DNA of 64,000 nucleotides from an uncultured delta proteobacterium. Lineage in GTDB: Bacteria; Myxococcota_A; Polyangia; Polyangiales; B10-G4. Below the pieces are notes generated by a model that was given only the letters and a program-made list of their open reading frames with translations, was not told the DNA's origin and made no database searches. Positions 1-64,000 of this stretch are shown in pieces. Position numbers and translations under genes: made by a program. How positions within the stretch are numbered: the first letter of the stretch is position 1; the number at the start of each line of letters is the position of its first letter. The stretch is from assembly GCA_963727445.1 (NCBI GenBank), contig CAVSGI010000013.1, positions 17,316-81,315 of the forward strand. Reading direction: 5' to 3'.

Positions 1-2
1 GT

Positions 3-1277
3 GTTCGCCGAGAGCACCGGTTCGCCCGCGCCCAGCTGGCGCAAGCGACAGAGGAGCGCGCGCCGCCGGGTGAAGTCGGGCCACTTCGGGTCCTGCAGCA
101 CCTCCGCCATCGTCTCGGCCGCGTCACCGTCCTGCTCCCACTCGATCACGTCGAGACGCCAGATCTCCGGATACGCGGTGTCCATGCGGAGGTAGTCGGG
201 GAACTTCACGATCTGACCCGGGTCGTCGGGCACGTCGGCCAGGCGCTGTGCGAGGCGCTGGTAGCGCGCCATGCGCTTTTCGCCGAGGGGGAGCTGGGCG
301 AGCGCCTGGTAGATTTCGCGCACCTTCGAGTACGCACCGAGCTCGTTGAAGGCCTCGATGGCGGCGGAGTAGGCGTTTTCGGCGAGCTCGACGCTGCCGC
401 CTTCGGCGAGGGTCTTCTGCGCGGCAGCCGCGTGCGTGTCTGCAGCGGAGAGGCGATAGGCGCGCTCGTAGGGGAGATTGTGGCGTCGCGCGAAGTCGGC
501 CGCCTCGCGATAGAGCGTCGCGGCGGCGTGGAGCTCGCCCTCTTTGACGGCGAGGTCCTGGAAGTCCTCGTAGTACTGAAGAACGTAATACTTGAGGTTG
601 TCTTCGGTGAGGATGCGGATGCAGTTGAGGTAGCCCTCGGCGAGGTTCTCGAAGGCGCCGTGCTTGCCGAGGGTGAGCAGCACCTGGTAGCAGTCGAAGG
701 CGCGCTCGCGCAGGCCCTGCGTCTCGAATCCGTCGGCCGCCGCCTCCAGCAGGTGCATCGCCTGGATCGTCGCGCGTCGCGCGGCGTCGTGATCGCCGAG
801 TCGCTTGCACGCCTGGCCGAGGTTGAAGCGGACGAGCCCCTTGGTGTAGAGGTCGTCGCGCAGGCGCGGGTTCTCGGCGAGGCGCTCCCAGAGCACGCGC
901 GCCGCGCGGTCGTCGCCTTCCTCCTCGAGCTGGATCGCCGCGTGACCGAGCCAGCCCGCGGCCTCGAACTGCTGGGCGGCCTGCTTGCGACGGCCGCCGG
1001 CGATGGCGCAACGGGCGAGGTCCGTCGGTTGATTCGCCGATAGGCGCCAGGCCGCGTCGACCCTGCCGAGGAAGAGCTCGATGGTCGCCGCCGCGCGGGT
1101 GAGACCGAGCGCGGTGTAGGCCTGCGCCATCAGGCTCAAATATCCGGCGAGCTCCTCGTCGACGAGGTGGCTCCGGTCGATGAGCGACCAGAGCTGCGGC
1201 AGCGCGTCCGCAGGGCGCTGGGCGCGCATGGCGGCGTCGGCGCGGCGGTAGGCTTCCCGTTTGTCGATGGTGGCCAT
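3..1277 (-). CDS. TPR-like repeat protein, C-terminus outside the window
   Basis: Not in the ORF track because it has no stop inside the window. Manual translation of the minus frame from ATG (revcomp 1275-1277) gives MATIDKREAYRRADAAMRAQRPADALPQLWSLIDRSHLVDEELAGYLSLMAQAYTALGL... with no stops down to position 3. The composition is protein-like, not R/P-rich shadow. It lies 14 bp downstream of the VWA gene stop on the same strand. Confidence 0.55.
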   Translation of the reverse strand, partial: MATIDKREAYRRADAAMRAQRPADALPQLWSLIDRSHLVDEELAGYLSLMAQAYTALGLTRAAATIELFLGRVDAAWRLSANQPTDLARCAIAGGRRKQAAQQFEAAGWLGHAAIQLEEEGDDRAARVLWERLAENPRLRDDLYTKGLVRFNLGQACKRLGDHDAARRATIQAMHLLEAAADGFETQGLRERAFDCYQVLLTLGKHGAFENLAEGYLNCIRILTEDNLKYYVLQYYEDFQDLAVKEGELHAAATLYREAADFARRHNLPYERAYRLSAADTHAAAAQKTLAEGGSVELAENAYSAAIEAFNELGAYSKVREIYQALAQLPLGEKRMARYQRLAQRLADVPDDPGQIVKFPDYLRMDTAYPEIWRLDVIEWEQDGDAAETMAEVLQDPKWPDFTRRRALLCRLRQLGAGEPVLSAN

Positions 1278-1291
1278 GCGCTAGCTCGCCG

Positions 1292-2389
1292 TCAGGTCCA
1301 GGAGCTCCGACCGGGGAAGGGATCGTAGTCCTCGTCGCCTTCCTCCGACTCGGCCGCCTCCCGTTCCGTGTCCTTCGCCGCGTGCTCGACGATGTCGAGG
1401 GCAACGCGCGCCCGCTCGTCGCGCTGCCTGAGCGCCGCTTCGTCCACGACCTGCACCGTGTGCAGCCGATCCTTGTAGTCGAGGTCGAGCTTGCCCTGGG
1501 ACGGCAGCATGAAGACGCCGTAGAGGCGCGCGATGGCGCGCAGGCGCTCGATGGTGTCGACGGGCACGTGACACTCGGCATGGGTGATGATGTAGACGAT
1601 CGGGGTGCGGCGTTCGCGGCGGGCCACGCGCGAGACTTCGCCCGCGAGCAGGCCGAAGACCTTGGCGTAGTTGCGGCCGTGCTCGCCCTTGAAGCAGAGC
1701 ACGTAGGGAACCGAGATCCCGCCCGTCTCCGAGCGACCGGGGCGCGCATGCTGCGCTTCGTAGAGGCGCGAGTCGAAGAAGCGAAGGTAGACGTCCTCGC
1801 CGCGCAGGGTGAGCTTCTTGACGAGGGTCAGGGCGAGGCCGCGCGCGAAGACCGATCGCTGTCCGCGCATCGAGGCCGAGGCGTCCACGCAGATGTAATG
1901 AAGGCGCCGGTCCTCCTCGTGCTGCTTCTCGCGCGCGTAGTAGAAGACCTCGTTCTCGACGAAGCGCATGTCGAAGAGGAGCTCGTCGAAGGCCAGCTCG
2001 GAGAGCACCAGCGAGTCGATGGAGCCGCGACGCTCGACGCCGGAGTAGCCGTCGACGCTGAAGGTCTGCGCGCCCGAGGCCTTCTTGGTCTCGAGGACAC
2101 TGGGGAGCAGGTCCAGGCTGAAGTTGACGACGTCGTTCGCCTCGGGGGACGAAAAGACGTTCAAGAGGTCGAGCATGTTGAGCGCGCCCATGGCGCCGGC
2201 CTCCGCGCCGAAGAGCCCGACGAGGCGCAGGGTGTCGAGGTCGACCTGCTCGAAGGCGATCACCAGGCGGAGTTGGTTGTCGGCGATGAAGCGCAGGAAC
2301 GCGAGGTCAGCGCTGCGATCGGTGGCGGAGAAGAGCGCGGGCAGCTCGCGGTCGAGGTCGCGGTAGACCTCGGGATCGAGCGGGAGCAT
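1292..2389 (-). CDS. von Willebrand factor A (VWA) domain protein
   Basis: 365-aa ORF. MIDAS motif hhhhDxSxS in 'LHYICVDASASMRG'. The rest has non-shadow composition. It probably continues upstream through a frameshift (see 2307-2819). Confidence 0.7.
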   Translation of the reverse strand: MLPLDPEVYRDLDRELPALFSATDRSADLAFLRFIADNQLRLVIAFEQVDLDTLRLVGLFGAEAGAMGALNMLDLLNVFSSPEANDVVNFSLDLLPSVLETKKASGAQTFSVDGYSGVERRGSIDSLVLSELAFDELLFDMRFVENEVFYYAREKQHEEDRRLHYICVDASASMRGQRSVFARGLALTLVKKLTLRGEDVYLRFFDSRLYEAQHARPGRSETGGISVPYVLCFKGEHGRNYAKVFGLLAGEVSRVARRERRTPIVYIITHAECHVPVDTIERLRAIARLYGVFMLPSQGKLDLDYKDRLHTVQVVDEAALRQRDERARVALDIVEHAAKDTEREAAESEEGDEDYDPFPGRSSWT

Positions 2390-2819
2390 GGGCGCGGGTG
2401 GCCGGCGACCCGGACCGAGGTGACGCTCGAAGAGCGGGCCGAGGACGCGGAGGAGAAGGACGGCGATCGAGATCGTCCGAGAGGCGCCAGGCGCGCGCGC
2501 GCTCCATCACCTCGGAGGTGCCGATCTCGCGCAGCGTCTGAGTCCAACGCTCGAGGGCCTGAACGGTCCCCTCGTCGAGGCGCAGAGCCGCGACGGCGGG
2601 GCGGGGCCCGAGGGGCACGGAGTCGGGATCGATCACCGCGAGCAGGCCGAGGTCGTGCACCGCCCAGAAGGGCACCGGCAGCCCGACCTTGGCCAGGGCG
2701 TTGCGCCACTGCGCGGCGCGCAGCTCCACCATCGGGTTGTCCGTGCGAAGCGCGGAGAGCGCGAGCGCGCCGATGTCGCGTCCGGCCGGGCTGTCGCGGA
2801 GGTGGGGGCCGATGGGCAT
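2307..2819 (-). CDS. N-terminal fragment that probably belongs to the VWA protein, split by a frameshift near 2505
   Basis: The first ~110 aa are protein-like (MPIGPHLRDSPAGRDIGALALSALRTDNPMVELRAAQWRNALAKVGLPVPFWAVHDLGLLAVID...EVMERARA), then the frame decays into R/P-rich junk. The VWA frame opens right after a stop at 2507-2509 and its upstream extension is coding-like (SIAVLLLRVLGPLFERHLGPGRRPPAPMLPLD). The switch falls in an alternating gcgcgcgcgcgc run at 2490-2502. Confidence 0.4.
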   Translation of the reverse strand: MPIGPHLRDSPAGRDIGALALSALRTDNPMVELRAAQWRNALAKVGLPVPFWAVHDLGLLAVIDPDSVPLGPRPAVAALRLDEGTVQALERWTQTLREIGTSEVMERARAWRLSDDLDRRPSPPRPRPALRASPRSGSPATRAHAPARSRGLPRPRPRAARALLRHRSQR

Positions 2820-2896
2820 GGGGGCGTGAAGGTTACCTCAGCCCGCGCCGGCTCACATCATGGACAGCCGAAGCTGGCGGCATCGACAGCGACGGA

Positions 2897-4522
2897 TCAC
2901 TGCGGCGCGAGCGGGGCGGCGTTCTGCGGGCGCGGTCGGGGCCGACGAAGGGTGATGCGAACGGGCGACTCGTCGGCGACGGTGATCGTCCGTTGCTCCG
3001 GCGTTCGACCGCGCGTCTGCAAGCGGACCTGCACCGGCTCTCCACCGGGCAAGGGCAGGTCGTAGGGCGTCTCCCCCAGCACCACCCCGTTCACTACGAC
3101 CTGCGCTCCTCGGGGCGTCGACTCGATGCGGCGGGTGATCACTTCGGGCTCGGGCTCGGGCGCGACTTCGGGCTCGGGCGCGACTTCGGGCTCGGGCACG
3201 ACTTCAGGCTCGGGCACGGGCGCCGCAGCGGCCGTCTCGACAGGCGCCACTTCCGCGGGGGGCGCGGCGTCCTCCGTGCTTTGATCGGCCCCCGACGCAC
3301 CGTTGTTCGAGAACACGAAGAAGCCGAGGAGGGCCACGACCGCCAGCACGCCCGCCACCAGGAGCGGCACCGGTGGACGCTTTTCCCCCGGCTCCGTCGC
3401 CGTCGCCGGCTGGTCGATCGAATCCCGCGCCTCCGCGCTCGGCGGCGCGGCCTCGATCACTTCGTCCAGGGTCTCGACGCGCTTCGCCGCAGCCACCTCG
3501 CCGCTGGTCCACGCCTCGTTCCACGCCTCGAGCATCGCGGCCGCGTCTTCGAAGCGCTCGTCGGGGTCCTTGGCGAGCCCGCGCAGGATCCAGTCCTCGA
3601 CCGCCTGCGGAAGCCCTTCGCGGAAGTTGCTCGCGTGGGGTGGTGGCTCCGTCGCGTGAAGCACGACGCAGTCGTAGACCGTCTGGCCCGCGAAGGGCAC
3701 GCGCCCGGTGACCATCTCGAAGACCATGCAGGCCACGCTGTAGAGATCGGCGCGACGGTCCACGCCCTTGGTGGAGCGACCCTGCTCGGGCGCCATGTAG
3801 AGGGGCGTGCCGAGGATCTGCCCCGTCTGCGTGATGCCCGTCTCCAGCTCGGCGTCGCGCATCTTCGAGATGCCGAAGTCGACCACCTTGACGATCTGCC
3901 GGCTCCCCTTCTGCGCGAGGAAGATGTTCTCGGGCTTGAGGTCGCGGTGGATCACACCCGCGTGATGAGCGGCGCCGAGGGCGTCCAGGATCTGACGCAC
4001 GTAGACGCGGGTCTCGTCATCCGGGAGGTGCCCCTGATGCTCGATCGCACGCTCGAGGCGCTCGCGCAGGTCCTCGCCGTTGAGGAACTCCATGATGACG
4101 TAGATCGATCCGTCGTCGGTGCGACCGAGATCCGTCACGTCCACGATGTTCTCGTGGTCGATGGAGCTCGCGGTCCGCGCCTCCTGACGCAGGCGCTGAA
4201 TCGCATTGGCGTCGTAGCGATGATGCGGCGCCACCACCTTCGCCGCGAAGCGGCGCCCGAGCTCCTTGTGCTCCACCAGGTAGACCGAGCCCATGGCGCC
4301 GGCGCCGATGCGCTCGATCACCTCGTACACACCGCCGAGGACGTCGCCTTCGGAGAAGAGCGCCTCGGGCCCGTCGGCCCCGCCCAACACCTGGGTCGCG
4401 GCGTCCTGTGTCGGGGCGATCGCCCCATCGACGGCATGTCGCTCGCCAGACGCCAGGGTCTCGCCCTCGGGGTCGACCTGCCGCTTCGCCTTCTTGCGTT
4501 CGTCGACCTTCTGCCCCGCCAT
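2897..4522 (-). CDS. Hanks-type Ser/Thr protein kinase with a TM segment and C-terminal PEGA domain
   Basis: GxGxxG 'IGAGAMGSV', VAIK-like 'AAKVV', catalytic loop 'HRDLKPENIFL', DFG 'VDFGIS', APE 'YMAPE'. TM helix 'PLLVAGVLAVVALLGFFVF'. (PEPEVA)n linker. PEGA-like tail 'ESTPRGAQVVVNGVVLGETPYDLPLPGGEPVQVRLQTRG'. Confidence 0.85.
   Translation of the reverse strand: MAGQKVDERKKAKRQVDPEGETLASGERHAVDGAIAPTQDAATQVLGGADGPEALFSEGDVLGGVYEVIERIGAGAMGSVYLVEHKELGRRFAAKVVAPHHRYDANAIQRLRQEARTASSIDHENIVDVTDLGRTDDGSIYVIMEFLNGEDLRERLERAIEHQGHLPDDETRVYVRQILDALGAAHHAGVIHRDLKPENIFLAQKGSRQIVKVVDFGISKMRDAELETGITQTGQILGTPLYMAPEQGRSTKGVDRRADLYSVACMVFEMVTGRVPFAGQTVYDCVVLHATEPPPHASNFREGLPQAVEDWILRGLAKDPDERFEDAAAMLEAWNEAWTSGEVAAAKRVETLDEVIEAAPPSAEARDSIDQPATATEPGEKRPPVPLLVAGVLAVVALLGFFVFSNNGASGADQSTEDAAPPAEVAPVETAAAAPVPEPEVVPEPEVAPEPEVAPEPEPEVITRRIESTPRGAQVVVNGVVLGETPYDLPLPGGEPVQVRLQTRGRTPEQRTITVADESPVRITLRRPRPRPQNAAPLAPQ
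3118..3215. repeat. 18-bp tandem repeat (gacttcgggctcgggcgc)n encoding (PEPEVA)n in the kinase linker
   Basis: Direct tandem copies are visible in the sequence at 3120-3210. Confidence 0.7.
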
Positions 4523-4568
4523 CCGGGTCCCAGAATAGCCTACGAGCGTCTTTCTCGGGAGGGCCGAG

Positions 4569-6272
4569 TCAGGGCTCGTGGATCAAGTGGATGGGTTCCC
4601 TGACTCCTATCTGGGCGGTGGTCGACCAGATCCGAAGATCGTAGTCATTGACCTCCGGAATGCAGAAACCATTCGTGGTGTCGGTGATCACGCCACTCTG
4701 GGCAAAGAAGTTCACATCGGCGTCCAGGAAGAAGGCACACGGTCGTGTGTCCTTCACTTCGAAGGTGCGCACTTGAACGGCCGCACCCGCGCTGGCCTTG
4801 ATCCCCAAATTCGGGAACCGGGTAGGGACGACGAGATCGACGACTCGGAGATCGTTCCCCATCAACTCGCCTCCGGATGATACGTCGATGCCAATTCGGG
4901 CGAACGTTTGCAGGCGAGCGGCGTTGATGTCGAGAGTGCCTCCACCGACCTGGACCATGACGTCAGGCAGTCGGTCCCGAGGATTCGAGTCATCGACCTG
5001 AAGACCGTTGATCAACACGTCCTGGAGGAGCAGGTATCCCCCTTCCACCCAGACCGCGCGACCCAGGGGTGGATCCGGCGGCGTCCCGTGGGCGTCCCAC
5101 GGGACGCCTTCCACAGCCGGAAAGACGCTCGAGTAGAAGCGCGCATCGCCGGATAGCATGTGAACTCCCACCAACGTGCCGCCTTCGGCCCCTCCCCGAA
5201 CAATCGAGTTGCGCAGCTCCAGGCATGGCTCTTCGGTTTCGTCGCATTCGATGACGATGGCCTCGGGCTCCGGCTCGCCAGGCCCGGCACCGACGATGTC
5301 ATCGATGGCCGTGTGCTCCAACACGACCCTCGCCGTTTCGCTCACGCGCACCGCCCCCGATGGGCAGCGCGAGATCACCACGTCGACGGCGTCGAGCTCG
5401 GCGCTCCCGGAGACGGTCAAACACGGATCCGACTCGGCATCGATCTGAACGCCATGCAACGCGACCTTCGCTGCCCCGACGACTCGGATCGGACCGCGGA
5501 CGCGGCTCGCACGCATGGTCAGCTCGCCCTCCAGTCGCACCGGCCCTTCGACGATGCTGTCCTCGACGATCGAAGCGGTGCCCGAGTCCCAGAGCGCGTC
5601 CGAGGCCCCGTCCGGAGCGCGGATGGAAACGTCGCGGAGAAATGCGCCTTCGCCCTCCAGGCGTATCCCCGCCAACAACCGCGCTCGTGATGGGCAGGTG
5701 CCGTAGAGCGACGTCGCGCTCCCCAACACGACGGGCTCCGAGACCTCTCCGTCGAACAAGATCGTTTCGGCGGTTGGGTCGGCCGCCGCTTCAGCGATGG
5801 TGCCGTATGGCCGGTCGTAGCTCCCATCTCCTCCGGCTTCACCGACGCGTACGAAGCGCAAGCCATCCGGCTGGGGAAACGGAAGACTGCAGGCGTCGAC
5901 GCCGGACCGACTGACCACCGGAGCACATGCCGTCAGCCCGTCCCCCGCCGGCACCTGGAGATCGACCCCACACTCCTGGCTCCGGCCTTCGCCCCAGTTC
6001 CATGGCTCGCAGAAGTCGGCCGTGCGAATGGTGTCCAACTCGCCAAAGGTCCAGCCGCGGAAACACGTGCCCAATAGATTCACCTCCTTGACTTCGTCCG
6101 CCGTCGGGCAGAACCCGGTATGGGTGCAGTCGGGGTCGCCGCAATCGTATAGGCCATCGTCGTCGTTGTCCTCGGCGTCGAGGCACGCGACCTCGTTGTC
6201 TTCCGGGGCGATCCCGGAGCCACTGACGTAACTACAGCCGGCCAGCAGCAGGAACGGGAGGACGATCCTCAT
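4569..6272 (-). CDS. Lipoprotein with parallel β-helix-like repeats; the true start is the internal Met at 6272
   Basis: The ORF-track N-terminus (6272-6851) is R/P-rich shadow. The internal start MRIVLPFLLLAGCSYV has a lipobox, is preceded by GGGGGGAGGA, and overlaps the upstream stop as ATGA. There is an acidic Cys motif LDAEDNDDDGLYDCGDPDC and repetitive VxGxxxV segments typical of right-handed β-helix proteins. Confidence 0.6.
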   Translation of the reverse strand: MRIVLPFLLLAGCSYVSGSGIAPEDNEVACLDAEDNDDDGLYDCGDPDCTHTGFCPTADEVKEVNLLGTCFRGWTFGELDTIRTADFCEPWNWGEGRSQECGVDLQVPAGDGLTACAPVVSRSGVDACSLPFPQPDGLRFVRVGEAGGDGSYDRPYGTIAEAAADPTAETILFDGEVSEPVVLGSATSLYGTCPSRARLLAGIRLEGEGAFLRDVSIRAPDGASDALWDSGTASIVEDSIVEGPVRLEGELTMRASRVRGPIRVVGAAKVALHGVQIDAESDPCLTVSGSAELDAVDVVISRCPSGAVRVSETARVVLEHTAIDDIVGAGPGEPEPEAIVIECDETEEPCLELRNSIVRGGAEGGTLVGVHMLSGDARFYSSVFPAVEGVPWDAHGTPPDPPLGRAVWVEGGYLLLQDVLINGLQVDDSNPRDRLPDVMVQVGGGTLDINAARLQTFARIGIDVSSGGELMGNDLRVVDLVVPTRFPNLGIKASAGAAVQVRTFEVKDTRPCAFFLDADVNFFAQSGVITDTTNGFCIPEVNDYDLRIWSTTAQIGVREPIHLIHEP

Positions 6273-7576
6273 TCCTCCCCCCAGGAAACGGCCGCGCTCG
6301 AAGCGGGAACAGTGCTTCGATCTGTCACGAAGTAGAGGATGACGGCCAACCCGAGGAGCGCCGCGCCAGTGACGAACAGTACGTCGGTGGCGAGACCGAG
6401 GGAGTCGACGGTCCGAGCAGTGCCCGACGTGTCGACACCGAGGGCCTTGCTCTGCTCGAGGTTGGTGTGCTCGACCAGATTGGCAATCCCCGTTCCGACG
6501 GCTGTGAGGACGGCTGCCGCCCCGGCCCCCCCGACGATCCAGGTCCAAACGGAGCGCTCGGCAGGCACCGGCCGAAGCGTGACGTTGAGCCAGGCGCGAG
6601 CGTCGGCACGAGGAGACACCTCGCCCTCCCACGGTTGGAGCCCCGGGGCGCGGACCTCGACTCGCTGGGCGTTTGCGCGGAGGGCTGTGAGGGAAAGTGG
6701 AGTGAAGCCTATCTGCTGCCCAGCGATGCGCACCTCGGCGTTTCGCGCGTTGGAGGTGATCGTCAGGCTCCCGGTCGGGGCCGGGAGATCCTCCCGGCTC
6801 AGGTGCACGCGCTCCGTCTCGCTGGCGACTACGGAGGCGACCGTACGCCAAGGTGGATACCCGAGAGCACGAACGATGACGTCGTAGCGGCCAGGCGGAA
6901 GATCCGCCTCGAGCGGCACCTCACCCTCCGCCACCAGCGCTCCGGCGGCATCCAGCACTCGCGCGCTCGCCTCCAGCGCGGCGCCGATCTGCAGCCGCCC
7001 GAGCACGCGTTGCAGCTCGAGTCGAACGGTCGAGGCCTCACCGAGCACGGCGGTGATCGATTCTTCGGCTCCCCCATACCCATTCATCACGACCCAGATC
7101 CGATGCTCGCCCGGCGCCAGCGCGAGTTGCCGTGGCGTCTGTCCGTAAGAGCCGTGTTCCTCCTGGTCCACGTAGATCTCGGCGCCTGGCGGGTCGGTCT
7201 CCACGGTGACCCGGGCCACGCGCGGGATCAGCTGCTCGATCGATTGGCGGGCGTAGGCCTGTCGCTCTTCGGCTCCTTCGACGTCGTCCTCTCCCTCCAT
7301 GTAGGCGGTGAAGAAATGATAAGCCTCGACAGGTTGATCGAGCTGCATGAAGCAGAGGGCGATGTTGTAGAGCGTGCGCGGATTCGGGCTGAGCTGCTGC
7401 GCGGAAAAGAACTCCTCGATCGCCTGCTGGTAGCGGCCACGCGTGTAGTACCGCTGCGCTTCGCGGTGATGAAACCTCGCCATCGCCGCGGTGTCGGCGT
7501 GCGCCTCGTGCGTGAAGGCGAGGAACGTAGTCGCGATTGTCGCGACGAAGAGGAGGCCGCTCAGCCGAAGTCGCAT
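6269..7576 (-). CDS. Signal-peptide protein with N-terminal TPR-like region, two PEGA domains and a C-terminal TM anchor
   Basis: Signal peptide MRLRLSGLLFVATIATTFLAFTHEAHA. PEGA-like blocks 'VTVETDPPGAEIYVDQEEHGSYGQTP...HRIWVVMNGYGG' and 'LTITSNARNAEVRIAGQQIGFTPL'. C-terminal TM 'TWIVGGAGAAAVLTAVGTGIA'. Confidence 0.7.
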   Translation of the reverse strand: MRLRLSGLLFVATIATTFLAFTHEAHADTAAMARFHHREAQRYYTRGRYQQAIEEFFSAQQLSPNPRTLYNIALCFMQLDQPVEAYHFFTAYMEGEDDVEGAEERQAYARQSIEQLIPRVARVTVETDPPGAEIYVDQEEHGSYGQTPRQLALAPGEHRIWVVMNGYGGAEESITAVLGEASTVRLELQRVLGRLQIGAALEASARVLDAAGALVAEGEVPLEADLPPGRYDVIVRALGYPPWRTVASVVASETERVHLSREDLPAPTGSLTITSNARNAEVRIAGQQIGFTPLSLTALRANAQRVEVRAPGLQPWEGEVSPRADARAWLNVTLRPVPAERSVWTWIVGGAGAAAVLTAVGTGIANLVEHTNLEQSKALGVDTSGTARTVDSLGLATDVLFVTGAALLGLAVILYFVTDRSTVPASSAAVSWGEE

Positions 7577-7641
7577 CGCCGCGATGATAGACCGATTCTT
7601 TCACCGTGCGAGACCGCGTTTCGCGGTGTTATCCTCGTGCC

Positions 7642-8382
7642 ATGCGAGTCGCATTGGCTTTGGCTCTCGCGCTGCCGCTCTTCGGCTGCTCCGGTGACAG
7701 CGTGGGACATACGATCGAGTTCACGCTCAACGTGGAGTACTGGGACTTCGGTCCAGATCGCACCCCGGTTCCCGGGGCCGATGTGTGTGTCGACGAGCCC
7801 AGTGGTGGCGACTGCGGCACCTCGGACGCAGACGAAGTCGCAGTTCTCGACGTCCCGACGGACCAGAACGTTCTCCTCAGGATCAGCCATCCCACCATCT
7901 TTCCCGCGCTGGCTCCCATCTACGTGAGCTCTGACGACGAGGGTCGCTCGGACGTGGTCGATCCCTACTCCACCAACCTCGTGGCCGCGGTCGCAGCGAC
8001 CTTGGGCATGAGTGTCGACCCCACGAAGGGCCACCTGACCTTTGCTGCGGATCCCGGCGACTCGACCCATGCGGGCAGAATGGTGACGCTCCTCGATCCC
8101 GACACCGAAGAGCCGGTTTCCGATGCCAACGTGTTCTATCTGGACGAGGCGAATCTCCCCGATCCCATGGCGGACACGACCGTCGGCTCCGGCTCCGGCG
8201 GATTCGCCAACGCTCCCCCGGGGGAGTATTTCGTCGACTCGGTGTTCGACGAGCACTGCCGCATCGCTCGCGGGTGGAAGGAAGAGAAGGCTGACGGGAC
8301 CGTCACGATGCGCGCCCCCATCCGCGCCGGTCACATCACGCTGACCATCTGGGCCGACTGCATCAACACTGAATTCCCGTGA
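7642..8382 (+). CDS. Hypothetical lipoprotein
   Basis: Internal start MRVALALALALPLFGCSGD (lipobox). Diverse, non-shadow composition. Divergent from the PEGA gene across a 65-bp spacer. Confidence 0.55.
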   Translation: MRVALALALALPLFGCSGDSVGHTIEFTLNVEYWDFGPDRTPVPGADVCVDEPSGGDCGTSDADEVAVLDVPTDQNVLLRISHPTIFPALAPIYVSSDDEGRSDVVDPYSTNLVAAVAATLGMSVDPTKGHLTFAADPGDSTHAGRMVTLLDPDTEEPVSDANVFYLDEANLPDPMADTTVGSGSGGFANAPPGEYFVDSVFDEHCRIARGWKEEKADGTVTMRAPIRAGHITLTIWADCINTEFP

Positions 8383-8472
8383 GCGGCCTGCTCGGGGTCT
8401 GACGATGCGCGCAGGCGTCTCTTGCGCCTCGCCAGCGACCAGAGCGGAGTCCGTTTGTACTCGCGATCCCCT

Positions 8473-9298
8473 ATGCTGGTTGCGATGCGCGTCCTTTCGA
8501 TCATCGCGGTGCTCGTCGTCGCGGGCTGCAGCCGCAGCGAGCCAGCGACGGCGCCGCCGCCGGAGACGTCGCCGGTCGAGGAGACCGCGCCCGCCGAACT
8601 GCCGGCACCCACGTCTCCCACCATCGCCGTCACACGCGACGACTGCGAAGAGGTGGCCGCGCGCGCGGTCGACGTCGCGCCCATCATCGGCGTGGCAGTG
8701 GGCTCGCTGCGCGAGGCCGCCGGGGACGTGCCGGTCGCCTGTGACCGGGCCGTCCCTCGATGCGCGAGCGAAGACGATGGGACCACTTGTGCGTACGTCG
8801 TTCGCACTTACGACGCGTTTCATCGCGTCACCGTCTACCCGGCGGCCGCAGACGGCGGCCTGGTCGAAGGCACGGCCTTCGTCGCGCTTGACGGGACGGC
8901 CACCGAGCCGGCGCCCGAGCTCGACGTCCGCCGCTGGGCGGTCGAGGGCGACGTGCGCTGCCGCGGCGGAAGCCAACAGCACTCCTACGGACCAGCGACG
9001 CGCGGCGCACTCACCACCGGAAGCGCCGGCGTCACCTGCTGGACCCCCGAACCGTTCGATGTCACGGCCCAGCGCGTCACCACTCATTGGGCGCGCGGCG
9101 TCACCACTACCGAAGTCACCGTGGAGCCCGCCCGCACCCTCGGTGGCGAGCCCACCTCGAATCCGCGTCAGCTTCCCGCCGGCCCCGCTGCCCCTGCGCG
9201 AGTCCATCCCTCTCGAGGTCGAGCTCCGCATCGGTCCCCACGTCCTCGCGCCCGTCGGCCGCGTGACGACCCCCGAGCGCTATCCGATCCGGCGCTGA
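8473..9298 (+). CDS. Hypothetical lipoprotein with an apparent frameshift near 9160
   Basis: MLVAMRVLSIIAVLVVAGCSRSE lipobox. The frame opened at 8422 turns into R/P junk after '...TTEVTVEPARTLGGEPTS'. The adjacent frame that ends at 9298 is coding-like only over its last ~45 aa (RIRVSFPPAPLPLRESIPLEVELRIGPHVLAPVGRVTTPERYPIRR). Confidence 0.45.
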
Positions 9299-9426
9299 GA
9301 CGGAGCGCGCAACCGGACGCGGCCGCCATGCTGGCCTCCCTTCTTCGACGTCGAGCCAGGGACTCTGGCGCGCGGTATCCTCACGGGCGAGGGGGCGCGC
9401 GGCGCGTTTGAGCCGTTTTCGAGACC

Positions 9427-10113
9427 GTGTGGTCCTCATCACTCGTCGAGATGCCTCGAGCTACTGCATCCATCCTCGTCCGGGAGCCGACCCCCAAAGG
9501 GGAACCTCTCGATGCCGAGCGCGTGCTGGCGGCCGAGATCGCACCGGGATTCGACGACGCCACGCTCGTCCGGCGGGCCCTCGAGGGTGACACCTGGGCG
9601 GAAGAGGCCTTGTTTCGCCGCCATGTCCGGGTAATCGCCAGGACGGTGTTGCGACTTCTGGGCAATCGAAGCGAAGCGGAGGACGTCGTCCAGGACACCT
9701 TCGTTTCGGCGTTGGCCGACCTGCACAAGCTCCGGGATCCGTCCTCCGCTCGCACGTGGCTCATCGGGATCGCCGTTCACCGGGTCCACCGCCGGTTTCG
9801 CCGTCAGAAGCTGCGGCGGCTCCTCGGTCTCGAGCGCGCGTCCGAGGGGCCGCTCGAGCGACAGGCGAGCCCAGGACTAGACCCGGAGCGGCGCGCGGAG
9901 CTGGCCCTCCTCGATGCACAGCTCGAGCGCTTGCCCGCGAAGGATCGAACGGCGTGGATCCTCCGCAACGTCGAGGGCATGTCCCTCAAGGAGACCGCCG
10001 ACGCCATCGGCTGCTCCCTCGCGACAATCAAACGGCGCATCGCGAAGGCCGAGGCCGCAATCCGCGCTCACGTGGACCTCGCGCCACCATTGTCGGAGGT
10101 CTCCGATGGCTAG
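9427..10113 (+). CDS. ECF (σ70 group 4) RNA polymerase sigma factor
   Basis: Region-2-like 'EDVVQDTFVSALADLHKLRDPSSARTWLIGIAVHRVHRRFRR' and region-4 HTH 'RTAWILRNVEGMSLKETADAIGCSLATIKRRIAKA'. GTG start at 9427. Alternative ATG at 9451. Confidence 0.8.
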   Translation: MWSSSLVEMPRATASILVREPTPKGEPLDAERVLAAEIAPGFDDATLVRRALEGDTWAEEALFRRHVRVIARTVLRLLGNRSEAEDVVQDTFVSALADLHKLRDPSSARTWLIGIAVHRVHRRFRRQKLRRLLGLERASEGPLERQASPGLDPERRAELALLDAQLERLPAKDRTAWILRNVEGMSLKETADAIGCSLATIKRRIAKAEAAIRAHVDLAPPLSEVSDG

Positions 10114-11278
10114 GCTCTCTCGACCCGTGGACCAGCACCTCGACGATCCCGTCAACGAGGAGATGATGTACCGCCTGTGGCGCGGGGTGGGGCAGGCCCG
10201 CGCGGCTGCGCGGGGACAGAAGCCGTCTCGTTGGTTGATGCCTGCGCTCACCGGGGTCGGCGTCGGCGCGCTCGCCCTGGCGGCGCTGCTCTTCACTCTG
10301 CCGCCCAGCAGGGGGCCGGAGCCCCTTTCGCTCGCGACAAACGAGGCGCTTCCGAGCACCCTCAGCGCTGGCGCAGAGCCAGAGCACCTGCGTCTCTCCG
10401 ACACGTCCGAGATCGCGCTCGCGCCGGACACCGAGCTCCAGCTGGTCACGAACCATCGTGGCGTCTTCGAGACGCGCCTTCTTCGCGGCGTCGTCTCCAT
10501 GGACGTCACCCCCGGTGGTCCCCGACGATACCGCGTCGATTGCGGGCTCGCGCTGGTCGAGGTCGTCGGCACGCGGTTCGAGATCGAGCGGAGCGAAGCC
10601 GCGGTGGCCGTCCGGGTCTCGCGGGGGCGCGTGCGCGTCACAGACAGGGTGCGGTCGCGGGTGAGGGAGCTGGGTCCTGGCGATTCGTGGGCCATCCTCG
10701 CGGCACCGAGCGAGGCCGTCGCGCCGGCGCCGTCCCACCCGCCGGCCGCGCCCAGCCCAACGCCATCGTCGACGCGCGAGCCGAGCCCACCTCCGTCGAC
10801 TGGCTGGCGGCAGCTCGCCGCTCAGGGCCGCTGGGACGAAGCGTGGGACGAAGTGGGACCCGCGCGGATCGCGGCGCGCGCTCGGGCCGCGGACGGCGAC
10901 GAGCTCCTCGCCCTCGCCGATGTCGCACGTCAGTCGGGTCATCCAGAAGCGGCGGTAAGGCCGCTCGAGACGCTGCTGTCGCGCTATCCGAACGACGCGC
11001 GGGCCGGACTGGCCGCCTATACCCTCGGCATCCTCCGAATGGATCGCCTCGACCAACCGGCGGAAGCGGCGGAAGCCTTCGAGCGCGCGCTGTCGGCGGG
11101 GTTGCCGGAGCATCTCGTCGAGCACGCGATGGGCCGCCTCGCCGTCGCCCATCACCGCGCGGGAGAAGACGACGCCGCGCACACCGCCGCGCGACGCTAC
11201 CTGGCGCGGTTTCCCGATGGGCCGATGGCCCAGGACGTGAGAGCCTACGCGCGGGGGGGCGACGAATTCGATCCATGA
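10106..11278 (+). CDS. Anti-sigma factor (FecR-like) with a single TM helix
   Basis: Start MARLSRPV overlaps the σ-factor stop by 8 nt. TM 'WLMPALTGVGVGALALAALLFTL'. FecR-like β-rich segment 'GTRFEIERSEAAVAVRVSRGRVRV'. TPR-like C-terminus. Confidence 0.7.
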   Translation: MARLSRPVDQHLDDPVNEEMMYRLWRGVGQARAAARGQKPSRWLMPALTGVGVGALALAALLFTLPPSRGPEPLSLATNEALPSTLSAGAEPEHLRLSDTSEIALAPDTELQLVTNHRGVFETRLLRGVVSMDVTPGGPRRYRVDCGLALVEVVGTRFEIERSEAAVAVRVSRGRVRVTDRVRSRVRELGPGDSWAILAAPSEAVAPAPSHPPAAPSPTPSSTREPSPPPSTGWRQLAAQGRWDEAWDEVGPARIAARARAADGDELLALADVARQSGHPEAAVRPLETLLSRYPNDARAGLAAYTLGILRMDRLDQPAEAAEAFERALSAGLPEHLVEHAMGRLAVAHHRAGEDDAAHTAARRYLARFPDGPMAQDVRAYARGGDEFDP

Positions 11279-12405
11279 GGCGGCTGCGCTCATCGACCGT
11301 CGGCACGCTCGGCGGCACGGTGCTCGCGCTCTGGATGGCGACCGCCACTGCGCGCGCCGACGAGCCGACCCCGATGCCCGCGCGCGTCGCGGTGCAGCCT
11401 CCCGGCTGTGAGCTCACCGTGGAGGAGATCGTACGCCTCCTTCGGATCGAGCTCACCGGGGACGGGGTGAGCGACGTCTCAATCTCGTCCTCCGATGGCG
11501 AACATGCGCTTGGGGAAGAGGATAGCGACACGACCGCGGCGATCGTGCGGCTGGAGGCGATCCCGTGCGAGCCAAGCGCGGTCGAGCTCGCCGTGACCAT
11601 CGACAATCTCGTCACGCACAAGCAGGTGCGCCGGGTCCTGTCGACGAGCGGTTTGCCCGAGGCGACCCGCGCTCGCGCCATCGCGCTCGGCATCGCCGAG
11701 CTGCTGCGCTCCAGCTGGGCCGAGCTGTCGCTCGCGGACGTTCAATCGTCGCCCCTGGCGGCGTGGCTCCGCACGCGCCTTCGCATCGAGCTCACGGACC
11801 GCTCGAGGGCCGCCGACACAGAGTCCACGGAAGCGCTCGCGACCCCCGAGCCCACCCCGACACCCGTCGACAAGCCGACCGCGCGGGTCCCTGCGCTCCT
11901 CGGCGCGGCGACGCTGGCCCTCACCGCGATGCCGAGCGGAGGAAGTGCCTCCATCGGTGGGGCCCTCGACGGCGCGTTTCGGCTCCTGGTGGACGCCTTC
12001 GCGCTTCGCGTGGAGATCGCCGCGCAGCTCGGTCGCGCCGAGGCGCGGCTGGGCGGTGTCGATCTCGGCATGGCCACCCTCGCGCTGATCCCCGAGCTTC
12101 GCAGCCCCATGGGCCCGGCGCTCTTCGCCGTCGGCCCGAGCGTGACACTGGGTGTCGGCTGGGCGAGTGGTCAGCCCGACCCCGGTATCGACGCGTCGTC
12201 GGGTGCCGAGCTCATCGTCTCGGCGGGGGCGGAAGTGCGCGTGCTCTTTCCGCTCACCAGCCAACTCTGGGGCACCTTCGGCCTGTCCGGGGGGTACATG
12301 GTTCGCGGCCTGTCGACCGTCGTCGACGCGGCCCCCGATGGTGGCCTCGTCGGGCCCTACGTCGCGCTGCGCGTCGGCATCGCCCTTTCGTCGAGGGGAT
12401 CATGA
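11275..12405 (+). CDS. Secreted hypothetical protein, co-operonic with the ECF σ/anti-σ pair
   Basis: ATG at 11275 overlaps the anti-σ stop as ATGA. Signal peptide MRRLRSSTVGTLGGTVLALWMATATARA. The ORF-track N-terminus (10177-11274) is shadow. Confidence 0.55.
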   Translation: MRRLRSSTVGTLGGTVLALWMATATARADEPTPMPARVAVQPPGCELTVEEIVRLLRIELTGDGVSDVSISSSDGEHALGEEDSDTTAAIVRLEAIPCEPSAVELAVTIDNLVTHKQVRRVLSTSGLPEATRARAIALGIAELLRSSWAELSLADVQSSPLAAWLRTRLRIELTDRSRAADTESTEALATPEPTPTPVDKPTARVPALLGAATLALTAMPSGGSASIGGALDGAFRLLVDAFALRVEIAAQLGRAEARLGGVDLGMATLALIPELRSPMGPALFAVGPSVTLGVGWASGQPDPGIDASSGAELIVSAGAEVRVLFPLTSQLWGTFGLSGGYMVRGLSTVVDAAPDGGLVGPYVALRVGIALSSRGS

Positions 12406-13595
12406 GACGGCTGCTGCTGATCGCGCTTCTGCTCGCCATCGGCTGCGCGGACGCTCCCGTCGAAGTCCTCGGCCGGGCGCCTCCCACCTACTGGGGCGAC
12501 GTCGCCCCGGTCCTCGGGCCCTCGTGCACCTGCTGCCACCAACCCGGTGGCTCCGCGCCGAGCCTCGCCTCCCCCGAAGAGCTGGGCCTGTATTTTGACG
12601 ACGCCCTGCGCACGATCGCCGAGGGTTCGATGCCCCCGCTGCCCGCCGGGCCGGCCACCGAGGGCTGCGCCATGAAGCAGCCAGAGGCCCCGCGCCTCTC
12701 GGCCGCCGCGGTGGCGCTGCTTCAGCGTTGGGACGACGGGGGGCGCTCGCCGGGTGATCCCGCGTCGGCCCCCCCGCTGCCGGCGACCTGCCGCCCACCG
12801 CCCGCGGACGCGGAGACCATCGCGGTCACCGTGCCCCCGTTCGACCTCGGCGCCGAGCGAGTCTTGACGGTTTGCTTTGCCGTCGATTTCGATCGACCCG
12901 TGGACCGATACGTCACGGGCCTACGCGTTCAAAGCGCGCCGCAGACGCTGCGCGCGCTCGCTCTCTACGTCCCCGATGCATTCGACCTCGCCGACGCCGA
13001 CGGTGAGCCTTGTCCGGCGTACGACCCCTTCACAACTCCCGTCCTGGCGGCGACCTGGGGAGGTGAATCCGAGATGCGCTACGACGACGGCGGCGTACCC
13101 CTGCCGCGCGACGGGCCCCTGGCCATCCGCGCCGTGTATGACCTCACCTTCGCAGATGGCGACGCGCGCCCGAGGCCCGTCGACCTCGAGATCGAGCTTC
13201 GCCCCGAGAGCTCCGTGTCACTGGTGGACCACTTGATTCTGAGCGTGGATGCCGATCTGCCTCTCGAGGCGGGCGGGATCCGAGAGAGGGGGACTGTCGG
13301 TAGCTTCGTCGCGCCCCGGCGCATCGTCGGCGCATTCATGGTGATGCACGAGCTCGGCCAGCGCGTGGAGGTCGAGCTCCGCCGAGACGGAGATGAGACC
13401 TGTCGGATCGTCGACGATCCCTTCGAGGTCGGGTGGGTCAGACCGGTGGTCTTCGAGCCGCCATTCCCCCTCGTCGATGAGTTCGCGCTGCGGTGCCGAT
13501 GGGACCTGAGCGGACAGAGCGAGGACGTCCCCTTCGGCAACCCCCCGCAAGGGGAAGCCTGCCTCGCGCTGTTCCTCGCCGAAGCGCCTCCATGA
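12402..13595 (+). CDS. Lipoprotein with an N-terminal CxxCH cytochrome-c-like module and a degenerate PHM-like domain that has lost its copper ligands
   Basis: ATGA overlap with the previous gene. Lipobox MRRLLLIALLLAIGCADA. 'WGDVAPVLGPSCTCCHQPGG...MPPLP' aligns with the N-terminus of 13610-14797. The positions of HH, H, HxH and M in the paralog are replaced here (TLRALALYV, IRAVYDL, MVMHELGQR, GEACLALF). Confidence 0.6.
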   Translation: MRRLLLIALLLAIGCADAPVEVLGRAPPTYWGDVAPVLGPSCTCCHQPGGSAPSLASPEELGLYFDDALRTIAEGSMPPLPAGPATEGCAMKQPEAPRLSAAAVALLQRWDDGGRSPGDPASAPPLPATCRPPPADAETIAVTVPPFDLGAERVLTVCFAVDFDRPVDRYVTGLRVQSAPQTLRALALYVPDAFDLADADGEPCPAYDPFTTPVLAATWGGESEMRYDDGGVPLPRDGPLAIRAVYDLTFADGDARPRPVDLEIELRPESSVSLVDHLILSVDADLPLEAGGIRERGTVGSFVAPRRIVGAFMVMHELGQRVEVELRRDGDETCRIVDDPFEVGWVRPVVFEPPFPLVDEFALRCRWDLSGQSEDVPFGNPPQGEACLALFLAEAPP

Positions 13596-13609
13596 CGTCA
13601 AAGCGTGCG

Positions 13610-14797
13610 TCACCCCTCCTCCGCGAAAACGAACGCGAGGCACATCTCGTCCTCGGTGCCGGTGCCGAAGATGACGGGGTCGGCGGTGGTGTTGTCGAAG
13701 GTGCAGTGGAGCCGGATTTCGTCGTTTGGACCGACTTCGACGGGCTCTTGGAAGAAGTAGTAGCTCTGCCAGTCGAAGTCCCACGCGGGTACGTCGACGA
13801 GGGTGCGTTCAGCGCCTCCCCCCACAGGCACGAGAGAGACGGTGATGCGCCGGCCGAGGAGGTGCATGTGGGGGAAAACGCCGTAGAGCGTGCGAGGACC
13901 GATGAGCACCTGCTGGTCGACTTCGTACCCCACTGTGCGTGGGGGAATCGAAAAGCTCGTCTCGGCGATCAGGAGCGAGCGCGCGGGCCGCTCAACCGAA
14001 GGCACGGTCTGGAGCTGAACCTCGGCCGGAGCCACGACCGGCTCGGCGAGCGGGTGGTAGTGCACCTGCACGACGAACGGCTGGTCCGCCCCCACGCGCA
14101 CGCCGGTTCCGGGCGGGAAGCGCGACGCCCGCTCGCCCGGGGCCCAACCACCCACCATTCGCGTGCCGAACACGCCCGCGTCGCCAAAGCACGAATAGCC
14201 GGGCCCGGCCTCGCTCTCGTCCCTCGCGCGCGCCGCTGCGGCCGCGCTCTCGTCCACGGTCGCGAAGAGGATGATGTGATGGACCACCCGTGTATCGCCG
14301 GGGATGACCTCGAGCGCGGTGACGTAAGCGTCTCGCGGTGGACCCTCGGCGACGAAACAACGGTAGTCATCGTCGACGCCTGCCGGGGGAACGTACTCGG
14401 CGCCGACCTCGAAGACGAAATCCGGTGACTCGAGCTCCGTGGTCGGCGGCGTCAGAGCCATGCCAGTGCCAATCTCGGGCCCGCGCGCGAGCCACGCCAG
14501 CAGTGCGTCGCGCTCCTCGCCGGGCATGATTCGGGTATCGTCGAGGGGCACGCACCCCTCGCAGGTCGCGGGCGGAAAGGGGGGCATCGTTCCATCGGCG
14601 ATCACGGAGGCGACCAGTGATGCCCGCGGCGCGAAGTCCGCCGCTTCGGTGAGCGGAAAGGGTGCGATGCCGGCTTGGTGGTGGCAGCCGATGCATCGCC
14701 GCGCCACGATCGGTGCGACATCCGCCCAGCCGGTCTCCGCGTCGGGTGCGCAGGCGCTGAGGACGCCGAGCAACGAGAGGAGCGCGCCGTGTTTCAT
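13610..14797 (-). CDS. Lipoprotein combining a c-type cytochrome-like CxxCH module with a PHM/DBH-type copper type II monooxygenase core
   Basis: Lipobox MKHGALLSLLGVLSACA. 'DVAPIVARRCIGCHHQAGIAPF...DGTMPPFPP' is a CxxCH motif with an MPP Met ~30 aa downstream. 'YRCFVAE', 'VHHIILFA', 'GGWAPGERASRFPPGTGVRVGADQPFVVQVHYHP', 'FPHMHLLGR' and 'GTGTEDEMCLAF' parallel the PHM motifs VHHMLLFGC, ...FRVGGETGSKYFVLQVHYGD, H-x-H and TSSDEMCNLY. All six Cu ligands (HH+H, HxH+M) are present. Confidence 0.7.
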   Translation of the reverse strand: MKHGALLSLLGVLSACAPDAETGWADVAPIVARRCIGCHHQAGIAPFPLTEAADFAPRASLVASVIADGTMPPFPPATCEGCVPLDDTRIMPGEERDALLAWLARGPEIGTGMALTPPTTELESPDFVFEVGAEYVPPAGVDDDYRCFVAEGPPRDAYVTALEVIPGDTRVVHHIILFATVDESAAAAARARDESEAGPGYSCFGDAGVFGTRMVGGWAPGERASRFPPGTGVRVGADQPFVVQVHYHPLAEPVVAPAEVQLQTVPSVERPARSLLIAETSFSIPPRTVGYEVDQQVLIGPRTLYGVFPHMHLLGRRITVSLVPVGGGAERTLVDVPAWDFDWQSYYFFQEPVEVGPNDEIRLHCTFDNTTADPVIFGTGTEDEMCLAFVFAEEG

Positions 14798-14905
14798 GTC
14801 CCGTGGGGACCATGACGCGCGCGCAATGGCTCATCTACACGTGAGCCGTTCGACACGGCTGGGGGTCCTCATGCACATGTCAGGGAACGTCGGTCGCGAG
14901 GGGGG

Positions 14906-16456
14906 GTGCCCATGAGGGGGGTTGCGTTCGCGTGGGGAATGCTGGTGCTCGCGGCGGCGTGCGGCGACGGCACGGGTGGGGGGGACGACACGGGGACGAT
15001 GGACACGGCACCCGACATAGTCGAAGGGGGAACGGACGCGGACAGCGGACCTCCGCCGGGCCTCGACGACCGCTGTCTTCCCCTGTGGGAGGCGGCGGTC
15101 GGCGCGGCCGAGAGGTACGGGGCGGCCGGTGGGGGCTTCGCGCTCGTACTGGAGGGTGCGCTGGTCTGTACGGTTCCCTACGGAGCGGAGCGTCGCGAGT
15201 CCGGGTCCCCGCTGGTGACGACCGAGACCTGGTTCCGCTGGCCGCAGTGGGACGGCCTGGTCATGAAGCTCGCCGCGCTCGAGCTCGCCGACGCAGGAGC
15301 GCTGGACCTGGATGCGTCGGTCGAGTCGCTCGTCGGCGATCTCGACCTCGAGCCGGCGGTGTGGGCCAGCGCGCTCACGGTTCGACATCTCGTCTGGGGT
15401 CGGTCGGGGCTGCCTTCTACAGCCCCCCCTTTCGCGGGACATGTGGACTTCGGGGAGGCATGTGCCGAAGACGGGCCGAGCGCACGACAGTGGTGGGACG
15501 CCTTCGAAGACGGCGGGCGGGTCATGTGGGCAGAGCCGGGCTTCACACACACGTACGGGCGGAACGAGGGCGTCCTGTTGCAGCTCGTGCTCGAAGAGGT
15601 GACCGGCGAGAGCGTCGCCGACACGATCCAGCGCACGATCTTCGACCCGGTAGGCATGGACAATTCCCGTATCGGCTTCGGGCCGGAGCATCACGAACGA
15701 CAGATGTATGGGTATGTGACCAGCGACATCTCCACGGACACCGTCACGCGCCTCGACCACCTGGTGAACGCCTGCGGCGCGGCGTTGGGCACCTTCGGTT
15801 TGACGACGACCCTCGACGACGCCGCGCGGCTCACCCTGACCCTCGCCCGGGGCGGCGTCGACGAAGGCGGCGCGCGCGTGCTCGCGGAGAGCAGCATGGC
15901 GGCGCTCGTGGAGCCGCGCGGCCCGACCTGGAACAACTTCGAGGTGGCCGCCGGGCCGGTGGTGTACCTCCACGAGGGCGCTCCCTTGTTGCACACGCCC
16001 TCGCACCTCGCGGGCTTCAGCGGCGGCGTCACCCTCGTGCCCGACGCGGGCTTCGGGGTGATCGAGCTGAGCAATCTGGACTACTGGCGCATACGGCATG
16101 TGGCCGAGGTGGCGGCGGTCGAGCGCTACGTGGGCGCGCCCTGGCCCAACGCCAACTACGAGGTACCCATGCCCTGGGAACCCTCCGACATGGAGCTTTC
16201 GGAATACGCAGGCGCCTACGTCGCTCCCATCGGGTGCCTCGAGGACTCGATCGAGCTGCAGGACGGGCGACTCGTGGCGCGTGGATTCGCCCTCGTGCCG
16301 CGTACGCCGGATCGATTCAAGAGCCCTGCTGGGCACCTGGCGTTCTGGCGGCGGGACGGGGCCATCGCCGAGTTGCTGTCGCCTGCGGACGAGTTCGCGT
16401 TCTACCCCGTGGACGCCGTACCGCCGGAGATCGCAGCCCTGGCCTCGTGTCCGTGA
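14906..16456 (+). CDS. Lipoprotein of the β-lactamase / serine-hydrolase fold, apparently lacking the SxxK nucleophile
   Basis: Lipobox MPMRGVAFAWGMLVLAAACGDG. 'YGRNEGVLLQLVLEEVTGESVADTIQRTIFDPVGMDNS' matches the class-C β-lactamase/esterase block (YxN...GxS...IFxPLGM). The expected 'FxIGSxSK' position reads 'FRWPQWDGLVMK' with no Ser. Confidence 0.6.
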   Translation: MPMRGVAFAWGMLVLAAACGDGTGGGDDTGTMDTAPDIVEGGTDADSGPPPGLDDRCLPLWEAAVGAAERYGAAGGGFALVLEGALVCTVPYGAERRESGSPLVTTETWFRWPQWDGLVMKLAALELADAGALDLDASVESLVGDLDLEPAVWASALTVRHLVWGRSGLPSTAPPFAGHVDFGEACAEDGPSARQWWDAFEDGGRVMWAEPGFTHTYGRNEGVLLQLVLEEVTGESVADTIQRTIFDPVGMDNSRIGFGPEHHERQMYGYVTSDISTDTVTRLDHLVNACGAALGTFGLTTTLDDAARLTLTLARGGVDEGGARVLAESSMAALVEPRGPTWNNFEVAAGPVVYLHEGAPLLHTPSHLAGFSGGVTLVPDAGFGVIELSNLDYWRIRHVAEVAAVERYVGAPWPNANYEVPMPWEPSDMELSEYAGAYVAPIGCLEDSIELQDGRLVARGFALVPRTPDRFKSPAGHLAFWRRDGAIAELLSPADEFAFYPVDAVPPEIAALASCP

Positions 16457-16905
16457 GACCGGGGGGTGACCGGACCGGGGGGGGGAGATCGTGACCGGGT
16501 TGGCGGGGGGGCGGGGAGATCGTGACCGGGTTGGCGGCGCGACGGATGACGCTGAACGACGCTTCGCGCGCCATGAAGAGGTCAGTTGTGTGAGCATGAG
16601 CGCCCGGCGCGTCTCCAACCGCACAGCAGAAGCGGAATCGACCGCTGTCAGGGGGAGATCGGACCGGGGGGAGATCGTGACCGGGTTGGCGGCGCGACGG
16701 GGAGATCGTGACCGGGTTGGCGGCGCGACGGATGACGCTGAACGACGCTTCGCGCGCCATGAAGAGGTCAGTTGTGTGAGCATGAGCGCCCGGCGCGTCT
16801 CCAACCGCACAGCAGAAGCGGAATCGGCCGCTGTCAGCAGTGTTCTCTCTGTCGCAGGTCCTCGGCGAATACACCGATGCGTGTCCGCGCTTCGCGCAGA
16901 CACAC
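16457..16905. repeat. Tandemly duplicated transposon-flanking repeat array
   Basis: 'ggggagatcgtgaccgggttggcgg' occurs four times in full and twice in part. A ~135-bp unit (ggagatcgtgaccgggttggcggcgcgacggatgacgctgaacgacgcttcgcgcgccatgaagaggtcagttgtgtgagcatgagcgcccggcgcgtctccaaccgcacagcagaagcggaatcg[a/g]ccgctgtcag) is duplicated at ~16516-16650 and ~16695-16830. A subterminal imperfect hairpin sits at 16871-16912 (acaccgatgcgtgtc ... gacacacatcggtg). Confidence 0.8.
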
Positions 16906-16935
16906 ATCGGTGCCCGACGGGCGCCGCGATGATCG

Positions 16936-18039
16936 CTACGAAGGCGGGGGCCGGCGCTTGGGCGCGGGTGCGACGCGCACGCCGTGGTGCACACGCATCC
17001 ACCACGTGCCGTGAGGGAAGACGACGCGGCGGTCGCCCGCCGTCCAGCGCGCGAGCTTGGCGTCGTAGGTGGCCTCGAAGTCGCGCGCTTCCTCGATCGC
17101 GGCGAGAGCGGCGTTCAGGTCGCCCCCAGCCTTGAAACGCGGGTTGAGCTTGCCGAAGAGCTCCCAGCTCTTGGCCCTGGCGGTGCGCGGGACGCGCACA
17201 CAGCGGCGAGCGCCCTTGAATGCGATGCCTTCCTGTGCCGCCTCGGCATGGGCGGCGCGCTCGTACTCCCGAACGCTCTCGGCGATGCGCGCCCGCGCGC
17301 CGCGCTCGCCATAGGCGGCGATGAGCTGCTCGGGCATCTCGAGGCGGAGCTCTGCGCTCTCGGGCCAGTCGGGGTTTTCGGGGTCGAAGTATCCGTCGGG
17401 GCGTGTGGCTTTGATGACGCGCCTGCCGATGTCGCCGGGGAGCGTCTTGGCCCCGGGCCAGTCCTTGGCGTAGCGGACGGCGAAGGCGGACACGGCATTG
17501 GCGATGAGGTAGGCGATGTCGTCGACGAGCGCGTCCGCGGTCAACGGCTCGTGCTCGCCCTTGAGGTATTTGTTGAAGACCTCCTCGGGCCAGCCGAGCA
17601 GCGCCTTCATCCCCTGCGCAAACGTGCGATGAAAGTCGCGCTTGAAGTCGGGCTGCACGCCGCGCACGTCGGTGTAGACGAGGTGGATGTGCGTCGACAT
17701 CAGTATCGCGGCATGAACGCGGACGCCGTGCTTGTTCGCGGCCGCCGCGAGGCAGTACCAGAAGAGATTTTCGACCTGGCGATGCTCGTCTGGGCGGAAC
17801 AGGAAGTAGCGGCGCGTCGTGCGCCGGACCGTCGTCCAGACCTTGCCCTTGATCACGCGCTTGCGGCGCGTACGCATGCGCCGGCTGCGCAGATGTCGGT
17901 CATAGGTATTTGTCGGCTTGCGGAGCGCGCCCATGCCGACCCGGCGCTGCCAGAAAGGCGCCAGAAATCGGCGACGTGATTTCGAGCACTTGCGCCGAAA
18001 AAACGGCGAACCCTCCGCCACCCGCCGGCGGTCCGCCAC
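16936..18039 (-). CDS. HUH-family (IS200-like / REP-associated tyrosine) transposase
   Basis: HUH motif 'MSTHIHLVYT'. Tyr-containing 'VDDIAYLIANAVSAF' resembles the RAYT YxxxNPV motif. Arg/Lys-rich N-terminus. A likely true start is the ATG at 17934 (MGALRKPTN...). Confidence 0.6.
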   Translation of the reverse strand: MADRRRVAEGSPFFRRKCSKSRRRFLAPFWQRRVGMGALRKPTNTYDRHLRSRRMRTRRKRVIKGKVWTTVRRTTRRYFLFRPDEHRQVENLFWYCLAAAANKHGVRVHAAILMSTHIHLVYTDVRGVQPDFKRDFHRTFAQGMKALLGWPEEVFNKYLKGEHEPLTADALVDDIAYLIANAVSAFAVRYAKDWPGAKTLPGDIGRRVIKATRPDGYFDPENPDWPESAELRLEMPEQLIAAYGERGARARIAESVREYERAAHAEAAQEGIAFKGARRCVRVPRTARAKSWELFGKLNPRFKAGGDLNAALAAIEEARDFEATYDAKLARWTAGDRRVVFPHGTWWMRVHHGVRVAPAPKRRPPPS

Positions 18040-18084
18040 CTGCGGTTTTGTCGCGGTTTCTCATCCGTGCTGGCCTTGGAGGCA

Positions 18085-18125
18085 GTCGCCCCGCGCCGAC
18101 CCGGTCACGATCTCCCCCCGCCGCG
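18085..18125. repeat. Inverted copy of the transposon-flanking repeat (right end)
   Basis: Reverse-complement match to the 16488/16511 repeat units. Confidence 0.6.
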
Positions 18126-18138
18126 TCGCGCCTGTTGA

Positions 18139-19311
18139 CTACTGCGAAAACTTCCCGCTCTGGAACACGTGCCCCAGCAGCTGGTCGACGCGCGCCGTCC
18201 ACTCCTGCGCCGGCTGGGTGCCCATCGCCTGAAGCGCCGCCTTGATCTCGTTGAGCGCCTTCAAGTGACTGAAGAGCTGGATGTCGCTCATCGGCCGGTC
18301 GCTGGTCAGCAGACCCTTGATGCGGTTGATCTCGCTGATGAGCGCGTCCATCCCGACGTCGGCGGCGCCGAAGCGCCGCGCCTGCGGGTGCTCGCGGTAC
18401 CACGCTTCGAGCACCGGCCCCACGATCCCGTCCAGGATCTCCGCCTGGTCGAGGTTGTTCCACGTGTGGCGCAGCACGAAGAAGTCGCTCGGATCGGACT
18501 GCGCCCGCCCGTCGAGGAGCGCGCTCGCAGCGAAGAGCTTCAGCATCTTGATCGCGCGGCGGTCGGAGAAGCTCACGCCCTCGGAGCGGATCTGGAAGAT
18601 CAGCCCCTTGTAGCCCGCGAGGAACTCCTCGCTGAACTGCATCCTCTCGGCGAAGCCCGCGTGCAGCCCGTGCAGCTCCTGCGCCGTCAGCAGCGGCTGC
18701 AGCCGATCGTAGTTGCCGCTGATCTTCGACACCTCGTGCGCGATGCCCTTCAGCAGCAGATCGTGGAAGTGATAGCTGTCGAGGTTGTCCGAGTGCACGC
18801 GCAGCAGGAAGCGGTCGAAGACCGCCATCAGATCCTCGTCGTTCGGCACCTCGTTCGACGCCCCGAAGGCGCTGATCAGCGGCACGCGGAACGTCTTGCC
18901 GCCCACCGTGTAGAGCCGCTCGTTCAGCACGCTCAAGAGCGAGTTGAGGATCGCGCTGTTCGCCTTGAAGACCTCGTCCAGGAACGCGATCTCCGCCTGC
19001 GGCAGCATCCCGTCCATGCGCCGCTCGTACTGCCCCTCGCGGAACTTCTGGATGTCGATGGGACCGAAGAGCTCGTTCGGCTCCGTGAAGCGCGTCAGCA
19101 GATACTCGAAGTAGTTCGCCTGGACGAGCTTGGAGAAGAGCCGGACCAGCGCGCTCTTGGCCGTGCCGGGCGGGCCGATGAGCACCATGTGCTCGCCGGC
19201 GATGGCGGCGATCATCATCAGCCGCACCACCTCGCTCTTGCCGAGGAAGGTGCTCTCGAGCTGGCGAGCCACCTGCTGGAGCTTCTGGGCAGTCTGTGTC
19301 GGGTTGCTCAC
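18139..19311 (-). CDS. MoxR-family AAA+ ATPase, RavA-like
   Basis: Walker A 'LIGPPGTAKS', Walker B 'IAFLDEVFKA', and 'AILNSLLSVLNERLY...SNEVP'. Long colinear similarity to the E. coli RavA N-terminal AAA+ module (YERSHAIRL.../[57 protein letters not shown]). GTG start overlaps the upstream stop. Confidence 0.75.
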   Translation of the reverse strand: MSNPTQTAQKLQQVARQLESTFLGKSEVVRLMMIAAIAGEHMVLIGPPGTAKSALVRLFSKLVQANYFEYLLTRFTEPNELFGPIDIQKFREGQYERRMDGMLPQAEIAFLDEVFKANSAILNSLLSVLNERLYTVGGKTFRVPLISAFGASNEVPNDEDLMAVFDRFLLRVHSDNLDSYHFHDLLLKGIAHEVSKISGNYDRLQPLLTAQELHGLHAGFAERMQFSEEFLAGYKGLIFQIRSEGVSFSDRRAIKMLKLFAASALLDGRAQSDPSDFFVLRHTWNNLDQAEILDGIVGPVLEAWYREHPQARRFGAADVGMDALISEINRIKGLLTSDRPMSDIQLFSHLKALNEIKAALQAMGTQPAQEWTARVDQLLGHVFQSGKFSQ

Positions 19312-20462
19312 GGGTGTACCTCGGGGGTCAGTCCATCTCGTTCGTGGTCGAGGCGTGGCGGCTCAGCGTAGTCTACGAGCGCGACGGCGCGCCCAGAGGC
19401 CTCGGACCCGGCCATCGAGTCGAGCTCCCCCGCACGCTTGCGTAACACCAACAGGTCGTCGGGGTCGAGGTCGAGGAGCGCACCGAGGTCGTCGGGCGCC
19501 CCCACCATGGCCGGAAGAACCGCGACGAAGAGGCGCCCGGCCTCGTCGGCTGGACGCCCGAAGACAGGCTCTTTGCCCGCACGCGCGTCGAGAACCGCGA
19601 TCACGTGCGCCTCGTAGATCAGCGCGAGGAGATAGAAGAGGAGGCGCGGTGGCGGCCGCTGAGCGGCGAGGGTCCCGAGCGCCTGGCCGAGGGGCGACAT
19701 CACGGAGGGACCCTGCGACACCAGGTTCCGGGCGATGCCGTTGCGGACCAGATCGTCCGAGAGGACGGCGAGCGCCGCCAGCCCGACGGTGGGCGTGCCG
19801 AATAGATCGGTGTGCAGGATCTCGGTGACCGGCGAGCGATGCACCAGCTCACGCACGCGCCGGCTGATCGACAGCTCGGCGTCGAGCTCTTCGAAGAGGG
19901 CGAGGATGCCGTGCTCGGACTTGTCCTGGCGCACCATCCTCAGGCGCGGCATCGCCACCACGCGCGGCGGCACCGGGCGACCGAAGAAGCGATAGGTGTA
20001 GGCCCAGTTCTTCACCACCACGTCGGTGCGCGACATGGTGACGAAGCGCGACAAGAAGACGTGGCGCGCCAGCGCCTCGCCGCGAGTGGAGGGCGCGCCC
20101 GCCGCGTCGATGAGCCAGTCGGCGTAATCGAGCGCCTTCTTGCGCGCGCCGCGCGAGAACATCCGGTCGAGCTTCGGATCGGTCACGGCGACGAGGTTGT
20201 GCGCCGCCATCACCAGCGCCATCACGCCGCGCTCGGGCCACACCAACGCGCGAAGCGGGGCTATCTCGGACGCCTCGGCGTGCATCAGGTCGTAGATCTC
20301 GCGGTCGATGGTGGCGTCGGCGCTCGACGCCAGGCTGAAGTGCTCGAGCATGCCCGGCGTGAGCGGCTGCCCAGCGACCGCCGCGCCGCCCGCCAGGAGC
20401 GGATGGAGGAAGTCGGCGGCGAAGGAGTCGAAGCGCGCCTGCATCTTGGTGGCGTCGCTCAT
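19308..20462 (-). CDS. Hypothetical protein, middle gene of the RavA-like operon
   Basis: 384-aa ORF of non-shadow composition. Stop overlaps the RavA-like GTG. Start overlaps the upstream gene stop (20459-20462). No recognisable motifs. Confidence 0.55.
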   Translation of the reverse strand: MSDATKMQARFDSFAADFLHPLLAGGAAVAGQPLTPGMLEHFSLASSADATIDREIYDLMHAEASEIAPLRALVWPERGVMALVMAAHNLVAVTDPKLDRMFSRGARKKALDYADWLIDAAGAPSTRGEALARHVFLSRFVTMSRTDVVVKNWAYTYRFFGRPVPPRVVAMPRLRMVRQDKSEHGILALFEELDAELSISRRVRELVHRSPVTEILHTDLFGTPTVGLAALAVLSDDLVRNGIARNLVSQGPSVMSPLGQALGTLAAQRPPPRLLFYLLALIYEAHVIAVLDARAGKEPVFGRPADEAGRLFVAVLPAMVGAPDDLGALLDLDPDDLLVLRKRAGELDSMAGSEASGRAVALVDYAEPPRLDHERDGLTPEVHP

Positions 20463-21901
20463 CCCTCTTCTTCCTCTGCCTCCGCGTCCGGTAGCTTCTT
20501 CCCCGGAACACCCCAGAGCGGAAAGCGGCGCGCGTCGTCGTACTGCAGCAGCGGCAACGGCGGCTCGGTGTTGTCGGGACGGTCGGCGCTCACCGGTGCC
20601 GCGCCGACCTCGCGCAGCGCGCGCCGCGAGATGGGCCCGAAGGCCGTCGCCGGGATGACGATGGGCGTCGAGCGACCAGGCTCGAAGTACACGTGACCGT
20701 CGCCGCGATCGCGCACCAGCTCCTCGAGCACCGCCGACGCCACCGCCGGCACCAGCGTCAGGCCCGCGGGGACGTAGATGCGCTCCGCGACTTCACAGTA
20801 GTAGACGCCGAGGGGCACGCCCTCGATGCCCGAGCGGTCGATCAGGTAGATGCGATCCTCACCGATCGCCATCCGGAGCGCCGCGAGGGTGTTGGGCGGC
20901 AGCGCATAGAGCAGGCGGCTGAGCCACTCGCGCTGATCGCCGGGGATGACCGCGCTCACCACGTTGCGCCAGGGCTCGCTGCTCGGCGCGAGGCGCAGCG
21001 GCAGGGACATCGACAGGTCGACGTCCTTCGGTGTGGCGGGCCCGGCCTTCTTGCCCTTCTCGAGGCTGAGGTCGGTCCGCACCAGCGAGCGCACGGGCGC
21101 GAAGGGGGGCAGCGGATCGACCAGCTCCACCTCGCCGTCGCCCCGGAAGAGATAGAGCTTGCCCTTGTCGAAGAGGGACGCGCAGGACTCGAGGCTGATC
21201 GGATGCCGAAAGCCCAGCTCGACCGCGAAGGTCTCGCCGAGCGGCGCGAAGACGTGGACCCCGGGGATCGCCTGCATCAGAGCGACGACCCGCGCCGGCG
21301 CGCCCGCGATGTCGAAGACGTAGAGACGACGGGGCGCGTCGGAGAAGGCGGACTGGCTCGGCCACTCGGCGAGGGCCGCGCGCGCCGTGACGCGCCAGCG
21401 GAAGAGATAGCCGACGAGGGCACCCCCGATGCCGACCTCGGCGGTGGCGAAGAGGCGGTCCGGGATGGGGTCGCCGCCCGGCGGCACGCGATGGGGGGTG
21501 AGCTTGAGGACGAGATCGCGGAAGGAGATCTCGCGCTCGTAGGCATACGCCTGCTGAAAGCTGTCGTGATAGAGGACGAGGTCTGCGGCTTCGTCGAGGA
21601 GCTCGGCCACGTCGTAGCCGAGGGGCGAGGCCGGATCGCGGTACTTCACGAAATGGCGCGAGGTGCCGGTGAAGACCAGGCCGCCAGCGAGCTTCGCCAC
21701 GCCCGCGATGCGGTCCATGCGATAGCTCGACTCCGCCTGGACCGAGAGCATGATCTCGCGGGTCTTCAGGGACGTGACCAGGCGACGGATCTCGAGGGAG
21801 GGCAGGAGCTCGTCGAGGGAGCCCTCGTCTCCATAGGCCCGGAGGAAGGCGACCAGCCGGTCCAGGGAGGGAAAGAGCACGACGCCGCGCTGTCCCAGCA
21901 C
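20459..21901 (-). CDS. Hypothetical protein, first gene of the RavA-like operon; start uncertain
   Basis: The ORF-track N-terminus (21905-22504) is antisense shadow of the + gene at 22073. Protein-like sequence starts around 'VVLFPSLDRLVAFLRAYGDEGSLDELL'. A candidate GTG at 21901 is preceded by GAGG. Alternative ATG at 21751. Confidence 0.45.
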   Translation of the reverse strand: MLGQRGVVLFPSLDRLVAFLRAYGDEGSLDELLPSLEIRRLVTSLKTREIMLSVQAESSYRMDRIAGVAKLAGGLVFTGTSRHFVKYRDPASPLGYDVAELLDEAADLVLYHDSFQQAYAYEREISFRDLVLKLTPHRVPPGGDPIPDRLFATAEVGIGGALVGYLFRWRVTARAALAEWPSQSAFSDAPRRLYVFDIAGAPARVVALMQAIPGVHVFAPLGETFAVELGFRHPISLESCASLFDKGKLYLFRGDGEVELVDPLPPFAPVRSLVRTDLSLEKGKKAGPATPKDVDLSMSLPLRLAPSSEPWRNVVSAVIPGDQREWLSRLLYALPPNTLAALRMAIGEDRIYLIDRSGIEGVPLGVYYCEVAERIYVPAGLTLVPAVASAVLEELVRDRGDGHVYFEPGRSTPIVIPATAFGPISRRALREVGAAPVSADRPDNTEPPLPLLQYDDARRFPLWGVPGKKLPDAEAEEEEG

Positions 21902-22072
21902 GACGCCTCGCGCGTCGGGAGAAACCCCGGGGGTGCGAAACCGCGTCTGATGCAATGCGGCGCGTTCCAGCACGGGGGGCGAAGGTACCACCGCCCCCCT
22001 TTCTCCGGAAAGCACCACCGCGGGCCAGGCCCCCTTTCCCACTCTTTGTTCATGTGTTTGAGTTCGGGGCGA
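21902..22072. promoter_or_regulatory. Divergent intergenic region between the RavA-like operon and the 22073 secreted-protein operon
   Basis: A non-coding gap of ~170 bp between divergently oriented first genes. No consensus promoter was identified by eye. Confidence 0.3.
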
Positions 22073-22603
22073 ATGCGTTGTCCGGTGGCGATTCTGGTGG
22101 TGTTGAGCGCGCTTTTCCTCTGGGTCCAGGGGCCGCGCGTCGCCCTCGCACAAGAGGACCACGCTCCGGATACGAATCGAGCGCTCGGCCGCGATCGGGC
22201 CGGCCGGCCGTCGCCGGAGATGGTGCGTGAGCGACTGAGAGCGCTGACGAACGAAGCGCGGGCCGAAGAGCTGGCTGGCGAAACCCTCGAGCACGCGCGC
22301 AACGCGCTCGAGCGCGCTGAGACGCTGCACGAGGCGGGGCAGCTGCCGGCGGCGGAGCGGGCGCGCCAGATCGCCTGGGCCGCGCTCACGCTCGCGTCGC
22401 GACAGATCGCGCGGGCCCGCGAACGCGAGGCGCTGGCTCGAGCGCGGCGCCGGCTCGCCGCCGCCGAGTCCCGCGCCGCTCGCTCGCTCGCTGCGCTCGA
22501 GCATGCGATGCGAGAGCGGGCACGCGCGGTCGCCGCCGAAGGTGAGCCGGTAGAGGAGACTGTGGTGGGCGAGCCCACGGAGAACGAGGACGACAGCGAA
22601 TGA
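22073..22603 (+). CDS. Secreted coiled-coil protein
   Basis: MRCPVAILVVLSALFLWVQGPRVALAQE signal peptide. Ala/Arg/Glu-rich heptad-like remainder. ATGA overlap with the next gene. Confidence 0.55.
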   Translation: MRCPVAILVVLSALFLWVQGPRVALAQEDHAPDTNRALGRDRAGRPSPEMVRERLRALTNEARAEELAGETLEHARNALERAETLHEAGQLPAAERARQIAWAALTLASRQIARAREREALARARRRLAAAESRAARSLAALEHAMRERARAVAAEGEPVEETVVGEPTENEDDSE

Positions 22604-23706
22604 GGCGCGCTCTCTCGCTCCTCGCCCTCTTCCTCCTGCCTTCGGTGGCGTGCTCGGGCGCGCGCCCGGCGCCCTCCTCGCTCCTGGACGATCGCTTCGA
22701 CACGCCCGAAGCCGAGCAGGCCCGCGAAGCGGCGCCCGACCTCTACGCCGCCGCCAACCGAGCGCGCATCGCGGCCGAGCACGCCGAAGAGGCGGGACGA
22801 CGCGAGGTGGCCGAAGATCATTCGACGCGCGCGCGCTTGCTCCTGGACGCGGCGATCGCCGAGGCAGAGCGCCTGGCGCTCGAGGAGGAGCGGCTCAGGG
22901 TCGAGGCGCGGGAGGCCGAGACGGAGCTGGCGCATGGCCGCGCGGTGGAGCAGCGTGAGGAGATCCTCGGCGAGGTGCGGAGGATCGAGGCGTCGCGCGT
23001 CGCCGCGGCCGAATCCTCTGCCGCCTTCGAGCGCGCCACCGAGGACGAAGCGCACCGCTTTCCGGCGTCCGACGAGCGCACCGCGCTTCATCGCGAAGCC
23101 GCTCAGGTGCTGGCGCATCGCGCCGAGCTGCTCGCCGCCGCGGCGCAGGCGGAGGGGGCGGAGGCGGAGCGTATCGCGTCGGTCTCGGAGCTCCTCGAGC
23201 GCGCCGATGCCGCGAATGACGTCGCGCAGAAGCTCCAGCTCACCGAGCGCGCGGTGCGGGACGCGCTGCGCGCCCTCGGCGAGGCGCGCCGAGGGCGACC
23301 CGGGCCGTCGACGGACGAGCGCGCGGCGTTGATCGAAGAGGCGTCTCAGATCGGCTTCTCGGTGGAGCAGAGCGACCGTGGACTGACGGTGGTCGTGCCG
23401 GAGGTCTTCCGCGGAAACGTTGCGGCGCCCACCGGCGGAGGGCGGCGGAAGATGTCGCAGCTGGCCGCGCTGATTCAGGCGCACCCGCATGGCGCCGTGC
23501 AGATCCAGGCGCATGGCGCGGGGAGCGCGTCGGCGCGGCACCGCACGAGCACCGCGCGCGCCGAATGGGCGGCGCGGGTGCTCGAGGGCGAGGGTGTCCC
23601 GGACGAACGGCTGACGCCGGCTGGGGTGGTCGACGACGCCGCCGATCCCGGCGTCGCCGACGCGGTCGAAGCGACCTTTCTCGCGTACATCCCCAGCGAG
23701 GGTTGA
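22600..23706 (+). CDS. Lipoprotein with a coiled-coil region and an OmpA/MotB-like C-terminal domain
   Basis: MRRALSLLALFLLPSVACSG lipobox. C-terminus 'GLTVVVPEVFRGNVAAPTGGGRRKMSQLAALIQAHPHGAVQIQAHGAGS...ARAEWAARVLEGEGVPDERL' follows the OmpA-like pattern. Confidence 0.6.
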   Translation: MRRALSLLALFLLPSVACSGARPAPSSLLDDRFDTPEAEQAREAAPDLYAAANRARIAAEHAEEAGRREVAEDHSTRARLLLDAAIAEAERLALEEERLRVEAREAETELAHGRAVEQREEILGEVRRIEASRVAAAESSAAFERATEDEAHRFPASDERTALHREAAQVLAHRAELLAAAAQAEGAEAERIASVSELLERADAANDVAQKLQLTERAVRDALRALGEARRGRPGPSTDERAALIEEASQIGFSVEQSDRGLTVVVPEVFRGNVAAPTGGGRRKMSQLAALIQAHPHGAVQIQAHGAGSASARHRTSTARAEWAARVLEGEGVPDERLTPAGVVDDAADPGVADAVEATFLAYIPSEG

Positions 23707-23708
23707 CG

Positions 23709-24116
23709 ATGGCGTATCGCGACGACGCGCGAAACGATGGCGGCCGCCTGATCGTCGCCATGAACGGAGAGATCGCGGCGCTCGACCGGGCGAGCGGGGA
23801 GGAGCTGTGGCGCGCGGCGATCCACGGCGCGGGCCTCGGCCGCGTGACGCTTCTGTCGAGCGACGGCGTGGTGTACGCGGCGTCGGAGGAGGAGCGCCTG
23901 GTCTGCCTCGACGCGGCGACGGGCGAGAAGCGCTGGGAGCGCATCACGACGGCGTACGGGCGCGCGACGCTGGCGATTCGGGGCGATGCGCTCTACGTGG
24001 CGCGCGGCTCGCACCTCGAATGCCTCGACCGGCGCACCGGGAACGTGCGTTGGACGAAGAACGTGCGAGGCATGGGCAAGGGCGTCGCCTCGCTCTCGAT
24101 GCTGGACGACGAGTAG
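23709..24116 (+). CDS. Small PQQ-like β-propeller repeat protein
   Basis: Three 'aLDaxtGexxW' repeats (ALDRASGEELWR, CLDAATGEKRWE, CLDRRTGNVRWT). Lies 2 nt after the previous stop. Confidence 0.55.
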   Translation: MAYRDDARNDGGRLIVAMNGEIAALDRASGEELWRAAIHGAGLGRVTLLSSDGVVYAASEEERLVCLDAATGEKRWERITTAYGRATLAIRGDALYVARGSHLECLDRRTGNVRWTKNVRGMGKGVASLSMLDDE

Positions 24117-24160
24117 GCGCCTCCCGAGCGCCTCGGCGCCATGGCTGGTAGGATGGGGCC

Positions 24161-25609
24161 ATGCTCGACTTGGCTCACCTCCCCATCCTGCTCGCGCTCG
24201 TCGCCGTCATCGGCTGCAGTGACGACAGCCGCCCGCGTGGCGACAGCTCGGTCACCCTCGACAGCGGTGTGGTGATGGACAGCGCGATGGACGCACCCGC
24301 CGACACCGCGATCTCGATGGACACCGGGCCCGCGCCGGTGCCGGACGGCTGCGTCGCAGGCCCGGAGTCGTGCAACGGCGCCGACGACGACTGTGACGGA
24401 TTCACCGACGAGGGAACCGGCGCCGAGGTCCTCTGCGGCGAGGGTGAGACGTGCGTCGGTGGCACCTGCACCTGCCCCTCCGGGAGCATGTGCGGCGGGA
24501 GCTGCGTCGATCTCACGACCGATCGCGACAACTGCGGCAGCTGCGGCGTCGCCTGTCCCGCTGGCCAGGTCTGCGGCCTGATCGGCTGCTGCGATCCCGG
24601 CGTCGACGCCGTGGACCTGCTCTTCATGGTCGACAACTCGAACTCGATGACCGAGGAGCAGACGTCCCTCGCCGCCGCGTTCCCCACGCTGATCACCGCG
24701 CTGACGACGGGTGACCTGAACGGCGACGGCACCCCCGACTTCCCTGCGGTGAACGATCTGCACGTGGGCGTGGTGACCGCCGACATGGGTGTGGGTGGCT
24801 ATACGGTCCCAACCTGCAGCGCAGCCGACTTCGGCGACGACGGCATTCTCCGGACCGTGGGCAACACCAGCCTCCCCGGGTGCATGGCCACCTACCCGTC
24901 CTTCCTCTCCTTTGGCGTCGGAACGGACGTCACGGCCTTCGCCGAGGACTTCGCCTGCGTCGCCGTGGTGGGCACCGGCGGCTGCGGCTTCGAGCAGCAG
25001 CTCGAGGCGACGCTCAAGGCCGTCACCCCCTCCACCTCACCGATCCGCTTCGTCGAGGACACCACCGGTCACGCCGACGACACCAACGCCGGCTTCCTCC
25101 GACCCGACTCGGTCCTCGGGCTCGTCGTCGTCACCGACGAAGAGGACTGCTCTGCGGCGGACCCCGACATCTTCAACCCGACGAGCACCACCTACACCGG
25201 CGACCTGAACCTGCGCTGCTTCCACTACCCGGACGCCGTCCACCCGGTCGGACGCTACGTCTCCGGCCTGCTGGACGCCCGCGCACGAAGCGGCGACGTG
25301 GTCTTCACCGCGATCGCCGGGATCCCGACCGAGGTGGCGGGTGACGACTTCGCCGCCATGCTCGCGCACCCCGACATGGTCGAGCGGATCGACCCCAGCA
25401 TGCCCACCCGCCTGACGCCGAGCTGCAACGTCGCGGGCCGAGGACTGGCCTTCCCGCCGCGCCGCATCGTGACCGTGGCGCAGGAGATGGCGCGCCGCGG
25501 ATCGGTCGCCACCGTTCAGTCCATCTGTCAGGCCGACTTCGGCGGCGCGATTCGAGCGATCGCCGAGCGCGTCGGCGCGGTGGTCGGCGTGAGCTGCGGC
25601 CCGGACTGA
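24161..25609 (+). CDS. Lipoprotein with an acidic Cys metal-binding-like motif, myxobacterial Cys-rich repeats and a VWA-like domain
   Basis: Lipobox ILLALVAVIGCSDD. 'CNGADDDCDGFTDEG', 'CTCPSGSMCGGSCVDLTTDRDNCGSCGVACPAGQVC'. MIDAS-like 'LLFMVDNSNSMTEEQ'. Confidence 0.65.
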   Translation: MLDLAHLPILLALVAVIGCSDDSRPRGDSSVTLDSGVVMDSAMDAPADTAISMDTGPAPVPDGCVAGPESCNGADDDCDGFTDEGTGAEVLCGEGETCVGGTCTCPSGSMCGGSCVDLTTDRDNCGSCGVACPAGQVCGLIGCCDPGVDAVDLLFMVDNSNSMTEEQTSLAAAFPTLITALTTGDLNGDGTPDFPAVNDLHVGVVTADMGVGGYTVPTCSAADFGDDGILRTVGNTSLPGCMATYPSFLSFGVGTDVTAFAEDFACVAVVGTGGCGFEQQLEATLKAVTPSTSPIRFVEDTTGHADDTNAGFLRPDSVLGLVVVTDEEDCSAADPDIFNPTSTTYTGDLNLRCFHYPDAVHPVGRYVSGLLDARARSGDVVFTAIAGIPTEVAGDDFAAMLAHPDMVERIDPSMPTRLTPSCNVAGRGLAFPPRRIVTVAQEMARRGSVATVQSICQADFGGAIRAIAERVGAVVGVSCGPD

Positions 25610-25640
25610 GCGACGGCGCGCGTCCGCTCGGCCGGGCGCC

Positions 25641-26510
25641 TCAACCGAAGTAGATCACGATCAAGACCGCCAGCACGTAGCCGATGGCGTTCAAGATGAA
25701 GATCCTGTCTCGCAGCATGTCTTCGGTCGGGCTCTCGGCCGTGTGCTGGCGCCGGACGAGGTGCATGAAGCGGAAGACGCCGACGAGCGGCATGAACGAG
25801 GTCACGGCGAGGTAGTCCGTACCGAAGGCGTGTCGCGTCGCCGGGTCGAGGGTGTAGACGACGTAGGTGGCGACCGCGGCGATCCCCGTGCCGTAGAGCA
25901 GCGCGTTCAGCGTCTTCTCGCCATACTGGGTGAGAACCGAGCGCTGCTTCTCGGCTTCCTTGCCCTGCAAGAGCTCGTGCATGCGCTTGCCGAAGCCGAG
26001 GAACGACGCGAGGAGGAAGGTCGCGATCAGGAGGTAGTGACTGGGCGGTACGTCGGCGGCGTAGGCGCCGCTGAGCACGCGGAGCTCGAAGCCGGTCGTG
26101 ATGCACAGGACGTCGATGTAGGCGATGTTCTTCAGGTGGACGGAGTAGAGGAGGTTGAGCAGGAGGTAGCCGCCCACGCAGCCGGCGAAGTAGGGCGAGA
26201 GCCAGAACCCCAGGACGAGGGCGGTCAGCGCGAGGGCGAAGGCCGCGCTCCGCGCCACGGGCTCGGAGAGCTGGCCGCTGGCGATGGGCCGGTTCTTCTT
26301 CACCGGGTGTGCCCGGTCCGCTTCGACGTCCTTCAGATCGTTGAAGATGTAGACCGCGCTCGAGGTCAGACAGAAGAGGGCCATGCCGGCGAGCGCCGAC
26401 AGAGCGCGCTCCAGGTGCAGGAGCTCCTGCGCAAAGACCATGGGCGCCAGAACGAAAATGTTCTTCACCCATTGGTGAGGCCGCATCGCCCGCAGAAGCC
26501 CCGCCATCAT
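25641..26510 (-). CDS. UbiA-family prenyltransferase, decaprenyl-phosphate phosphoribosyltransferase-like
   Basis: N-terminal 'RPHQWVKNIFVLAPMVF', multiple TM helices, conserved 'NDLKDVEADR' Asp-rich motif. Confidence 0.65.
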   Translation of the reverse strand: MMAGLLRAMRPHQWVKNIFVLAPMVFAQELLHLERALSALAGMALFCLTSSAVYIFNDLKDVEADRAHPVKKNRPIASGQLSEPVARSAAFALALTALVLGFWLSPYFAGCVGGYLLLNLLYSVHLKNIAYIDVLCITTGFELRVLSGAYAADVPPSHYLLIATFLLASFLGFGKRMHELLQGKEAEKQRSVLTQYGEKTLNALLYGTGIAAVATYVVYTLDPATRHAFGTDYLAVTSFMPLVGVFRFMHLVRRQHTAESPTEDMLRDRIFILNAIGYVLAVLIVIYFG

Positions 26511-26661
26511 GGCGGGGCACTATACACGCTCCGCCGCCGCTTGGCTGGCTGGGCTCGTGGGGCCTTCGGCGAGGGGACGGAACAACTCACATCCTCCAGT
26601 TGTCGGGCACTTACGCGCCTTTCCGAAACGGTTTAGGCTCCGAGCCCCGAAAGTGCGAAAC

Positions 26662-29472
26662 ATGAACCAGGAATTGTGGGGGGCCCGCCCCTCTCATCGC
26701 CCCCCTGCATCGCGCCTGCTCCTGGCCGTGCTCGCCCTCACGGCGGGCCTCGGCATCCCGGGCGCGGCCGCGGCTGACAATCCTTTCGATGCCTATCAGC
26801 GCGAGCTCGCGACCCAGGCCACGCGCCAGGGGCGAAGGCCCGAGGGCATCGTTCCCCTGCTGCAGATCTGGCGCAACTACCCCTGGGCCGATCCGGACGT
26901 CACGCGACAAGCCCTGTCGGAGCTCGCCGAGAGCCGCCGGCTCTCGCCGGCCCGCCGCGCCTACGCCGCGGCGCTCCACGCCCGAGCACTGTTGCGCAGC
27001 GGCGATCTGGAGGGGGCGGCGCGGCTGACCCGCGAGCTCGGCTACGTGACCGACTTTCGCGTGATCGGCTCCTTCGACGACGAGGGCAAGCGCGGCTTCG
27101 CGGCCGAGCTCCCACCCGAGGAGGAGCCCATGGCCGCGTGGGACGATACGGCCCATTACCGCGGCAAGGAGCGGCAGGTCTCCTGGCGGCCCTACCCCGC
27201 CGAGACCACGCACTACGGGTTCGTCAGCTTCGACAGCATCCTGCGCCCCAACGAGGCCTCCTGCGCCTTCGCCGAAACGTTCATCGAGTCCGAGCGCGAG
27301 CAGCCCCTGACGCTCTGGCTGGGCAACGGCGGCGCGGCAAAGATGTACTGGAACGGCGAGCTGGTGCTCGAAGACGAGATCTACCGCCAGCCCGATCCCG
27401 ACCGACACGTCGCGAGCGTGGCGGCGCACGCCGGCCCGAACCGGCTCTTGATCAAGCTCTGCGTCGACAGCGCGACCTGGGGCTTCTTCCTCCGCGTCGG
27501 CGATCGCACGGGCGCGCCGGCGAGCGGCGTGAGTGTCGATGCCTCGGCCCACGACGTCGCGGAAGAGGCGCCGCGGGTTCGGCCGGGGCGCCCGCTCCGC
27601 TCCGATCTCGCCGCCCTCGAGGCGGCCGCCGAAGGGGACCGCGCTCGGCCCGATGCCCTCGAGGCGCTGGCCCGCTACCTCGCCTACACGGGCGCGGACG
27701 ATCCCGCGGAGCGACACGCGCGACAGCTCGCCGCCCGCGCGGCGGAGGACGCGCCCACAGTCGAACGGCTCGCGCTGGCCGCCGCGTTGGCGTCGGAGCG
27801 GGGCGATACGCAGCGCTTCGCGGCGCGCGCCAGGGAGCTGGCGCCCGACGATCGGGATGCGCGCCTGTTGTGGGCGCGGGTCGCGGCAGGGGGTCCCAGC
27901 CCCGAGGATGCGCTGCCGCTGGTCACGCCGCTCATCGAGGGCGACGATCGGGTGGCGATGCAGGCCGGGCTCCTCCGGGCCGACCTCCTCGCGCAGATCG
28001 ACATGCGCGAGGCGGCCCTCGCGCAGGTGGCGGCGCTCGCGGCACAGACGGGAGACGCGCCGGGCTTCATCGAAGCCTGGGCCACGCGCGCGGAGGGGGC
28101 CGAGCACGCCGACCTCGCGCACCAGCTCCAGGACCGCCTGGTCGGCGCGCGCTACGACGCTATGAGCGCGCGGCGCGGCCTCGTCCTCGATGCGCTGCGC
28201 CGCAACGAGCGTTCGGAGGTGAACGCGCAGCTCGACGCCCTCGCGCAGCTCACGCCGGACAGCGCCTCGTCGTACCTCTTCTCGAGTCAGGTCTACGAGG
28301 GGCTGGGCGATACCGAGCGGGCGCTCGCCGAGCTGCAGCGCGCGCGGCGCCTCGCGCCCGAGGACGCGAACGTGATCCTCGCCGAAGGCCAGCTGCTGTT
28401 GCGCATGGGGCAGGACACGGCGGCGGCGGAGACATTCCGCATGGCCCTCGACCTGCGCCCCCAGGACGCCGAGACCCGCGAGCTCCTCGAACAGGTCGAG
28501 CCGGAGGATCGCCGAGACGAGGCGTACGCGGTGGATCGTCGCGAGCTGCTCGCGCGCCGCGTCGAGCGCTCGGGCTATTCGACCACCGTCCTCGAAGAGC
28601 TGACGGTGAACACGGTCTTCGAGAACGGCCTCGGGTCGAGCTTCCATCAGTTCGCGGCGCAGGCCCATGACGACGAAGGCGCGCGAAAGCTCCGGACCTA
28701 CTCGATCCAGTTCGACCCCGACACGCAGCGCGTCGACGTGCGTGCAGCGCGGGTCTACAAGCCGAGCGGGCGCGTCCTCGAAGCGACGCAGACCTTCGAG
28801 CAGCCCCTCGGCGAGCCCTGGTACCGCATCTACTACGACACGCGCGCCCTGGTCGTCGTCTTCCCGACCATCGAGCCGGGGGACACGGTCGAGATCCAGT
28901 ACCGCGTCGACGACATGGCGCATCGCAACCTCTTCGCCGACTACTACGGGGACCTCACCTTCCTGCAGGGCTTCACCCCGCAGAAGCGCGTCGACTACGT
29001 CCTCATCACACCGACCTCGCGCGAGTTCTTCTTCAACGAGCCGCAGCTCGCGAGCCTCGAGCACGACCGCACCGTCGACGGCGACACCCGCATCGATCAC
29101 TTCCACGCGGACGACGTGCCGGCGATCCGCGACGAGGAGGGGATGCCCGGGATGACCGAGGTCGCGCCCTACCTGCACGTGTCGACCTATCGCACCTGGG
29201 AAGACGTGGGTCGCTGGTGGTGGGGGCTGATCGCAGGATCAGCTCGTTCTCGACGACGACCTGCGCGCGACGGTGGCCGAGCTCGTCCGCGGCGCGCCCG
29301 ACCTCGAGACCAAGGTGCGGCGCATCCACGACTGGGTCATCCACCACACGCGCTACGTGGGGCTCGAGTTCGGCATCCACGGCTACAAGCCCTACCGCGT
29401 GCCGCTCATCGTCCAGCGCGGCTTCGGCGACTGCAAGGACAAGGCCTCGTTGCTCTACACCATGTTCCGTGA
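26662..29472 (+). CDS. Large secreted TPR-repeat protein, N-terminal portion of a TPR–transglutaminase-like gene broken near 29230
   Basis: Signal peptide MNQELWGARPSHRPPASRLLLAVLALTAGLGIPGAAAA. Long Ala/Leu/Arg helical TPR-like repeats. The real sequence runs to '...VSTYRTWEDVGRWWWG' and the frame then becomes R/P junk. Confidence 0.6.
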   Translation: MNQELWGARPSHRPPASRLLLAVLALTAGLGIPGAAAADNPFDAYQRELATQATRQGRRPEGIVPLLQIWRNYPWADPDVTRQALSELAESRRLSPARRAYAAALHARALLRSGDLEGAARLTRELGYVTDFRVIGSFDDEGKRGFAAELPPEEEPMAAWDDTAHYRGKERQVSWRPYPAETTHYGFVSFDSILRPNEASCAFAETFIESEREQPLTLWLGNGGAAKMYWNGELVLEDEIYRQPDPDRHVASVAAHAGPNRLLIKLCVDSATWGFFLRVGDRTGAPASGVSVDASAHDVAEEAPRVRPGRPLRSDLAALEAAAEGDRARPDALEALARYLAYTGADDPAERHARQLAARAAEDAPTVERLALAAALASERGDTQRFAARARELAPDDRDARLLWARVAAGGPSPEDALPLVTPLIEGDDRVAMQAGLLRADLLAQIDMREAALAQVAALAAQTGDAPGFIEAWATRAEGAEHADLAHQLQDRLVGARYDAMSARRGLVLDALRRNERSEVNAQLDALAQLTPDSASSYLFSSQVYEGLGDTERALAELQRARRLAPEDANVILAEGQLLLRMGQDTAAAETFRMALDLRPQDAETRELLEQVEPEDRRDEAYAVDRRELLARRVERSGYSTTVLEELTVNTVFENGLGSSFHQFAAQAHDDEGARKLRTYSIQFDPDTQRVDVRAARVYKPSGRVLEATQTFEQPLGEPWYRIYYDTRALVVVFPTIEPGDTVEIQYRVDDMAHRNLFADYYGDLTFLQGFTPQKRVDYVLITPTSREFFFNEPQLASLEHDRTVDGDTRIDHFHADDVPAIRDEEGMPGMTEVAPYLHVSTYRTWEDVGRWWWGLIAGSARSRRRPARDGGRARPRRARPRDQGAAHPRLGHPPHALRGARVRHPRLQALPRAAHRPARLRRLQGQGLVALHHVP

Positions 29473-30355
29473 GGCGGGCATCGACGCGCGCATCGTCCTG
29501 GTGCGCACCCGGCGTAACGGCGCGATCAACGATCTGCCGGCGAGCCTCTCGGTCTTCGACCACGCCATCGCCTACGTGAAGGACCTCGATCTCTACATCG
29601 ACGGGACCGCGGAGCACTCCGGCATCCGCGAGCTGCCCGCGATGGATCAGGGCGTGAGCGTGCTGGTGGTCGGGCCGAACGATGCCCACCTCACCCGCAC
29701 GCCGGTGCTCGGCCCCGAGCACGACCGCCGCGAGCGCGAGCTCACGGCGACCCTGGGCCCCGACGGCAGCGCCACCATCGACGTCGAGGAGCGCATCATC
29801 GGCGGCGACGCGCCGAGCTATCGCTCCGAGTACGCGGCCGAAGGGACGCGCGCCGACCGCTTCGAGCGACGCATGCGGAGCGTCTTTCCCGGCCTGGTGC
29901 TCGAGCGCCAGCGGATGGAGCATCTGGACGAGCTCGGGGAGCCGGTGACCGTGGACTACCGCGCGGAGGTGCCGCAGTTCGGTCGGCGCGACGACGGAAC
30001 GCTGGTGGTCCCGGCGACGGTGCTCGAGGATCTGCTCCGGTCGATGGCGCGCAACCCGAGCCGCCACTACCCGCTCGATCTCGGCGGGACCAGCAGCTAC
30101 CTCGAGGAGCGCACGATCCGCATCCCGCGCGGCTACTCGGTGGGCGAGGTGCCCGCCGGTGGTGAAGCGCGGAGCGAGTTCGGCACGCTGAGCATGCGGC
30201 TCGAACAGAGCGGGCGACAGGTGTCGGCGACGACGGAGCTGACCATCGCCCAGGACCGCATCTCCCCCGACGACTACCCGGCCTTCCGAAGGTGGGTGGA
30301 GCAGGCGGACGCCCTGTTGAGACAGCAGGTCCATCTCACGGGAGGTGAGCGATGA
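29273..30355 (+). CDS. Transglutaminase-like cysteine-protease-fold domain, probably the C-terminal part of the 26662 gene
   Basis: The +1 frame upstream of the Met is coding-like right after a stop at 29228 (SQDQLVLDDDLRATVAELVRGAPDLETK). Core 'RGFGDCKDKASLLYTMFREAGIDARIV...FDHAIAYV' carries the Cys and His of a transglutaminase-like triad. Confidence 0.6.
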   Translation: MAELVRGAPDLETKVRRIHDWVIHHTRYVGLEFGIHGYKPYRVPLIVQRGFGDCKDKASLLYTMFREAGIDARIVLVRTRRNGAINDLPASLSVFDHAIAYVKDLDLYIDGTAEHSGIRELPAMDQGVSVLVVGPNDAHLTRTPVLGPEHDRRERELTATLGPDGSATIDVEERIIGGDAPSYRSEYAAEGTRADRFERRMRSVFPGLVLERQRMEHLDELGEPVTVDYRAEVPQFGRRDDGTLVVPATVLEDLLRSMARNPSRHYPLDLGGTSSYLEERTIRIPRGYSVGEVPAGGEARSEFGTLSMRLEQSGRQVSATTELTIAQDRISPDDYPAFRRWVEQADALLRQQVHLTGGER

Positions 30356-33300
30356 AGCGCGCGCTCACCGCTGTCTTCCCCCTGCTCGTCGCCCTGCTCG
30401 TCGGCGCGTGCGGCGCGCGCGTCCAGACCGGAGCCCGTCCCACCATCGAGCTGCTGCGCCAGCGCGCCGCCGATCGACCCGACGACCCCGACGCCCAACG
30501 CGAGCTCGCCTTCGGTGAGCTGCTCATGGAGGGGGGCGACCCCGATCGCGCCGGCGGCCAGCTCGAGCGCGCGCTCGATCTCGCGCATGACGACGAGCGG
30601 ATCATCTATCTCCTCGGCGTCCACTACGAGCTCACGGGACACCCCGGCGCCGCGCTCTCCCACTATCTGTCGGCGCTCGAAGCGGCGTCGCACTCCGAGC
30701 GCGGGATCGCTCCCTTCGTCGCAGAGGCCGCGGCCAAGGGCGTGCTGGAGCTGGAGGACGTGGCGCCCGGGTGGGCCGAGCACACGAAGGAAAGGCTCGT
30801 GCCGCTCGCCTCGTCGCCCGGCTACATGGGGGCGCCGGCGCGGCACGTGGTCGGCCGGCTCCTGATGGAGATCGCCTTTCGCCACGGCGCCATCGACGAG
30901 GTGGCGACCCTCGCCGCCGACGACGGCTGCATCACCGAGCTGCGGAGCGCCGGACCCTTCGGGCCGTGGGAGCTCCTCGGCTTCGACGAGGCGTTCCCGC
31001 CGGAGTCCGACGCGGAGCTTCGCGATTCGTACGACCTCGGGCCCACGCGCGGGGTGCGGGCCACGCGCGAGCTCGGCGCACGCGGGTGCGCCATTCATCT
31101 GGGCGGCGGCCCGATCGCCGAGGGAGGGACCACCTACGTCGAAGCGTTCGTCGAGATCCCACGCGCGGGGGAGTACGTCGTCCGGGTCGAGACCCCGAAC
31201 TCGGTGGAGCTCTTCATCGACGGTGATTCGGCGGCGCGCCTCGACCATCGCGTCGAGCCGATGGTGCGGACGACCTTCCATCGGCACCACTTCGATTCCG
31301 GCCGCCACCGCGTCCTCGCGAAGGTCACCACGCGGCACCCCAACCCGGTCATCGCCCTTTCGATCAGCGATCATTTCGGACAGAGCGCCGCCGGCGCTCC
31401 GAGCGCGCCGAGCCACGACAACTTCGCTTCCGGCGCTGGTCTCGGTCGCCCCCGCGGCGACGGCGTCTTCGAGGCGTATCTCCGAGCGCAGATCGCTCTG
31501 TCGCGGGGCGATCCCGTGGGGGCGCGCCGCGCGCTCCGGCGCGAGCTGCCCGAGCGGCGCGCCTCGCCGGTGATGCTTCAGCTCGCCTCCGTCGTCGCCC
31601 TGGGCGATCCGCTACGCCCGAACGACATGCGGCGGGACGCGGCGCGGCGCTACCTCCGGCAGGCGCACCGTCGCGACGGAAGCGCCTGGTTCCCGGTGGT
31701 CGAGCTGGCGAAGCTGGACGCCGCGGACGGGCGTCTTCTGGCAGCTCTCCACGCCCTCGAGGGCGCCGAAGAGCGGTGGCCCGAGGTCTTGGGCTTCCCG
31801 CTCACCCGCGCGGACCTGCTCTTCGCTCGCGGTTGGGATGCGCAGGCCGAGCGCGAGATCGAAAAGGCCAGAGAGGTCGCGCCCGACTCGTGCGCGCCCC
31901 TTCGCGGTGCGCTCGCGGCCGCCGAGCGCCACCTGCGCTACGAGCAGATGGACCGACTCGCCGACCAGATGGTCGCCTGCGACGCGCGCAACACGACGCG
32001 CTTCTCGCTCGCCCTCCGCGCGCGAGACTGGGAGCGGGCGAGCGCCGAGCTCGAGCGCCTCGAATCCCTCGAGCCGCCACAGACCCGCCTGGCGCTCATG
32101 TCCAGCGAGATCGCGGTGGCGCGCGGGCGCGGCGACGACGCGGCCGTCGGCCGCATCCTCGCGCGGATGGCCGAGCTCAGCCCCCGCAGCATCACGCCGC
32201 CCATCGACATCGCCGATCGACGCATGGCGACGGGCAACCTCGACGGCGCACGCCAGGAGCTCCACGACGCGGTGACGCGCGAGCCCGCAGCGCTCGGCGA
32301 GCTGCGCATGATCTCGCGCGCGATCGGCGGCGAGTTCGCGCTCTCCGAGTTCCGCCTCGACGGCGCCGCCGTGATCCGCGAGTTCGAAGCGAGCGGCCAC
32401 GAGTACGACGAGCCGGAGGTGCTGGTGCTCGACTACACGGTGGTCCGTGTCTTCGAGGACGGCTCGACTCTCGACCTCACCCACAACATCTGGCGGGTGC
32501 AGGCCGACGAGGCCCTCGACGAACGCGGCGAGTTCACGCCCCCGCCGGGCGCCCACATGCTGACCCTGCACACCATCAAGGCCGACGGGCGCCGGCTCGA
32601 GGCCGACCCCATCGAGGGCAAGGACAGCATCAGCCTGCCCAGCCTCGAGCCCGGTGACTACGTCGAGTACGAGTACGTGACCACCGGCGAGCCGGTCCAC
32701 GCGTTCCCGGGTGGTTTCCTCGGCGACCGCTTCTATTTCCGAAGCTTCGAGACGCCCTACGACAAGAGCCAGCTGACGATGGTGATGCCGCGCGGCATGG
32801 AGCCCCTCGTCGACCCGCGCGGCCCTGCACCCACGACCGAGGAGCGTCTCGAGGACGACTTGCGCATCCTGCGCTGGACCGCGCGCGAGAGCCGCCCGAT
32901 CCCGGCCGAGCCTTCGAGCGTCAGCCCCAAGGAGTACCTGCCCTCGATCAACGTCGGTATCCGCGCCACCTGGCCGAGCTTCGTGGAGAGCCTGCGCGAC
33001 GCCCTCGCCGACCAGGACGTTCACGATCCCGCGGCGCGCGCGCTGGTGGCGCGTGTCCTCGGGCACGCCCGCAATGCCCGACAGCGCGTGAAAGCCGAGC
33101 GCCTCTACCGCTGGGTGCTGGACAACGTCGAGAACAACAACGACGTCTTCGGCCTCGCGCCGTCGATGCTCGCCGATCGCACCGGCAACCGCGCGCGCCT
33201 GCTGCAGTACCTCTTCGGCCTCGCGGGCGTGCGCTCCAAGCTGGTGATCGCGCGCACGCTCGCCGCCGATGCGACGCCCACCGAGCTGCCGGATCCCGAG

Positions 33301-34113
33301 ACCTACCAACACCTGCTGGTCATGGTGGGTGAAGGCGACCACGCGGTCTTCCTCTCGACCGTCGATCGGGGTGCGCCCTTCGGCTACGTGCCGCCACAGC
33401 TCCGCGGCGAGCCGGCGCTGGTGCTCGATGCGAGCGCCGGACAGGTGGAGATCCCGAACGCGGAGATCGGCGCCGATCGGCGCTCGATCGAAATCGAGCT
33501 CACCGTCCAGCGAAACGGCTCGGCCACGGCGGAGGTGGTCGAGACCTTCCGGGGCGCGCCGGCCATCGCCTGGCGACGCGACCTCGAGTCGATCCCCGCC
33601 GCCATGCTCGAGCACCGCTTCGAGGAGGGCTACGTAGCGCGCATCGTGCCGGGGGCGACGCTGTCGAGCCTGACGGTGAGCGGGCGAGAGGACATCGAGC
33701 AGCCGCTGGTGTTCACCTATTCCTTCGATGTGAGCCAGCTCGGGCAGGTGCAATCCGGTCGCCGCCGCATTCCGACGCTCTACCCGACCATCCTCGCGCC
33801 GGTCTACGCGCGGCTCGGAGAACGCACCACCACCGAGCTGGTCGCGCCCGGCGTCGACGTGGACGTGCGGATCACGCTGCGAGCCGCCGGAGGCCTCTCG
33901 CTCCCCGCGCCTCCCCGCGAGGTGCGCATCGCCGACCCGAGCGGCAGCTCGCTCCGCATGCGGGCCTCACGCGAAGGCGACGCGCTCGTGCTCGAACGCG
34001 AGGTGCGAGTCCCGGTGATGCGCGTCCCCGCCGACGAGTACGCGCGCTTCGCGGCGTTCTGTCGCCGCGTCGACGAAGCCGAAGCCGCAGAGCTCGCTCT
34101 GCCCCAGAACTGA
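30352..34113 (+). CDS. Large lipoprotein, TPR-like repeats plus a transglutaminase-like domain that lacks the catalytic Cys (paralog of the previous gene)
   Basis: ATGA overlap, GGAGG RBS, lipobox MKRALTAVFPLLVALLVGACGA. 'RLYRWVLDNVENNNDVFGLAPSMLADRTGNRARLLQYLFGLAGVRSKLVIART' aligns to the TGase core of 29273-30355 with Cys replaced (GDCKDKASLL vs GN--RARLL). Confidence 0.65.
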   Translation: MKRALTAVFPLLVALLVGACGARVQTGARPTIELLRQRAADRPDDPDAQRELAFGELLMEGGDPDRAGGQLERALDLAHDDERIIYLLGVHYELTGHPGAALSHYLSALEAASHSERGIAPFVAEAAAKGVLELEDVAPGWAEHTKERLVPLASSPGYMGAPARHVVGRLLMEIAFRHGAIDEVATLAADDGCITELRSAGPFGPWELLGFDEAFPPESDAELRDSYDLGPTRGVRATRELGARGCAIHLGGGPIAEGGTTYVEAFVEIPRAGEYVVRVETPNSVELFIDGDSAARLDHRVEPMVRTTFHRHHFDSGRHRVLAKVTTRHPNPVIALSISDHFGQSAAGAPSAPSHDNFASGAGLGRPRGDGVFEAYLRAQIALSRGDPVGARRALRRELPERRASPVMLQLASVVALGDPLRPNDMRRDAARRYLRQAHRRDGSAWFPVVELAKLDAADGRLLAALHALEGAEERWPEVLGFPLTRADLLFARGWDAQAEREIEKAREVAPDSCAPLRGALAAAERHLRYEQMDRLADQMVACDARNTTRFSLALRARDWERASAELERLESLEPPQTRLALMSSEIAVARGRGDDAAVGRILARMAELSPRSITPPIDIADRRMATGNLDGARQELHDAVTREPAALGELRMISRAIGGEFALSEFRLDGAAVIREFEASGHEYDEPEVLVLDYTVVRVFEDGSTLDLTHNIWRVQADEALDERGEFTPPPGAHMLTLHTIKADGRRLEADPIEGKDSISLPSLEPGDYVEYEYVTTGEPVHAFPGGFLGDRFYFRSFETPYDKSQLTMVMPRGMEPLVDPRGPAPTTEERLEDDLRILRWTARESRPIPAEPSSVSPKEYLPSINVGIRATWPSFVESLRDALADQDVHDPAARALVARVLGHARNARQRVKAERLYRWVLDNVENNNDVFGLAPSMLADRTGNRARLLQYLFGLAGVRSKLVIARTLAADATPTELPDPETYQHLLVMVGEGDHAVFLSTVDRGAPFGYVPPQLRGEPALVLDASAGQVEIPNAEIGADRRSIEIELTVQRNGSATAEVVETFRGAPAIAWRRDLESIPAAMLEHRFEEGYVARIVPGATLSSLTVSGREDIEQPLVFTYSFDVSQLGQVQSGRRRIPTLYPTILAPVYARLGERTTTELVAPGVDVDVRITLRAAGGLSLPAPPREVRIADPSGSSLRMRASREGDALVLEREVRVPVMRVPADEYARFAAFCRRVDEAEAAELALPQN

Positions 34114-34126
34114 TCGGAAGAGCGCC

Positions 34127-35134
34127 ATGGTCACTCACCGCACGATCCATCGAACGACGCACCTGAACGTCGAGGAGCTGCCGACCGGGCAGATCTCGCG
34201 CGTGTACATCGAGATCGTGGCGGACGGACTGGCCTCGGACGTGTTGATCCCGATCCTGGTGGCCCGGGGGCGCAAGCCGGGCCCGGTGTTCGGGCTGACT
34301 GCGGCGGTGCACGGTAACGAGCTCAACGGCATCCGGGTGATCCACGACTTCTTCGAGGAGCTGGACGTGGCGCACCTGCGCGGCACGCTCTGCGGCGTGG
34401 TGTGCGTCAACATTCCGGGTTTGCACGCACACCAGCGGGAGATCTACCAGAGCTTCGACCTCAACCACACCTTCCCGGGATCGCCCAGCGGCAACGTGGC
34501 GCAGCTCTACGCGAACCGGCTCCTCGATCGCATCGTCGACCGCTTCGATTATCTCGTCGACCTCCACACGGCGAGCTTCGGACGCATCAACAGCCTCTAC
34601 GTGCGCGCCGACCTCGAGAACGAACAGACGCGGATGATGGCGACGCGCCTTCGGCCACAGATCGTCGTCCACAACCCTGCGAGCGATTACACCCTTCGCG
34701 GCGCGGCGATGGAACGGGGCATCCCGGCCATCACCGTGGAGGTCGGCGACCCCCAGCGCTTTCAGGCGAAGTACGTGAAGTCGACGCGGCTCGGGATCCG
34801 CGACCTGCTCGCGGACGCCGAGATGCTCCCGCGCAAGAAACGGAAGGACGCCCCGACGCCGATCTTCTGCAAGCGCTCCCACTGGATGTACACCGACCGG
34901 GGCGGTCTCCTCGAGGTGATCCCCAGCGTTGCGACGCGGGTGAAAGAGGGCGAGACCATCGCCGCCGTGCGCGACGCCTTCGGCGATCTGATCCGCGAGT
35001 ACCACGCGCCCCAAGATGGGGTGGTGATCGGCAAGAGCAACAACCCCATCAGTCCGACGGGCTCGCGGATCCTGCACATCGGATTCGAGATGGAGAGCGA
35101 CCTCGGCTCCCCCCCTCGGGGAGTGCCTGCGTGA
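34127..35134 (+). CDS. Succinylglutamate desuccinylase / aspartoacylase (AstE/AspA) family zinc deacylase
   Basis: 'LTAAVHGNELNG' zinc-binding motif. 'VDLHTASFG' and a Glu-containing C-terminal region typical of the family. Confidence 0.7.
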   Translation: MVTHRTIHRTTHLNVEELPTGQISRVYIEIVADGLASDVLIPILVARGRKPGPVFGLTAAVHGNELNGIRVIHDFFEELDVAHLRGTLCGVVCVNIPGLHAHQREIYQSFDLNHTFPGSPSGNVAQLYANRLLDRIVDRFDYLVDLHTASFGRINSLYVRADLENEQTRMMATRLRPQIVVHNPASDYTLRGAAMERGIPAITVEVGDPQRFQAKYVKSTRLGIRDLLADAEMLPRKKRKDAPTPIFCKRSHWMYTDRGGLLEVIPSVATRVKEGETIAAVRDAFGDLIREYHAPQDGVVIGKSNNPISPTGSRILHIGFEMESDLGSPPRGVPA

Positions 35135-36087
35135 GGGCGCTCTTCCTCGTCAACGAGGTCGCCGAGCTGATCCCGTCGATGACCACCGCCCGCATGGCGG
35201 TGGCCGCGAGCGCCTCGGGCGTCGAGACCTGGATCGCGGAGCTCGGGGGCCTCGGTATCGACGACGAAGGGCGAATCACCCTGCGCGCGCGGCAGGCCCC
35301 GAGCTCCCTCGATGCCCTCACCGGCCTCGGCAGCCGTGACACCGAGTCGCTCGAAGTGACGCCCACCGACGTGCTCCTGGTACGCCTCAATCCGGCGCGC
35401 TACGGCTCCCCCGCGCAGATCGAGCTCACGCTCTGGATGCTCGACGCCCTCTCCCATCGCGGCGTCGCGGTCATCAACTCCGCCGCGAGCCTCGCTCGCA
35501 CGGCGACCAAGGCGTTCCTCTCCGAGCTGCCGAAGCATCTTCGGCCCGCACAAGCCGTCGCTGCCAACGCCGAAGACGCGCTCGCGGCGATCGCGCGGCT
35601 GGGCCCGGAGGTGGTGGTCAAGCCGGTGCGGGGCACGCGCGGCATCGGCGTCTCCAAGATCGACGTGCGCGGGCAGGACCCACGCCCGGTGGTCGGGGAG
35701 CTGCTCGTACAGGGACCCCTCGTCGTTCAGGAGCTCCTCCCGAACGCGTCGGCGGGCGACAAGCGCATCGTGGTCGTCGACGGCGCGCCCCTCGAAGCCG
35801 ACGGCCAGCTGGTCGCCGTGCGCCGGATCCCCGCCGAGGGCGAGCTTCGTTCGAACCTCCACGCGGGCGGGCGCCCCGAGGCCACCACCCTCACGCCGGC
35901 CGAGACGAGCCTCCTCCGCGACCTGGGCCCACACCTGAACGACGCAGGCCTGCGCGTCGCGGGGGTGGACGTCCTCGCCGACAAGGTCCTCGAGATCAAC
36001 GTCTGGGCGCCTGGCGGCCTCGGCCCCTTCGAGAAGACCACCGGCATCGACGCGGCTCCGGCCCTCGTCGCCGCCCTGTTGGCCTAG
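35131..36087 (+). CDS. ATP-grasp ligase, RimK / glutathione-synthetase-like
   Basis: GTG start overlaps the previous stop. 'PEVVVKPVRGTRGIGVSKI', 'RIVVVDGAPL', 'EINVWAPGG' ATP-grasp signatures. The ORF-track N-terminus (34402-35130) is shadow. Confidence 0.65.
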   Translation: MRALFLVNEVAELIPSMTTARMAVAASASGVETWIAELGGLGIDDEGRITLRARQAPSSLDALTGLGSRDTESLEVTPTDVLLVRLNPARYGSPAQIELTLWMLDALSHRGVAVINSAASLARTATKAFLSELPKHLRPAQAVAANAEDALAAIARLGPEVVVKPVRGTRGIGVSKIDVRGQDPRPVVGELLVQGPLVVQELLPNASAGDKRIVVVDGAPLEADGQLVAVRRIPAEGELRSNLHAGGRPEATTLTPAETSLLRDLGPHLNDAGLRVAGVDVLADKVLEINVWAPGGLGPFEKTTGIDAAPALVAALLA

Positions 36088-36090
36088 TGC

Positions 36091-36984
36091 CTATCTGTAC
36101 GTGAAGCGGAGCTCGTAGTCGCAGATCTGGAAGACGTCGCCCTCTTCGATCTGCTTGTTGTCGATGCGCTGTCCTGCGAACTCGATCCCGTTGGTCGAGC
36201 CGAGGTCCTTCACGTAGAAGCGCCCGTTGTCGAAGACGATGGCCGCGTGCCGGCGCGAGATGTTGCCGTCCTTGATCGGCAGGTCGGCGGTCTTGCTGCC
36301 GCGTCCGATGACGAACTCGTTCTTGGTGATCGGGATCTTCTGTCCGTTGAAGATCACGAAGAGCGGGGGCATCCCGCCACCGGCACGCCCACCACCGGGA
36401 AGGGGCGGAGGCGCGCTGTACGCCGGAGGTCGATTGGTCTGCGGGGGCGGATAGCTCGAGCGCGGCGAAGGACGCGGCGGAGGCGGGGCAGGATAACCAC
36501 CCTGCGGTTGTTGGCCGTAGCCACCCTGCTGCTGGCCGTATCCACCCTGCTGCTGGCCGTAGCCGCCGCCACCAGCACCGTATCCGCCGCCGCTCTGCTG
36601 GTAGCCGGCTGGTTGCTGGCCGTAGCCACCCTGCTGCTGGCCGTAGCCGGCGCCACCGGCGCCACCATACCCGCTCGATGGCTGCTGGCCGTACCCCGGC
36701 TGACTGTAGCCGCCACCGCCACGCGGGGGAGGGGGAGGCGCGGAAGGGATGGCGGGTCGGCTGGAACCGAGACTCGGAATCTGGCCCTGCGAGCCGCCGC
36801 GCACCCCCGGGACGGAGGGCGAGCGCGTCCCATAGTTGCGGGACCGGGCGTACTGCCTCATCGCCTCGTTGATCAAGTAGTCAGTCGAGCATTCGAGCTC
36901 TTGGCTCATCTGCTCGAAGATCTCCCAGAGATAGTCCCGGCACTGGAAGTGCCGGAGGGTCTTCTTGTTCTGGTCGTGCGTCAT
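36091..36984 (-). CDS. FHA-domain protein with a Gly/Gln/Tyr-rich low-complexity linker
   Basis: C-terminal FHA 'FVIGRGSKTADLPIKDGNISRRHAAIVFDNGRFYVKDLGSTNGIEFAG'. (GYGQQ)n central region. Compact N-terminal domain. Confidence 0.75.
   Translation of the reverse strand: MTHDQNKKTLRHFQCRDYLWEIFEQMSQELECSTDYLINEAMRQYARSRNYGTRSPSVPGVRGGSQGQIPSLGSSRPAIPSAPPPPPRGGGGYSQPGYGQQPSSGYGGAGGAGYGQQQGGYGQQPAGYQQSGGGYGAGGGGYGQQQGGYGQQQGGYGQQPQGGYPAPPPPRPSPRSSYPPPQTNRPPAYSAPPPLPGGGRAGGGMPPLFVIFNGQKIPITKNEFVIGRGSKTADLPIKDGNISRRHAAIVFDNGRFYVKDLGSTNGIEFAGQRIDNKQIEEGDVFQICDYELRFTYR
36480..36720. repeat. Coding tandem repeats (ctgctggccgtagccaccctg-type) for the GYGQQ-rich linker
   Basis: Direct repeats are visible in the DNA at 36520-36660. 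Confidence 0.6.
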
Positions 36985-37005
36985 CGAGGGGGAGTCCCGC
37001 CCATT

Positions 37006-38577
37006 CTACTCCGAGCCGTCGTTTTCTGCTGACTGTTCCGCATTTTCCGCGTCGGCACCGCCGGAAAGCCGCTCATTGAGGCCCTCGATGGCAGCCTCCG
37101 CCACATCTCCGACCTTGGCCTGCTCCAGCTCCTCCCAGGCATCGCCCACCACGGGCGCCGTGTCTCGCACGAGGCGACGCATCGCTCGAACGTCGCTCTC
37201 GGTCCCCTTGCGCTCGAAGTAGCGCAGCGCGATGACGCGGTCGAACCAATGCGGCGAGCTCAGCTGCGCCCGCACGATCCGAGTCGGCGGCGGGTTCATC
37301 TGGCTCATGCGGGTCGCGTAGCCCTCCAGCTCCTCGGGCTCGTACTTCACGCCGTCCTGGCTCGGGAGCTTGGCGAAGAACTCGCCCACGACCTCGGGTC
37401 CACCGATCTGCAGGACCATCTCGGCGGCGCGCCAACGGATGCGCTGGTTGTCGTCCGAGCCGTCCTCCACCAGCGGCCACATCCGCGGGATGGCCCGCTG
37501 GCTGCGAATGTCTCCCACGCGGTCGAAGGCGTAGTCGCGAACGCCGATCGGCGAATCCGCGTTGAGCGCCAGCGCCAGAAGGCGGTCGAGCTGCGCCTCG
37601 GTGGCGTTGCCCTCGAGGGCCTGGAGCGCACGCTGGCGCCGCTCCGCCATCGGCCCCGTCTTGTCCGAGTGCATCGAGGCGATCTCGAGGAGTCGCTCGC
37701 GCACCACGTCCTCGGAGGCGAGGTTCTTCATCGCGGGAAGCGCGCCGTCGTTGATGAAGTTCTCCCGGTTCAGATTGGCGACCGCGGTCACCCGGGCCTG
37801 GTCGACCTCGGCGTTGGGATCTTGCTGGTGAATGGCGTCGACGACCTTGCCCTTGAGCCACTCGAGGAACTCGTCGCCCTCCATGTGCCGCTCGATCTCG
37901 ACCATCGCCGCGGCCGCCCGCTGCTTGGTCTCTTCGTCACCGAGCTGCGAGATCAGCTCGGTGAGCTTGATCAAGGCCGGCTGCGGCATCTGCGGATTGA
38001 GGGCGTCGACGAGCATGCCCGCCGCCTGCGTTCCGAGGGAACGAATGATCTGCTCGGCGCTGTAATTGCCGGCGAGGTTGCGACCGTTGAAGTCGGCGAC
38101 GTACCAACCGACCACGGCGTTGACGAGCCGCTCGCGGCTCTGCCCCTCCGCGCTGGCGATGAGGAGATAGCTCGCGTCCTTGGCGCGCACCTGCAAGTCG
38201 GGAGGGCCACCCCCGCCGCCGTCTGCCTCGGCGGTGTCGCCTCCCCGCATCAGCTCCTCGAGCTTGGGGACCATCCCGTCGATGATCTGACGCTTGGTGT
38301 CGTCGTCGAGTTGGCTGATCGCTTCCTGGAGCTCGGCGATCCCGTCGACCGGCTCCGGCGACTGGCGCGGTTCCATCTCGACCAGGGCCACCGCAGCCTG
38401 GGTACGGAGCTCCATTGGATAGCTGTCGCTCAAGAGGACAGCTTTGATCTTCCCTGGGCCCTTGACGGTGCCTTTCCAGGTTTCGATGTCGTCGGCGGTG
38501 ACCTTACAGCCCAGGGCGGCGAGGGCGGTGAGGGCACAGGCGACGAGGACGTGGATGCGCGTCGGACGAGGTCGCAT
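37006..38577 (-). CDS. Lipoprotein with HEAT/armadillo-like helical repeats
   Basis: Internal start MRPRPTRIHVLVACALTALAALGCKV at 38577. The remainder is helical and repeat-like, of unknown function. Confidence 0.55.
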   Translation of the reverse strand: MRPRPTRIHVLVACALTALAALGCKVTADDIETWKGTVKGPGKIKAVLLSDSYPMELRTQAAVALVEMEPRQSPEPVDGIAELQEAISQLDDDTKRQIIDGMVPKLEELMRGGDTAEADGGGGGPPDLQVRAKDASYLLIASAEGQSRERLVNAVVGWYVADFNGRNLAGNYSAEQIIRSLGTQAAGMLVDALNPQMPQPALIKLTELISQLGDEETKQRAAAAMVEIERHMEGDEFLEWLKGKVVDAIHQQDPNAEVDQARVTAVANLNRENFINDGALPAMKNLASEDVVRERLLEIASMHSDKTGPMAERRQRALQALEGNATEAQLDRLLALALNADSPIGVRDYAFDRVGDIRSQRAIPRMWPLVEDGSDDNQRIRWRAAEMVLQIGGPEVVGEFFAKLPSQDGVKYEPEELEGYATRMSQMNPPPTRIVRAQLSSPHWFDRVIALRYFERKGTESDVRAMRRLVRDTAPVVGDAWEELEQAKVGDVAEAAIEGLNERLSGGADAENAEQSAENDGSE

Positions 38578-38633
38578 GGCTCTTGCTCGGGTCGGGAAAA
38601 TGACCGGCGCGATGATAGAGGATCGCGGGGGGC

Positions 38634-41282
38634 ATGCAAAGGAGTGATATCTCGGGTCATTCCGCTTTTTTGACCCCTTCCGAGAGCGTCCCCTATGGTC
38701 TGTCGGGACCAACGCCTTTGGCCTCGCAGAGCACCACATCCCCTGGAGAAATTGCCGCCCCCGAGGGCCGCCGGCACGAGGTGCTGGGGATCCTGAGCGG
38801 CGCCGCCACCATCCTGGTGGGGCTGGCCTTGTGGTCTTACGACGCCCGGGGCACCGAGAACTGGATCGGGCCGGTGGGCAGCGGCCTGGCCGGGGTGATC
38901 GTCGCTGCCTTCGGCGTCGCCGCCTGGGTGATCCCGGTCGAGCTCGGCCTGGCGACCGTCCGTCTCTTCAGCCGGGGCCGCACCATCCTGGGCCTCGCCA
39001 CCGTCGCCTCGACGCTGGTGATCGTGCTGGTGGGTTGCGCGATGCTCCACCTCTTCCTCGAAGGGCAGACCGTCTATGGGGGCCACCTCGCGGGAGGAAT
39101 CCTGGGCGAAGTGCTGGGCGAGGTGCTGCGCTCGCTCCTCGGGCTGGCGGGGGCCTACGTGGTCGGCGTCGCCATCCTGCTCGTGACCTTCGTGCTCCGG
39201 ACGCCGGTGTCGCTCACCGAGGTGGCGCTCCGCGGGGCTGCGGGGACGCGGGCCTTTGCCGACAAGACCATCGAAGGGGCGCGGGCGCTCTGGGACGCAT
39301 GGCGCGAGGCGAAGGAGCTCGAGCGCGCCGAACGCGAGGCGAACGCGCCGAAGATCATCGCCGACGACGAGGACGAAGAGGAGTACGACGAGGGGTACGA
39401 AGAGGAAGACGGCGAGGCGATCTTCGTCGGGGACGAGGCGGAGTCGACGCTGATCGAGGCGCCGGCGAAGACGAAGAAGCGAAAGAAGAAGAGCGCCAAG
39501 GCGGAGCCTGCGGCCGAGGAAGAAGAAGAAGAGGACGAGGACGAGGACGAGGGCCAGGACGAGGACGCGGCCACGTCCGCGAAGGCCGCGAAGTCCGCGA
39601 AGAAGGCGCGCAAGAAGAAGGGCGACGATGGGCCTCGGATCGTCGCGCCGGTGGACAAGCCCCGTCCCGCGGCGGCTGAGCCGAAGTCGATCGAGGACGA
39701 AGCGGTGATGGTGCCGAGCCTGGACCGCCCCTTCGTGCTGCCGCCGACGACGCTGCTCGACGCGCCGCCGCCGCAGGACGACGTGCGCATCGACTCGGAC
39801 ACGCTGCGCGAAAACGCCGCGCGGCTGGTGGAGAAGCTCGAGGCCTATGGCGTGAAGGGCCGGGTCGACGAGATCCACCCTGGTCCGGTGGTCACGATGT
39901 ACGAGTTCGAGCCGCAGAGCGGGACCAAGATCTCCAAGATCGCGGGGCTGGCCGACGACCTGGCGATGGCGCTGGCCGCCCACAAGGTCCGCATCGTGGC
40001 GCCGATCCCGGGCAAGGCGCGGGTCGGCTTCGAGCTGCCGAACGAGCACGCGTCAGACGGTGCATCCTGCGCGAGATCCTCGAGGACGATCGCTGGGACA
40101 AGTTCCAGAAGGCGCACCTGCCGATGGCCCTCGGCAAGGACATCGCGGGTCAGCCGGTCTACGGCGACCTGGCGAAGATGCCGCACCTGCTGGTGGCGGG
40201 CGCGACCGGCGCCGGCAAGAGCGTCGGCCTCAACGTGATGCTCGGCGTCGCTCCTCGCGAAGCGGACGCCCGAGGAGTGCGGCTGCTGATGATCGACCCG
40301 AAGGTGGTCGAGCTCGCGGTCTTCGACGGCATCCCGCACATGCTGCTGCCGGTCGTCACCGACATGAAGAAGGCGGCGCTCGCGCTGCGCTGGGCGGTGG
40401 ACGAGATGGAGCGCCGCTACCAGCTCTTCGCCGACGCAGGGGCGCGCAACATCACCAGCTACAACCAACGCGTGCGAGAAGGTGCTCGACGGCGAGATGC
40501 GCGCCGGAGAAGCTCTGCAGCGGAGCCGCGTCGGCAAGGTGCAGCGCGCAGGGGACGAACGGCGAGGAGGTGCTCCTCGATCCGACCGACGGCGAAGCGC
40601 CGGACGCCGTCGATCCGAACCCCGACAAGCTGCCCTTACGTGGTGGTGGTGGTCGACGAGTTCGCGGACCTGATGATGGTCGCGGCGAAGGACGTCGAGG
40701 CGGCGATCGCGCGCCTCGCCCAGAAGGCGCGCGCGGCGGGCATCCACGTGATCCTGGCGACGCAGCGCCCGAGCGTCGACGTCATCACCGGCATGATCAA
40801 GGCGAACTTCCCGGCGCGCATCGCCTTCAAGGTCTCCAGCGCGAGGACAGCAAGACCATCCTCGGGCGCAACGGCGCCGAGCACCTGCTCGGGATGGGCG
40901 ACATGCTCATGATTCCCGCCGGGCTCGAGCGATCTGAAGCGCGTGCACAGCGCGTTCATCAGCGAGGACGAGGTCCGCAAGGTCTGCGACTTCCTGCGCG
41001 AGCAGGGGCAGCCGGTCTACGACGACGGACATCCTCAAGCCGCGCGATGACGACGACGCCGCACTGCCCGGCGGCCAGAAGAGCGACGACCCGCTCTACG
41101 ACAAGGCCGTCGCCGTGCGTGGCGCAGGCGGGCTACTGCTCGATCAGCCACATCCAGCGCCAGCTCTCGTCGGCTACAACAAGGCCGCCAAGCTCGTCGA
41201 GCGCATGGAGAAGGAGGGCGTCGTCGGGCCGCCCACCAGCAAGGCCGGCGGGCGCCGCGAAGTGTTGATTCAGCCGATCTGA
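38634..41282 (+). pseudogene. ftsK: DNA translocase FtsK/SpoIIIE disrupted by about 8-10 frameshifts
   Basis: N-terminal TM region and acidic linker are intact (38634-~40040). Motor-domain pieces are scattered over all three frames: '[58 protein letters not shown]', '[19 protein letters not shown]', '[68 protein letters not shown]', '[26 protein letters not shown]', 'LKRVHSAFISEDEVRKVCDFLREQGQPVYDDG', 'PLYDKAVAV..AQAGYCSISHIQRQLS', 'VGYNKAAKLVERMEKEGVVGPP...REVLIQPI*'. Confidence 0.7.
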
Positions 41283-41292
41283 ATCGGGCGCT

Positions 41293-42573
41293 CTACCAGC
41301 GGCACGAGCCGCTGCTGCAGTGTTGACCGATGTAGCAGCCGTGTCCGCAGCTCCCGCAGTTGCTCCAGCTCGAGCTCAGGTCCGCACAGTATCGCCCGCG
41401 GTATCGGCTCGTACACTCGGTCTCACCCGGGGCGCATGCGCAGGAACCGTCGATGCAATCGTAGGTCCCGCCGCAGCGCAGCTCGCAACCACCGCAGTTG
41501 TAGCGGTTGGTGTTCGTGTCGACGCAAGACCCGGAGCAGAGGGTCCTGTCGCCGCAGTCGACGGTGCAGGAGCCGTCGAGGCAGACCTGCATCATGGACA
41601 TGTCGCACGCGTTGCCGCACGAGCCGCAATGGCTGGCGTCGGCGAGAGGATCGATGCAAGCGCCGTCACAGAACATCTCCCCCGCATTGCACTGACACGA
41701 CCCGCCCACGCAGGTCTGCCCCCCCGTGCACGCGACACCGCACGAGCCACAGTTCGCGTCGTCGGTCATGGTGTCGACGCAGCTGGACCCGCACGCGGTC
41801 GACCCCATCGGACAGTCGAGCATGCACGTCCCCGTGCTGCACAGCTCCCCCGTCCCGCATGGCGTTCCGCAGTCGCCGCAGTGGGCGGCGCTGCTCTGGA
41901 TGTCGACGCATCCATCCGGCGCGCACTCCACCATGTCACCGGGACAGACGCAGGTGCCGAGGTTGCACTCCTGACCCGATGGACATGCGTTGTCGCACGA
42001 CCCGCAGTGCGCGGCGTTCGTCTGAAGATCCACACAGGAGCCGCTGCAATTGTCGAGGCCGGTGCTGCACTCCGCCGTGCAGCTGCCGCTGGCGCAGACC
42101 TCGGTCGCCATGCATTCGACGCGGCACGCGCCACAGTGGTTCGGGTTCGACGAAAGGGCCACGCACGCGCCGGCGCACTCGGCGAGGCCGGGCGGGCAGA
42201 CGCAGGCTCCGTCGGAGCAGCTCTGGTCCGAGCGACAGGCCTGGCGGCAGGCGCCGCAGTTGGCGCTGTCACTGCTCACGTCCACGCACTCGCCCTCGCC
42301 GCAGACGGTGAGGCTGGCGGAGCAGCCGACGGCGCAGAGACCGAGATCGCACACCTCCCCGGTCGAGCACTCGACGCCGCAACTTCCGCAGTTCTGGCGA
42401 TTGGTGCGGGTGTTGACGCAGACGCCGTCGCAAGAGGTCTGGCCCGCGGCGCAGCCCGAAGTGCCGCCGTCCGGGCTAGTCGAGCTCGGCGCGAGCGCGC
42501 TCTTGTCGACGCTGCAGCCGATGGCGGCCCAGATCAGCGCGGAAACTGCGAGGGAACGAAGAAAGCGAGGCAC
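41293..42573 (-). CDS. Lipoprotein made of about 10 tandem myxobacterial Cys-rich repeats
   Basis: Lipobox MPRFLRSLAVSALIWAAIGCS. Repeating 'C..G.CV(D/N).{2,4}(D/N)..(N/H)CG(A/S)CG..C' units throughout. Confidence 0.75.
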   Translation of the reverse strand: MPRFLRSLAVSALIWAAIGCSVDKSALAPSSTSPDGGTSGCAAGQTSCDGVCVNTRTNRQNCGSCGVECSTGEVCDLGLCAVGCSASLTVCGEGECVDVSSDSANCGACRQACRSDQSCSDGACVCPPGLAECAGACVALSSNPNHCGACRVECMATEVCASGSCTAECSTGLDNCSGSCVDLQTNAAHCGSCDNACPSGQECNLGTCVCPGDMVECAPDGCVDIQSSAAHCGDCGTPCGTGELCSTGTCMLDCPMGSTACGSSCVDTMTDDANCGSCGVACTGGQTCVGGSCQCNAGEMFCDGACIDPLADASHCGSCGNACDMSMMQVCLDGSCTVDCGDRTLCSGSCVDTNTNRYNCGGCELRCGGTYDCIDGSCACAPGETECTSRYRGRYCADLSSSWSNCGSCGHGCYIGQHCSSGSCRW

Positions 42574-42630
42574 TCATTGTGATTGTAGCGCAGATCAACG
42601 GTTGAACATCGGCCCGCCCTCGGGCGTCCT

Positions 42631-43404
42631 ATGCCCGTGCGTGTGCTGATCGCTCTCCTTCTCCTCCTTTGTCCTACATCTGCCTACGCCCAGGCCGACG
42701 AGGCGACCCTCACGGAAACCCGCGGGATCGAGACGCGGGTCGCGCGCGAGGTGGCTTGCATCGCGGAGAAACGCGAGGAGCTGTCGCGCATCGTCCGCCA
42801 GATGGAGGAGGCGCAGGCGCAGATGCGCAGCGGCCGTACCGAGCAAACGCGCGAAGCGGGGCGCCTCGCGCTCGAGTCGCTCACCCAGCGCGCGGTGCGC
42901 GTGGAGCGCACCATCCCCGAGTGCCGGAGCGAGCTGAGCGCGCGCGCGCGACGCCCCGGTCCGCCGGAAGGCGTCACCACCCGCACCGCTCCCCTCGCCC
43001 CCAGTGAAGCGGCCGTCGCCGAGCCCAACGAAGCGACGCGCGTCATCGAACGAAACGCCGTGCTCCAGCCGAACGTCGCGGTCGTCGTGGGCGAACAGGT
43101 GGACGGCACGGGACAGGTGGCCGCCGAAGAGGTCCGCGCTGCCGTTCGCGGCGCGGCTGCAAACTTCAGCCGCTGTTACGACCACCTCGTCGATCGGGGC
43201 GCGTTGACGCGCGGCCAGATCATCGTGACCTTCCGTGTCACCAGCTCGGGGCGCACCATCGGCGCACGCGCACACAACGGCACGATCGACGATCGGCGGT
43301 TCGTGAGCTGCATGTCCTCGGCCGCGCGCCGCATCCGCGTCCGAAGCCGCCCGAACGGGGGCGACGCCGTGTACAGCTATACGTTGCGCTTCCCCGGCCG
43401 CTGA
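42631..43404 (+). CDS. Secreted protein with a coiled-coil N-terminus and an AgmX/PglI-like (TonB-C-like) C-terminal domain
   Basis: Signal peptide MPVRVLIALLLLLCPTSAYAQA. C-terminus 'FSRCYDHLVDRGALTRGQIIVTFRVTSSGRTIGARAHNGTIDDRRFVSCMSSAARRIRV' is recalled as typical of myxobacterial AgmX/PglI C-terminal domains. Confidence 0.45.
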   Translation: MPVRVLIALLLLLCPTSAYAQADEATLTETRGIETRVAREVACIAEKREELSRIVRQMEEAQAQMRSGRTEQTREAGRLALESLTQRAVRVERTIPECRSELSARARRPGPPEGVTTRTAPLAPSEAAVAEPNEATRVIERNAVLQPNVAVVVGEQVDGTGQVAAEEVRAAVRGAAANFSRCYDHLVDRGALTRGQIIVTFRVTSSGRTIGARAHNGTIDDRRFVSCMSSAARRIRVRSRPNGGDAVYSYTLRFPGR

Positions 43405-43421
43405 TCCACTGTCCGCGACGC

Positions 43422-44743
43422 ATGCTGTCGCGCGACGAGATCCTGCACCTCGATCGGCGCCACGTCTGGCGTCCGTACACCTCGGCCGAGGATCACACCG
43501 AGCGCGACCCGTTCGTCGTCGTCGGGGCGGAGGGTCGCCTTCCTCGAGGACGCGGATGGGCGGCGCTACATCGACGCGAACAGCTCGTGGTGGGTGATGA
43601 ACCTCGGTCACCGCCACCCGCGTCTGGTCGCGCGGCTCAAGGCACAGGCCGATCGACTCTGTCACTGCGCCATGGGGACCATGACCAATCCGGAGGCCGT
43701 GCAGCTCGCGGCGGAGCTGGCTCAGGTGGCGCCCGAGGGCCTCGATCGCGTCTTCTTCAGCGACGACGGCTCCACCTCGGTCGAGGTCGCGCTGAAGATG
43801 GCGTTCCAATACTGGCGCCAGAACGATCGTCCCGAGCGGGTGCGCTTCGTCTCGCTGGCCGGCGCCTATCATGGCGACACCGTGGGTGTGATGAGCGTCG
43901 GCGACCTCGAGGCGTTCGCCGGCGTGTACCGACCGCTCTGCTTCGAGGTCTTCCGCGCGCCGCCCCTCGACGAAGAGGGCGGTTGGGATCGCGTCATCGC
44001 CGGCATCGAGAAGCTCCTCGCCGAGAGAAGCGACGAGATCGCGGGCGTGGTGGTCGAGCCGATCCTCCAGGGAGCCGCGGGGATGCGTGTGTGGGCGCCG
44101 GAGCTCCTCTCGCGCCTTCGCGAGGCCACACGGAAGGCGGACACGTTCCTCATCGCCGACGAGGTCTTCACCGGCTACGGGCGCACGGGGACGATGTGGG
44201 CCTGCGATCACGCCGGCATGCCCCGGACCTCTTGTGCGTGGCGAAGGGCTTTTCGGGCGGCGTCCTCCCCTTCGCGGCGACCCTGGCCACGCCGCGGATC
44301 TTCGATGGCTTTCGGGGCGGGGCGCGGGGCGCGCTTTGATGCATGGTCACACCTTCTGCGGCCATCCACTGGGCGCGGCTGTCGCGAGGGAAGTCCTCGC
44401 GATCTACCGCGAAGAGAAGATCCTCGAGCGGATGCGCACCGGAAGCGCGGCGATCTCGGAGGCGTTCCTCGCCATGGGCGAGATCGAAGGGACGTCACGC
44501 CCCCGCGCGCTCGGGATGATGGGCGCCATCGAGGTCGGGCCCCCCGGATATCACGGCGACATCGGCTGGCGCGTCTTCGAGGCGGCGCGACGGCGCGGCG
44601 TGTACCTCCGCCCGATCGGCAACACGGTGTACGTCGTGCCCCCGCTGAACGTCAATCAGCCCGTACTTTCGAATCTTCTCGACGCCGTCCGGGAGTCGGT
44701 CGCCGAGGCGCTCGGCGGTGCTCGACACGGCGGGGCTCCATGA
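43422..44743 (+). pseudogene. bioA: Adenosylmethionine-8-amino-7-oxononanoate aminotransferase (BioA) with about 4 frameshifts
   Basis: Fragments over three frames: 'HVWRPYTSAEDHTERDPFVVVGAEG' | 'VAFLEDADGRRYIDANSSWWVMNLGHRHPRLVARLKAQADRL...SDDGSTSVEVALKMAFQYW...VVEPILQGAAGMRVW...FLIADEVFTGYGRTGTMWACDHAGM' | 'PDLLCVAKGFSGGVLPFAATLATPRIF' | 'MHGHTFCGHPLGAAVAREVL...YLRPIGNTVYVVPPLNVNQ'. Class-III PLP aminotransferase signature. Confidence 0.7.
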
Positions 44744-45137
44744 TAGGCTCGCCTTCGTGGCGAAGCGCGTCCCGCTGATCCTCATCGTCGAGGACGACAC
44801 GGAGCTGTTGAAGATGCTCGGGCGGATGCTCTCGGAGCTCGCCGAGGTCGAGCTCGCGCGGGATGGCATGGAGGCCGTGGAGAAGCTGCGCACGGGCATC
44901 AACCCCGACCTGGTCATCACGGATCTGATGATGCCGCGCATGGACGGCCTCACCCTCGCCAAGCAGCTGAAGCAGGAGCCGCAGACCAAGAAGACGCCGG
45001 TCATCATGCTCACCGCGAAGAATGGCGCGCGAGACGTGGTCGCGGGAATCAACGCAGGGGCCCGCAGTTACATCACCAAGCCCTTCAAACACGAAGAGCT
45101 GTTGAGCAAAGTGCGCAGCGTCCTGAACCTCGAGTAG
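44718..45137 (+). CDS. Single-domain response regulator (CheY-like receiver)
   Basis: 'LILIVEDD', 'DLVITDLMMPRMDG', 'PVIMLTAKNG', 'SYITKPF'. Alternative GTG start at 44758 would avoid the overlap with bioA. Confidence 0.8.
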   Translation: MLDTAGLHDRLAFVAKRVPLILIVEDDTELLKMLGRMLSELAEVELARDGMEAVEKLRTGINPDLVITDLMMPRMDGLTLAKQLKQEPQTKKTPVIMLTAKNGARDVVAGINAGARSYITKPFKHEELLSKVRSVLNLE

Positions 45138-45157
45138 AACCTCGACCTGGGCATCCG

Positions 45158-46792
45158 GTGGGCTCGAGCGCCAAGAAGAGCAAGAAGTCGGGGAAGAAGA
45201 AGAAGGGCAAGCAGGCCGAAGCGCCCGCGGCCGAGGCGGTCTCCGCTTCTGCCCCCGCGATCTACAAGCCCCTCGGGTTGGCGATCTTCTCCGCCGTCAT
45301 CTCCTTTCTCGCCTTCCCGGGCTTCGACGTCTGGCCGCTGGCCTTCGTCTGTCTGGTGCCGCTCTTCTTCGCCCTCGACTGGACGCCGCGGCTCACGAAC
45401 AAGCAGGCGATCGTCTGCTCCATCGCGTTCGGCTTCACCGGTATGTGGGGCGGCTATTACTGGGTCGTCACCATGCTGCAGGACTTCAGCGGCTTTCCGC
45501 TGATCGTCTGCATCCTCTTCGCGAGCCTGTTGAACCTCGCGCAGGGCGGAATGCTCGCGCTCATGGCCTGGCTCTACTGGCGGCTTCGCGGGCGAGGCTG
45601 GTGGCCGATCCTCGCCGCCCCGGCGGCGCATGCGGCGAGCGAGCTCGTCTACCCGATGCTCTTCCCGTACTACTACGCGAACCACCTGCACGACCTGCCG
45701 ATCTTCATTCAGATCGCAGACCTGGGCGGACCGCTGCTGGTGACCGCTTTCGTCTCGGCCTTCAACGTCGGCATCTATCTGGTCCTGCGCTCGCTGGTGA
45801 AGAAGACGCCGATGCCGCGCGTCCAGCTGATGATCGCGGCAGGCGCGACGCTCTTCACCGTCGGTTACGGCGCGTATCGCATCCACGAGGTGGACGCGCG
45901 CGCGGCCGAGGCGCCGGCCATCACCATCGGGATGCCCCAGGTGTCGATGGGCATCTTCGAGAAGCGCGAGGACCCGTGGCGTGGGCTCGAGATGCACATC
46001 GAGATGAGCCGCGAGCTCGAGCGCGACGTGCACCCCGATCTGCTCGTGTGGCCGGAGTCGGCGTACACCTTCTTCCTGCCCGACGGCGCCACCAACGTGA
46101 AGGACATGGTGATGGGCCCGGTGCATACGCCGCTCCTCTTCGGCGGGCTGCAGCGGCGCCTCGTGGACGGTGTCGAGAAGCACTACAACACCGCGTTCAT
46201 CCTCGACGGCGACGGCGACATCGAGGGCACCTACGACAAGACCTACCTCCTCGCTTTCGGCGAATACCTGCCGCTCGGCGAGGAGTTCCCCATCTTCTAC
46301 GAGTGGTCGCCGCACAGCGGGCACTTCACGCCCGGCAATCACGTTCGGCCGCTGCCCTTCCGCGACTATCGGATCACCACGATGGTCTGTTACGAGGACA
46401 TCATCCCCGGCTTCGTTCGCCACGCGGTGAACGAGGCGAACCCGCACCTGTTGGTGAACATCACCAACGACGCGTGGTTCGGTGACACGACGGAGCCCTG
46501 GGAGCATCTCGCGCTGGCGAAGTTCCGCGCCGTCGAGCACCACCGCTACTTCGTGCGCAGCACCAACAGCGGCGTGAGCGCGATCATCGACCCCGTGGGC
46601 CGCGTGCTCGGCCACACCGGCGTCTTCACCGAGGAGACGCTGAGCGGCGAGGTGAAGATGATGACGAGCACCACGCTTTTCGAGTACCTCGGCAACTGGC
46701 CGGGTTGGCTCGGCCTCGCCGTGTGCATCTTCTGCGGCTGGATTCGGCGGCGTGAGCCGGCAGCTCAGGCGGGCGCGAGCTCAAAAGCCTGA
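45158..46792 (+). CDS. lnt: Apolipoprotein N-acyltransferase
   Basis: Multi-TM N-terminus followed by a CN-hydrolase domain ('LLVWPESA', 'YDKTYLLAFGEYLP', 'MVCYEDI' Glu-Lys-Cys triad context). Unusual Lys-rich N-terminal tail MGSSAKKSKKSGKKKKGKQ. Confidence 0.8.
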   Translation: MGSSAKKSKKSGKKKKGKQAEAPAAEAVSASAPAIYKPLGLAIFSAVISFLAFPGFDVWPLAFVCLVPLFFALDWTPRLTNKQAIVCSIAFGFTGMWGGYYWVVTMLQDFSGFPLIVCILFASLLNLAQGGMLALMAWLYWRLRGRGWWPILAAPAAHAASELVYPMLFPYYYANHLHDLPIFIQIADLGGPLLVTAFVSAFNVGIYLVLRSLVKKTPMPRVQLMIAAGATLFTVGYGAYRIHEVDARAAEAPAITIGMPQVSMGIFEKREDPWRGLEMHIEMSRELERDVHPDLLVWPESAYTFFLPDGATNVKDMVMGPVHTPLLFGGLQRRLVDGVEKHYNTAFILDGDGDIEGTYDKTYLLAFGEYLPLGEEFPIFYEWSPHSGHFTPGNHVRPLPFRDYRITTMVCYEDIIPGFVRHAVNEANPHLLVNITNDAWFGDTTEPWEHLALAKFRAVEHHRYFVRSTNSGVSAIIDPVGRVLGHTGVFTEETLSGEVKMMTSTTLFEYLGNWPGWLGLAVCIFCGWIRRREPAAQAGASSKA

Positions 46793-47297
46793 TTCGTCCG
46801 CTTCTTTCGGGGGGGCGACGATGGTGAGGGTGAACCCGCCGTCGAAGAACGAGTCGTGTCCCCGCCTCGGGGTGAGGAGCGGTGTGATGCAGACGAAGGC
46901 GTCGACGCTCGGAGTCGGCACCATCTCGATCTGGCTGACCGACGCGCTCTGCGGGCCGCTCTCCAGGCGCGCCTTCAGGCGGTAGGTCCCGTCTTCACCG
47001 CCGCGGCTCGTCCAGCAGGACTCGAACTCGGCGCGGCCGTCGGCGAGGGCCTCCTCGAGGATCTCGGATCTCGCCGACGTAGGGGAGCGGCGACATCGTG
47101 AGGCGGAACCGGGGCTCGGGCGGTGGAGGCGGCGAGGGCGGGAGGTGCGGCGCTTCGCGGACGGCCGGTGTGTTTTCGTCCTCGTCTCCACGACCCGCGA
47201 TGGAGACGATGAGCGCGCCGAGCAGGATCGTGCCCGCGAGAGCAGCGACGATCGGGCCCAGCATTCCGGGTGCCCGGTGCACGTCCTCCTCCGCCAT
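46781..47297 (-). CDS. Small membrane protein broken by a 7-bp tandem duplication near 47060
   Basis: MAEEDVHRAPGMLGPIVAALAGTILLGALIVSIAG (TM) ... SPLPYVGEI | frame switch at 'gagatccgagatcctcgaggag' | LEEALADGRAEFESCWTSRGGEDGTYRLKARLESGPQSASVSQIEMVPTPSVDAFVCITPLLTPRRGHDSFFDGGFTLTIVAPPKEADESGF*. Removing one 'gagatcc' copy restores a single frame. Confidence 0.45.
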
Positions 47298-47330
47298 GGC
47301 TCAGAGCATGCCACAGCCGCGAGGCGTCGC

Positions 47331-48866
47331 TCAGGATCTGCGCGCGTAGCGGAGTTGGCGGCGCGTCGAAGGCGTGGTGGCGAGCTGCACCAGCGGGAAG
47401 CGCTGGCGATGCGCCGGGTGCTCGCGGGTGTCCCCGGAGCGCGCCGTCGGTCCGTCCTCTTCGTGGGGGACGCGTAAGCCGATCGCCGCCACACGCCCGC
47501 GGATGAAGTTGAGGAGGTTGATGTGGCCGCGCCGCACCTTCGAGGTGTCCCCCGAGGGAGTGAGATCGCGGCCGCGGTAGCCGACGGGCGGGCCGCCCCA
47601 GTAGCTCTCGCTGCGGATCTGCCCCGCGGGACACGCGGGCAGCTCGTGCCAGATGCGGTGGAGGATCGCGTAGCGGGTCTGGAAGGCGTTCTGCCCGGCG
47701 TCGCTCGTGACCCCCTCGGGGAGGCGCGCGTTCTGGTCGGGCATGCCGCGACCGCCGACGATCCCCGAGGCGGGCCGAAGCATGATGTCCTCGCCCAGGC
47801 TGCTCTCGTCGTAGCGGTAGTGGAGCCGGGTGAGGGTGAGCTGCGCCGGGTAGACGCGGCGAGGCAGGACGTCGCCGCCCAGGGTGAGGACGTCTTGTTC
47901 GGAGAGGGTGGGCCCCGGGCAGGGGTCGCAGCTGCCGGCCGTCCACGCGTACTCGGTGACGATGGCCCCTGGATTGCGGCGGGAGAGCTCGTCGAAGACC
48001 GCGGCATAGACCTCGCCGAAGCGCCCCTTCGCGCGGCCGCGGACGTGCAGGTTGGTCGGCGCGAGGACGTTCGGGTAGTTCGCCGCCTCGAAGCGCGTCT
48101 CGCCGAGGACGTGGATGAGCAGGTCTTGTGCGCCGCCGCTGTTGATCAGACCCAGACGAACCGGAAGCGCGAACTGGTTCGAGTCGTAGTGGATGCGGAG
48201 CGGCGAGAGACGGGCGACGCCGTGATCGAAGTGGACGCGGTCGACGTCCACCTTGGCGACGAAGAAGCGGTGGCCGCTCTCGATGTAGGGCCTGAGCAGC
48301 TCCGAAGCGCCGCTGGGGATGTTGTAGTGATTGTCGACGAGCCAGGTCTCGAGGGCGGAGGAGTCGGAGGCGTCGAGGACGACGACGTCGTACTCGCCCA
48401 CCTGGAACTGTGCGGTGATGCGGACCGCGCTGCCGCCGCCACCGCGACCCGTACCGCGAAGAGCGTAGCCGACTGAACCGAATCCCATGCCCCCGTAGCC
48501 TCGGCCGTAGCCACCGTACGGCCTGTAGCACTCGCCGGGATGCTCCCAGTACTCGACGAGGCGCGGCGCGGCGAGGTTCTCGATTTTCTCGAAGACCTCG
48601 GCGGAGAGCGTGCGCACGTTCTCGCGCTCGATCGCCTGCGGCACCGGCACCACCATCGCGAAGTCCTCGGCAGGCCCCTGATAGTCGTTGCGCATCGACA
48701 AGACCGTGCGCGTCCCCTGCCGCATCATCACCACGCTCGTCGCCGGGTTCTTCAGCTCCTCCTCCCCCGGCTTCACGTAAAACCCACAGAACGCCGCAGC
48801 TGTCCCCGCAGACGCGAGGCAGTAAATCGCCGCGGCGCAACCCATCACGGCACGCGCCATCGTCAT
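47331..48866 (-). CDS. Secreted DUF2330-like protein; C-terminal ~60 aa uncertain
   Basis: Signal peptide MTMARAVMGCAAAIYCLASAGTAAA then 'FCGFYV'. Gly/Tyr-rich 'YGGYGRGYGGMGFG' and DUF2330-like blocks. The tail (...RRQLRYARRS) looks like shadow. The small TM ORF at 46781-47297 follows in the same frame 33 nt after its stop. Confidence 0.5.
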   Translation of the reverse strand: MTMARAVMGCAAAIYCLASAGTAAAFCGFYVKPGEEELKNPATSVVMMRQGTRTVLSMRNDYQGPAEDFAMVVPVPQAIERENVRTLSAEVFEKIENLAAPRLVEYWEHPGECYRPYGGYGRGYGGMGFGSVGYALRGTGRGGGGSAVRITAQFQVGEYDVVVLDASDSSALETWLVDNHYNIPSGASELLRPYIESGHRFFVAKVDVDRVHFDHGVARLSPLRIHYDSNQFALPVRLGLINSGGAQDLLIHVLGETRFEAANYPNVLAPTNLHVRGRAKGRFGEVYAAVFDELSRRNPGAIVTEYAWTAGSCDPCPGPTLSEQDVLTLGGDVLPRRVYPAQLTLTRLHYRYDESSLGEDIMLRPASGIVGGRGMPDQNARLPEGVTSDAGQNAFQTRYAILHRIWHELPACPAGQIRSESYWGGPPVGYRGRDLTPSGDTSKVRRGHINLLNFIRGRVAAIGLRVPHEEDGPTARSGDTREHPAHRQRFPLVQLATTPSTRRQLRYARRS

Positions 48867-48916
48867 GCCGGTTTAGACCCCCATCAGCCCCCCAAGTTCC
48901 CAACGGGGACGGTCTA

Positions 48917-49093
48917 CACTTTTCAACTTTTGCCCCAAACCAGACGATGGGGACGGTCTACACTTTTCAACTTTTGCCCCAAACCAGACGAGGCGGGCAA
49001 AGTTGAAAAGTGTAGACCGTCCCCGTTAGAGGCGGGCAAAAGTTGAAAAGTGTAGACCGTCCCCGTTAGAGGCGGGCGGGGAGGAGGAGGGTG
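48917..49093. repeat. Four-copy 43-bp repeat: two direct copies then two inverted copies (perfect long palindrome) with an AT-rich core
   Basis: Direct 'aacggggacggtctacacttttcaacttttgccccaaaccagacga' x2 (48925-49010), then 'gcgggcaaa(a)gttgaaaagtgtagaccgtccccgttagag' x2 (49012-49090), which is the reverse complement of the core. The core contains TTGAAA-N17-TTAGAG-like hexamers. It lies between the 49066 gene stop and the DUF2330 start. Confidence 0.85.
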
Positions 49094-50778
49094 AAGGTGC
49101 CGTCGGCGGCGACGACGGTGCGGCCGACGGCGACGTTGCGCTCGGTTCCGTCGTCTTCGGTGATCATCGCGAAGGCGCGGATCTCGGCACCCGGATGGGC
49201 CGAGAGGGTGCCGGTGACGGGGATCGGAGCGGTGACCTCGAAGACGTCGCTGTAGCTGGTGCCGGAGCCCATGGCGCCCGAGCCCACGACGAAGCTGGGC
49301 CGAACCACCCAGGGGAAGTTGCTCTCGGGCGGCGGCTTGATGAAGAGGTCGTAGACGCCCACGTCGAGGGGGATGTTGAACTGGCCGGTCGGGTCGGTGG
49401 TCGTCTGGCCAGTGCGGTTGAAGCGCGCCGCCGGCAGCTCCTCGAGCGCCCGGCCGAGGGCGGTGGCCGTGACGGCGGCGTCGCGCATCAGGCGGCTGTC
49501 GCCCGTGCGGACGATGCCGCCCACCGCGGCGCGCTCCGGAAGCTGAAAGAGCTGGCCCTGGATGCACTCGCGCGCAGGATCGGCGTTGATCATGAAGGCG
49601 GACTCGTGGAGCACGCCGTAGCGCGACACGTCGTGATCAGCGGGAGGCGTCACCAGCACGTCGTAGGAGCCAGGCAGGAGCATCGCCTCGAAGGTACCGT
49701 CGGCCTGCGCGGTGAGGGTGGTCTCGAAAGTCCCGGAGAGCCCGGTCTCGGGGTCGAGCACCTCGTCGGTGGTGAAGGTGATCGTCGCGCTTTCGGCGAC
49801 CTCGCCCGTGCTCCCGAGCTCGACGCTCCCGCGATAGCAGACCGGCCGAATCATCGGGACGAGGATCCGAACGAAGCCGTCGGGGTCCGCCACCAGGTAG
49901 TCGGGGTTTGCGAAGATGGTCGGGCTGGTCGTGTCCTCGCCAGTACCGATTCGGATCAGGTAGCTCTCGGTGTTGGGCAAGAGGTCGAGGGTGAACTGCC
50001 CCATGGTGCCCTCGTCGGCGGAGGTCACGACGGTGGAGGACACCCGCCGGCCCGTCTCCGCGTCCACCGCCCAGACCGTCCGGCCCGGCGCGGGGAGCTC
50101 CATGCTGTTGATCACCAGGCCGTGAAGCTGCTCGAAGGTCTCGGGATAGTTGATCGCGATCGACGCATAATCGCCGCCGCCCGGGACGGGTCGCCCGAGA
50201 ATGCGGAGCGGCGGCACCCGGCTCGCCCAATCGCCGACGGGCGTCACGGTGATGTCGTACTCACGGTCGGGCACGAGCTCCGTCTGAAAGTCCGCCTCGG
50301 TTCCTTCGACCGCGTAGGGCATCGCCGACGTCGTCGTCTCGACCTCGATGCGGCGAGCGCCGGGAAAGGCGCCCGGACGCGAGAACTTGAGGTTGGCGCT
50401 GACCGGCCCTTCCTCACCGGGGACGCGCACGGTCCCGATGACGGTGATGGAAGGGGGCAGGGGGAGCTCGCCCAGGTCCGTCGCGCCGCTCACGTCGTAG
50501 GGGCCGAGGCTGTGCGTCGCATTCGCGATCGCGCCCGCCGCAGCGGGGGGCGTCACCTCGAGCCCGATGTGCAGGGTCTCGGTGTCCGAGGTGACGCACA
50601 TGCCCAGGTCGACGGCACACACCGCGCCGGTGCAATCGGAATCCGACGAGCACCGGTTCTCGATGGGCGTCTCGCTGGCGAGCGACAGCCCACAGCCCGA
50701 GAGCGCCAGAAGCGCGAGCATGCCGAGAGCACATCTCGGGAATGCGACCGAGCATCGCGCAGCGCGGCCCCGCGTCAT
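49066..50778 (-). CDS. Large hypothetical lipoprotein with β-rich / Ig-like repeats
   Basis: Internal start at 50778 (MTRGRAARCSVAFPRCALGMLALLALSGCGLS lipobox). The upstream part of the ORF is shadow. β-strand-rich T/V/G composition. The start overlaps the stop of the next gene as ATGA. Confidence 0.55.
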   Translation of the reverse strand: MTRGRAARCSVAFPRCALGMLALLALSGCGLSLASETPIENRCSSDSDCTGAVCAVDLGMCVTSDTETLHIGLEVTPPAAAGAIANATHSLGPYDVSGATDLGELPLPPSITVIGTVRVPGEEGPVSANLKFSRPGAFPGARRIEVETTTSAMPYAVEGTEADFQTELVPDREYDITVTPVGDWASRVPPLRILGRPVPGGGDYASIAINYPETFEQLHGLVINSMELPAPGRTVWAVDAETGRRVSSTVVTSADEGTMGQFTLDLLPNTESYLIRIGTGEDTTSPTIFANPDYLVADPDGFVRILVPMIRPVCYRGSVELGSTGEVAESATITFTTDEVLDPETGLSGTFETTLTAQADGTFEAMLLPGSYDVLVTPPADHDVSRYGVLHESAFMINADPARECIQGQLFQLPERAAVGGIVRTGDSRLMRDAAVTATALGRALEELPAARFNRTGQTTTDPTGQFNIPLDVGVYDLFIKPPPESNFPWVVRPSFVVGSGAMGSGTSYSDVFEVTAPIPVTGTLSAHPGAEIRAFAMITEDDGTERNVAVGRTVVAADGTFTLLLPARL

Positions 50779-51299
50779 TGGCACGACACCATCTCCACGC
50801 CCGCGGCGCTGGGGTCGCTCGAGTCGAAGGCCGCAATCCACCAGGTCGCGGTGCCCAGGTCCTCGGAGTCCTCGGGCTGGTCCGTTCCGAACTGGAACGC
50901 GCTGCTCACCCGCAGCTCGAGGGGGTAGCAACGCCCAGCGACCAGATTGTTGAGGCCGCTGAACTCGAAGGAGTAGGGGTTGCGCTGCTCGGGGGCGATG
51001 GTGCCGGCGTCGAGCGTTCGTTCGGTGGGAGACTTCTGCAGCACCACGTAGCGGAACAGCTCCTGGTCCTCGTTGCAGTCCCGGATCTCCACCTCGAAGG
51101 TCAGGTCGCGGACCCCGCTGCCCGCGTCGCCCGACGGGTCCTCCGCGAGGTCGACCTTGATGACGCTTCCCAGCGGCCGCGGTGCCGCTTCGAGTGTGGC
51201 CGTCTCCACCGAGGGGGGGCAGAACGGCTCTTGGGGGAAGTCTTTCTTGGTCACCAAACAGCCCGTCAACAAGCAGCATGCGGCGACGACCGCGCGCAT
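50775..51299 (-). CDS. Small lipoprotein
   Basis: Internal start MRAVVAACCLLTGCLVTKKDF at 51299. 174 aa. Confidence 0.5.
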   Translation of the reverse strand: MRAVVAACCLLTGCLVTKKDFPQEPFCPPSVETATLEAAPRPLGSVIKVDLAEDPSGDAGSGVRDLTFEVEIRDCNEDQELFRYVVLQKSPTERTLDAGTIAPEQRNPYSFEFSGLNNLVAGRCYPLELRVSSAFQFGTDQPEDSEDLGTATWWIAAFDSSDPSAAGVEMVSCQ

Positions 51300-51501
51300 G
51301 GACCAGGGCAAAGCAAGGCGCGCGCCACCCCCGTCAGGATGGGAAATTTCCAGGAGATCGCGGGGGAGGAGTGACATGTGCCTGGGGCAGAATGCCCGGA
51401 TCCACGACATCGATGTCAGTCCCGGGCTCGGACGCCCACGAGGGGGCGTGGAGAAACAATTGTAGTACGTCCAACGCTGGCGAGCCGACAAACCGTGCTA
51501 G

Positions 51502-53325
51502 CTAGCCCCCAGGATCCGGGGCGTCCGGCTCCCGTTCGAGGTACCGGAAGATGGTTCGTGGATCGACGCCCAGGTCCCGGGCGGTCTTGGTGCGGTTGCC
51601 GTTGTTCCGCTCGAGCACCTCGAGGATGTAGCGGCGCTGGAAGTCTTCGCGGGCCTCGGCCAGGGGCACCACCGCCTTGAGGGCCTCGGGGAAGAGGTCG
51701 AGGTCCTCGGGCCCGACGAGCGTCTTGTCGCAGAGCACGATCGCCTTCTTGATGCGGTTCTCGAGCTGCCGGATGTTGCCGGGCCAGTCGTACTTGCGCA
51801 TCGCATGAAGCGCGCCGGGCGTGAAGCCCTTCACCTTCGAACCGAACTCCTCGGCGTACTTGTGGAGGAAGAACTTGGCGATGACCATCATGTCGTCGCC
51901 GCGCTCGCGCAGCGGCGGCAGGTGCAGGTTGACCACGTTGAGGCGGTAGTAGAGGTCCTCGCGGAAGTTCTGCTTCTTGATCTCCTCTTCGAGGTCGCGG
52001 TTGGTCGCGGCGACGACGCGGATGTCCACCGGCTCGGACTTGGTGTCGCCGACCTTCATCACCACCTTCTCCTGCAGCGCGCGCAAGAGCTTCACCTGGA
52101 GCGCCACCGGCATCTCGCCGATCTCGTCGAGGAAGAGGGTGCCACCGTCGGCCGCCTGGAACTTGCCCTCCCGGGTGGCCACCGCGCCGGTGAACGCGCC
52201 GCGCACGTGCCCGAAGAGCTCCGACTCCATCAGGTTCTCGGGGATGGCGCCGCAGTTGACCACCACGAAGGGCCCGTCTTTGCGCTGCGAGCGGTTGTGG
52301 ATCTCGCGGGCGATCAGCTCCTTGCCGGTGCCCGTCTCGCCGGTGATCAACACGCTGATGTCGGTGCCCGCGACCTTCTCGAGCTTCTTGAAGACCTCGA
52401 GCAGCGCCGGGCAGGCTGCCGATGATGTCGCCGAAGCGCTTCTCGCCCATCAGCGCTCGCGAGCTCGTCGCGATCGCTCTTGAGCTCGTCGAGGAGAAGC
52501 GCGTTCTGGAGGATCAGCGCGCCCTGGGTCGGCGAAGATCGTGAGCACGTCGAGGCTCGACTGCTCGAAGAGGCTACGCACGTTGTCGTTGCCGACGTAG
52601 ATGCATGCCGAGCAGCTGCCCCTGCGCCATCAGCGGCGCGCACATCACCTAGCAGAGCTGCAGGTTCATCACGCTCTCGGAGCCCTTGAACATGGAGTCG
52701 TGCAGGGCATCGCTGACGATCAGCGGCTTCTTGGATTCGACGACGCGCGCGATGATGCTGTCCGACAGGTGCCGGACGCCGTCGGGCAGGTCCTTCTGCT
52801 CGACGTTGCGCGCCACCGTCACCTTGCGGCTCGCCGTTCTCGAGGAGGATCACGAAGCCCTTGTGGGCGAGGTCACGTCGATGACCGCGTCCACCAGCGC
52901 CGTTGAGCTGCTCCTGCACGCTCGACAGGCCATCAGGCGCTCGCTGAACTCGTGCCAGCTTCCGCATGCCCGCCAGCTCCGCCTCCGGGCTCGCCTCCCC
53001 CGGCTCCTCGTCGTCGCCGACGGTCGCCGCCTCGTCGAAGATCGAGAAGACCAGCTCGATCTCCTCGCCGATGAGGATCCGATCGCCATGGAAGATCTTC
53101 CCCCGCCGCTTCTTCTTGCCGTTGATCTGGAGCTCGCCACCCTTCTCGATCTCCGAGAGGCTGAAGTCCTTCCCGTCGAAGACGATCTGCGCGTGGTAGT
53201 CGGCGAAGGCTCTTCGAATCGATCGCGACGTCGTTGCCGCCGCCACGGCCGATCGACGTGATCTTCTTGAAAATCGGGAAGACGTGGGGACGCCCCTCGG
53301 GGACGATCCACTTCAGGCTGGGCAT
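51502..53325 (-). pseudogene. FHA-domain σ54-dependent transcriptional activator with at least 3 frameshifts
   Basis: FHA 'MPSLKWIVPEGRPHVFPIFKKITSIGRGGGNDVAI' | 'FADYHAQIVFDGKDFSLSEIEKGGELQINGKKKRRGKIFHGDRILIG'. AAA+ 'MGEKRFGDIIGS' | (one extra G in cccggcgc) | 'VLITGETGTGKELIAREIH...GAFTGA...ESELFGH' with GAFTGA. C-terminal HTH 'RTKTARDLGVDPRTIFRYL'. Confidence 0.7.
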
Positions 53326-53356
53326 TCGAGCGGGAGCATACCAGAGTTGATAAGCT

Positions 53357-54080
53357 GTGATTGTGTGCCGCTCGGGCCGATGGATCGCTAGCTCTCTCAT
53401 CGCGCTCTGCCTCGCCGCTGGCTGCCGAACGGGCTTCCCCAGCGCCGCGCATGGGGACAGAGACGCCGCGCGCGATTCGGGCCCGCCCGACGCGCCCGAG
53501 TCGTTTGACGCCGGAGCCACCGCCGACGCAGGGGCCGACGCCGACTCGGCAGCGGGCGCCTTCGACTCGAGCCTCGACGCCCTGGACGGCGACGCCCTGG
53601 ACGCCCCACGCCCTGGACGCCGCCGATGCCCTGGACGCCGCCGATGTTCTGGACGCCGCCGACGCGCTGGATGCCGCCGACGCGGGCGACGCGGGCTGCG
53701 TCATGGCCTACCTCGACATGGACGGGGACGGCTACGGGGCCGGCCCCGCCATTCGCCCCTGCCCCACCGGCTCGGGCTTCTCGGAGCTCAACGGCGACTG
53801 CGACGACACGGACGCCCGCGCCTTCCCCGGTCAGGCCTTGTATTTCCCGACCCCGCTGGCGGGAGGCGGCTTCGACTACGACTGCAACGGCTACGACCAG
53901 GCGCAGTACCGGCTGGAGTTCCAGTGCGCGAGCGCCATCACCGAGTGCATCCTCCTCCGCGAGGGCTTCTACATGCCCGTCCCGGGCTGCGGCGTCACCG
54001 GCAGGCTCGCCCTTTCGTGCGTCGTCGTCGGCGACGGTTGCGGCACGATGGACGTCTACACCGCCCAACCCTGCCACTGA
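53357..54080 (+). CDS. Lipoprotein with (LDAAD)n repeats and a MopE-like Cys metal-binding motif; frameshift inside the repeat
   Basis: Frame 1: MIVCRSGRWIASSLIALCLAAGCRTG...SSLDALDGDALDA. Frame 2: LDAADALDAADVLDAADALDAADAGDAGCVMAYLDMDGDGYGAGPAIRPCPTGSGFSELNGDCDDTDARAFPGQ...FDYDCNGYDQAQ...TAQPCH*. The switch falls within a 15-bp tandem repeat (~53595). Confidence 0.55.
53575..53695. repeat. 15-bp tandem repeat (ctggacgccgccgat-type) encoding LDAAD
   Basis: gccctggacgccgccgatgccctggacgccgccgatgttctggacgccgccgacgcgctggatgccgccgacgcg. Confidence 0.7.
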
Positions 54081-54089
54081 AGACGCGCG

Positions 54090-55097
54090 TCAGGAGCCTG
54101 CCGCGCTGACGGTCAGCGTGATGGTGTCCGTCGGCGTCGTGGTCGAGTAGGGGGAGACCACGATGTAATAGGTCGAGAACGCAGACGCGGTGAAGGTCAC
54201 CTCGGAGTCGAGCCCACCGGTGGTCGGGGAGTCGTCGTTGCAAGCGACCTCGTAACTCGAAGAGCAGAGCGAGCTGTCGTAGACCGCGAGCACCGTGTCT
54301 GCGCCGGATGAGCCCGCCGCGGTGACGGTCACGCTGCCCGAGGAGAACGCCGTGTAGGCGAAGGCGACGTCCGGCCGGGCCGAGGTGGCTCCGCAGCTGA
54401 AGGGCGTGTGGTCGGCGACGTGACCGCTGAAGGTGAAGGAAGCCGAGGTCGAGATGGAGGTCGCGCTGGAGCAGCTCTCGCCCGCGGTGGTCGGCGGAGG
54501 CGGAGGCGGCGCCTCGCACAGCCCCGACACGCACATCTCGCCGGAGCCGCAGCTACCGCACGATCCGCCGCATCCGTCGGCGCCGCACTCGACGCCGCTG
54601 CAGGCGGGGACACAGGTGGAGACGCACGCACCGGAGCGGCAGGCCTCGCCGGTGCCGCAGGTGTTGTAGCAGTCGCCGCAGTGGCTGCTGTTGGTCGAGG
54701 TGTCGACGCAGGAGTCGCCGCACATGGTGCGGGGCGAGGGGCAGGTCGGGCCCTCCATGATGCACTCGCCCGCATCGCAGTACGCGCCCGTCCCGCAGGC
54801 GTTGCCGCACGCGCCGCAGTTGTAGTCGTCATAGTCGGTGTCGACGCAGCCCCCGTCACAGTCGGTGAAGCCGCTCTCACAGGAGGGCGGGGGCGGAGGT
54901 TCGGCGTCGGGGACCACCGACGCGTCCTCCTCCGTGCCTCCGTCGGGAGCGACGACGCCTCCATCGTCCATCGGCGGTACGACAGAGCCGTCCGAGGGGC
55001 CGCGCGGATTGCCGATGCCGCGGCTCCGGGCGCCGTTGCAGCCGAGGGCGGTGGCGAGGATGAGGGAGAGGAGGCTGAGGTAGAGGAAGCGGGGCAT
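54090..55097 (-). CDS. Lipoprotein with myxobacterial Cys-rich repeats and a Ser/Thr-rich β C-terminal domain
   Basis: Lipobox MPRFLYLSLLSLILATALGCNG. 'CVDTDYDDYNCGACGNACGTGAYC', 'CVDTSTNSSHCGDCYNTCGTGEAC'. Poly-Pro segments. Confidence 0.7.
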   Translation of the reverse strand: MPRFLYLSLLSLILATALGCNGARSRGIGNPRGPSDGSVVPPMDDGGVVAPDGGTEEDASVVPDAEPPPPPSCESGFTDCDGGCVDTDYDDYNCGACGNACGTGAYCDAGECIMEGPTCPSPRTMCGDSCVDTSTNSSHCGDCYNTCGTGEACRSGACVSTCVPACSGVECGADGCGGSCGSCGSGEMCVSGLCEAPPPPPPTTAGESCSSATSISTSASFTFSGHVADHTPFSCGATSARPDVAFAYTAFSSGSVTVTAAGSSGADTVLAVYDSSLCSSSYEVACNDDSPTTGGLDSEVTFTASAFSTYYIVVSPYSTTTPTDTITLTVSAAGS

Positions 55098-55230
55098 TTC
55101 GGGACTCCAGGAAACGGCTGTCGATGCCTGTTCGTCCCCTCCTACGGAGCGGCCTCCATGCTCCTTCCTTCCCGCGCCAAACTGGCGAGGGGTCTCTCAC
55201 AGAAGGCCCGTGAAAGGGCCCGAAAAGCCC

Positions 55231-57285
55231 CTACTCGTTCTCGGTGCCGGCGAGAGGGTCACCGGTGCCCGGCAGCGGGAGCGAGCGGGAGTCGAGGTTG
55301 GTCTCGTTGTCGCGATAGACGACCCGATCGGTGAGGCGGCTGGTGTCGAAGTCTTCGGTGGCCACCGCGGCGCCGACGACGTGACCGCGCACCTCGCCCT
55401 CCGACAGATCCATCGTTCCGCCCATGTCGAGCTGGAGACCGGCGAGCAATCCGTCGGCCACCACGAAGCGCTCGGCGCTGAGGTGCGCCCCGATGACCGA
55501 GACCAGCCCGCCGCTCCGCGCCTCGCATTCGCCCAGGGCCACGCACGCCGGATCCCCGGTCTCCAGGACGCTCACGTCGGTGAGGGCGACCTCGCTGCCG
55601 CCACTGTAGGCCATGATCCCGGCTTCGCGATTGCGCTCGATGGACGCGCGCATCAACGTGAGGCTCCCGCCGTTCTGCACGCCCGCGCCCAGACCGCCGG
55701 CGCCGCTCGACTCCCAGCTCAGGGTGTCGGCGATCAGCACGTCGGTCCCCGTCACCGCCGTCCCCTCGCCGAAGATGAAGATGCCGTGGGAGCGGTTCCC
55801 CGTGATCGCCGCGCGAGTGAGGTCGAGGGTGCCCCCGTTCTGCACCGAGATGCCGGTTCCCCGGGTGCCGGAGGCGACCTCGCTGGCGGTGGTCGTGATG
55901 GTGAGGTCGCGGGCTTGCATCGACGCGGCGTCGACGAGGATCGCGGTGTCGTGGTTCGCGTCGAGGTGCACGCGCTCGAAGGTGGAGGTGGCGCCGCCCC
56001 AGGTCTCGTAGCCGCGGCCCTGGGTGTCGTCGGGACGGGGCCTGGTTCGCGAAACGACGGCGTCGGTGAGCGCGAGGCTCGCGCCCGAGCTGGCGGTGAC
56101 GGCAATCGAAGATGCCTCGTCGAAGAAGGCACGCGACACCGTGGCCTGGCCGGATTGGATCACCTCGAGCGCGCGGCCCCCCACGGCGTCCGGCATGGGA
56201 TCGGAAGGTGCGATCCGCCGCACGACGAGGTCGGTCGCCGTGAGGGTGGTGCCCTCCTGGCCCACCAGGATCGCGACCTCGTGTGCGTCCTCGATGACCA
56301 CTCGCTCGAGGGACGCCATCGTCCCTCCGGAGATCTCGAGCGCCCGACCGCTCTCGTTGCTCAGGCGCGGCTCGACCCCTCGAATGGCCACGTCGGTGAG
56401 AGTGATGGCGGCGCGAGGTCCGAAGATGGCGACGTCGCGCGTGCGCTCGACGGCCACTCGCGTGAGGGTCACCACCCCGTCGTCGAGGAACTGCACGCCC
56501 CGTCCGGTCCAATCCACCTGACTCCCGTTCTCGGTGTCGCGAAAGACGCAGTCGTGCGCGACGAGCTGCCCTCCGTCCCACGCCACCGCGATCGACGAGG
56601 TGGTGCCGTCGATCTGCACGCCCTCGAGGGTCAGGAGTGAGCCCGAGTCGACGATCGACGCGACGCCGATCTCCGTGCCGAAGATGCGCAGGTTCTCGAT
56701 CGTGAGGTGGCCGCCGCGCGCGGAAGCGACCGCACGCGGCGTATCGCCCATCGACCGCGTCAGGCTCGTCTCCGACGCGCACGCGCCGATGAGGGTGAGC
56801 TCGCCCGTGAGGACGCGGACGTCCTCGTCGTAGGCGCCGCGCGCGAGGGCGATGGTGCCGCTGTCCGCCGTGAAGGACGCCCGCGCTTCGGCGATGGTGG
56901 TGAAGGGGGCGCCCATCGTCCCGTCGCCACCCACTGCCGCTGCGGCATCGACGTAGACGGTGCCCGCCGGCAAGTCGGTCGCGAAGGTGCCAGACGGACA
57001 CGGGTCACCGATCACCTCGCATCCCGGGCCGCCAGGGAAGTGCGCCTGTCCAATCGGGCAGTCTTCGGGCCCGCTCTCGGGCCACGGGTCGCAGACACCG
57101 TCGACCTCGCGCCAACCCGTCGGGCACGGCGTGAGCACCGGCCCGTTCGTGGCTTGTGGTGGAGTGACCATCAGACCGGCATCATCAGCGGCGTCGGGCG
57201 CGCCGTCGGATGCGCCCCCGTCGTCACCGCACGCCCCGAGCAGAACCACCAAGACCGGCGCGGCAACGCGCAAAGACCGCTTCAC
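55231..57285 (-). CDS. Lipoprotein with right-handed parallel β-helix repeats (pectate-lyase-like fold)
   Basis: GTG start at 57285 with AGGA upstream. The ORF-track Met at 57348 would overlap the divergent gene. Lipobox VLVVLLGACGDD. Many 'xLTDVxIxG...' β-helix-like repeats. Confidence 0.6.
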   Translation of the reverse strand: MKRSLRVAAPVLVVLLGACGDDGGASDGAPDAADDAGLMVTPPQATNGPVLTPCPTGWREVDGVCDPWPESGPEDCPIGQAHFPGGPGCEVIGDPCPSGTFATDLPAGTVYVDAAAAVGGDGTMGAPFTTIAEARASFTADSGTIALARGAYDEDVRVLTGELTLIGACASETSLTRSMGDTPRAVASARGGHLTIENLRIFGTEIGVASIVDSGSLLTLEGVQIDGTTSSIAVAWDGGQLVAHDCVFRDTENGSQVDWTGRGVQFLDDGVVTLTRVAVERTRDVAIFGPRAAITLTDVAIRGVEPRLSNESGRALEISGGTMASLERVVIEDAHEVAILVGQEGTTLTATDLVVRRIAPSDPMPDAVGGRALEVIQSGQATVSRAFFDEASSIAVTASSGASLALTDAVVSRTRPRPDDTQGRGYETWGGATSTFERVHLDANHDTAILVDAASMQARDLTITTTASEVASGTRGTGISVQNGGTLDLTRAAITGNRSHGIFIFGEGTAVTGTDVLIADTLSWESSGAGGLGAGVQNGGSLTLMRASIERNREAGIMAYSGGSEVALTDVSVLETGDPACVALGECEARSGGLVSVIGAHLSAERFVVADGLLAGLQLDMGGTMDLSEGEVRGHVVGAAVATEDFDTSRLTDRVVYRDNETNLDSRSLPLPGTGDPLAGTENE

Positions 57286-57346
57286 GACGTCGATCCTACG
57301 CGAGGCAACGTTGATCGTCACCGTAGATCGTGGCAGTTCGGGCGCC

Positions 57347-57904
57347 ATGAAGAAGCGAATGAAGACGCTCCTCGCGGGGGCACTCCTGTCGCTGGCCCTG
57401 ATGAGCTGCGCCGGCCAGATCCCCTACCACCTCACCAACACTCCGGGCGTGGTGACGCTGACGAACCTGCATCCGGACATGGAGCGCATGCGCCTGTATT
57501 CGACGGATTACCTGCAGAACGGCCTGATCCCGATGTGCACCTCGGTGACGATCACCTCGGTCAACGCGAAGCGCATGCTCTTCACCCTCTCGACCGGACA
57601 GCGCTTCGAGTACGTCTTCGATCGGCGGACCATGCAGGAGGACATCGCCACTCACCTCGACCGCTACTTCGGCACCGACTGCAAGAAGGGTCAGATCGAC
57701 ACGATGAGCGAGATCGACCAGCAGGGGATCCGCGAGGGGCACGTCCTTCCGGGCATGACCCGCACGGCGGTGGTCTTCGCGATCGGGTATCCGCCGTCGA
57801 GCCTCAACCAGATGCAGGCGCCGACCTGGACCTACATGAAGAACCGCTTCGATCGCCTCGAGGTCATCTTCGCGGGAGACGTGGTGCAGGAGGTTCGCGA
57901 CTGA
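57347..57904 (+). CDS. Hypothetical lipoprotein
   Basis: MKKRMKTLLAGALLSLALMSCAGQ lipobox. Divergent from the β-helix gene. The upstream part of the ORF-track frame is shadow. Confidence 0.55.
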   Translation: MKKRMKTLLAGALLSLALMSCAGQIPYHLTNTPGVVTLTNLHPDMERMRLYSTDYLQNGLIPMCTSVTITSVNAKRMLFTLSTGQRFEYVFDRRTMQEDIATHLDRYFGTDCKKGQIDTMSEIDQQGIREGHVLPGMTRTAVVFAIGYPPSSLNQMQAPTWTYMKNRFDRLEVIFAGDVVQEVRD

Positions 57905-57932
57905 GGCGCGCCGCGGGCTATGATCGACCGGG

Positions 57933-58742
57933 GTGTCATACCGGTCCATCGTCGTCATCGGCCTGCTGTGGGGCGCTTTTGCCTGCGGTCGCGTCGGATA
58001 CACCCGCCAGGACAGCCTCGAGGGCGATTCGGCCGCCGACACTTCGATGCCGGACGCAGCGCTGATGGACGCAGCGGCGGACACGACGGTGATCGACGCC
58101 CCGGCAGACACGGTGGTCGACGCCGCATCCGACGTGGCCGACACCGCGCCGCCACCCGACACCGGGACGTGTGATGAGTCTCCGTGCCGCCTGGTCCTGC
58201 CGCAATGCGGCTGTCCCTCGGGACAGATGTGCACGCGCGCGACCGCCGGAAGCATGATGCGGTCCTGCAGGCCGAACGGCTCGTTGCCTCTCGCGTCGCC
58301 CTGCAGCTTCAGCACCGAATGCAGTCCCGGCCACGCCTGCATCCGGGTGAACGGCCAGGGCGTGTGCGCGCGCTGGTGCGAGACGTCGTCGGACTGCACT
58401 ACCGAATGCATGCAGCTGGTGGTCGGCGACGACGTGGGCGCGTGCCGGGTCGCCTGCAGCCCCATCGACGACACGGGATGCCCGTCGGGCTTCAGCTGCT
58501 TCGCGGCGCTCGGTCAGGTCTTCGAAACGGGGGCGGCGCAGGCGGTCACCATCTGCGGCGGCCCAGGCGCGGTGGCGGAGGGCGGCGCCTGTAGCGGCCC
58601 CTTCGATTGTCAGGCGGGCCTGTCGTGTCCCACCGACACCTGCCGCCAGCTCTGCGACGTGGACGCGCCTTCGTGCGCGACCGGCGCCTGCAACTCTCTC
58701 GGCTGGACGGTCGACGGCGTTCGAATCGGCGAGTGTCGGTAG
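57933..58742 (+). CDS. Secreted Cys-rich protein
   Basis: Signal/lipobox MSYRSIVVIGLLWGAFACG. About 30 Cys in paired motifs (CDESPC, CGCPSGQMC, CSFSTECSPGHAC, CETSSDCTTEC). Confidence 0.55.
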   Translation: MSYRSIVVIGLLWGAFACGRVGYTRQDSLEGDSAADTSMPDAALMDAAADTTVIDAPADTVVDAASDVADTAPPPDTGTCDESPCRLVLPQCGCPSGQMCTRATAGSMMRSCRPNGSLPLASPCSFSTECSPGHACIRVNGQGVCARWCETSSDCTTECMQLVVGDDVGACRVACSPIDDTGCPSGFSCFAALGQVFETGAAQAVTICGGPGAVAEGGACSGPFDCQAGLSCPTDTCRQLCDVDAPSCATGACNSLGWTVDGVRIGECR

Positions 58743-58896
58743 CGCGACCGTCGGTGGGCGAGGTGGCCGTGCGTCGCTCGCACAAAGTGGGGTCTGGGAG
58801 TTGTGCGAGCTTCGCACGACCCGAGCCCATTTCCCTTCAGGAGCCCTTGTGCCGGCGGGGCCCGGTTCTTGCGTTGATCGCGGGCGGAGGTATTCG

Positions 58897-59379
58897 ATGG
58901 AAGCGAGAACGCCCTCCGGCGGGGAGCCGGAAATCACGCGACGGGTCTGTCCCGGGGATGGAGCGGGCGACGGGCCCACCATGATCGATATCGTCCTGCC
59001 CCTCGAAGACGAGGACTTGCTGGTCGAAGAAGAGACGGACGAATGGAGCTCGCCGACGGCGCGCAACGAGGCGAGGATCCCCACTCTTCAGATCGAGCTC
59101 GGGACGATCGAGGAGATCGAAACAGTCGCGCCCGATCAGACCGAGGAGTTCTTCGCGCAAGCCGAGACCGTCGAGTCGCCAGCGGCACCGCGCCCCAGCC
59201 GCTACCCGCGTCTGCTCGGGAAGAGCCGCCTCGCCCGACTGGGACTCCGCGCGATCCTCGCGGTGGTGGTGATCGGCGGGGTGTTCGGTGGCCTCGAGTT
59301 GTTGACGGGCCGCGCTGCCTCACCGCCCGCGCTTCAGATCACGGTCCTCGCGGAAGGGGCAGACGCGTCGCATCACTGA
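58897..59379 (+). CDS. Small acidic protein with a C-terminal TM anchor
   Basis: MEARTPSGGEPEITRR... with TM 'LRAILAVVVIGGVFGGLELL'. 160 aa. Confidence 0.4.
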   Translation: MEARTPSGGEPEITRRVCPGDGAGDGPTMIDIVLPLEDEDLLVEEETDEWSSPTARNEARIPTLQIELGTIEEIETVAPDQTEEFFAQAETVESPAAPRPSRYPRLLGKSRLARLGLRAILAVVVIGGVFGGLELLTGRAASPPALQITVLAEGADASHH

Positions 59380-61912
59380 GCCGCGGCACTTCGACGCGAC
59401 GCGCCAGCTCGAATCGCGGCGGATCGCCCCGCACCTCGAGCACCTCGTAGGTCGCGCTGGTGAGCTCCTCGGTCTCCGCATCGAAGTCGAGGGTTCCCGA
59501 AGCGCCCACCACGTCGACGTTCGAGCGGTCGGACCTCAGCGCCGCGATCGTCGCGCGCAGGTTGGCTGCGAGGAGGCGGTGCTCCTCCGATCCGGCGGAC
59601 ATCCGAGCGATGCCGCGGGCGATCCTTTCGCCGGTCACCTCGCCTCCCCCACCCAGTGCGTAGGCCACGCCCAGGATCGCGAGGAGGGTCGCGTCGTAGG
59701 TGTGGGCGGTGAACGAGTATTGGAGCGGATCCTCTCCGTACGCCGCCGTGTAGTCCGACACGAACTCGCTGGTGATGATGGTGCTCGGCGCCGCGGGGCG
59801 GGTCGCGCGCACCCGGTCGAAGAGCGGCGCGCCGCGCGTCGACAGGCTGAAGAGGTCGTCGTTCGCCGCGGCGTCCGCGAAGTAGATCCGTGCCTCCGGC
59901 GCGAGGCTCCCCGTGCTCGCGGCGTCCAGGAACGCCGCAGCATCCGCGATCTGCGAGGAGAGGAAGACGATGGCTCGAGGGTTCGAGGACAGCACGTTGC
60001 TCGCGACGGCGGGGATGGCCGCTGCGTCGGTGAAGACGTGTGAAGCGTCGACTTCGAGGCCGGCTTCGCCCGCCGCCTCCTGGAGGATCACCGACAGGCT
60101 CTGGGCATAGACATCGTTCGCTCGACGGACGATGACGATGCGCGTGATATCGGGACCGTCGAGGATGTCGTCGAGGATGACGGCCGATTGCAGCGAGTCG
60201 GGCGGCGTCGTCCGCCAGAGCAGACCGGGCGTGTGGGTGTCGATGGCGGCGAGCTGCGTCGCGGTCGCCGAGGGGGTGATGAAGAGGACGTCGTCGTCGG
60301 TGTGGGCGGTGAACGCGGCCTCGACGTCGGCAGAGGTGGATGGTCCCACGATCACTTTGGCGCCGGTCCGCACCAGATGATCCGCTGCCGCCGCCGCGCC
60401 CTGTGACGCGTCGCAGTGCAGGAGCGCGACCCGCCGTCCATCGACGCCACCGCCACTGTTCACGCCGTCGGCGGCGAGATCCGCCGCGTGCTCGCGCGCC
60501 ATCTGGTTGGGACTGGAGCGGTCGAAGATGGTGCCGATCAGGATGGCTCTGGGATCGGCGGCTGCATCGGGCGGGAAGAGGGTCGGACAGATCGGGTCGA
60601 GGGCGCTTTGGCACTCGCCGGTGGCGGTATCGCAGAAAGAGCCCACGCCGGCGCGCGCATGACAGCTCTCGGAGCTCGTACACGAGGCGCTTTCGGCAGG
60701 GTCGCCGCCGCCCCACACGGCCCATCCGAGCGCAGCCGCGATGAGCACCGCGCTCGCGGACGCGATCCCGATGATGAGTGGGCGCGGACGCCACGCCGGC
60801 CGCGGGCGCGGGCGCTCGACCAGCGTCTCCACCCCATCCTCGACAGCGGGCGGAGCGAGCGCGCGCGTCTCGGCGTCGGGCGTGGGAACGGGACCTGTCG
60901 GCGCCGTGACTTCGCGGCTCTGCCCTCCGTCGTGAAGCGGGATCTCGGCGCGGGTCTGTTCGAGGGCGGCCGCGACCAGTGCCTTTTGTCGCTCTCGCTC
61001 GTCGGCGAACGCGTCCTCGAGGGTCTCTTGCAGCAGAGGCTCCTGCCCCTCTCGGCGAAGCGCTTCCTGAATGGCATCGAGACGCTCGGCGACCTCCGCC
61101 GCCGATCCCGGCCGACCGCCCGGGGTCTTGGCGAGGAGCTCCAACAGGAGCTCCGCGAGCGCATCCGGCACGTCGGGGCGGACCTCTCGCACGTCGGGTG
61201 GTGGCTCGATACAGATGCGGCGGAAGACCTCGTCGCGCTCGCCCTTGTAGAGCCGCTCGCAAACGAGGAGCTCGTAGAGGACGATCCCGAAGGAGAAGAG
61301 ATCCGAGCGTTCATCGAGGGGCTTTCGCCCGATCTGCTCGGGCGACATGTAGCCGATCTTGCCGGTGATGGAGGCCGAATCCGGCGGGTGCTCTTCGAGC
61401 ACGCGCGCCACGCCGAAATCGGTGACGCGCACCAGTCCGTCGAAGCCCAGCAGGACGTTCTGCGGGGAGATGTCGCGATGGATGACGCAGACCGCGCGCC
61501 CCCCCGCGCCCACCAGCTCGTGCGCCGCGGCGAGGCCCCGCGCCATCTGCCGCGCCACCTCCACGCCGAAGGCGACGGGGAGACGCTGACCCGCTTCGAC
61601 CGCGGCGGTGAGCGGGCGATACGCCGGCACGCCCTCGACGAAGTCCATGACCAGGTAAGGTCCGAACTCGTCCTCGCCCACGTCGAGCACCGGGACCACG
61701 TTCGGGTGGCGGATCAGGCCGGCGATGCGGGCCTCTTCGAGGAACATCGTGCGGATCTCGGCGTCCTTCGCCAGCGCCTCGTGCAAGCGCTTCATGGCGT
61801 ACACGCGAGCAAAGGTGCCTTCGCGTCGAACGACGAGCTCGACGCGACCCATCCCCCCCTTCGCGATGTCTGCGACCGGCTCGTAACTCCGCCAATCCCC
61901 CGGTCGTTTCAC
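59339..61912 (-). CDS. Ser/Thr protein kinase fused through a TM helix to a periplasmic type-I solute-binding (LivK-like) domain
   Basis: Candidate GTG start at 61912, upstream ORF sequence being shadow. 'IAKGGMGRV', 'YAMKRL', 'HRDISPQNVLL', 'VTDFGVA', 'YMSPEQ'. TM 'PLIIGIASASAVLIAAALGWAVW'. The C-terminal 'ILIGTIFDRSSPNQMAREHAADLAADGVNSGGGVDGRRVALLHCDASQG' resembles branched-chain amino-acid-binding proteins. Confidence 0.75.
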   Translation of the reverse strand: MKRPGDWRSYEPVADIAKGGMGRVELVVRREGTFARVYAMKRLHEALAKDAEIRTMFLEEARIAGLIRHPNVVPVLDVGEDEFGPYLVMDFVEGVPAYRPLTAAVEAGQRLPVAFGVEVARQMARGLAAAHELVGAGGRAVCVIHRDISPQNVLLGFDGLVRVTDFGVARVLEEHPPDSASITGKIGYMSPEQIGRKPLDERSDLFSFGIVLYELLVCERLYKGERDEVFRRICIEPPPDVREVRPDVPDALAELLLELLAKTPGGRPGSAAEVAERLDAIQEALRREGQEPLLQETLEDAFADERERQKALVAAALEQTRAEIPLHDGGQSREVTAPTGPVPTPDAETRALAPPAVEDGVETLVERPRPRPAWRPRPLIIGIASASAVLIAAALGWAVWGGGDPAESASCTSSESCHARAGVGSFCDTATGECQSALDPICPTLFPPDAAADPRAILIGTIFDRSSPNQMAREHAADLAADGVNSGGGVDGRRVALLHCDASQGAAAAADHLVRTGAKVIVGPSTSADVEAAFTAHTDDDVLFITPSATATQLAAIDTHTPGLLWRTTPPDSLQSAVILDDILDGPDITRIVIVRRANDVYAQSLSVILQEAAGEAGLEVDASHVFTDAAAIPAVASNVLSSNPRAIVFLSSQIADAAAFLDAASTGSLAPEARIYFADAAANDDLFSLSTRGAPLFDRVRATRPAAPSTIITSEFVSDYTAAYGEDPLQYSFTAHTYDATLLAILGVAYALGGGGEVTGERIARGIARMSAGSEEHRLLAANLRATIAALRSDRSNVDVVGASGTLDFDAETEELTSATYEVLEVRGDPPRFELARRVEVPRLSDATRLPLPRGP

Positions 61913-62065
61913 CCCTTCGACGCTACCACGTGGCGGGACTGGCTCGAAGCATGTGAGGTGTGCGGGCCTCGCGCGATGAAGTGCGGGACTTGCACGACTC
62001 GAGTCACTCGAAGGCCAAAGCCGGTGAGAACGCCGCCCGGACCAGGGGTTGCAGAGCACGGGTGC
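61913..62065. promoter_or_regulatory. Divergent intergenic region between the STK and the lipoprotein / FHA-σ54 operon
   Basis: A ~150-bp gap between divergent starts. Confidence 0.3.
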
Positions 62066-63199
62066 ATGAAACTCTCGTGGATCTCGACGCTCCTCGCCCT
62101 CGGCCTCGGCGCGTGCAGCGCGCCCGCCGCCCCCACGGACGAAGGTGAGCCGCCTTCCTGTGCGACCTGCGAGGACGGCGACGCGGGTACGACCGATGAC
62201 GCGTTCCCGCCGCCTGCCGACTCTCGGACGATGATGGAGGACGCTGCACTTGCGGAGGCCGACGACGCCGGGTCCTCTTCCGACGGCGGCGCGACCGGGC
62301 CTGCCCCTTGCGCGCTCGGCTCCGACGCACCCCTGGTCCTGCTCTACGCGTCGGTGGGTGGCGACGACAACCTCCGCTTTCTCCACGACGACTGCTCCGC
62401 CGAAGTCGTTGTCGGCGAGAAGCGAGAGGCCGGCCCGCGCAGCGCGATGAAGCACCCCGAAGCGCGCGCTCTCGGTGGACGCAGCGGATACATCATGGAC
62501 CTTCACGGCACCCGCATCCGCGACGCGCTCCGCCGCACGGACGGAGTCGCCCGCACCGCCGCCGAGCTCGAGGCCATCCTCGACAACGGATACGACTACA
62601 TCATCATCGACGAGATCACCACCGCAGCCGACTGGGTGGATGGGGCGCTGGTCAACCGACGCTTCCGGCGACTCCTCGAGGTCCTTCCGCCGCGGAAGGT
62701 CATCGCCTACGTGAGCCTCGACCTCACCATGTCGCCGAGCGGCGACACCGCGATGGCCGCCCGCCGCCAGCTCCTCTACGCGCTGATGCAGCACGGCCGT
62801 GCGATCGCCCTCGAGGTCTACCTCCATACCGGCCAGGTCATCGCGGGACAGGCCCCGGACCTGCTACGCCGCGCCGCGATCCGCTTGCGTCATGCCACGC
62901 TGGGCCTCCCCGACGGCGGCCACGTGAACAGGCGGGCCATCACGGTGCTCGGCTTGTCGATCCACGAGCCTGCGCCGTACAACTACCTCGACCGGCCGCA
63001 CGACGATCTGCGCGCGGTCCGCATCCAGGCGCGCGCCGTCCGCGACTTCGGCGCGCTCCTGCAGGAGCAGCGCGGCCTCGGCTACTACTACGTGACCCAC
63101 TCGGACATCGTCCCCTACGCATCGGCGCCCTACGACTTCGATCGGCTGGTGGACGTGGTCACCGAGGAGGCGCACCTCACGGCGCTCGCCGCCGAATGA
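62066..63199 (+). CDS. Hypothetical lipoprotein
   Basis: [20 protein letters not shown] lipobox. 377 aa. The upstream part of the ORF is antisense shadow of the kinase. Confidence 0.55.
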
Positions 63200-64000
63200 A
63201 GGGCTCGCGCGCCTTCCGCGTCGCGCGCTTGGGCGCTATCTTGTCGGGGATGGCGGATGCCAGCGACTTCGAAGGGGTCGAGACCTACCGGCTCTCGGAA
63301 GAGGACGCGCTCGATGCGACCTCGCCGCGGTGGCTCGTGGTGCTCGGTGGGGGTGCCCCGAACATCGTGGAGCTGAAGCGCGGAAGCACCGTCACGGTCG
63401 GCCGCTCCTCGGAGTGCGAAGTGGTCCTCAGCGATCGCGCGATCTCCCGCCGCCATGCGGCGCTGCACGTCGGCGTCACGCTCGAGATCGAAGACCTGGG
63501 CAGCGCCAACGGAGTGCTGGTCGCGGGCGCGCGGGTCCCGGCCGGCGGACGTGCCGCGGTGCCGGTGGGCACCACGATCCAGATGGGCACCACTCTGCTC
63601 GTGGTCGACTCCGGCGCCACCCGTCCCGACATCGACGCGGAGGGACCCACCCTCAGCGGCCGCGGAGGGCAGGCCGAAAGAGGAGACGCGGTGGTGATCG
63701 ACGAGGCGATGGTGCGCCTCTACGAGGTGGTCGCGCGCGTGGCGCCGACCCGCCTCAACGTCCTGATCCTGGGCGAGACCGGCGCAGGCAAGGAGCTCCT
63801 CGCCGAAGCGGTGCACCAGAGCTCCCCGCGCGCGTCCGGGCCCTTCGTGAAGATCAACTGCGCGGCGCTCGCCCCTCAGCTCCTCGAGAGCGAGCTCTTC
63901 GGTCACGAGCGCGGTGCCTTCACCGGCGCCGATCGCGCGCGTCAGGGTCTGGTCGAGGCGGCCAACGGAGGGACGCTCCTGTTGGACGAGGTCGGCGAGA
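63196..64000 (+). CDS. FHA-domain σ54-dependent transcriptional activator, 3' end outside the window
   Basis: Not in the ORF track because it has no stop. ATGA overlap with the previous gene. Manual translation gives [24 protein letters not shown]...[54 protein letters not shown] (FHA) ... [22 protein letters not shown]...[15 protein letters not shown] (σ54 AAA+ with GAFTGA). Confidence 0.75.

Follow-up and report, generated by a model that had tools for sequence, protein, structure and literature searches.

The window (the whole stretch of DNA analysed, 64,000 nucleotides, with positions counted from its first letter) contains ftsK, bioA, a gene for an FHA-GAF-AAA+-HTH sigma-54 activator and two small genes, one for a single-TM protein and one for a lipoprotein (Table 1). 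All five carry frame breaks in the public deposited sequence. The truncated products are exact database entries, as seen for the FtsK N-terminus (P0001, 534 aa) and the AAA+/HTH part of the activator (P0242, 283 aa), both from one 505,600-bp contig. Breaks were counted with a frameshift-aware protein-to-DNA aligner and with a codon-usage Viterbi procedure. The latter was adopted in place of an HMM based on GC by codon position, which was dropped as too crude, since it scored an intact Cys-rich lipoprotein gene as non-coding. Almost all of the indels are single bases and, in alignments of ftsK, bioA and the activator, single-base edits restore full-length conserved ORFs. The first-pass annotation of this DNA had described a cluster of frameshift-disrupted genes; this description holds and was even understated, as ftsK and the activator contain more indels than first claimed.

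Table 1 Genes, error blocks and frame breaks in the window. Inserted bases are given in lower case or in square brackets.
Feature	Position	Strand	Details and evidence
Frameshift outside the flagged region	29225-29240	+	At about 29231, GCA[G]GAT; Viterbi junction without nearby stop
ftsK (4TM, alpha, motor, gamma)	38634-41282	+	Clean to 40046; about 14 single-base indels in 40047-41166
Dense error block 1	40047-41166	+	ftsK motor/gamma part
ftsK one-base insertions	40047 c, 40066 c, 40244 g, 40475 c, ~40500 c, 40545 c, 40633 c, 40915 c, 41024 g, 41118 c	+
ftsK net -1 events	~40278, ~40517, ~40835, ~41164	+
Stig1-like lipoprotein gene	41293-42573		Intact; single 426-aa ORF, 7 Stig1 repeats
AgmX/PglI-tail protein gene	42631-43404		Intact
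bioA (class III aminotransferase)	43422-44743	+	3 frame breaks; Pfam Aminotran_3, tblastn, codon-level alignments
bioA breaks	43536, ~44218, ~44328	+	Insertion of c (GGT[c]GCC); 1-nt deletion; 1-nt deletion
Small single-TM protein gene	46781-47297	-	Broken by exact 7-bp tandem duplication; three-frame translation
7-bp tandem duplication	47059-47073		GGATCTC x2.1 on + strand, GAGATCC GAGATCC on coding strand; Tandem Repeats Finder (TRF), 100% match
Sigma-54 activator (FHA-GAF-AAA+-HTH)	51502-53325	-	Pfam, three-frame translation, alignments to P0243 and to the stitched L001 ortholog
Sigma54_activat, AAA_lid_14, HTH_8	51505-52449	-	Pfam
Dense error block 2	52414-53214	-	Activator FHA/GAF half
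Activator insertions	53214, ~52955, 52901, 52826, 52603, 52527, 52451, 52414	-
Activator net -1 events	~52932, ~52870	-
Activator in-frame TAG	52649-52651	-	Ser (TCG) in relatives
Lipoprotein gene	53357-54080	+	ALDAAD array and Cys-rich DGDGYG/CDD tail ("MopE-like"); three-frame translation of the raw sequence
Lipoprotein frame break	about 53598-53606	+	GCC GCC GAC reads GCC CC AC

Distribution of the frame breaks

The damage is spread unevenly over 40-54 kb and comprises two dense blocks, each of about 1 kb, together with a few single events. Between the blocks lie intact genes, namely those for the Cys-rich Stig1-like lipoprotein, in which no frameshift was found, the AgmX/PglI-tail protein, a response regulator, Lnt and a DUF2330 protein. 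A frameshift considered in a CarboxypepD_reg gene at about 50.7 kb was rejected and taken as a gene boundary, because a stop in the upstream frame lies 7 nt from the junction and the layout is identical in L001, a metagenome-assembled genome (MAG) locus described below.

For ftsK, Pfam places FtsK_4TM and FtsK_alpha on the 5' ORF. The motor and gamma parts were matched by codon-level alignment to an intact relative, P0002, in which PF01580 and PF09397 are present. The parts that identify an FtsK/SpoIIIE DNA translocase (4TM, alpha, FtsK_SpoIIIE motor and gamma) are thus found in order. Breaks were located by tblastn and by frameshift-aware alignment against P0002; an 862-aa "FtsK ORF" of L001 was discarded as a reference, as it is itself out of frame. 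Twelve breaks were called automatically and a compensated pair at about 40500/40517 was recognized by eye, giving about 14, where 8-10 frame changes had been proposed, and the codon-usage Viterbi procedure independently gave matching frame changes. The compensating +1/-1 pair, 35 nt apart, that had been noticed before corresponds to the insertion of g at 40244 and the 1-nt deletion at about 40278. In-frame stretches between breaks are 92% identical to P0002. Corrected FtsK can be read through 852 codons without a stop and shares 91.5% identity with the intact P0002 in the motor domain, with no excess of amino-acid change relative to this sister. Indeed, corrected FtsK is closer than P0002 to all five outgroups and therefore shows no relaxed selection.

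In bioA, tblastn against 12 BioA relatives gave the frame order 3 > 1 > 3 > 2, and codon-level alignments to references P0123 and P0132 were used; the gene is broken, as reported, with three breaks counted rather than about four. The activator, for which at least three breaks had been claimed, carries about 10 indels in its FHA/GAF part plus one in-frame TAG, while its AAA+/HTH part (51502 to about 52400) contains none.

The two small genes, for which no match was found in Pfam or NCBIfam, have one break each, in agreement with the first reading. In the TM protein gene, three-frame translation shows that deleting one copy of the 7-bp duplication restores the frame, such that ...MSPLPYVGEI joins LEEALADGRAEF... 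In the lipoprotein gene, the repeat array, earlier taken as a 15-bp LDAAD repeat, has a unit of 18 nt (ALDAAD), with TRF giving a period of 18, 6.3 copies and 7% indels. Natural slippage had been suggested at both of these breaks. The 7-bp duplication is real and could stem from slippage, but the array break is not of the kind that unit slippage would produce, because it is a 2-nt deficit within one 18-nt unit and no unit was gained or lost.

Outside the flagged region, the break at about 29231 splits a TPR-DUF3857 / Transglut_core-DUF3858 protein, with its Pfam domains distributed over two frames, and represents the same error type in an unrelated gene. Two to three further candidate breaks were seen outside the region, in rough agreement with the three previously listed for the rest of the window.

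Sequence context of the indels

The inserted bases have a distinct context. Among 32 well-flanked 1-nt insertions, only two repeat the preceding wobble base, as compared to an expected 43.5% (P=4e-6), and 22 have no identical neighbour. The most frequent contexts were G[C] (14), C[G] (8) and T[C] (3), so that the inserted base is usually the other G/C choice at the preceding codon third position. As the inserted base so rarely repeats the preceding wobble base and is usually the alternative one, the pattern suggests a consensus of mixed haplotypes in which a synonymous SNP is represented by both of its alleles. At all nine ftsK insertion sites tested, the inserted base is a natural allele of relatives at the wobble position; this is consistent with such an origin but is not proof of it, as the same would be expected at most saturated wobble sites. 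Insertion at codon boundaries was not relied on as a test, as a random insertion looks "clean" 0.74 of the time under the null. The classical homopolymer type of Nanopore error does not describe these data, as most insertions lie outside runs of the same base, which is unusual for low-accuracy sequence.

One could consider that the genes are expressed through programmed recoding, i.e., ribosomal frameshifting, transcriptional slippage or RNA editing, as the amino-acid sequence is conserved between the breaks and the same genes are broken in two related genomes. However, examination of the sequence contexts revealed no slippery heptamer, homopolymer or common motif at the break sites, and Rfam identified no element in 38-56 kb. 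Moreover, a single gene with about 14 sites, placed differently in two close relatives, is incompatible with conserved signals, and in relatives the ORF is plain at 79 other metagenome loci. The probability of recoding is thus close to nil.

Comparison with other metagenome loci

To place the break density in perspective, the same aligner was applied to the FtsK motor of these 79 other metagenome loci, taken irrespective of sequencing platform, and yielded 2 frameshift calls in 30,953 codons, as compared to 10 calls in 405 codons for the window and 13 in 403 for L001. The density in the window is far above chance. L001 belongs to isolate MFD04944.bin.3.210 and its contig bears a name of the contig_NNNNN style. 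We take the MFD prefix to link it to the Microflora Danica project. That project produced its MAGs by assembling Nanopore-only reads with Flye, followed by a single round of Medaka (PMC12313526). In L001, the ftsK motor has about 18 indels and the FHA/GAF part of the activator about six. The same gene blocks are thus damaged as in the window but at different positions, with one position in common against about 0.6 expected by chance, and the errors in the two contigs are therefore independent rather than inherited. The AAA+/HTH block of the activator is clean in both. Conserved genes are fragmented to a comparable extent in a second long-read contig that we examined, L084, a contig of 867 kb from ENA named in the contig_NNNN style, where mutS, the rib operon, RNase E/G and the N-terminus of a sigma-54 activator are all fragmented. 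Truncated BioA fragments are likewise numerous among contigs 0.4-1.4 Mb in length. From the example of L001 and L084, we infer that the contig of the window also comes from a long-read platform and pipeline.

Sequence affinities were also compared. In the 4TM and alpha domains of FtsK, the window and P0002 are clearly sisters. The motor block of the window lies 3-4% nearer to each of the outgroups, such that the affinities of this block differ from those of the rest of the gene. This shift fits what would be expected of a consensus of mixed sequences. Identity between the window and L001 at four-fold sites is 0.72 in the ftsK motor block, against about 0.5, yet the damaged GAF block (0.63) and the clean AAA+ block (0.60) do not differ, and this measure should be considered as not decisive.

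Genuine and recent pseudogenisation of ftsK, bioA and the activator, perhaps redundant with intact paralogs elsewhere, had been proposed as one cause of the breaks, and some of the observations are in its favor. The breaks do stand in the deposited sequence, and the search for second copies was confined to the 64-kb window, where the search gave no second ftsK or bioA but low-complexity noise only. In addition, the in-frame TAG and the 7-bp tandem duplication are naturally occurring mutation types; these two differ from the doubled-SNP type and could be real mutations. Pseudogene clusters that arise in reductive evolution, as in Mycobacterium leprae and recent endosymbionts, similarly interrupt several conserved genes within a short distance. 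Such real pseudogenes, however, lose their codon bias and accumulate substitutions and stops along with indels of various lengths. In the broken genes described here, neither codon-phase composition nor amino-acid conservation is lost, and the gene with the most damage is the essential ftsK. All in-frame stretches have a GC3 of 0.8-1.0, and the TAG of the activator is the only in-frame stop. Neutral decay would leave far more substitutions than indels, while ftsK has accumulated about 14 indels in 1.1 kb with neither a stop nor excess amino-acid change. Furthermore, insertions that mostly have no adjoining identical base are unlike natural slippage, intact genes lie between the broken ones, and the 79 other loci are essentially clean. 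As the blocks in L001 are hit at other positions, an essential gene would have had to decay twice, once in each lineage, with the protein still conserved. Pseudogenisation thus finds no support here and is very improbable.

That the indels are real in the DNA of both this population and L001, lying near wobble positions in genes still under purifying selection, is extremely improbable. It would require an unknown correction step at the level of RNA or translation, or a hidden intact copy.

Probable errors in the assembly consensus

The frameshifts are very probably consensus errors of a contig assembled from a long-read metagenome, rather than marks of decaying genes, as judged from the sequence and its comparisons. 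The indels are almost all single-nucleotide changes in restorable ORFs and are nearly absent from homologous loci that other projects assembled; damage of this kind recurs at unrelated positions in L001 and L084. In the organism itself, a Myxococcota relative of the Sandaracinaceae/Polyangiales, ftsK, bioA and the activator gene are most likely intact. Low-accuracy sequence had also been considered before, and this part of the earlier reading is supported, with the correction that it does not form a single 14-kb stretch but the two blocks and scattered single errors.

Nanopore-only genome and metagenome assemblies contain indel and frameshift errors that are concentrated in homopolymers (Sereika et al. 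2022, PMC9262707). The window resembles such assemblies, for which correctors such as proovframe exist, in that single-base indels break conserved ORFs in long MAG contigs and single-base edits restore the gene. It differs from homopolymer errors in that the insertions come after codon third positions and consist of the alternative G/C base.

As for the technical cause, a mixture of haplotypes is most likely. Metagenome assemblies of the Flye type merge related strain haplotypes into one consensus (Strainberry, PMC8302730). In certain blocks, the reads behind the consensus would have come from at least two diverged haplotypes, which may derive from co-existing strains, from tracts imported by recombination or from reads of related populations recruited to conserved DNA. 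The haplotypes would differ mostly in G/C choices at codon third positions and, at differing sites, the consensus would have kept both bases, giving a 1-nt insertion, or neither, giving a 1-nt deletion, instead of one. The block-wise damage and the shifted affinities of the ftsK motor fit a multi-haplotype consensus of the kind addressed by Strainberry and Strainy. Conversion of SNPs into indels is, however, our own inference and not part of haplotype collapse as described, which also leaves the sparing of the AAA+ block unexplained. Recruitment of foreign reads to conserved DNA likewise fails to account for the AAA+/HTH block, which is just as conserved yet undamaged in both the window and L001.

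The same contig could instead be an ordinary long-read stretch that is locally under-polished or of low coverage, with random platform errors and no mixed haplotypes. Damage dominated by indels is the classic signature of long reads (PMC9262707), scattered frameshifts also occur elsewhere in the window, and a related contig, L003, is labelled 3x and is likewise frameshifted. Nonetheless, platform indels favor homopolymers, unlike the insertions described above, random low coverage would not strike the same sub-gene blocks in two independent contigs, and the phylogenetic affinity is shifted in the motor block. We thus regard this explanation as unlikely.

Taken as consensus errors, the breaks hold no biological interest in themselves and are not evidence of a bacterium losing ftsK, bioA or the activator. 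They should rather be considered as a warning on quality, as public long-read MAGs from soil can hold kilobase blocks with about 1% indels in the most conserved genes. Such non-homopolymer indels raise the number of apparent pseudogenes, disrupt marker genes and give rise to truncated database "proteins", such as P0001 and P0242. Wherever gene loss or pseudogenisation is deduced from contigs of this kind, the reads should be checked first.

Frame breaks in the flagged genes

Judged from the sequence evidence collected here, the broken reading frames at ~40-54 kb are very probably an assembly artefact, not a biological feature. Frame breaks were called with a purpose-written protein-to-DNA aligner that allows frame changes, run against the nearest intact relatives; the ftsK reference was P0002 (829 aa, 81% overall identity). 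Against P0002, ftsK shows 12 frame changes at 40047-41166. The compensating pair noticed in the first-pass annotation was recovered as an insertion at 40244 and a deletion at ~40278, and an additional compensated pair at ~40500/40517 is seen here and also when the DNA is aligned to L001, a syntenic locus from an independent metagenome-assembled genome (MAG). Three frame breaks were found in bioA and ~ten indels in the sigma-54 activator, every one within its FHA/GAF half, the AAA+/HTH half being clean. A codon-usage Viterbi analysis found the same frame changes without any homology input and limited dense frame switching to two ~1 kb blocks. As the truncated products P0001 (FtsK N-terminus) and P0242 (AAA+/HTH part of the activator) are exact public protein entries, both from one 505,600-bp contig, the deposited assembly carries the breaks. 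The broken frames first reported are confirmed.

Features of the window and their coordinates
Feature	Position	Strand	Remark
TPR-DUF3857 / Transglut_core-DUF3858 protein	26479-30352		split by frameshift at 29225-29240
ftsK	38634-41282	+	
Stig1-like Cys-rich lipoprotein	41293-42573	-	426 aa, 7 Stig1 repeats
AgmX/PglI-tail protein	42631-43404	+	
bioA	43422-44743	+	
Response regulator	44718-45137	+	
lnt	45158-46792	+	
Small single-TM protein	46781-47297	-	
DUF2330 protein	47331-48866	-	
GGGGACGGTCTACACTTTTCAACTTTTGCCC array	48905-49064		intergenic
CarboxypepD_reg protein and upstream gene	49066-51491	-	
FHA-GAF-AAA+-HTH sigma-54 activator	51502-53325	-	
Repeat-bearing Cys-rich lipoprotein	53357-54080	+	
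Stig1-like Cys-rich repeat lipoprotein	54090-55097	-	

In the small TM gene, the 7-bp tandem duplication is exact, as first described, and the frame returns once one copy is taken out. Slippage had also been proposed in the LDAAD repeat of the lipoprotein gene; the break there is a 2-nt deficit (GCC GCC GAC to GCC CC AC) within an array of 18-nt ALDAAD units, contrary to unit slippage. The activator GAF domain contains an in-frame TAG at 52649-52651 (-), where L001 (TCG) and the activator relative P0243 have Ser; this is the sole substitution-type disruption found. Both the TAG codon and the duplication differ in type from the other disruptions and could be real.

Outside the flagged region, where three breaks had been suspected, one (~29231) is confirmed: it parts DUF3857 from Transglut_core within a single protein, in a context (GCA[G]GAT) of the doubled-wobble type found in the flagged region. 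Two to three more are candidates only; the Viterbi analysis gives same-strand frame changes with no stop codon nearby at 2474, 6324 and 38555, possibly more single frameshifts or overlapping genes.

The window is G+C-rich (~69%), with a very strong signal at third codon positions, and its closest proteins come from Myxococcota MAGs (Sandaracinaceae, Polyangiales). The region is bracketed by the two intact Stig1-like lipoprotein genes. Upstream of the DUF2330 gene lie four copies of an A+T-richer 31-nt element, GGGGACGGTCTACACTTTTCAACTTTTGCCC, two direct (44-nt spacing) and two inverted (40-nt spacing), which form nested perfect hairpins. No further copies occur elsewhere in the window, the array has no Rfam match and the element is missing from L001. 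The copies might serve as an operator array or a terminator, or they might represent a small mobile insert or an artefact of fold-back during assembly.

Damage in independent assemblies

In the species-representative collection, no genome locus other than L001 (isolate MFD04944.bin.3.210, contig_29597) is close to the window; the two are syntenic at 72-85% DNA identity. The damage in L001 is of the same kind and in the same blocks: ~18 indels affect the motor/gamma part of ftsK and ~6 the FHA/GAF part of the activator, while the AAA+/HTH part is clean. Only one exact coincidence was found among ~14 x 18 ftsK events (~0.6 expected by chance); because the positions differ, the damage was not inherited and arose separately in each assembly. 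Programmed recoding across the breaks is contradicted, as the sites share no motif and differ among close relatives, and other relatives have plain ORFs. We take the MFD prefix to mean Microflora Danica. For Microflora Danica MAGs, only Nanopore reads were used, assembled with Flye and given one Medaka round (PMC12313526).

On L084, another long public contig (867 kb; contig_6244, ENA ERZ25039521), mutS, riboflavin operon genes and RNase E/G at 12800-19500 each lie in several frames and the N-terminus of a sigma-54 activator is likewise fragmented, which shows that such breakage is common in assemblies of this kind. Among the bioA search results were many truncated BioA fragments, located on contigs 0.4-1.4 Mb long. 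A separate observation concerns L003 (ENA ERZ25074695, ctg323691_3x_l), where an AAA+/HTH block at 9447-10855, with 80% identity to window 51507-52386, comes straight after an unrelated, itself frameshifted, DsbD-like gene. The homology begins almost exactly at the start of the window activator's clean block. Either this AAA+ activator naturally stands alone in L003, or the 3x contig contains a chimeric join there.

Error type and probable origin

Error type was assessed on 32 well-flanked 1-nt insertions (17 window, 15 L001) and 11 net -1 events. The inserted base equals the preceding one in 2/32 insertions, where base composition predicts 43.5% (P = 4e-6), and 22/32 have no identical neighbour at all. 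Published Nanopore consensus errors follow homopolymers (PMC9262707), a pattern not seen here; nor is this natural slippage. The most frequent pairs, G[C] (14), C[G] (8) and T[C] (3), are customary synonymous third-position alternatives in a G+C-rich genome. At 9/9 ftsK insertion sites the inserted base is natural at that wobble position among relatives, which is expected at most saturated sites and thus offers consistency, not proof. Several deletions fall at commonly variable sites (Leu CTG/TTG first base, Ser TCN third base, Val/Ile first base).

Most likely, reads from two or more diverged haplotypes went into the consensus of the affected blocks, which would have retained both or neither of the bases where these haplotypes differ. 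Related strains are known to be merged by Flye into a single consensus (PMC8302730). P0002 is clearly the window's sister across the clean 4TM and alpha domains of ftsK, at 92% and 96% identity; within the damaged motor block, P0003, another FtsK relative, is more like P0002 than the window is, and the window is 3-4% closer to every outgroup. Such a shift is what a blend of haplotypes in the consensus would give, although a recombination tract is an alternative. Foreign reads simply drawn to conserved DNA do not suffice as an explanation, as the equally conserved AAA+/HTH block (80-96% DNA identity between window and L001, zero indels) is clean in both and the same sub-gene blocks are damaged. 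The artefact might also be a plain low-coverage or unpolished patch, though this leaves unexplained both the base pattern and the blocks common to window and L001.

Selection on the affected genes

The same aligner gave 10 frameshift calls in 405 codons of the window ftsK motor, against 2 well-flanked calls in 30,953 motor-domain codons from 79 other metagenome FtsK loci. After single-base edits, FtsK has 0 stops in 852 codons and shares 91.5% identity with P0002 in the motor domain. As each of five outgroups is nearer to edited FtsK than to P0002, the window lineage carries no extra amino-acid change. Every in-frame stretch keeps a coding-like codon-position composition, and pseudogenes do not show fourteen neutral indels within 1.1 kb unaccompanied by substitutions or stops. 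Of the two explanations first offered, low-accuracy sequence holds, whereas real pseudogenisation is not supported, being contradicted by this selection signature, by the control loci and by the parallel yet position-independent damage in L001. The flagged genes, among them the normally essential ftsK, are not decaying.

Follow-up and report, generated by a model that had tools for sequence, protein, structure and literature searches.

What is the four-copy palindrome that separates a lipoprotein-like gene from a DUF2330 gene in this DNA, and how did it come to lie there? An earlier note had described a perfect array of four units of ~43 bp at 48917-49093, with an AT-rich core in surroundings of ~70% GC, and had offered a terminator, a promoter or operator, or a MITE-like insertion as its possible nature. 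Here, the window is the whole stretch of DNA that was analysed (64 kb), and all positions refer to it.

Four copies of one unit were identified within 48902-49064, two direct and two inverted (++--), with arms 100% complementary over 26-31 nt, which confirmed the inverted structure. Its dimensions needed revision. The repeat extends over 48902-49077, and the unit, with the consensus GGGGACGGTCTACACTTTTCAACTTT(T)GCCC, is 29-32 nt long rather than ~43 bp and recurs with periods of 44 and 40 nt. The direct copies start at 48905 and 48949 (44-nt period, 43/44 identity) and the inverted copies occupy 48993-49024 and 49033-49064 (40-nt period), the inner one being one A short, such that the copies are near-perfect rather than perfect. 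Common to all four is a 29-nt part, AACGGGGACGGTCTACACTTTTCAACTTT. In the basic module of ~27-32 nt, a GGGGACGG tip precedes two short T-rich direct sub-repeats (CACTTTTC / AACTTTTG), which are 8 nt apart. The AT-rich core was borne out, as GC content was 31% in the 16-nt core, 52.5% in the array and 69% in the window. With up to three mismatches allowed, the 32-mer occurred four times in the window versus 0.00 times in 100 shuffles; the four-copy structure is real and far beyond chance. A weight matrix of the wider family, run over the 64 kb, detected no fifth copy, not even a degenerate one. The array is the only one in the 64 kb, and the source genome may therefore carry few copies. The features of the array and its neighbours are as follows:

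47331-48866, minus strand: DUF2330 gene, the downstream neighbour, 511 aa.
48873-48900, minus strand: putative ECF/sigma-E-like promoter of the DUF2330 gene, outside the element (GGAACTT at 48894-48900, N16, TCTAA at 48873-48877).
48902-48936, plus strand: unit A1, the outer left arm, AAC plus GGGGACGGTCTACACTTTTCAACTTTTGCCCC (weight-matrix score of 32.7 against the family logo); its GGGGAC tip faces outward, to the DUF2330 promoter.
48937-48948, no strand: spacer AAACCAGACGAT, within the 44-nt tandem period, recurring as AAACCAGACGAG at 48981-48992.
48949-48980, plus strand: unit A2, the inner left arm, same sequence as A1.
48981-48992, no strand: central loop of the palindrome, AAACCAGACGAG, from repeat comparison and folds; its final three bases open a copy of the host-flank 9-mer GAGGCGGGC (48990-48998).
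48993-49024, minus strand: unit B1, the inner right arm, one base shorter (AAAG versus AAAAG; weight-matrix score of 31.0, three mismatches when scored ungapped).
49025-49031, no strand: spacer GTTAGAG, within the 40-nt period; together with 49032-49037 a copy of the host stretch GTTAGAGGCGGGC.
49033-49064, minus strand: unit B2, the outer right arm, its tip abutting the stop codon of the upstream gene.
49065-49077, minus strand: original host flank, with the TAA stop at 49066-49068 and the last lipoprotein-like codons (CCC GCC CGC CTC TAA).
49066-50742, minus strand: lipoprotein-like gene, the upstream neighbour (CarboxypepD_reg domain match; start codon uncertain).

The array lies, as had been noted, between the stop of the lipoprotein gene at 49066 and the start of the DUF2330 gene, both on the minus strand, and it touches that stop codon. 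The upstream gene contributes its 3′ end and stop codon as the terminal 13 nt of the repeat (GTTAGAGGCGGGC), and this host stretch, the stop codon region, was found copied again inside the array at 49025-49037. A shorter string of 8-9 nt, CCCGCCTC(T), is present three times, in the host flank (49065-49077), at 49029-49037 and at 48990-48998. A CRISPR array was considered and rejected based on the two direct copies per side, the spacers of 12 and 7 nt that are identical to each other and the inverted halves; the match to the Rfam CRISPR-DR15 model scored 14.5 bits versus a gathering score of 36.

Comparison with orthologous loci addressed whether the array is ancestral. At locus L001 (DUF2330 protein 74% identical), a gap of 46 nt separates the two genes, and the lipoprotein orthologue (8266-9954) ends in ...cccgcccgcctctag with no array. 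A short gap without an array also separates the two genes in locus L003 (DUF2330 78% identical). Based on its absence from both of these loci, the array is an insertion, and it accounts for an intergenic gap ~150 nt longer than that of relatives. A third locus, L002, has a related but different stacked array at the same site, adjoining a scaffold gap.

The array ends 1-4 nt from the conserved -35-like box of the DUF2330 gene, and it could be imagined to hold four transcription-factor sites controlling that promoter, or to be the promoter itself. The related array at the same site in L002 would fit such a role, as would the string TTGAAA-N17-TTAGAG, hexamers like which had been noted in both orientations. 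That string is literal on the plus strand, where it occurs twice; in its minus-strand counterparts, the second hexamer is TCGTCT or TTGGGA. A sigma-70-like consensus scan of 48500-49500 identified no site. The promoter of the DUF2330 gene is a separate motif, GGAACTT-N16-TCTAA, which we take to be of the ECF class from what is established about such promoters; its TCTAA is 6 nt from the ATG (48864-48866), and an alignment showed it to be invariant in four orthologous loci while the bases around it vary. The motif is kept with or without the array, as in L001 and L003, and this independence argues against the promoter or operator option. In addition, the unit is also found behind unrelated genes, its family occupies hundreds of 3′ intergenic positions across phyla among the matches listed, and an exact identity of 26 nt across unrelated loci far exceeds what an operator needs. 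We consider a cis-regulatory array very unlikely. A sigma-54 promoter with an upstream activator site was also rejected, since by the criteria generally applied to such promoters the GG-N10-GC spacing is not kept in L001.

Folding, which the earlier note had suggested, predicted a two-tier hairpin for the array, with an energy of -145.8 kcal/mol (z = -17) as RNA and -79.7 kcal/mol (z = -13.5) as DNA. A single unit is not self-complementary and does not fold alone (-1.2 to -1.3 kcal/mol, no better than 180-187 of 200 shuffles). Two inverted units make a hairpin-forming dimer, and the window stacks two such layers (++--). Searches of Rfam with the window and 18 family loci returned no match at the gathering score, and at the E-value threshold identified sub-threshold microRNA-precursor models only, which is to say "some hairpin". 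A palindrome of this kind could have evolved, or been maintained, primarily as a terminator or RNA-stabilising hairpin, a role compatible with a mobile origin. The stability of the predicted RNA hairpin, the start of the array at a stop codon and the preference of the family for gene 3′ ends are consistent with this, as are the views of REP function, including termination and mRNA stabilisation, that are cited in the sections of PMC3733652 used here. The terminator option stands as far as the hairpin goes and falters on what comes after it: the hairpin is followed by GUUGGGAACUU, with no T tract, and a terminator-site scan of the array was empty. The orthologues also do without the array, and the need for a stem alone leaves the cross-phylum conservation of GGGGAC and AACTT unexplained. 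As the primary explanation, a terminating or stabilising role seems unlikely to us.

A search for dispersed copies had also been proposed earlier. An exact 23-mer scan of metagenomes identified the unit on two contigs in unrelated contexts, while the same 23-mer gave no match in the genome collection. One contig (L005) has two inverted units around an unrelated 44-nt loop; this dimer lies 3 nt past a stop codon, with GGGGAC directly following CTAAC, as at the junction in the window. The other (L004) carries a single unit and a partial tip. The unit therefore occurs singly, as a dimer and, in the window, as a cluster. These independent contigs argue against an assembly artefact, in which a palindrome had been collapsed or joined chimerically. 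Tandem-copy palindromes are hard to assemble, and the orthologous site in L002 is beside a scaffold gap. However, the ++-- layout is also present in chromosome-level MAG assemblies, e.g., OZ245834.1 in L009, L061, L070 and L084, and the internal copies of the host flank in the window follow an orderly pattern, such that we regard an artefact as exceedingly improbable.

The pattern GGGGAC-N14-AACTT-N20-50-AAGTT-N14-GTCCCC, which defines the wider family, identified at least 98 genome loci in at least eight phyla, and the matches listed include Gammaproteobacteria, Desulfobacterota, Myxococcota, Planctomycetota, Omnitrophota, Chlorobiota, Bacillota and Actinomycetota. Positions that the pattern left free were conserved too, giving a logo of (T)A at the junction followed by GGGGAC-R-N5-AACTT-N3-AACTT-AA. 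Among the matches listed, 258 of 259 distinct units have A or G at position 7, a second AACTT is at positions 13-17 and GGGGACA[C/G] is found in about half of the units. The arrays listed are mostly +- (94), with ++- (7), +-- (6) and ++-- (5) forms, and some 8-kb blocks hold 3-5 of them. They are mostly located just 3′ of stop codons: among those listed with two flanking ORFs, 74 of 85 adjoin a gene 3′ end and 11 lie between divergent genes. Identity within a genome is 84-100% for arms and averages 51-58% for loops, with a few exceptions; we judged the loops to be unrelated, the 51-58% being a figure without a random baseline.

These data indicated that the MITE-like option was essentially right as to insertion: the array is missing from two orthologous loci, the unit is found in unrelated contexts and the family is large and dispersed. 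A classical MITE would be derived from a DDE insertion sequence (e.g., an IS630/Tc1-like element with a TA target), in an IR-DR layout with two transposase-binding sites per end. IR-DR transposon ends have a 2+2 layout like that of the array. Among the arrays listed, both flanks are enriched for TA (59% have A at -1 and 58% have T at +1), and 26 of 110 have a 2-bp direct flank match versus 12.8 expected. By contrast, the interior is not conserved among copies, the spacing of stacked units varies from 40 to 130 nt in a single genome, and the outer flanks in the window (...CCCAAC and GTTAGAG...) are neither direct repeats nor TA/TA. No DDE transposase was seen in ~700 kb around arrays, and the genes that were found flanked by GGG(G)AC/TC-tipped repeats are of the Y1 type (see below). 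A classical MITE is, in our assessment, distinctly improbable. The array is closer to a REP/REPIN-type element, because only the ~27-nt arm and not the interior is conserved, and because no target duplication longer than TA was enriched across the 110 arrays listed.

Bacterial MITEs with TA flanks include the Correia elements and RUP. The arrays resemble such elements in being small, non-coding and intergenic, in their terminal inverted repeats with TA at the ends and in the capacity to form RNA hairpins in 3′ UTRs. They differ in their unconserved interior, in that no autonomous DDE partner was seen and in that the unit itself, rather than the whole element, is the repeated module. Other mobile or recombining ends were rejected by the criteria generally described for them. 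The GGGG tip fits Tn3-family ends, but there is no 5-bp duplication or inner TAAG box; Tn7, Mu or Tn402-type multi-site ends would have TG/CA termini, which are lacking; IS1 ends have AACTT at the matching position, but no 8-9-bp duplication surrounds the arrays; and GTTAGAG is unlike the GTTRRRY of integron attC sites, with mixed orientation. Candidate full-length elements, such as L088 4205-6402, contained ordinary genes, and the ORF adjoining the array in L103 was an HTH_3 protein rather than a transposase. An all-against-all BLASTP of 1731 ORFs from the matches listed identified only ABC ATPases and short-chain dehydrogenases as recurrent neighbours. No plasmid matched a concatenate of 43 unit variants, and a literature search for unit sequence strings gave nothing relevant.

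Inverted repeats tipped GGG(G)AC/GGG(G)TC were observed around 11 of 15 inspected RAYT-like Y1 transposase genes, and were absent at the other four (L110, L117, L119, L120). The flanks were as follows:

L104, a RayT-like gene: TA, then GGGGACGTACGTCAGA ... TCTGACGTACGTCCCC, then TA.
L115: GGGGACAGAT..., two direct copies upstream and one inverted copy downstream.
L113: TAGGGACGGTTCTTTTTGATTTTTG.
L121: GGGGACGGGGGTTTTTGCAT, a dimer upstream and one unit downstream.
L127: GGGGACGGTTCTTTTTGATTATTTTG upstream, two stacked copies downstream.
L135: GGGACGGTTCTTTTTGCTTTT.
L111, L112, L114, L116 and L118: GGG(G)TCAG...

The GGG(G)ACGG tip is common to the window and four Firmicutes loci (L113, L121, L127, L135), and in three of these (L113, L127, L135) two T-rich sub-repeats follow the tip, as in the window unit. 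In L121 and L127, the RayT-like genes are flanked by the exact 8-mer tip of the window, GGGGACGG. Dimers and stacks, arranged as in the arrays, are also seen around RAYT-like genes. None of the inspected RAYT-like genes had AACTT-N3-AACTT units on both sides, and no Y1_Tnp ORF was identified in the 64-kb window. Locus L076 encodes a Y1_Tnp protein (PF01797) whose homologues bear the JGI name "REP element-mobilizing transposase RayT". A partial AACTT-type unit there (2275-2293, 47-65 nt past the RayT stop) was rejected as a link; it may be a chance neighbour, because it is missing from the 97%-identical orthologue L132.

Enzymes of this kind have been described under several names. Di Nocera 2013 (PMC3733652) describes TIRYT genes flanked by inverted repeats that share GGGGWSAS, some of these repeats being families organised as dimers or clusters. 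The TIRYTs are equivalent to subclass 2.1 and to RAYT Group 1, with the consensus GGGG[AT][CG]A[CG] and a C-terminal HTH noted; the same study detected no REP-like sequences near subclass 2.1 genes (Quentin 2018, PMC6006769). According to Bertels 2017 (PMC5581495), the 16-mers flanking Group 1 genes have only ~12 copies. The units studied here resemble the repeats of these three papers in their tip, GGGG-A-C-(A/G)-S, and in being non-self-complementary and extragenic, occurring as singles, inverted dimers and clusters. The window tip agrees with the published consensus at 7 of 8 positions, with G rather than A at position 7. Neither the AACTT-N3-AACTT logo nor ++-- stacks with copied host flank feature in the descriptions consulted, in which families are few or "moderately abundant", unlike the arrays that reach 3-5 per 8 kb in some genomes here.

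The units also share features with canonical REP/REPIN/BIME elements (RAYT Groups 2 and 3). Both are short, extragenic and mostly downstream of genes, form inverted doublets that give long hairpins (predicted by the window folds), have arms better conserved than the spacer and genome-specific sequence variants, and would share a partner transposase that is typically a single-copy Y1 gene. In contrast to those elements, the window unit has no hairpin of its own (-1.2 kcal/mol) and no GT[AG]G tag at a unit hairpin foot, the GTAG in GTGTAGACC not being beside a stem; the window stacks are ++-- rather than alternating, and the family extends to at least eight phyla including Gram-positives. The presumed enzyme and TnpA of IS200/IS605 are both of the HUH-Y1 superfamily (PF01797), and IS200/IS605 likewise lacks a long target duplication. 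The ends of IS200/IS605 are, however, subterminal hairpins and not mutual inverted repeats, whereas the ends in the window are inverted copies, and the elements here are gene-free. To our knowledge, there is no biochemistry for the subclass 2.1 enzymes.

Together, these data lead us to consider it likely that the array is a non-autonomous REP/REPIN-like element inserted between the lipoprotein-like and DUF2330 genes, with mobilisation by a RAYT-like enzyme that we infer from the repeats around such genes. The unit family was probably spread by a RAYT-like tyrosine transposase. Most likely, a RAYT-like Y1 (HUH) tyrosine transposase whose gene lies elsewhere in the genome would recognise and copy the units; it would be a putative member of the class called TIRYT, TnpA-Y1 subclass 2.1 or RAYT Group 1. 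If the analogy with IS200/IS605 and TnpA-REP holds, the enzyme would act on single-stranded DNA in which inverted units are paired, and stacking may have arisen by local re-duplication of the unit with 8-13 nt of adjacent host sequence. The lipoprotein-like mRNA would carry the array at its 3′ end, as its 3′ UTR, where the predicted hairpin (-146 kcal/mol) could protect the mRNA 3′ end or hinder read-through, and the DUF2330 gene would retain its own ECF-type promoter directly downstream of the array.

We speculate further, and tentatively, that the GGGGAC-(AACTT)x2 units are a cross-phylum REPIN-like population of the largest RAYT class, multiplying unlike canonical REPs; this is possible, though we hold it to be rather doubtful. 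Few or no associated repeats have been described to date for this class (Group 1, subclass 2.1 or TIRYT). If the speculation is correct, a non-palindromic 27-nt module would be copied with a few bases of adjoining host DNA, and such copying would yield ++-- stacks, duplicated tips and locus-specific palindromic flanks. The differing arrays of the window and L002 might then reflect long residence and co-evolution with the enzyme of each genome.

The feature itself is ordinary; its family is little-described. For annotation of the window, the palindrome counts as a repeat element rather than a promoter or operator, and its site marks a place where the assemblies of related genomes break. More broadly, dense REP-like populations of non-palindromic, GGGGAC-tipped units with two AACTT motifs are present in many uncultured lineages, e.g., Pseudohongiella, Desulfobacterales, Planctomycetota and Myxococcota. 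If enzymes of the Group 1 RAYT / TIRYT type do serve these units, the repeat partners missing for the most widespread RAYT class would have been found, and stacks with copied host flank would offer a way to study, from sequence, how repeats of this kind come about.

Four copies of one unit lie at positions 48902-49077 of the window, between two minus-strand genes, with two direct units (A1, A2) followed by two inverted ones (B1, B2):

47331-48866, minus strand: DUF2330 gene, the downstream neighbour
48905-48936, plus-strand layout: unit A1, GGGGACGGTCTACACTTTTCAACTTTTGCCCC
48937-48948, plus-strand layout: spacer, AAACCAGACGAT
48949-48980, plus-strand layout: unit A2, same sequence as A1
48981-48992, plus-strand layout: loop, AAACCAGACGAG
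48993-49024, plus-strand layout: unit B1, the unit's reverse complement, shorter by one A
49025-49031, plus-strand layout: spacer, GTTAGAG
49033-49064, plus-strand layout: unit B2, the unit's reverse complement
49065-49077, plus-strand layout: host flank, GTTAGAGGCGGGC, the upstream gene's last codons and stop codon (49066-49068)
Ending at 49066, minus strand: lipoprotein-like gene with a CarboxypepD_reg match, the upstream neighbour

The direct periods are 44 and 40 nt, and the part common to all four units is 29 nt, shorter than the ~43-bp repeats described in an earlier note; arm complementarity is 100% over 26-31 nt. The unit 32-mer occurs four times in the window versus 0.00 in shuffles, and a family weight matrix found no further copies in the 64 kb, degenerate ones included. 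The AT-rich core reported earlier was evident (31% GC over 16 nt, versus 69% for the window), and folding, a check proposed at that time, predicted a two-tier hairpin for either strand (minus-strand RNA, -145.8 kcal/mol, z = -17; DNA, -79.7 kcal/mol, z = -13.5). A lone unit had no fold better than shuffles (-1.2 kcal/mol). The array structure is genuine and non-random.

Orthologous loci show that the array was inserted. L001, with DUF2330 74% identical and gene order unchanged, has 46 nt between the two genes, the gap reading ...cccgcccgcctc tag agtccccgagtc ggaacttgg..., and the gap in L003 (78%) is likewise short and without the repeat. At this site the closest orthologue, L002 (80%), carries a stacked inverted repeat akin to, but distinct from, the window's array (356-450, beside a scaffold gap, an N run), with GTAAACTT bordering GGGGACGTACCTCCCACGTAAACTT and followed by AAGTTTACGCCTGAGGTACGTCCCC, also given as GGGGACGTACCTC...CGTAAACTT. 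Either long residence and co-evolution or more than one insertion into a preferred site could explain this related array. In L001 the array-free gap (9955-9975) retains the heptamer GTCCCCG four bases ahead of GGAACTT, at the place where the outer unit of the window stops; the heptamer may be what is left of the tip (the outer GGGGAC end) of an element since lost, or a target that was already there.

Followed in gene direction, the array starts at the stop codon (CTC TAA C/GGGGAC) and ends 1-4 nt before GGAACTT. On the minus strand of 48864-48900, GGAACTT-N16-TCTAA-N6-ATG is invariant across the four orthologous loci, and in their alignment the bases around the invariant GGAACTTGG-N13-GGTCTAA-N4/5-GCATGA are variable. 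Source names of DUF2330 homologues include Sandaracinaceae, Myxococcales, Minicystis and MYXO-CTERM, which assigns the window to Myxococcota. Promoters of the ECF/sigma-E type have GGAAC at -35 and a TCTAA-like -10, and we take the GGAACTT...TCTAA motif to have this shape; it looks like a candidate promoter for a nearly leaderless DUF2330 transcript. The TTGAAA and TTAGAG hexamers within the array had been suggested as a promoter, and a terminator had also been considered. A consensus scan found neither a sigma-70-like site nor a T-tract terminator at the array, and we infer that the conserved DUF2330 promoter is the predicted ECF-type motif, not the hexamers. If the array affects its host, the most likely way would be through a 3'-UTR hairpin of very high stability in the transcript of the upstream gene.

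The dispersal check suggested earlier was run as a scan with an exact 23-mer of the unit, which matched two metagenome contigs, in unrelated contexts, and had no match in a one-genome-per-species collection. One contig, L005, has an inverted dimer 3 nt past an unrelated gene's stop codon, with the same CTAAC/GGGGAC junction as the window and a 44-nt loop unrelated to the window loop. The other, L004, has one unit and then a partial tip (GACCGTCCCC).

The GGGGAC and AACTT blocks were picked from the comparison of the window with L002, and a palindromic pattern with only those blocks fixed (GGGGAC-N14-AACTT-N20-50-AAGTT-N14-GTCCCC) identified at least 98 loci. Among the matches listed, these were from Pseudohongiella and other Gammaproteobacteria, Coxiellaceae, Rickettsiales, Desulfobacterales (including the isolate Desulfatitalea alkaliphila), Myxococcota/Polyangiales, Planctomycetota, Omnitrophota, Chlorobiota, Clostridiales and Coriobacteriales. 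Of the 259 distinct units among these matches, 258 have A or G at position 7, and AACTT recurs at positions 13-17; conservation ends after position 27. Because the pattern did not fix these positions and they are nonetheless strongly conserved, the matches are not due to chance. The resulting logo, (T)A/GGGGAC-R-C-T-N-N-T-AACTT-A-N-Y-AACTT-A-A, accommodates the window unit, whose first sub-repeat is CACTT; the closest variants listed come from a MAG of the Polyangiales (L024, GGGGACGGTTTCACCTTTTCAACTT) and from further "delta" MAGs (L068, L093). Array architectures among the matches listed, window included, were +- (94), ++- (7), +-- (6) and ++-- (5), so the layout of two direct and two inverted units noted previously is a recurrent form, present in at least five family arrays. 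In MAGs of Pseudohongiella and its relatives, some 8-kb blocks (L061, L085, L088, L051) hold 3-5 arrays, a REP-like density in a repeat class that the literature calls sparse. One array in a Coxiellaceae MAG (L064, 4455-4617) is 17 nt away from a tRNA gene.

Arrays with two flanking ORFs among the matches listed were mostly between co-directional genes (52/85; convergent 22/85, divergent 11/85), usually a few to 30 nt from a stop codon, and TA was favoured on both flanks. Also among these matches, inverted-complementary flanks beyond the tips (runs of at least 4 nt) occurred at 23 of 110 arrays versus 1.7 expected, no direct duplication longer than TA was found around arrays, and there was neither a recurrent protein family nearby nor an Rfam match (window and family loci). 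Within genomes, arms of the listed arrays were 84-100% identical and loops averaged 51-58%, which we judge, without a random baseline, to be unrelated; a few array pairs had loops in common. The MITE-like insertion proposed earlier stands as regards insertion and dispersal, but a classical MITE is unlikely, given no duplication longer than TA and mostly dissimilar loops. The family behaves as REP/REPIN-type repeats, which it resembles in gene-3' placement and in arms more conserved than loops.

The sequence of the array in gene orientation is CCCGCCTC-TAAC-[unit]-CCCGCCTC-TAAC-[unit]-CCCGCCTC-GTCTGGTTTGGGGC, then [unit']-ATC-GTCTGGTTTGGGGC-[unit']-GTT-GGGAACTTGGGG. The upstream gene's final 8 nt are thus present three times, alternating with that side's two units; on the other side, the spacers have one and the same sequence, which bears a loose resemblance to the -35 flank (TTGGGG). 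In other stacked arrays, ATCCACTT recurs before each unit (L084), TAGTYCTGG after each unit (L029), or GTGTCCCC+tgcgcct is repeated (L014). Based on these flank copies, stacking looks like local re-duplication, in which a unit and its adjacent bases would be copied together, rather than nested insertion of complete elements. Beside the single unit of L004 (481-675) is an inverted duplicate of the neighbouring gene's initial ~22 nt (gatgagtcgattgttcgttcgcat / gcgaacgaacaatcgactcatc), a hint that local fold-back copying of host DNA may accompany these repeats.

Di Nocera et al. 2013 (PMC3733652) describe a group of RAYT-like tyrosine transposases, "TIRYT", whose flanking inverted repeats share GGGGWSAS and are not GTAG REPs; some of these repeats form families as dimers or clusters. 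Quentin et al. 2018 (PMC6006769) equate TIRYT with TnpA-Y1 subclass 2.1 and Bertels' RAYT Group 1, give the consensus GGGG[AT][CG]A[CG], point to a C-terminal HTH, and report no REP-like sequences near subclass 2.1 genes; in Bertels 2017 (PMC5581495), 16-mers flanking Group 1 genes have only about 12 copies. The protein encoded at L076 is a Y1_Tnp (PF01797) whose homologues are named RayT by JGI, some with Bac_DnaA_C. Inverted repeats tipped GGG(G)AC or GGG(G)TC were found 50-120 nt upstream and just downstream at 11 of the 15 RayT-like genes inspected, and not at L110, L117, L119 and L120.

Repeats flanking RayT-like genes
L076 and L132: GGGGACGTTCC...
L104 and L109: TA, GGGGACGTACGTCAGA ... 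TCTGACGTACGTCCCC, TA
L115: GGGGACAGAT..., two direct copies upstream, one inverted downstream
L113: TAGGGACGGTTCTTTTTGATTTTTG, tip duplicated
L121: GGGGACGGGGGTTTTTGCAT dimer upstream, one unit downstream
L127: GGGGACGGTTCTTTTTGATTATTTTG upstream; two stacked copies downstream plus extra tip and flank copies
L135: GGGACGGTTCTTTTTGCTTTT
L111, L112, L114, L116 and L118: GGG(G)TCAG...

The window's GGG(G)ACGG tip is common to L113, L121, L127 and L135; L113, L127 and L135 have two T-rich sub-repeats 7-9 nt apart, the design of the window unit (CACTTTTC/AACTTTTG), and dimers and stacks recur around RayT-like genes themselves. Because of this shared tip, design and arrangement, we infer a probable link of the window unit to a RayT-like enzyme. 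The 64-kb window itself has no Y1 gene, and AACTT-subclass units were not found on both sides of a RayT gene among those inspected. The RayT-like gene of L076 is followed by a partial AACTT-type unit, but L132, 97% identical, lacks this unit, and it was not counted.

The same RayT-like protein is encoded between FAA_hydrolase and SIR2 in L121-L126, and another between transketolase and topoisomerase in L127-L131, each in a fixed context in many independent samples; these genes behave as single-copy, host-like genes. The Desulfatitalea protein has many close homologues on contigs of only 1.1-1.4 kb, which suggests that the Desulfobacterota gene is a multi-copy, assembly-breaking element, unlike the fixed single-copy Firmicutes genes. 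In L113 (806-2210, Acetoanaerobium noterae), GGGACGGTTC inverted repeats enclose the RayT-like gene and a 117-aa ORF with a thioredoxin-like CPHC motif, possibly a passenger gene.

On sequence evidence, the best reading is that a non-autonomous, stacked, REP-like repeat element, one of a GGGGAC-tipped family, has inserted with a stop codon on one side and a putative ECF-type promoter on the other. The dense families in uncultured lineages were either missed by earlier surveys or are served by another partner. The family-level picture, with its cross-phylum logo, non-palindromic units and host-flank-copying stacks, is the more interesting by-product.
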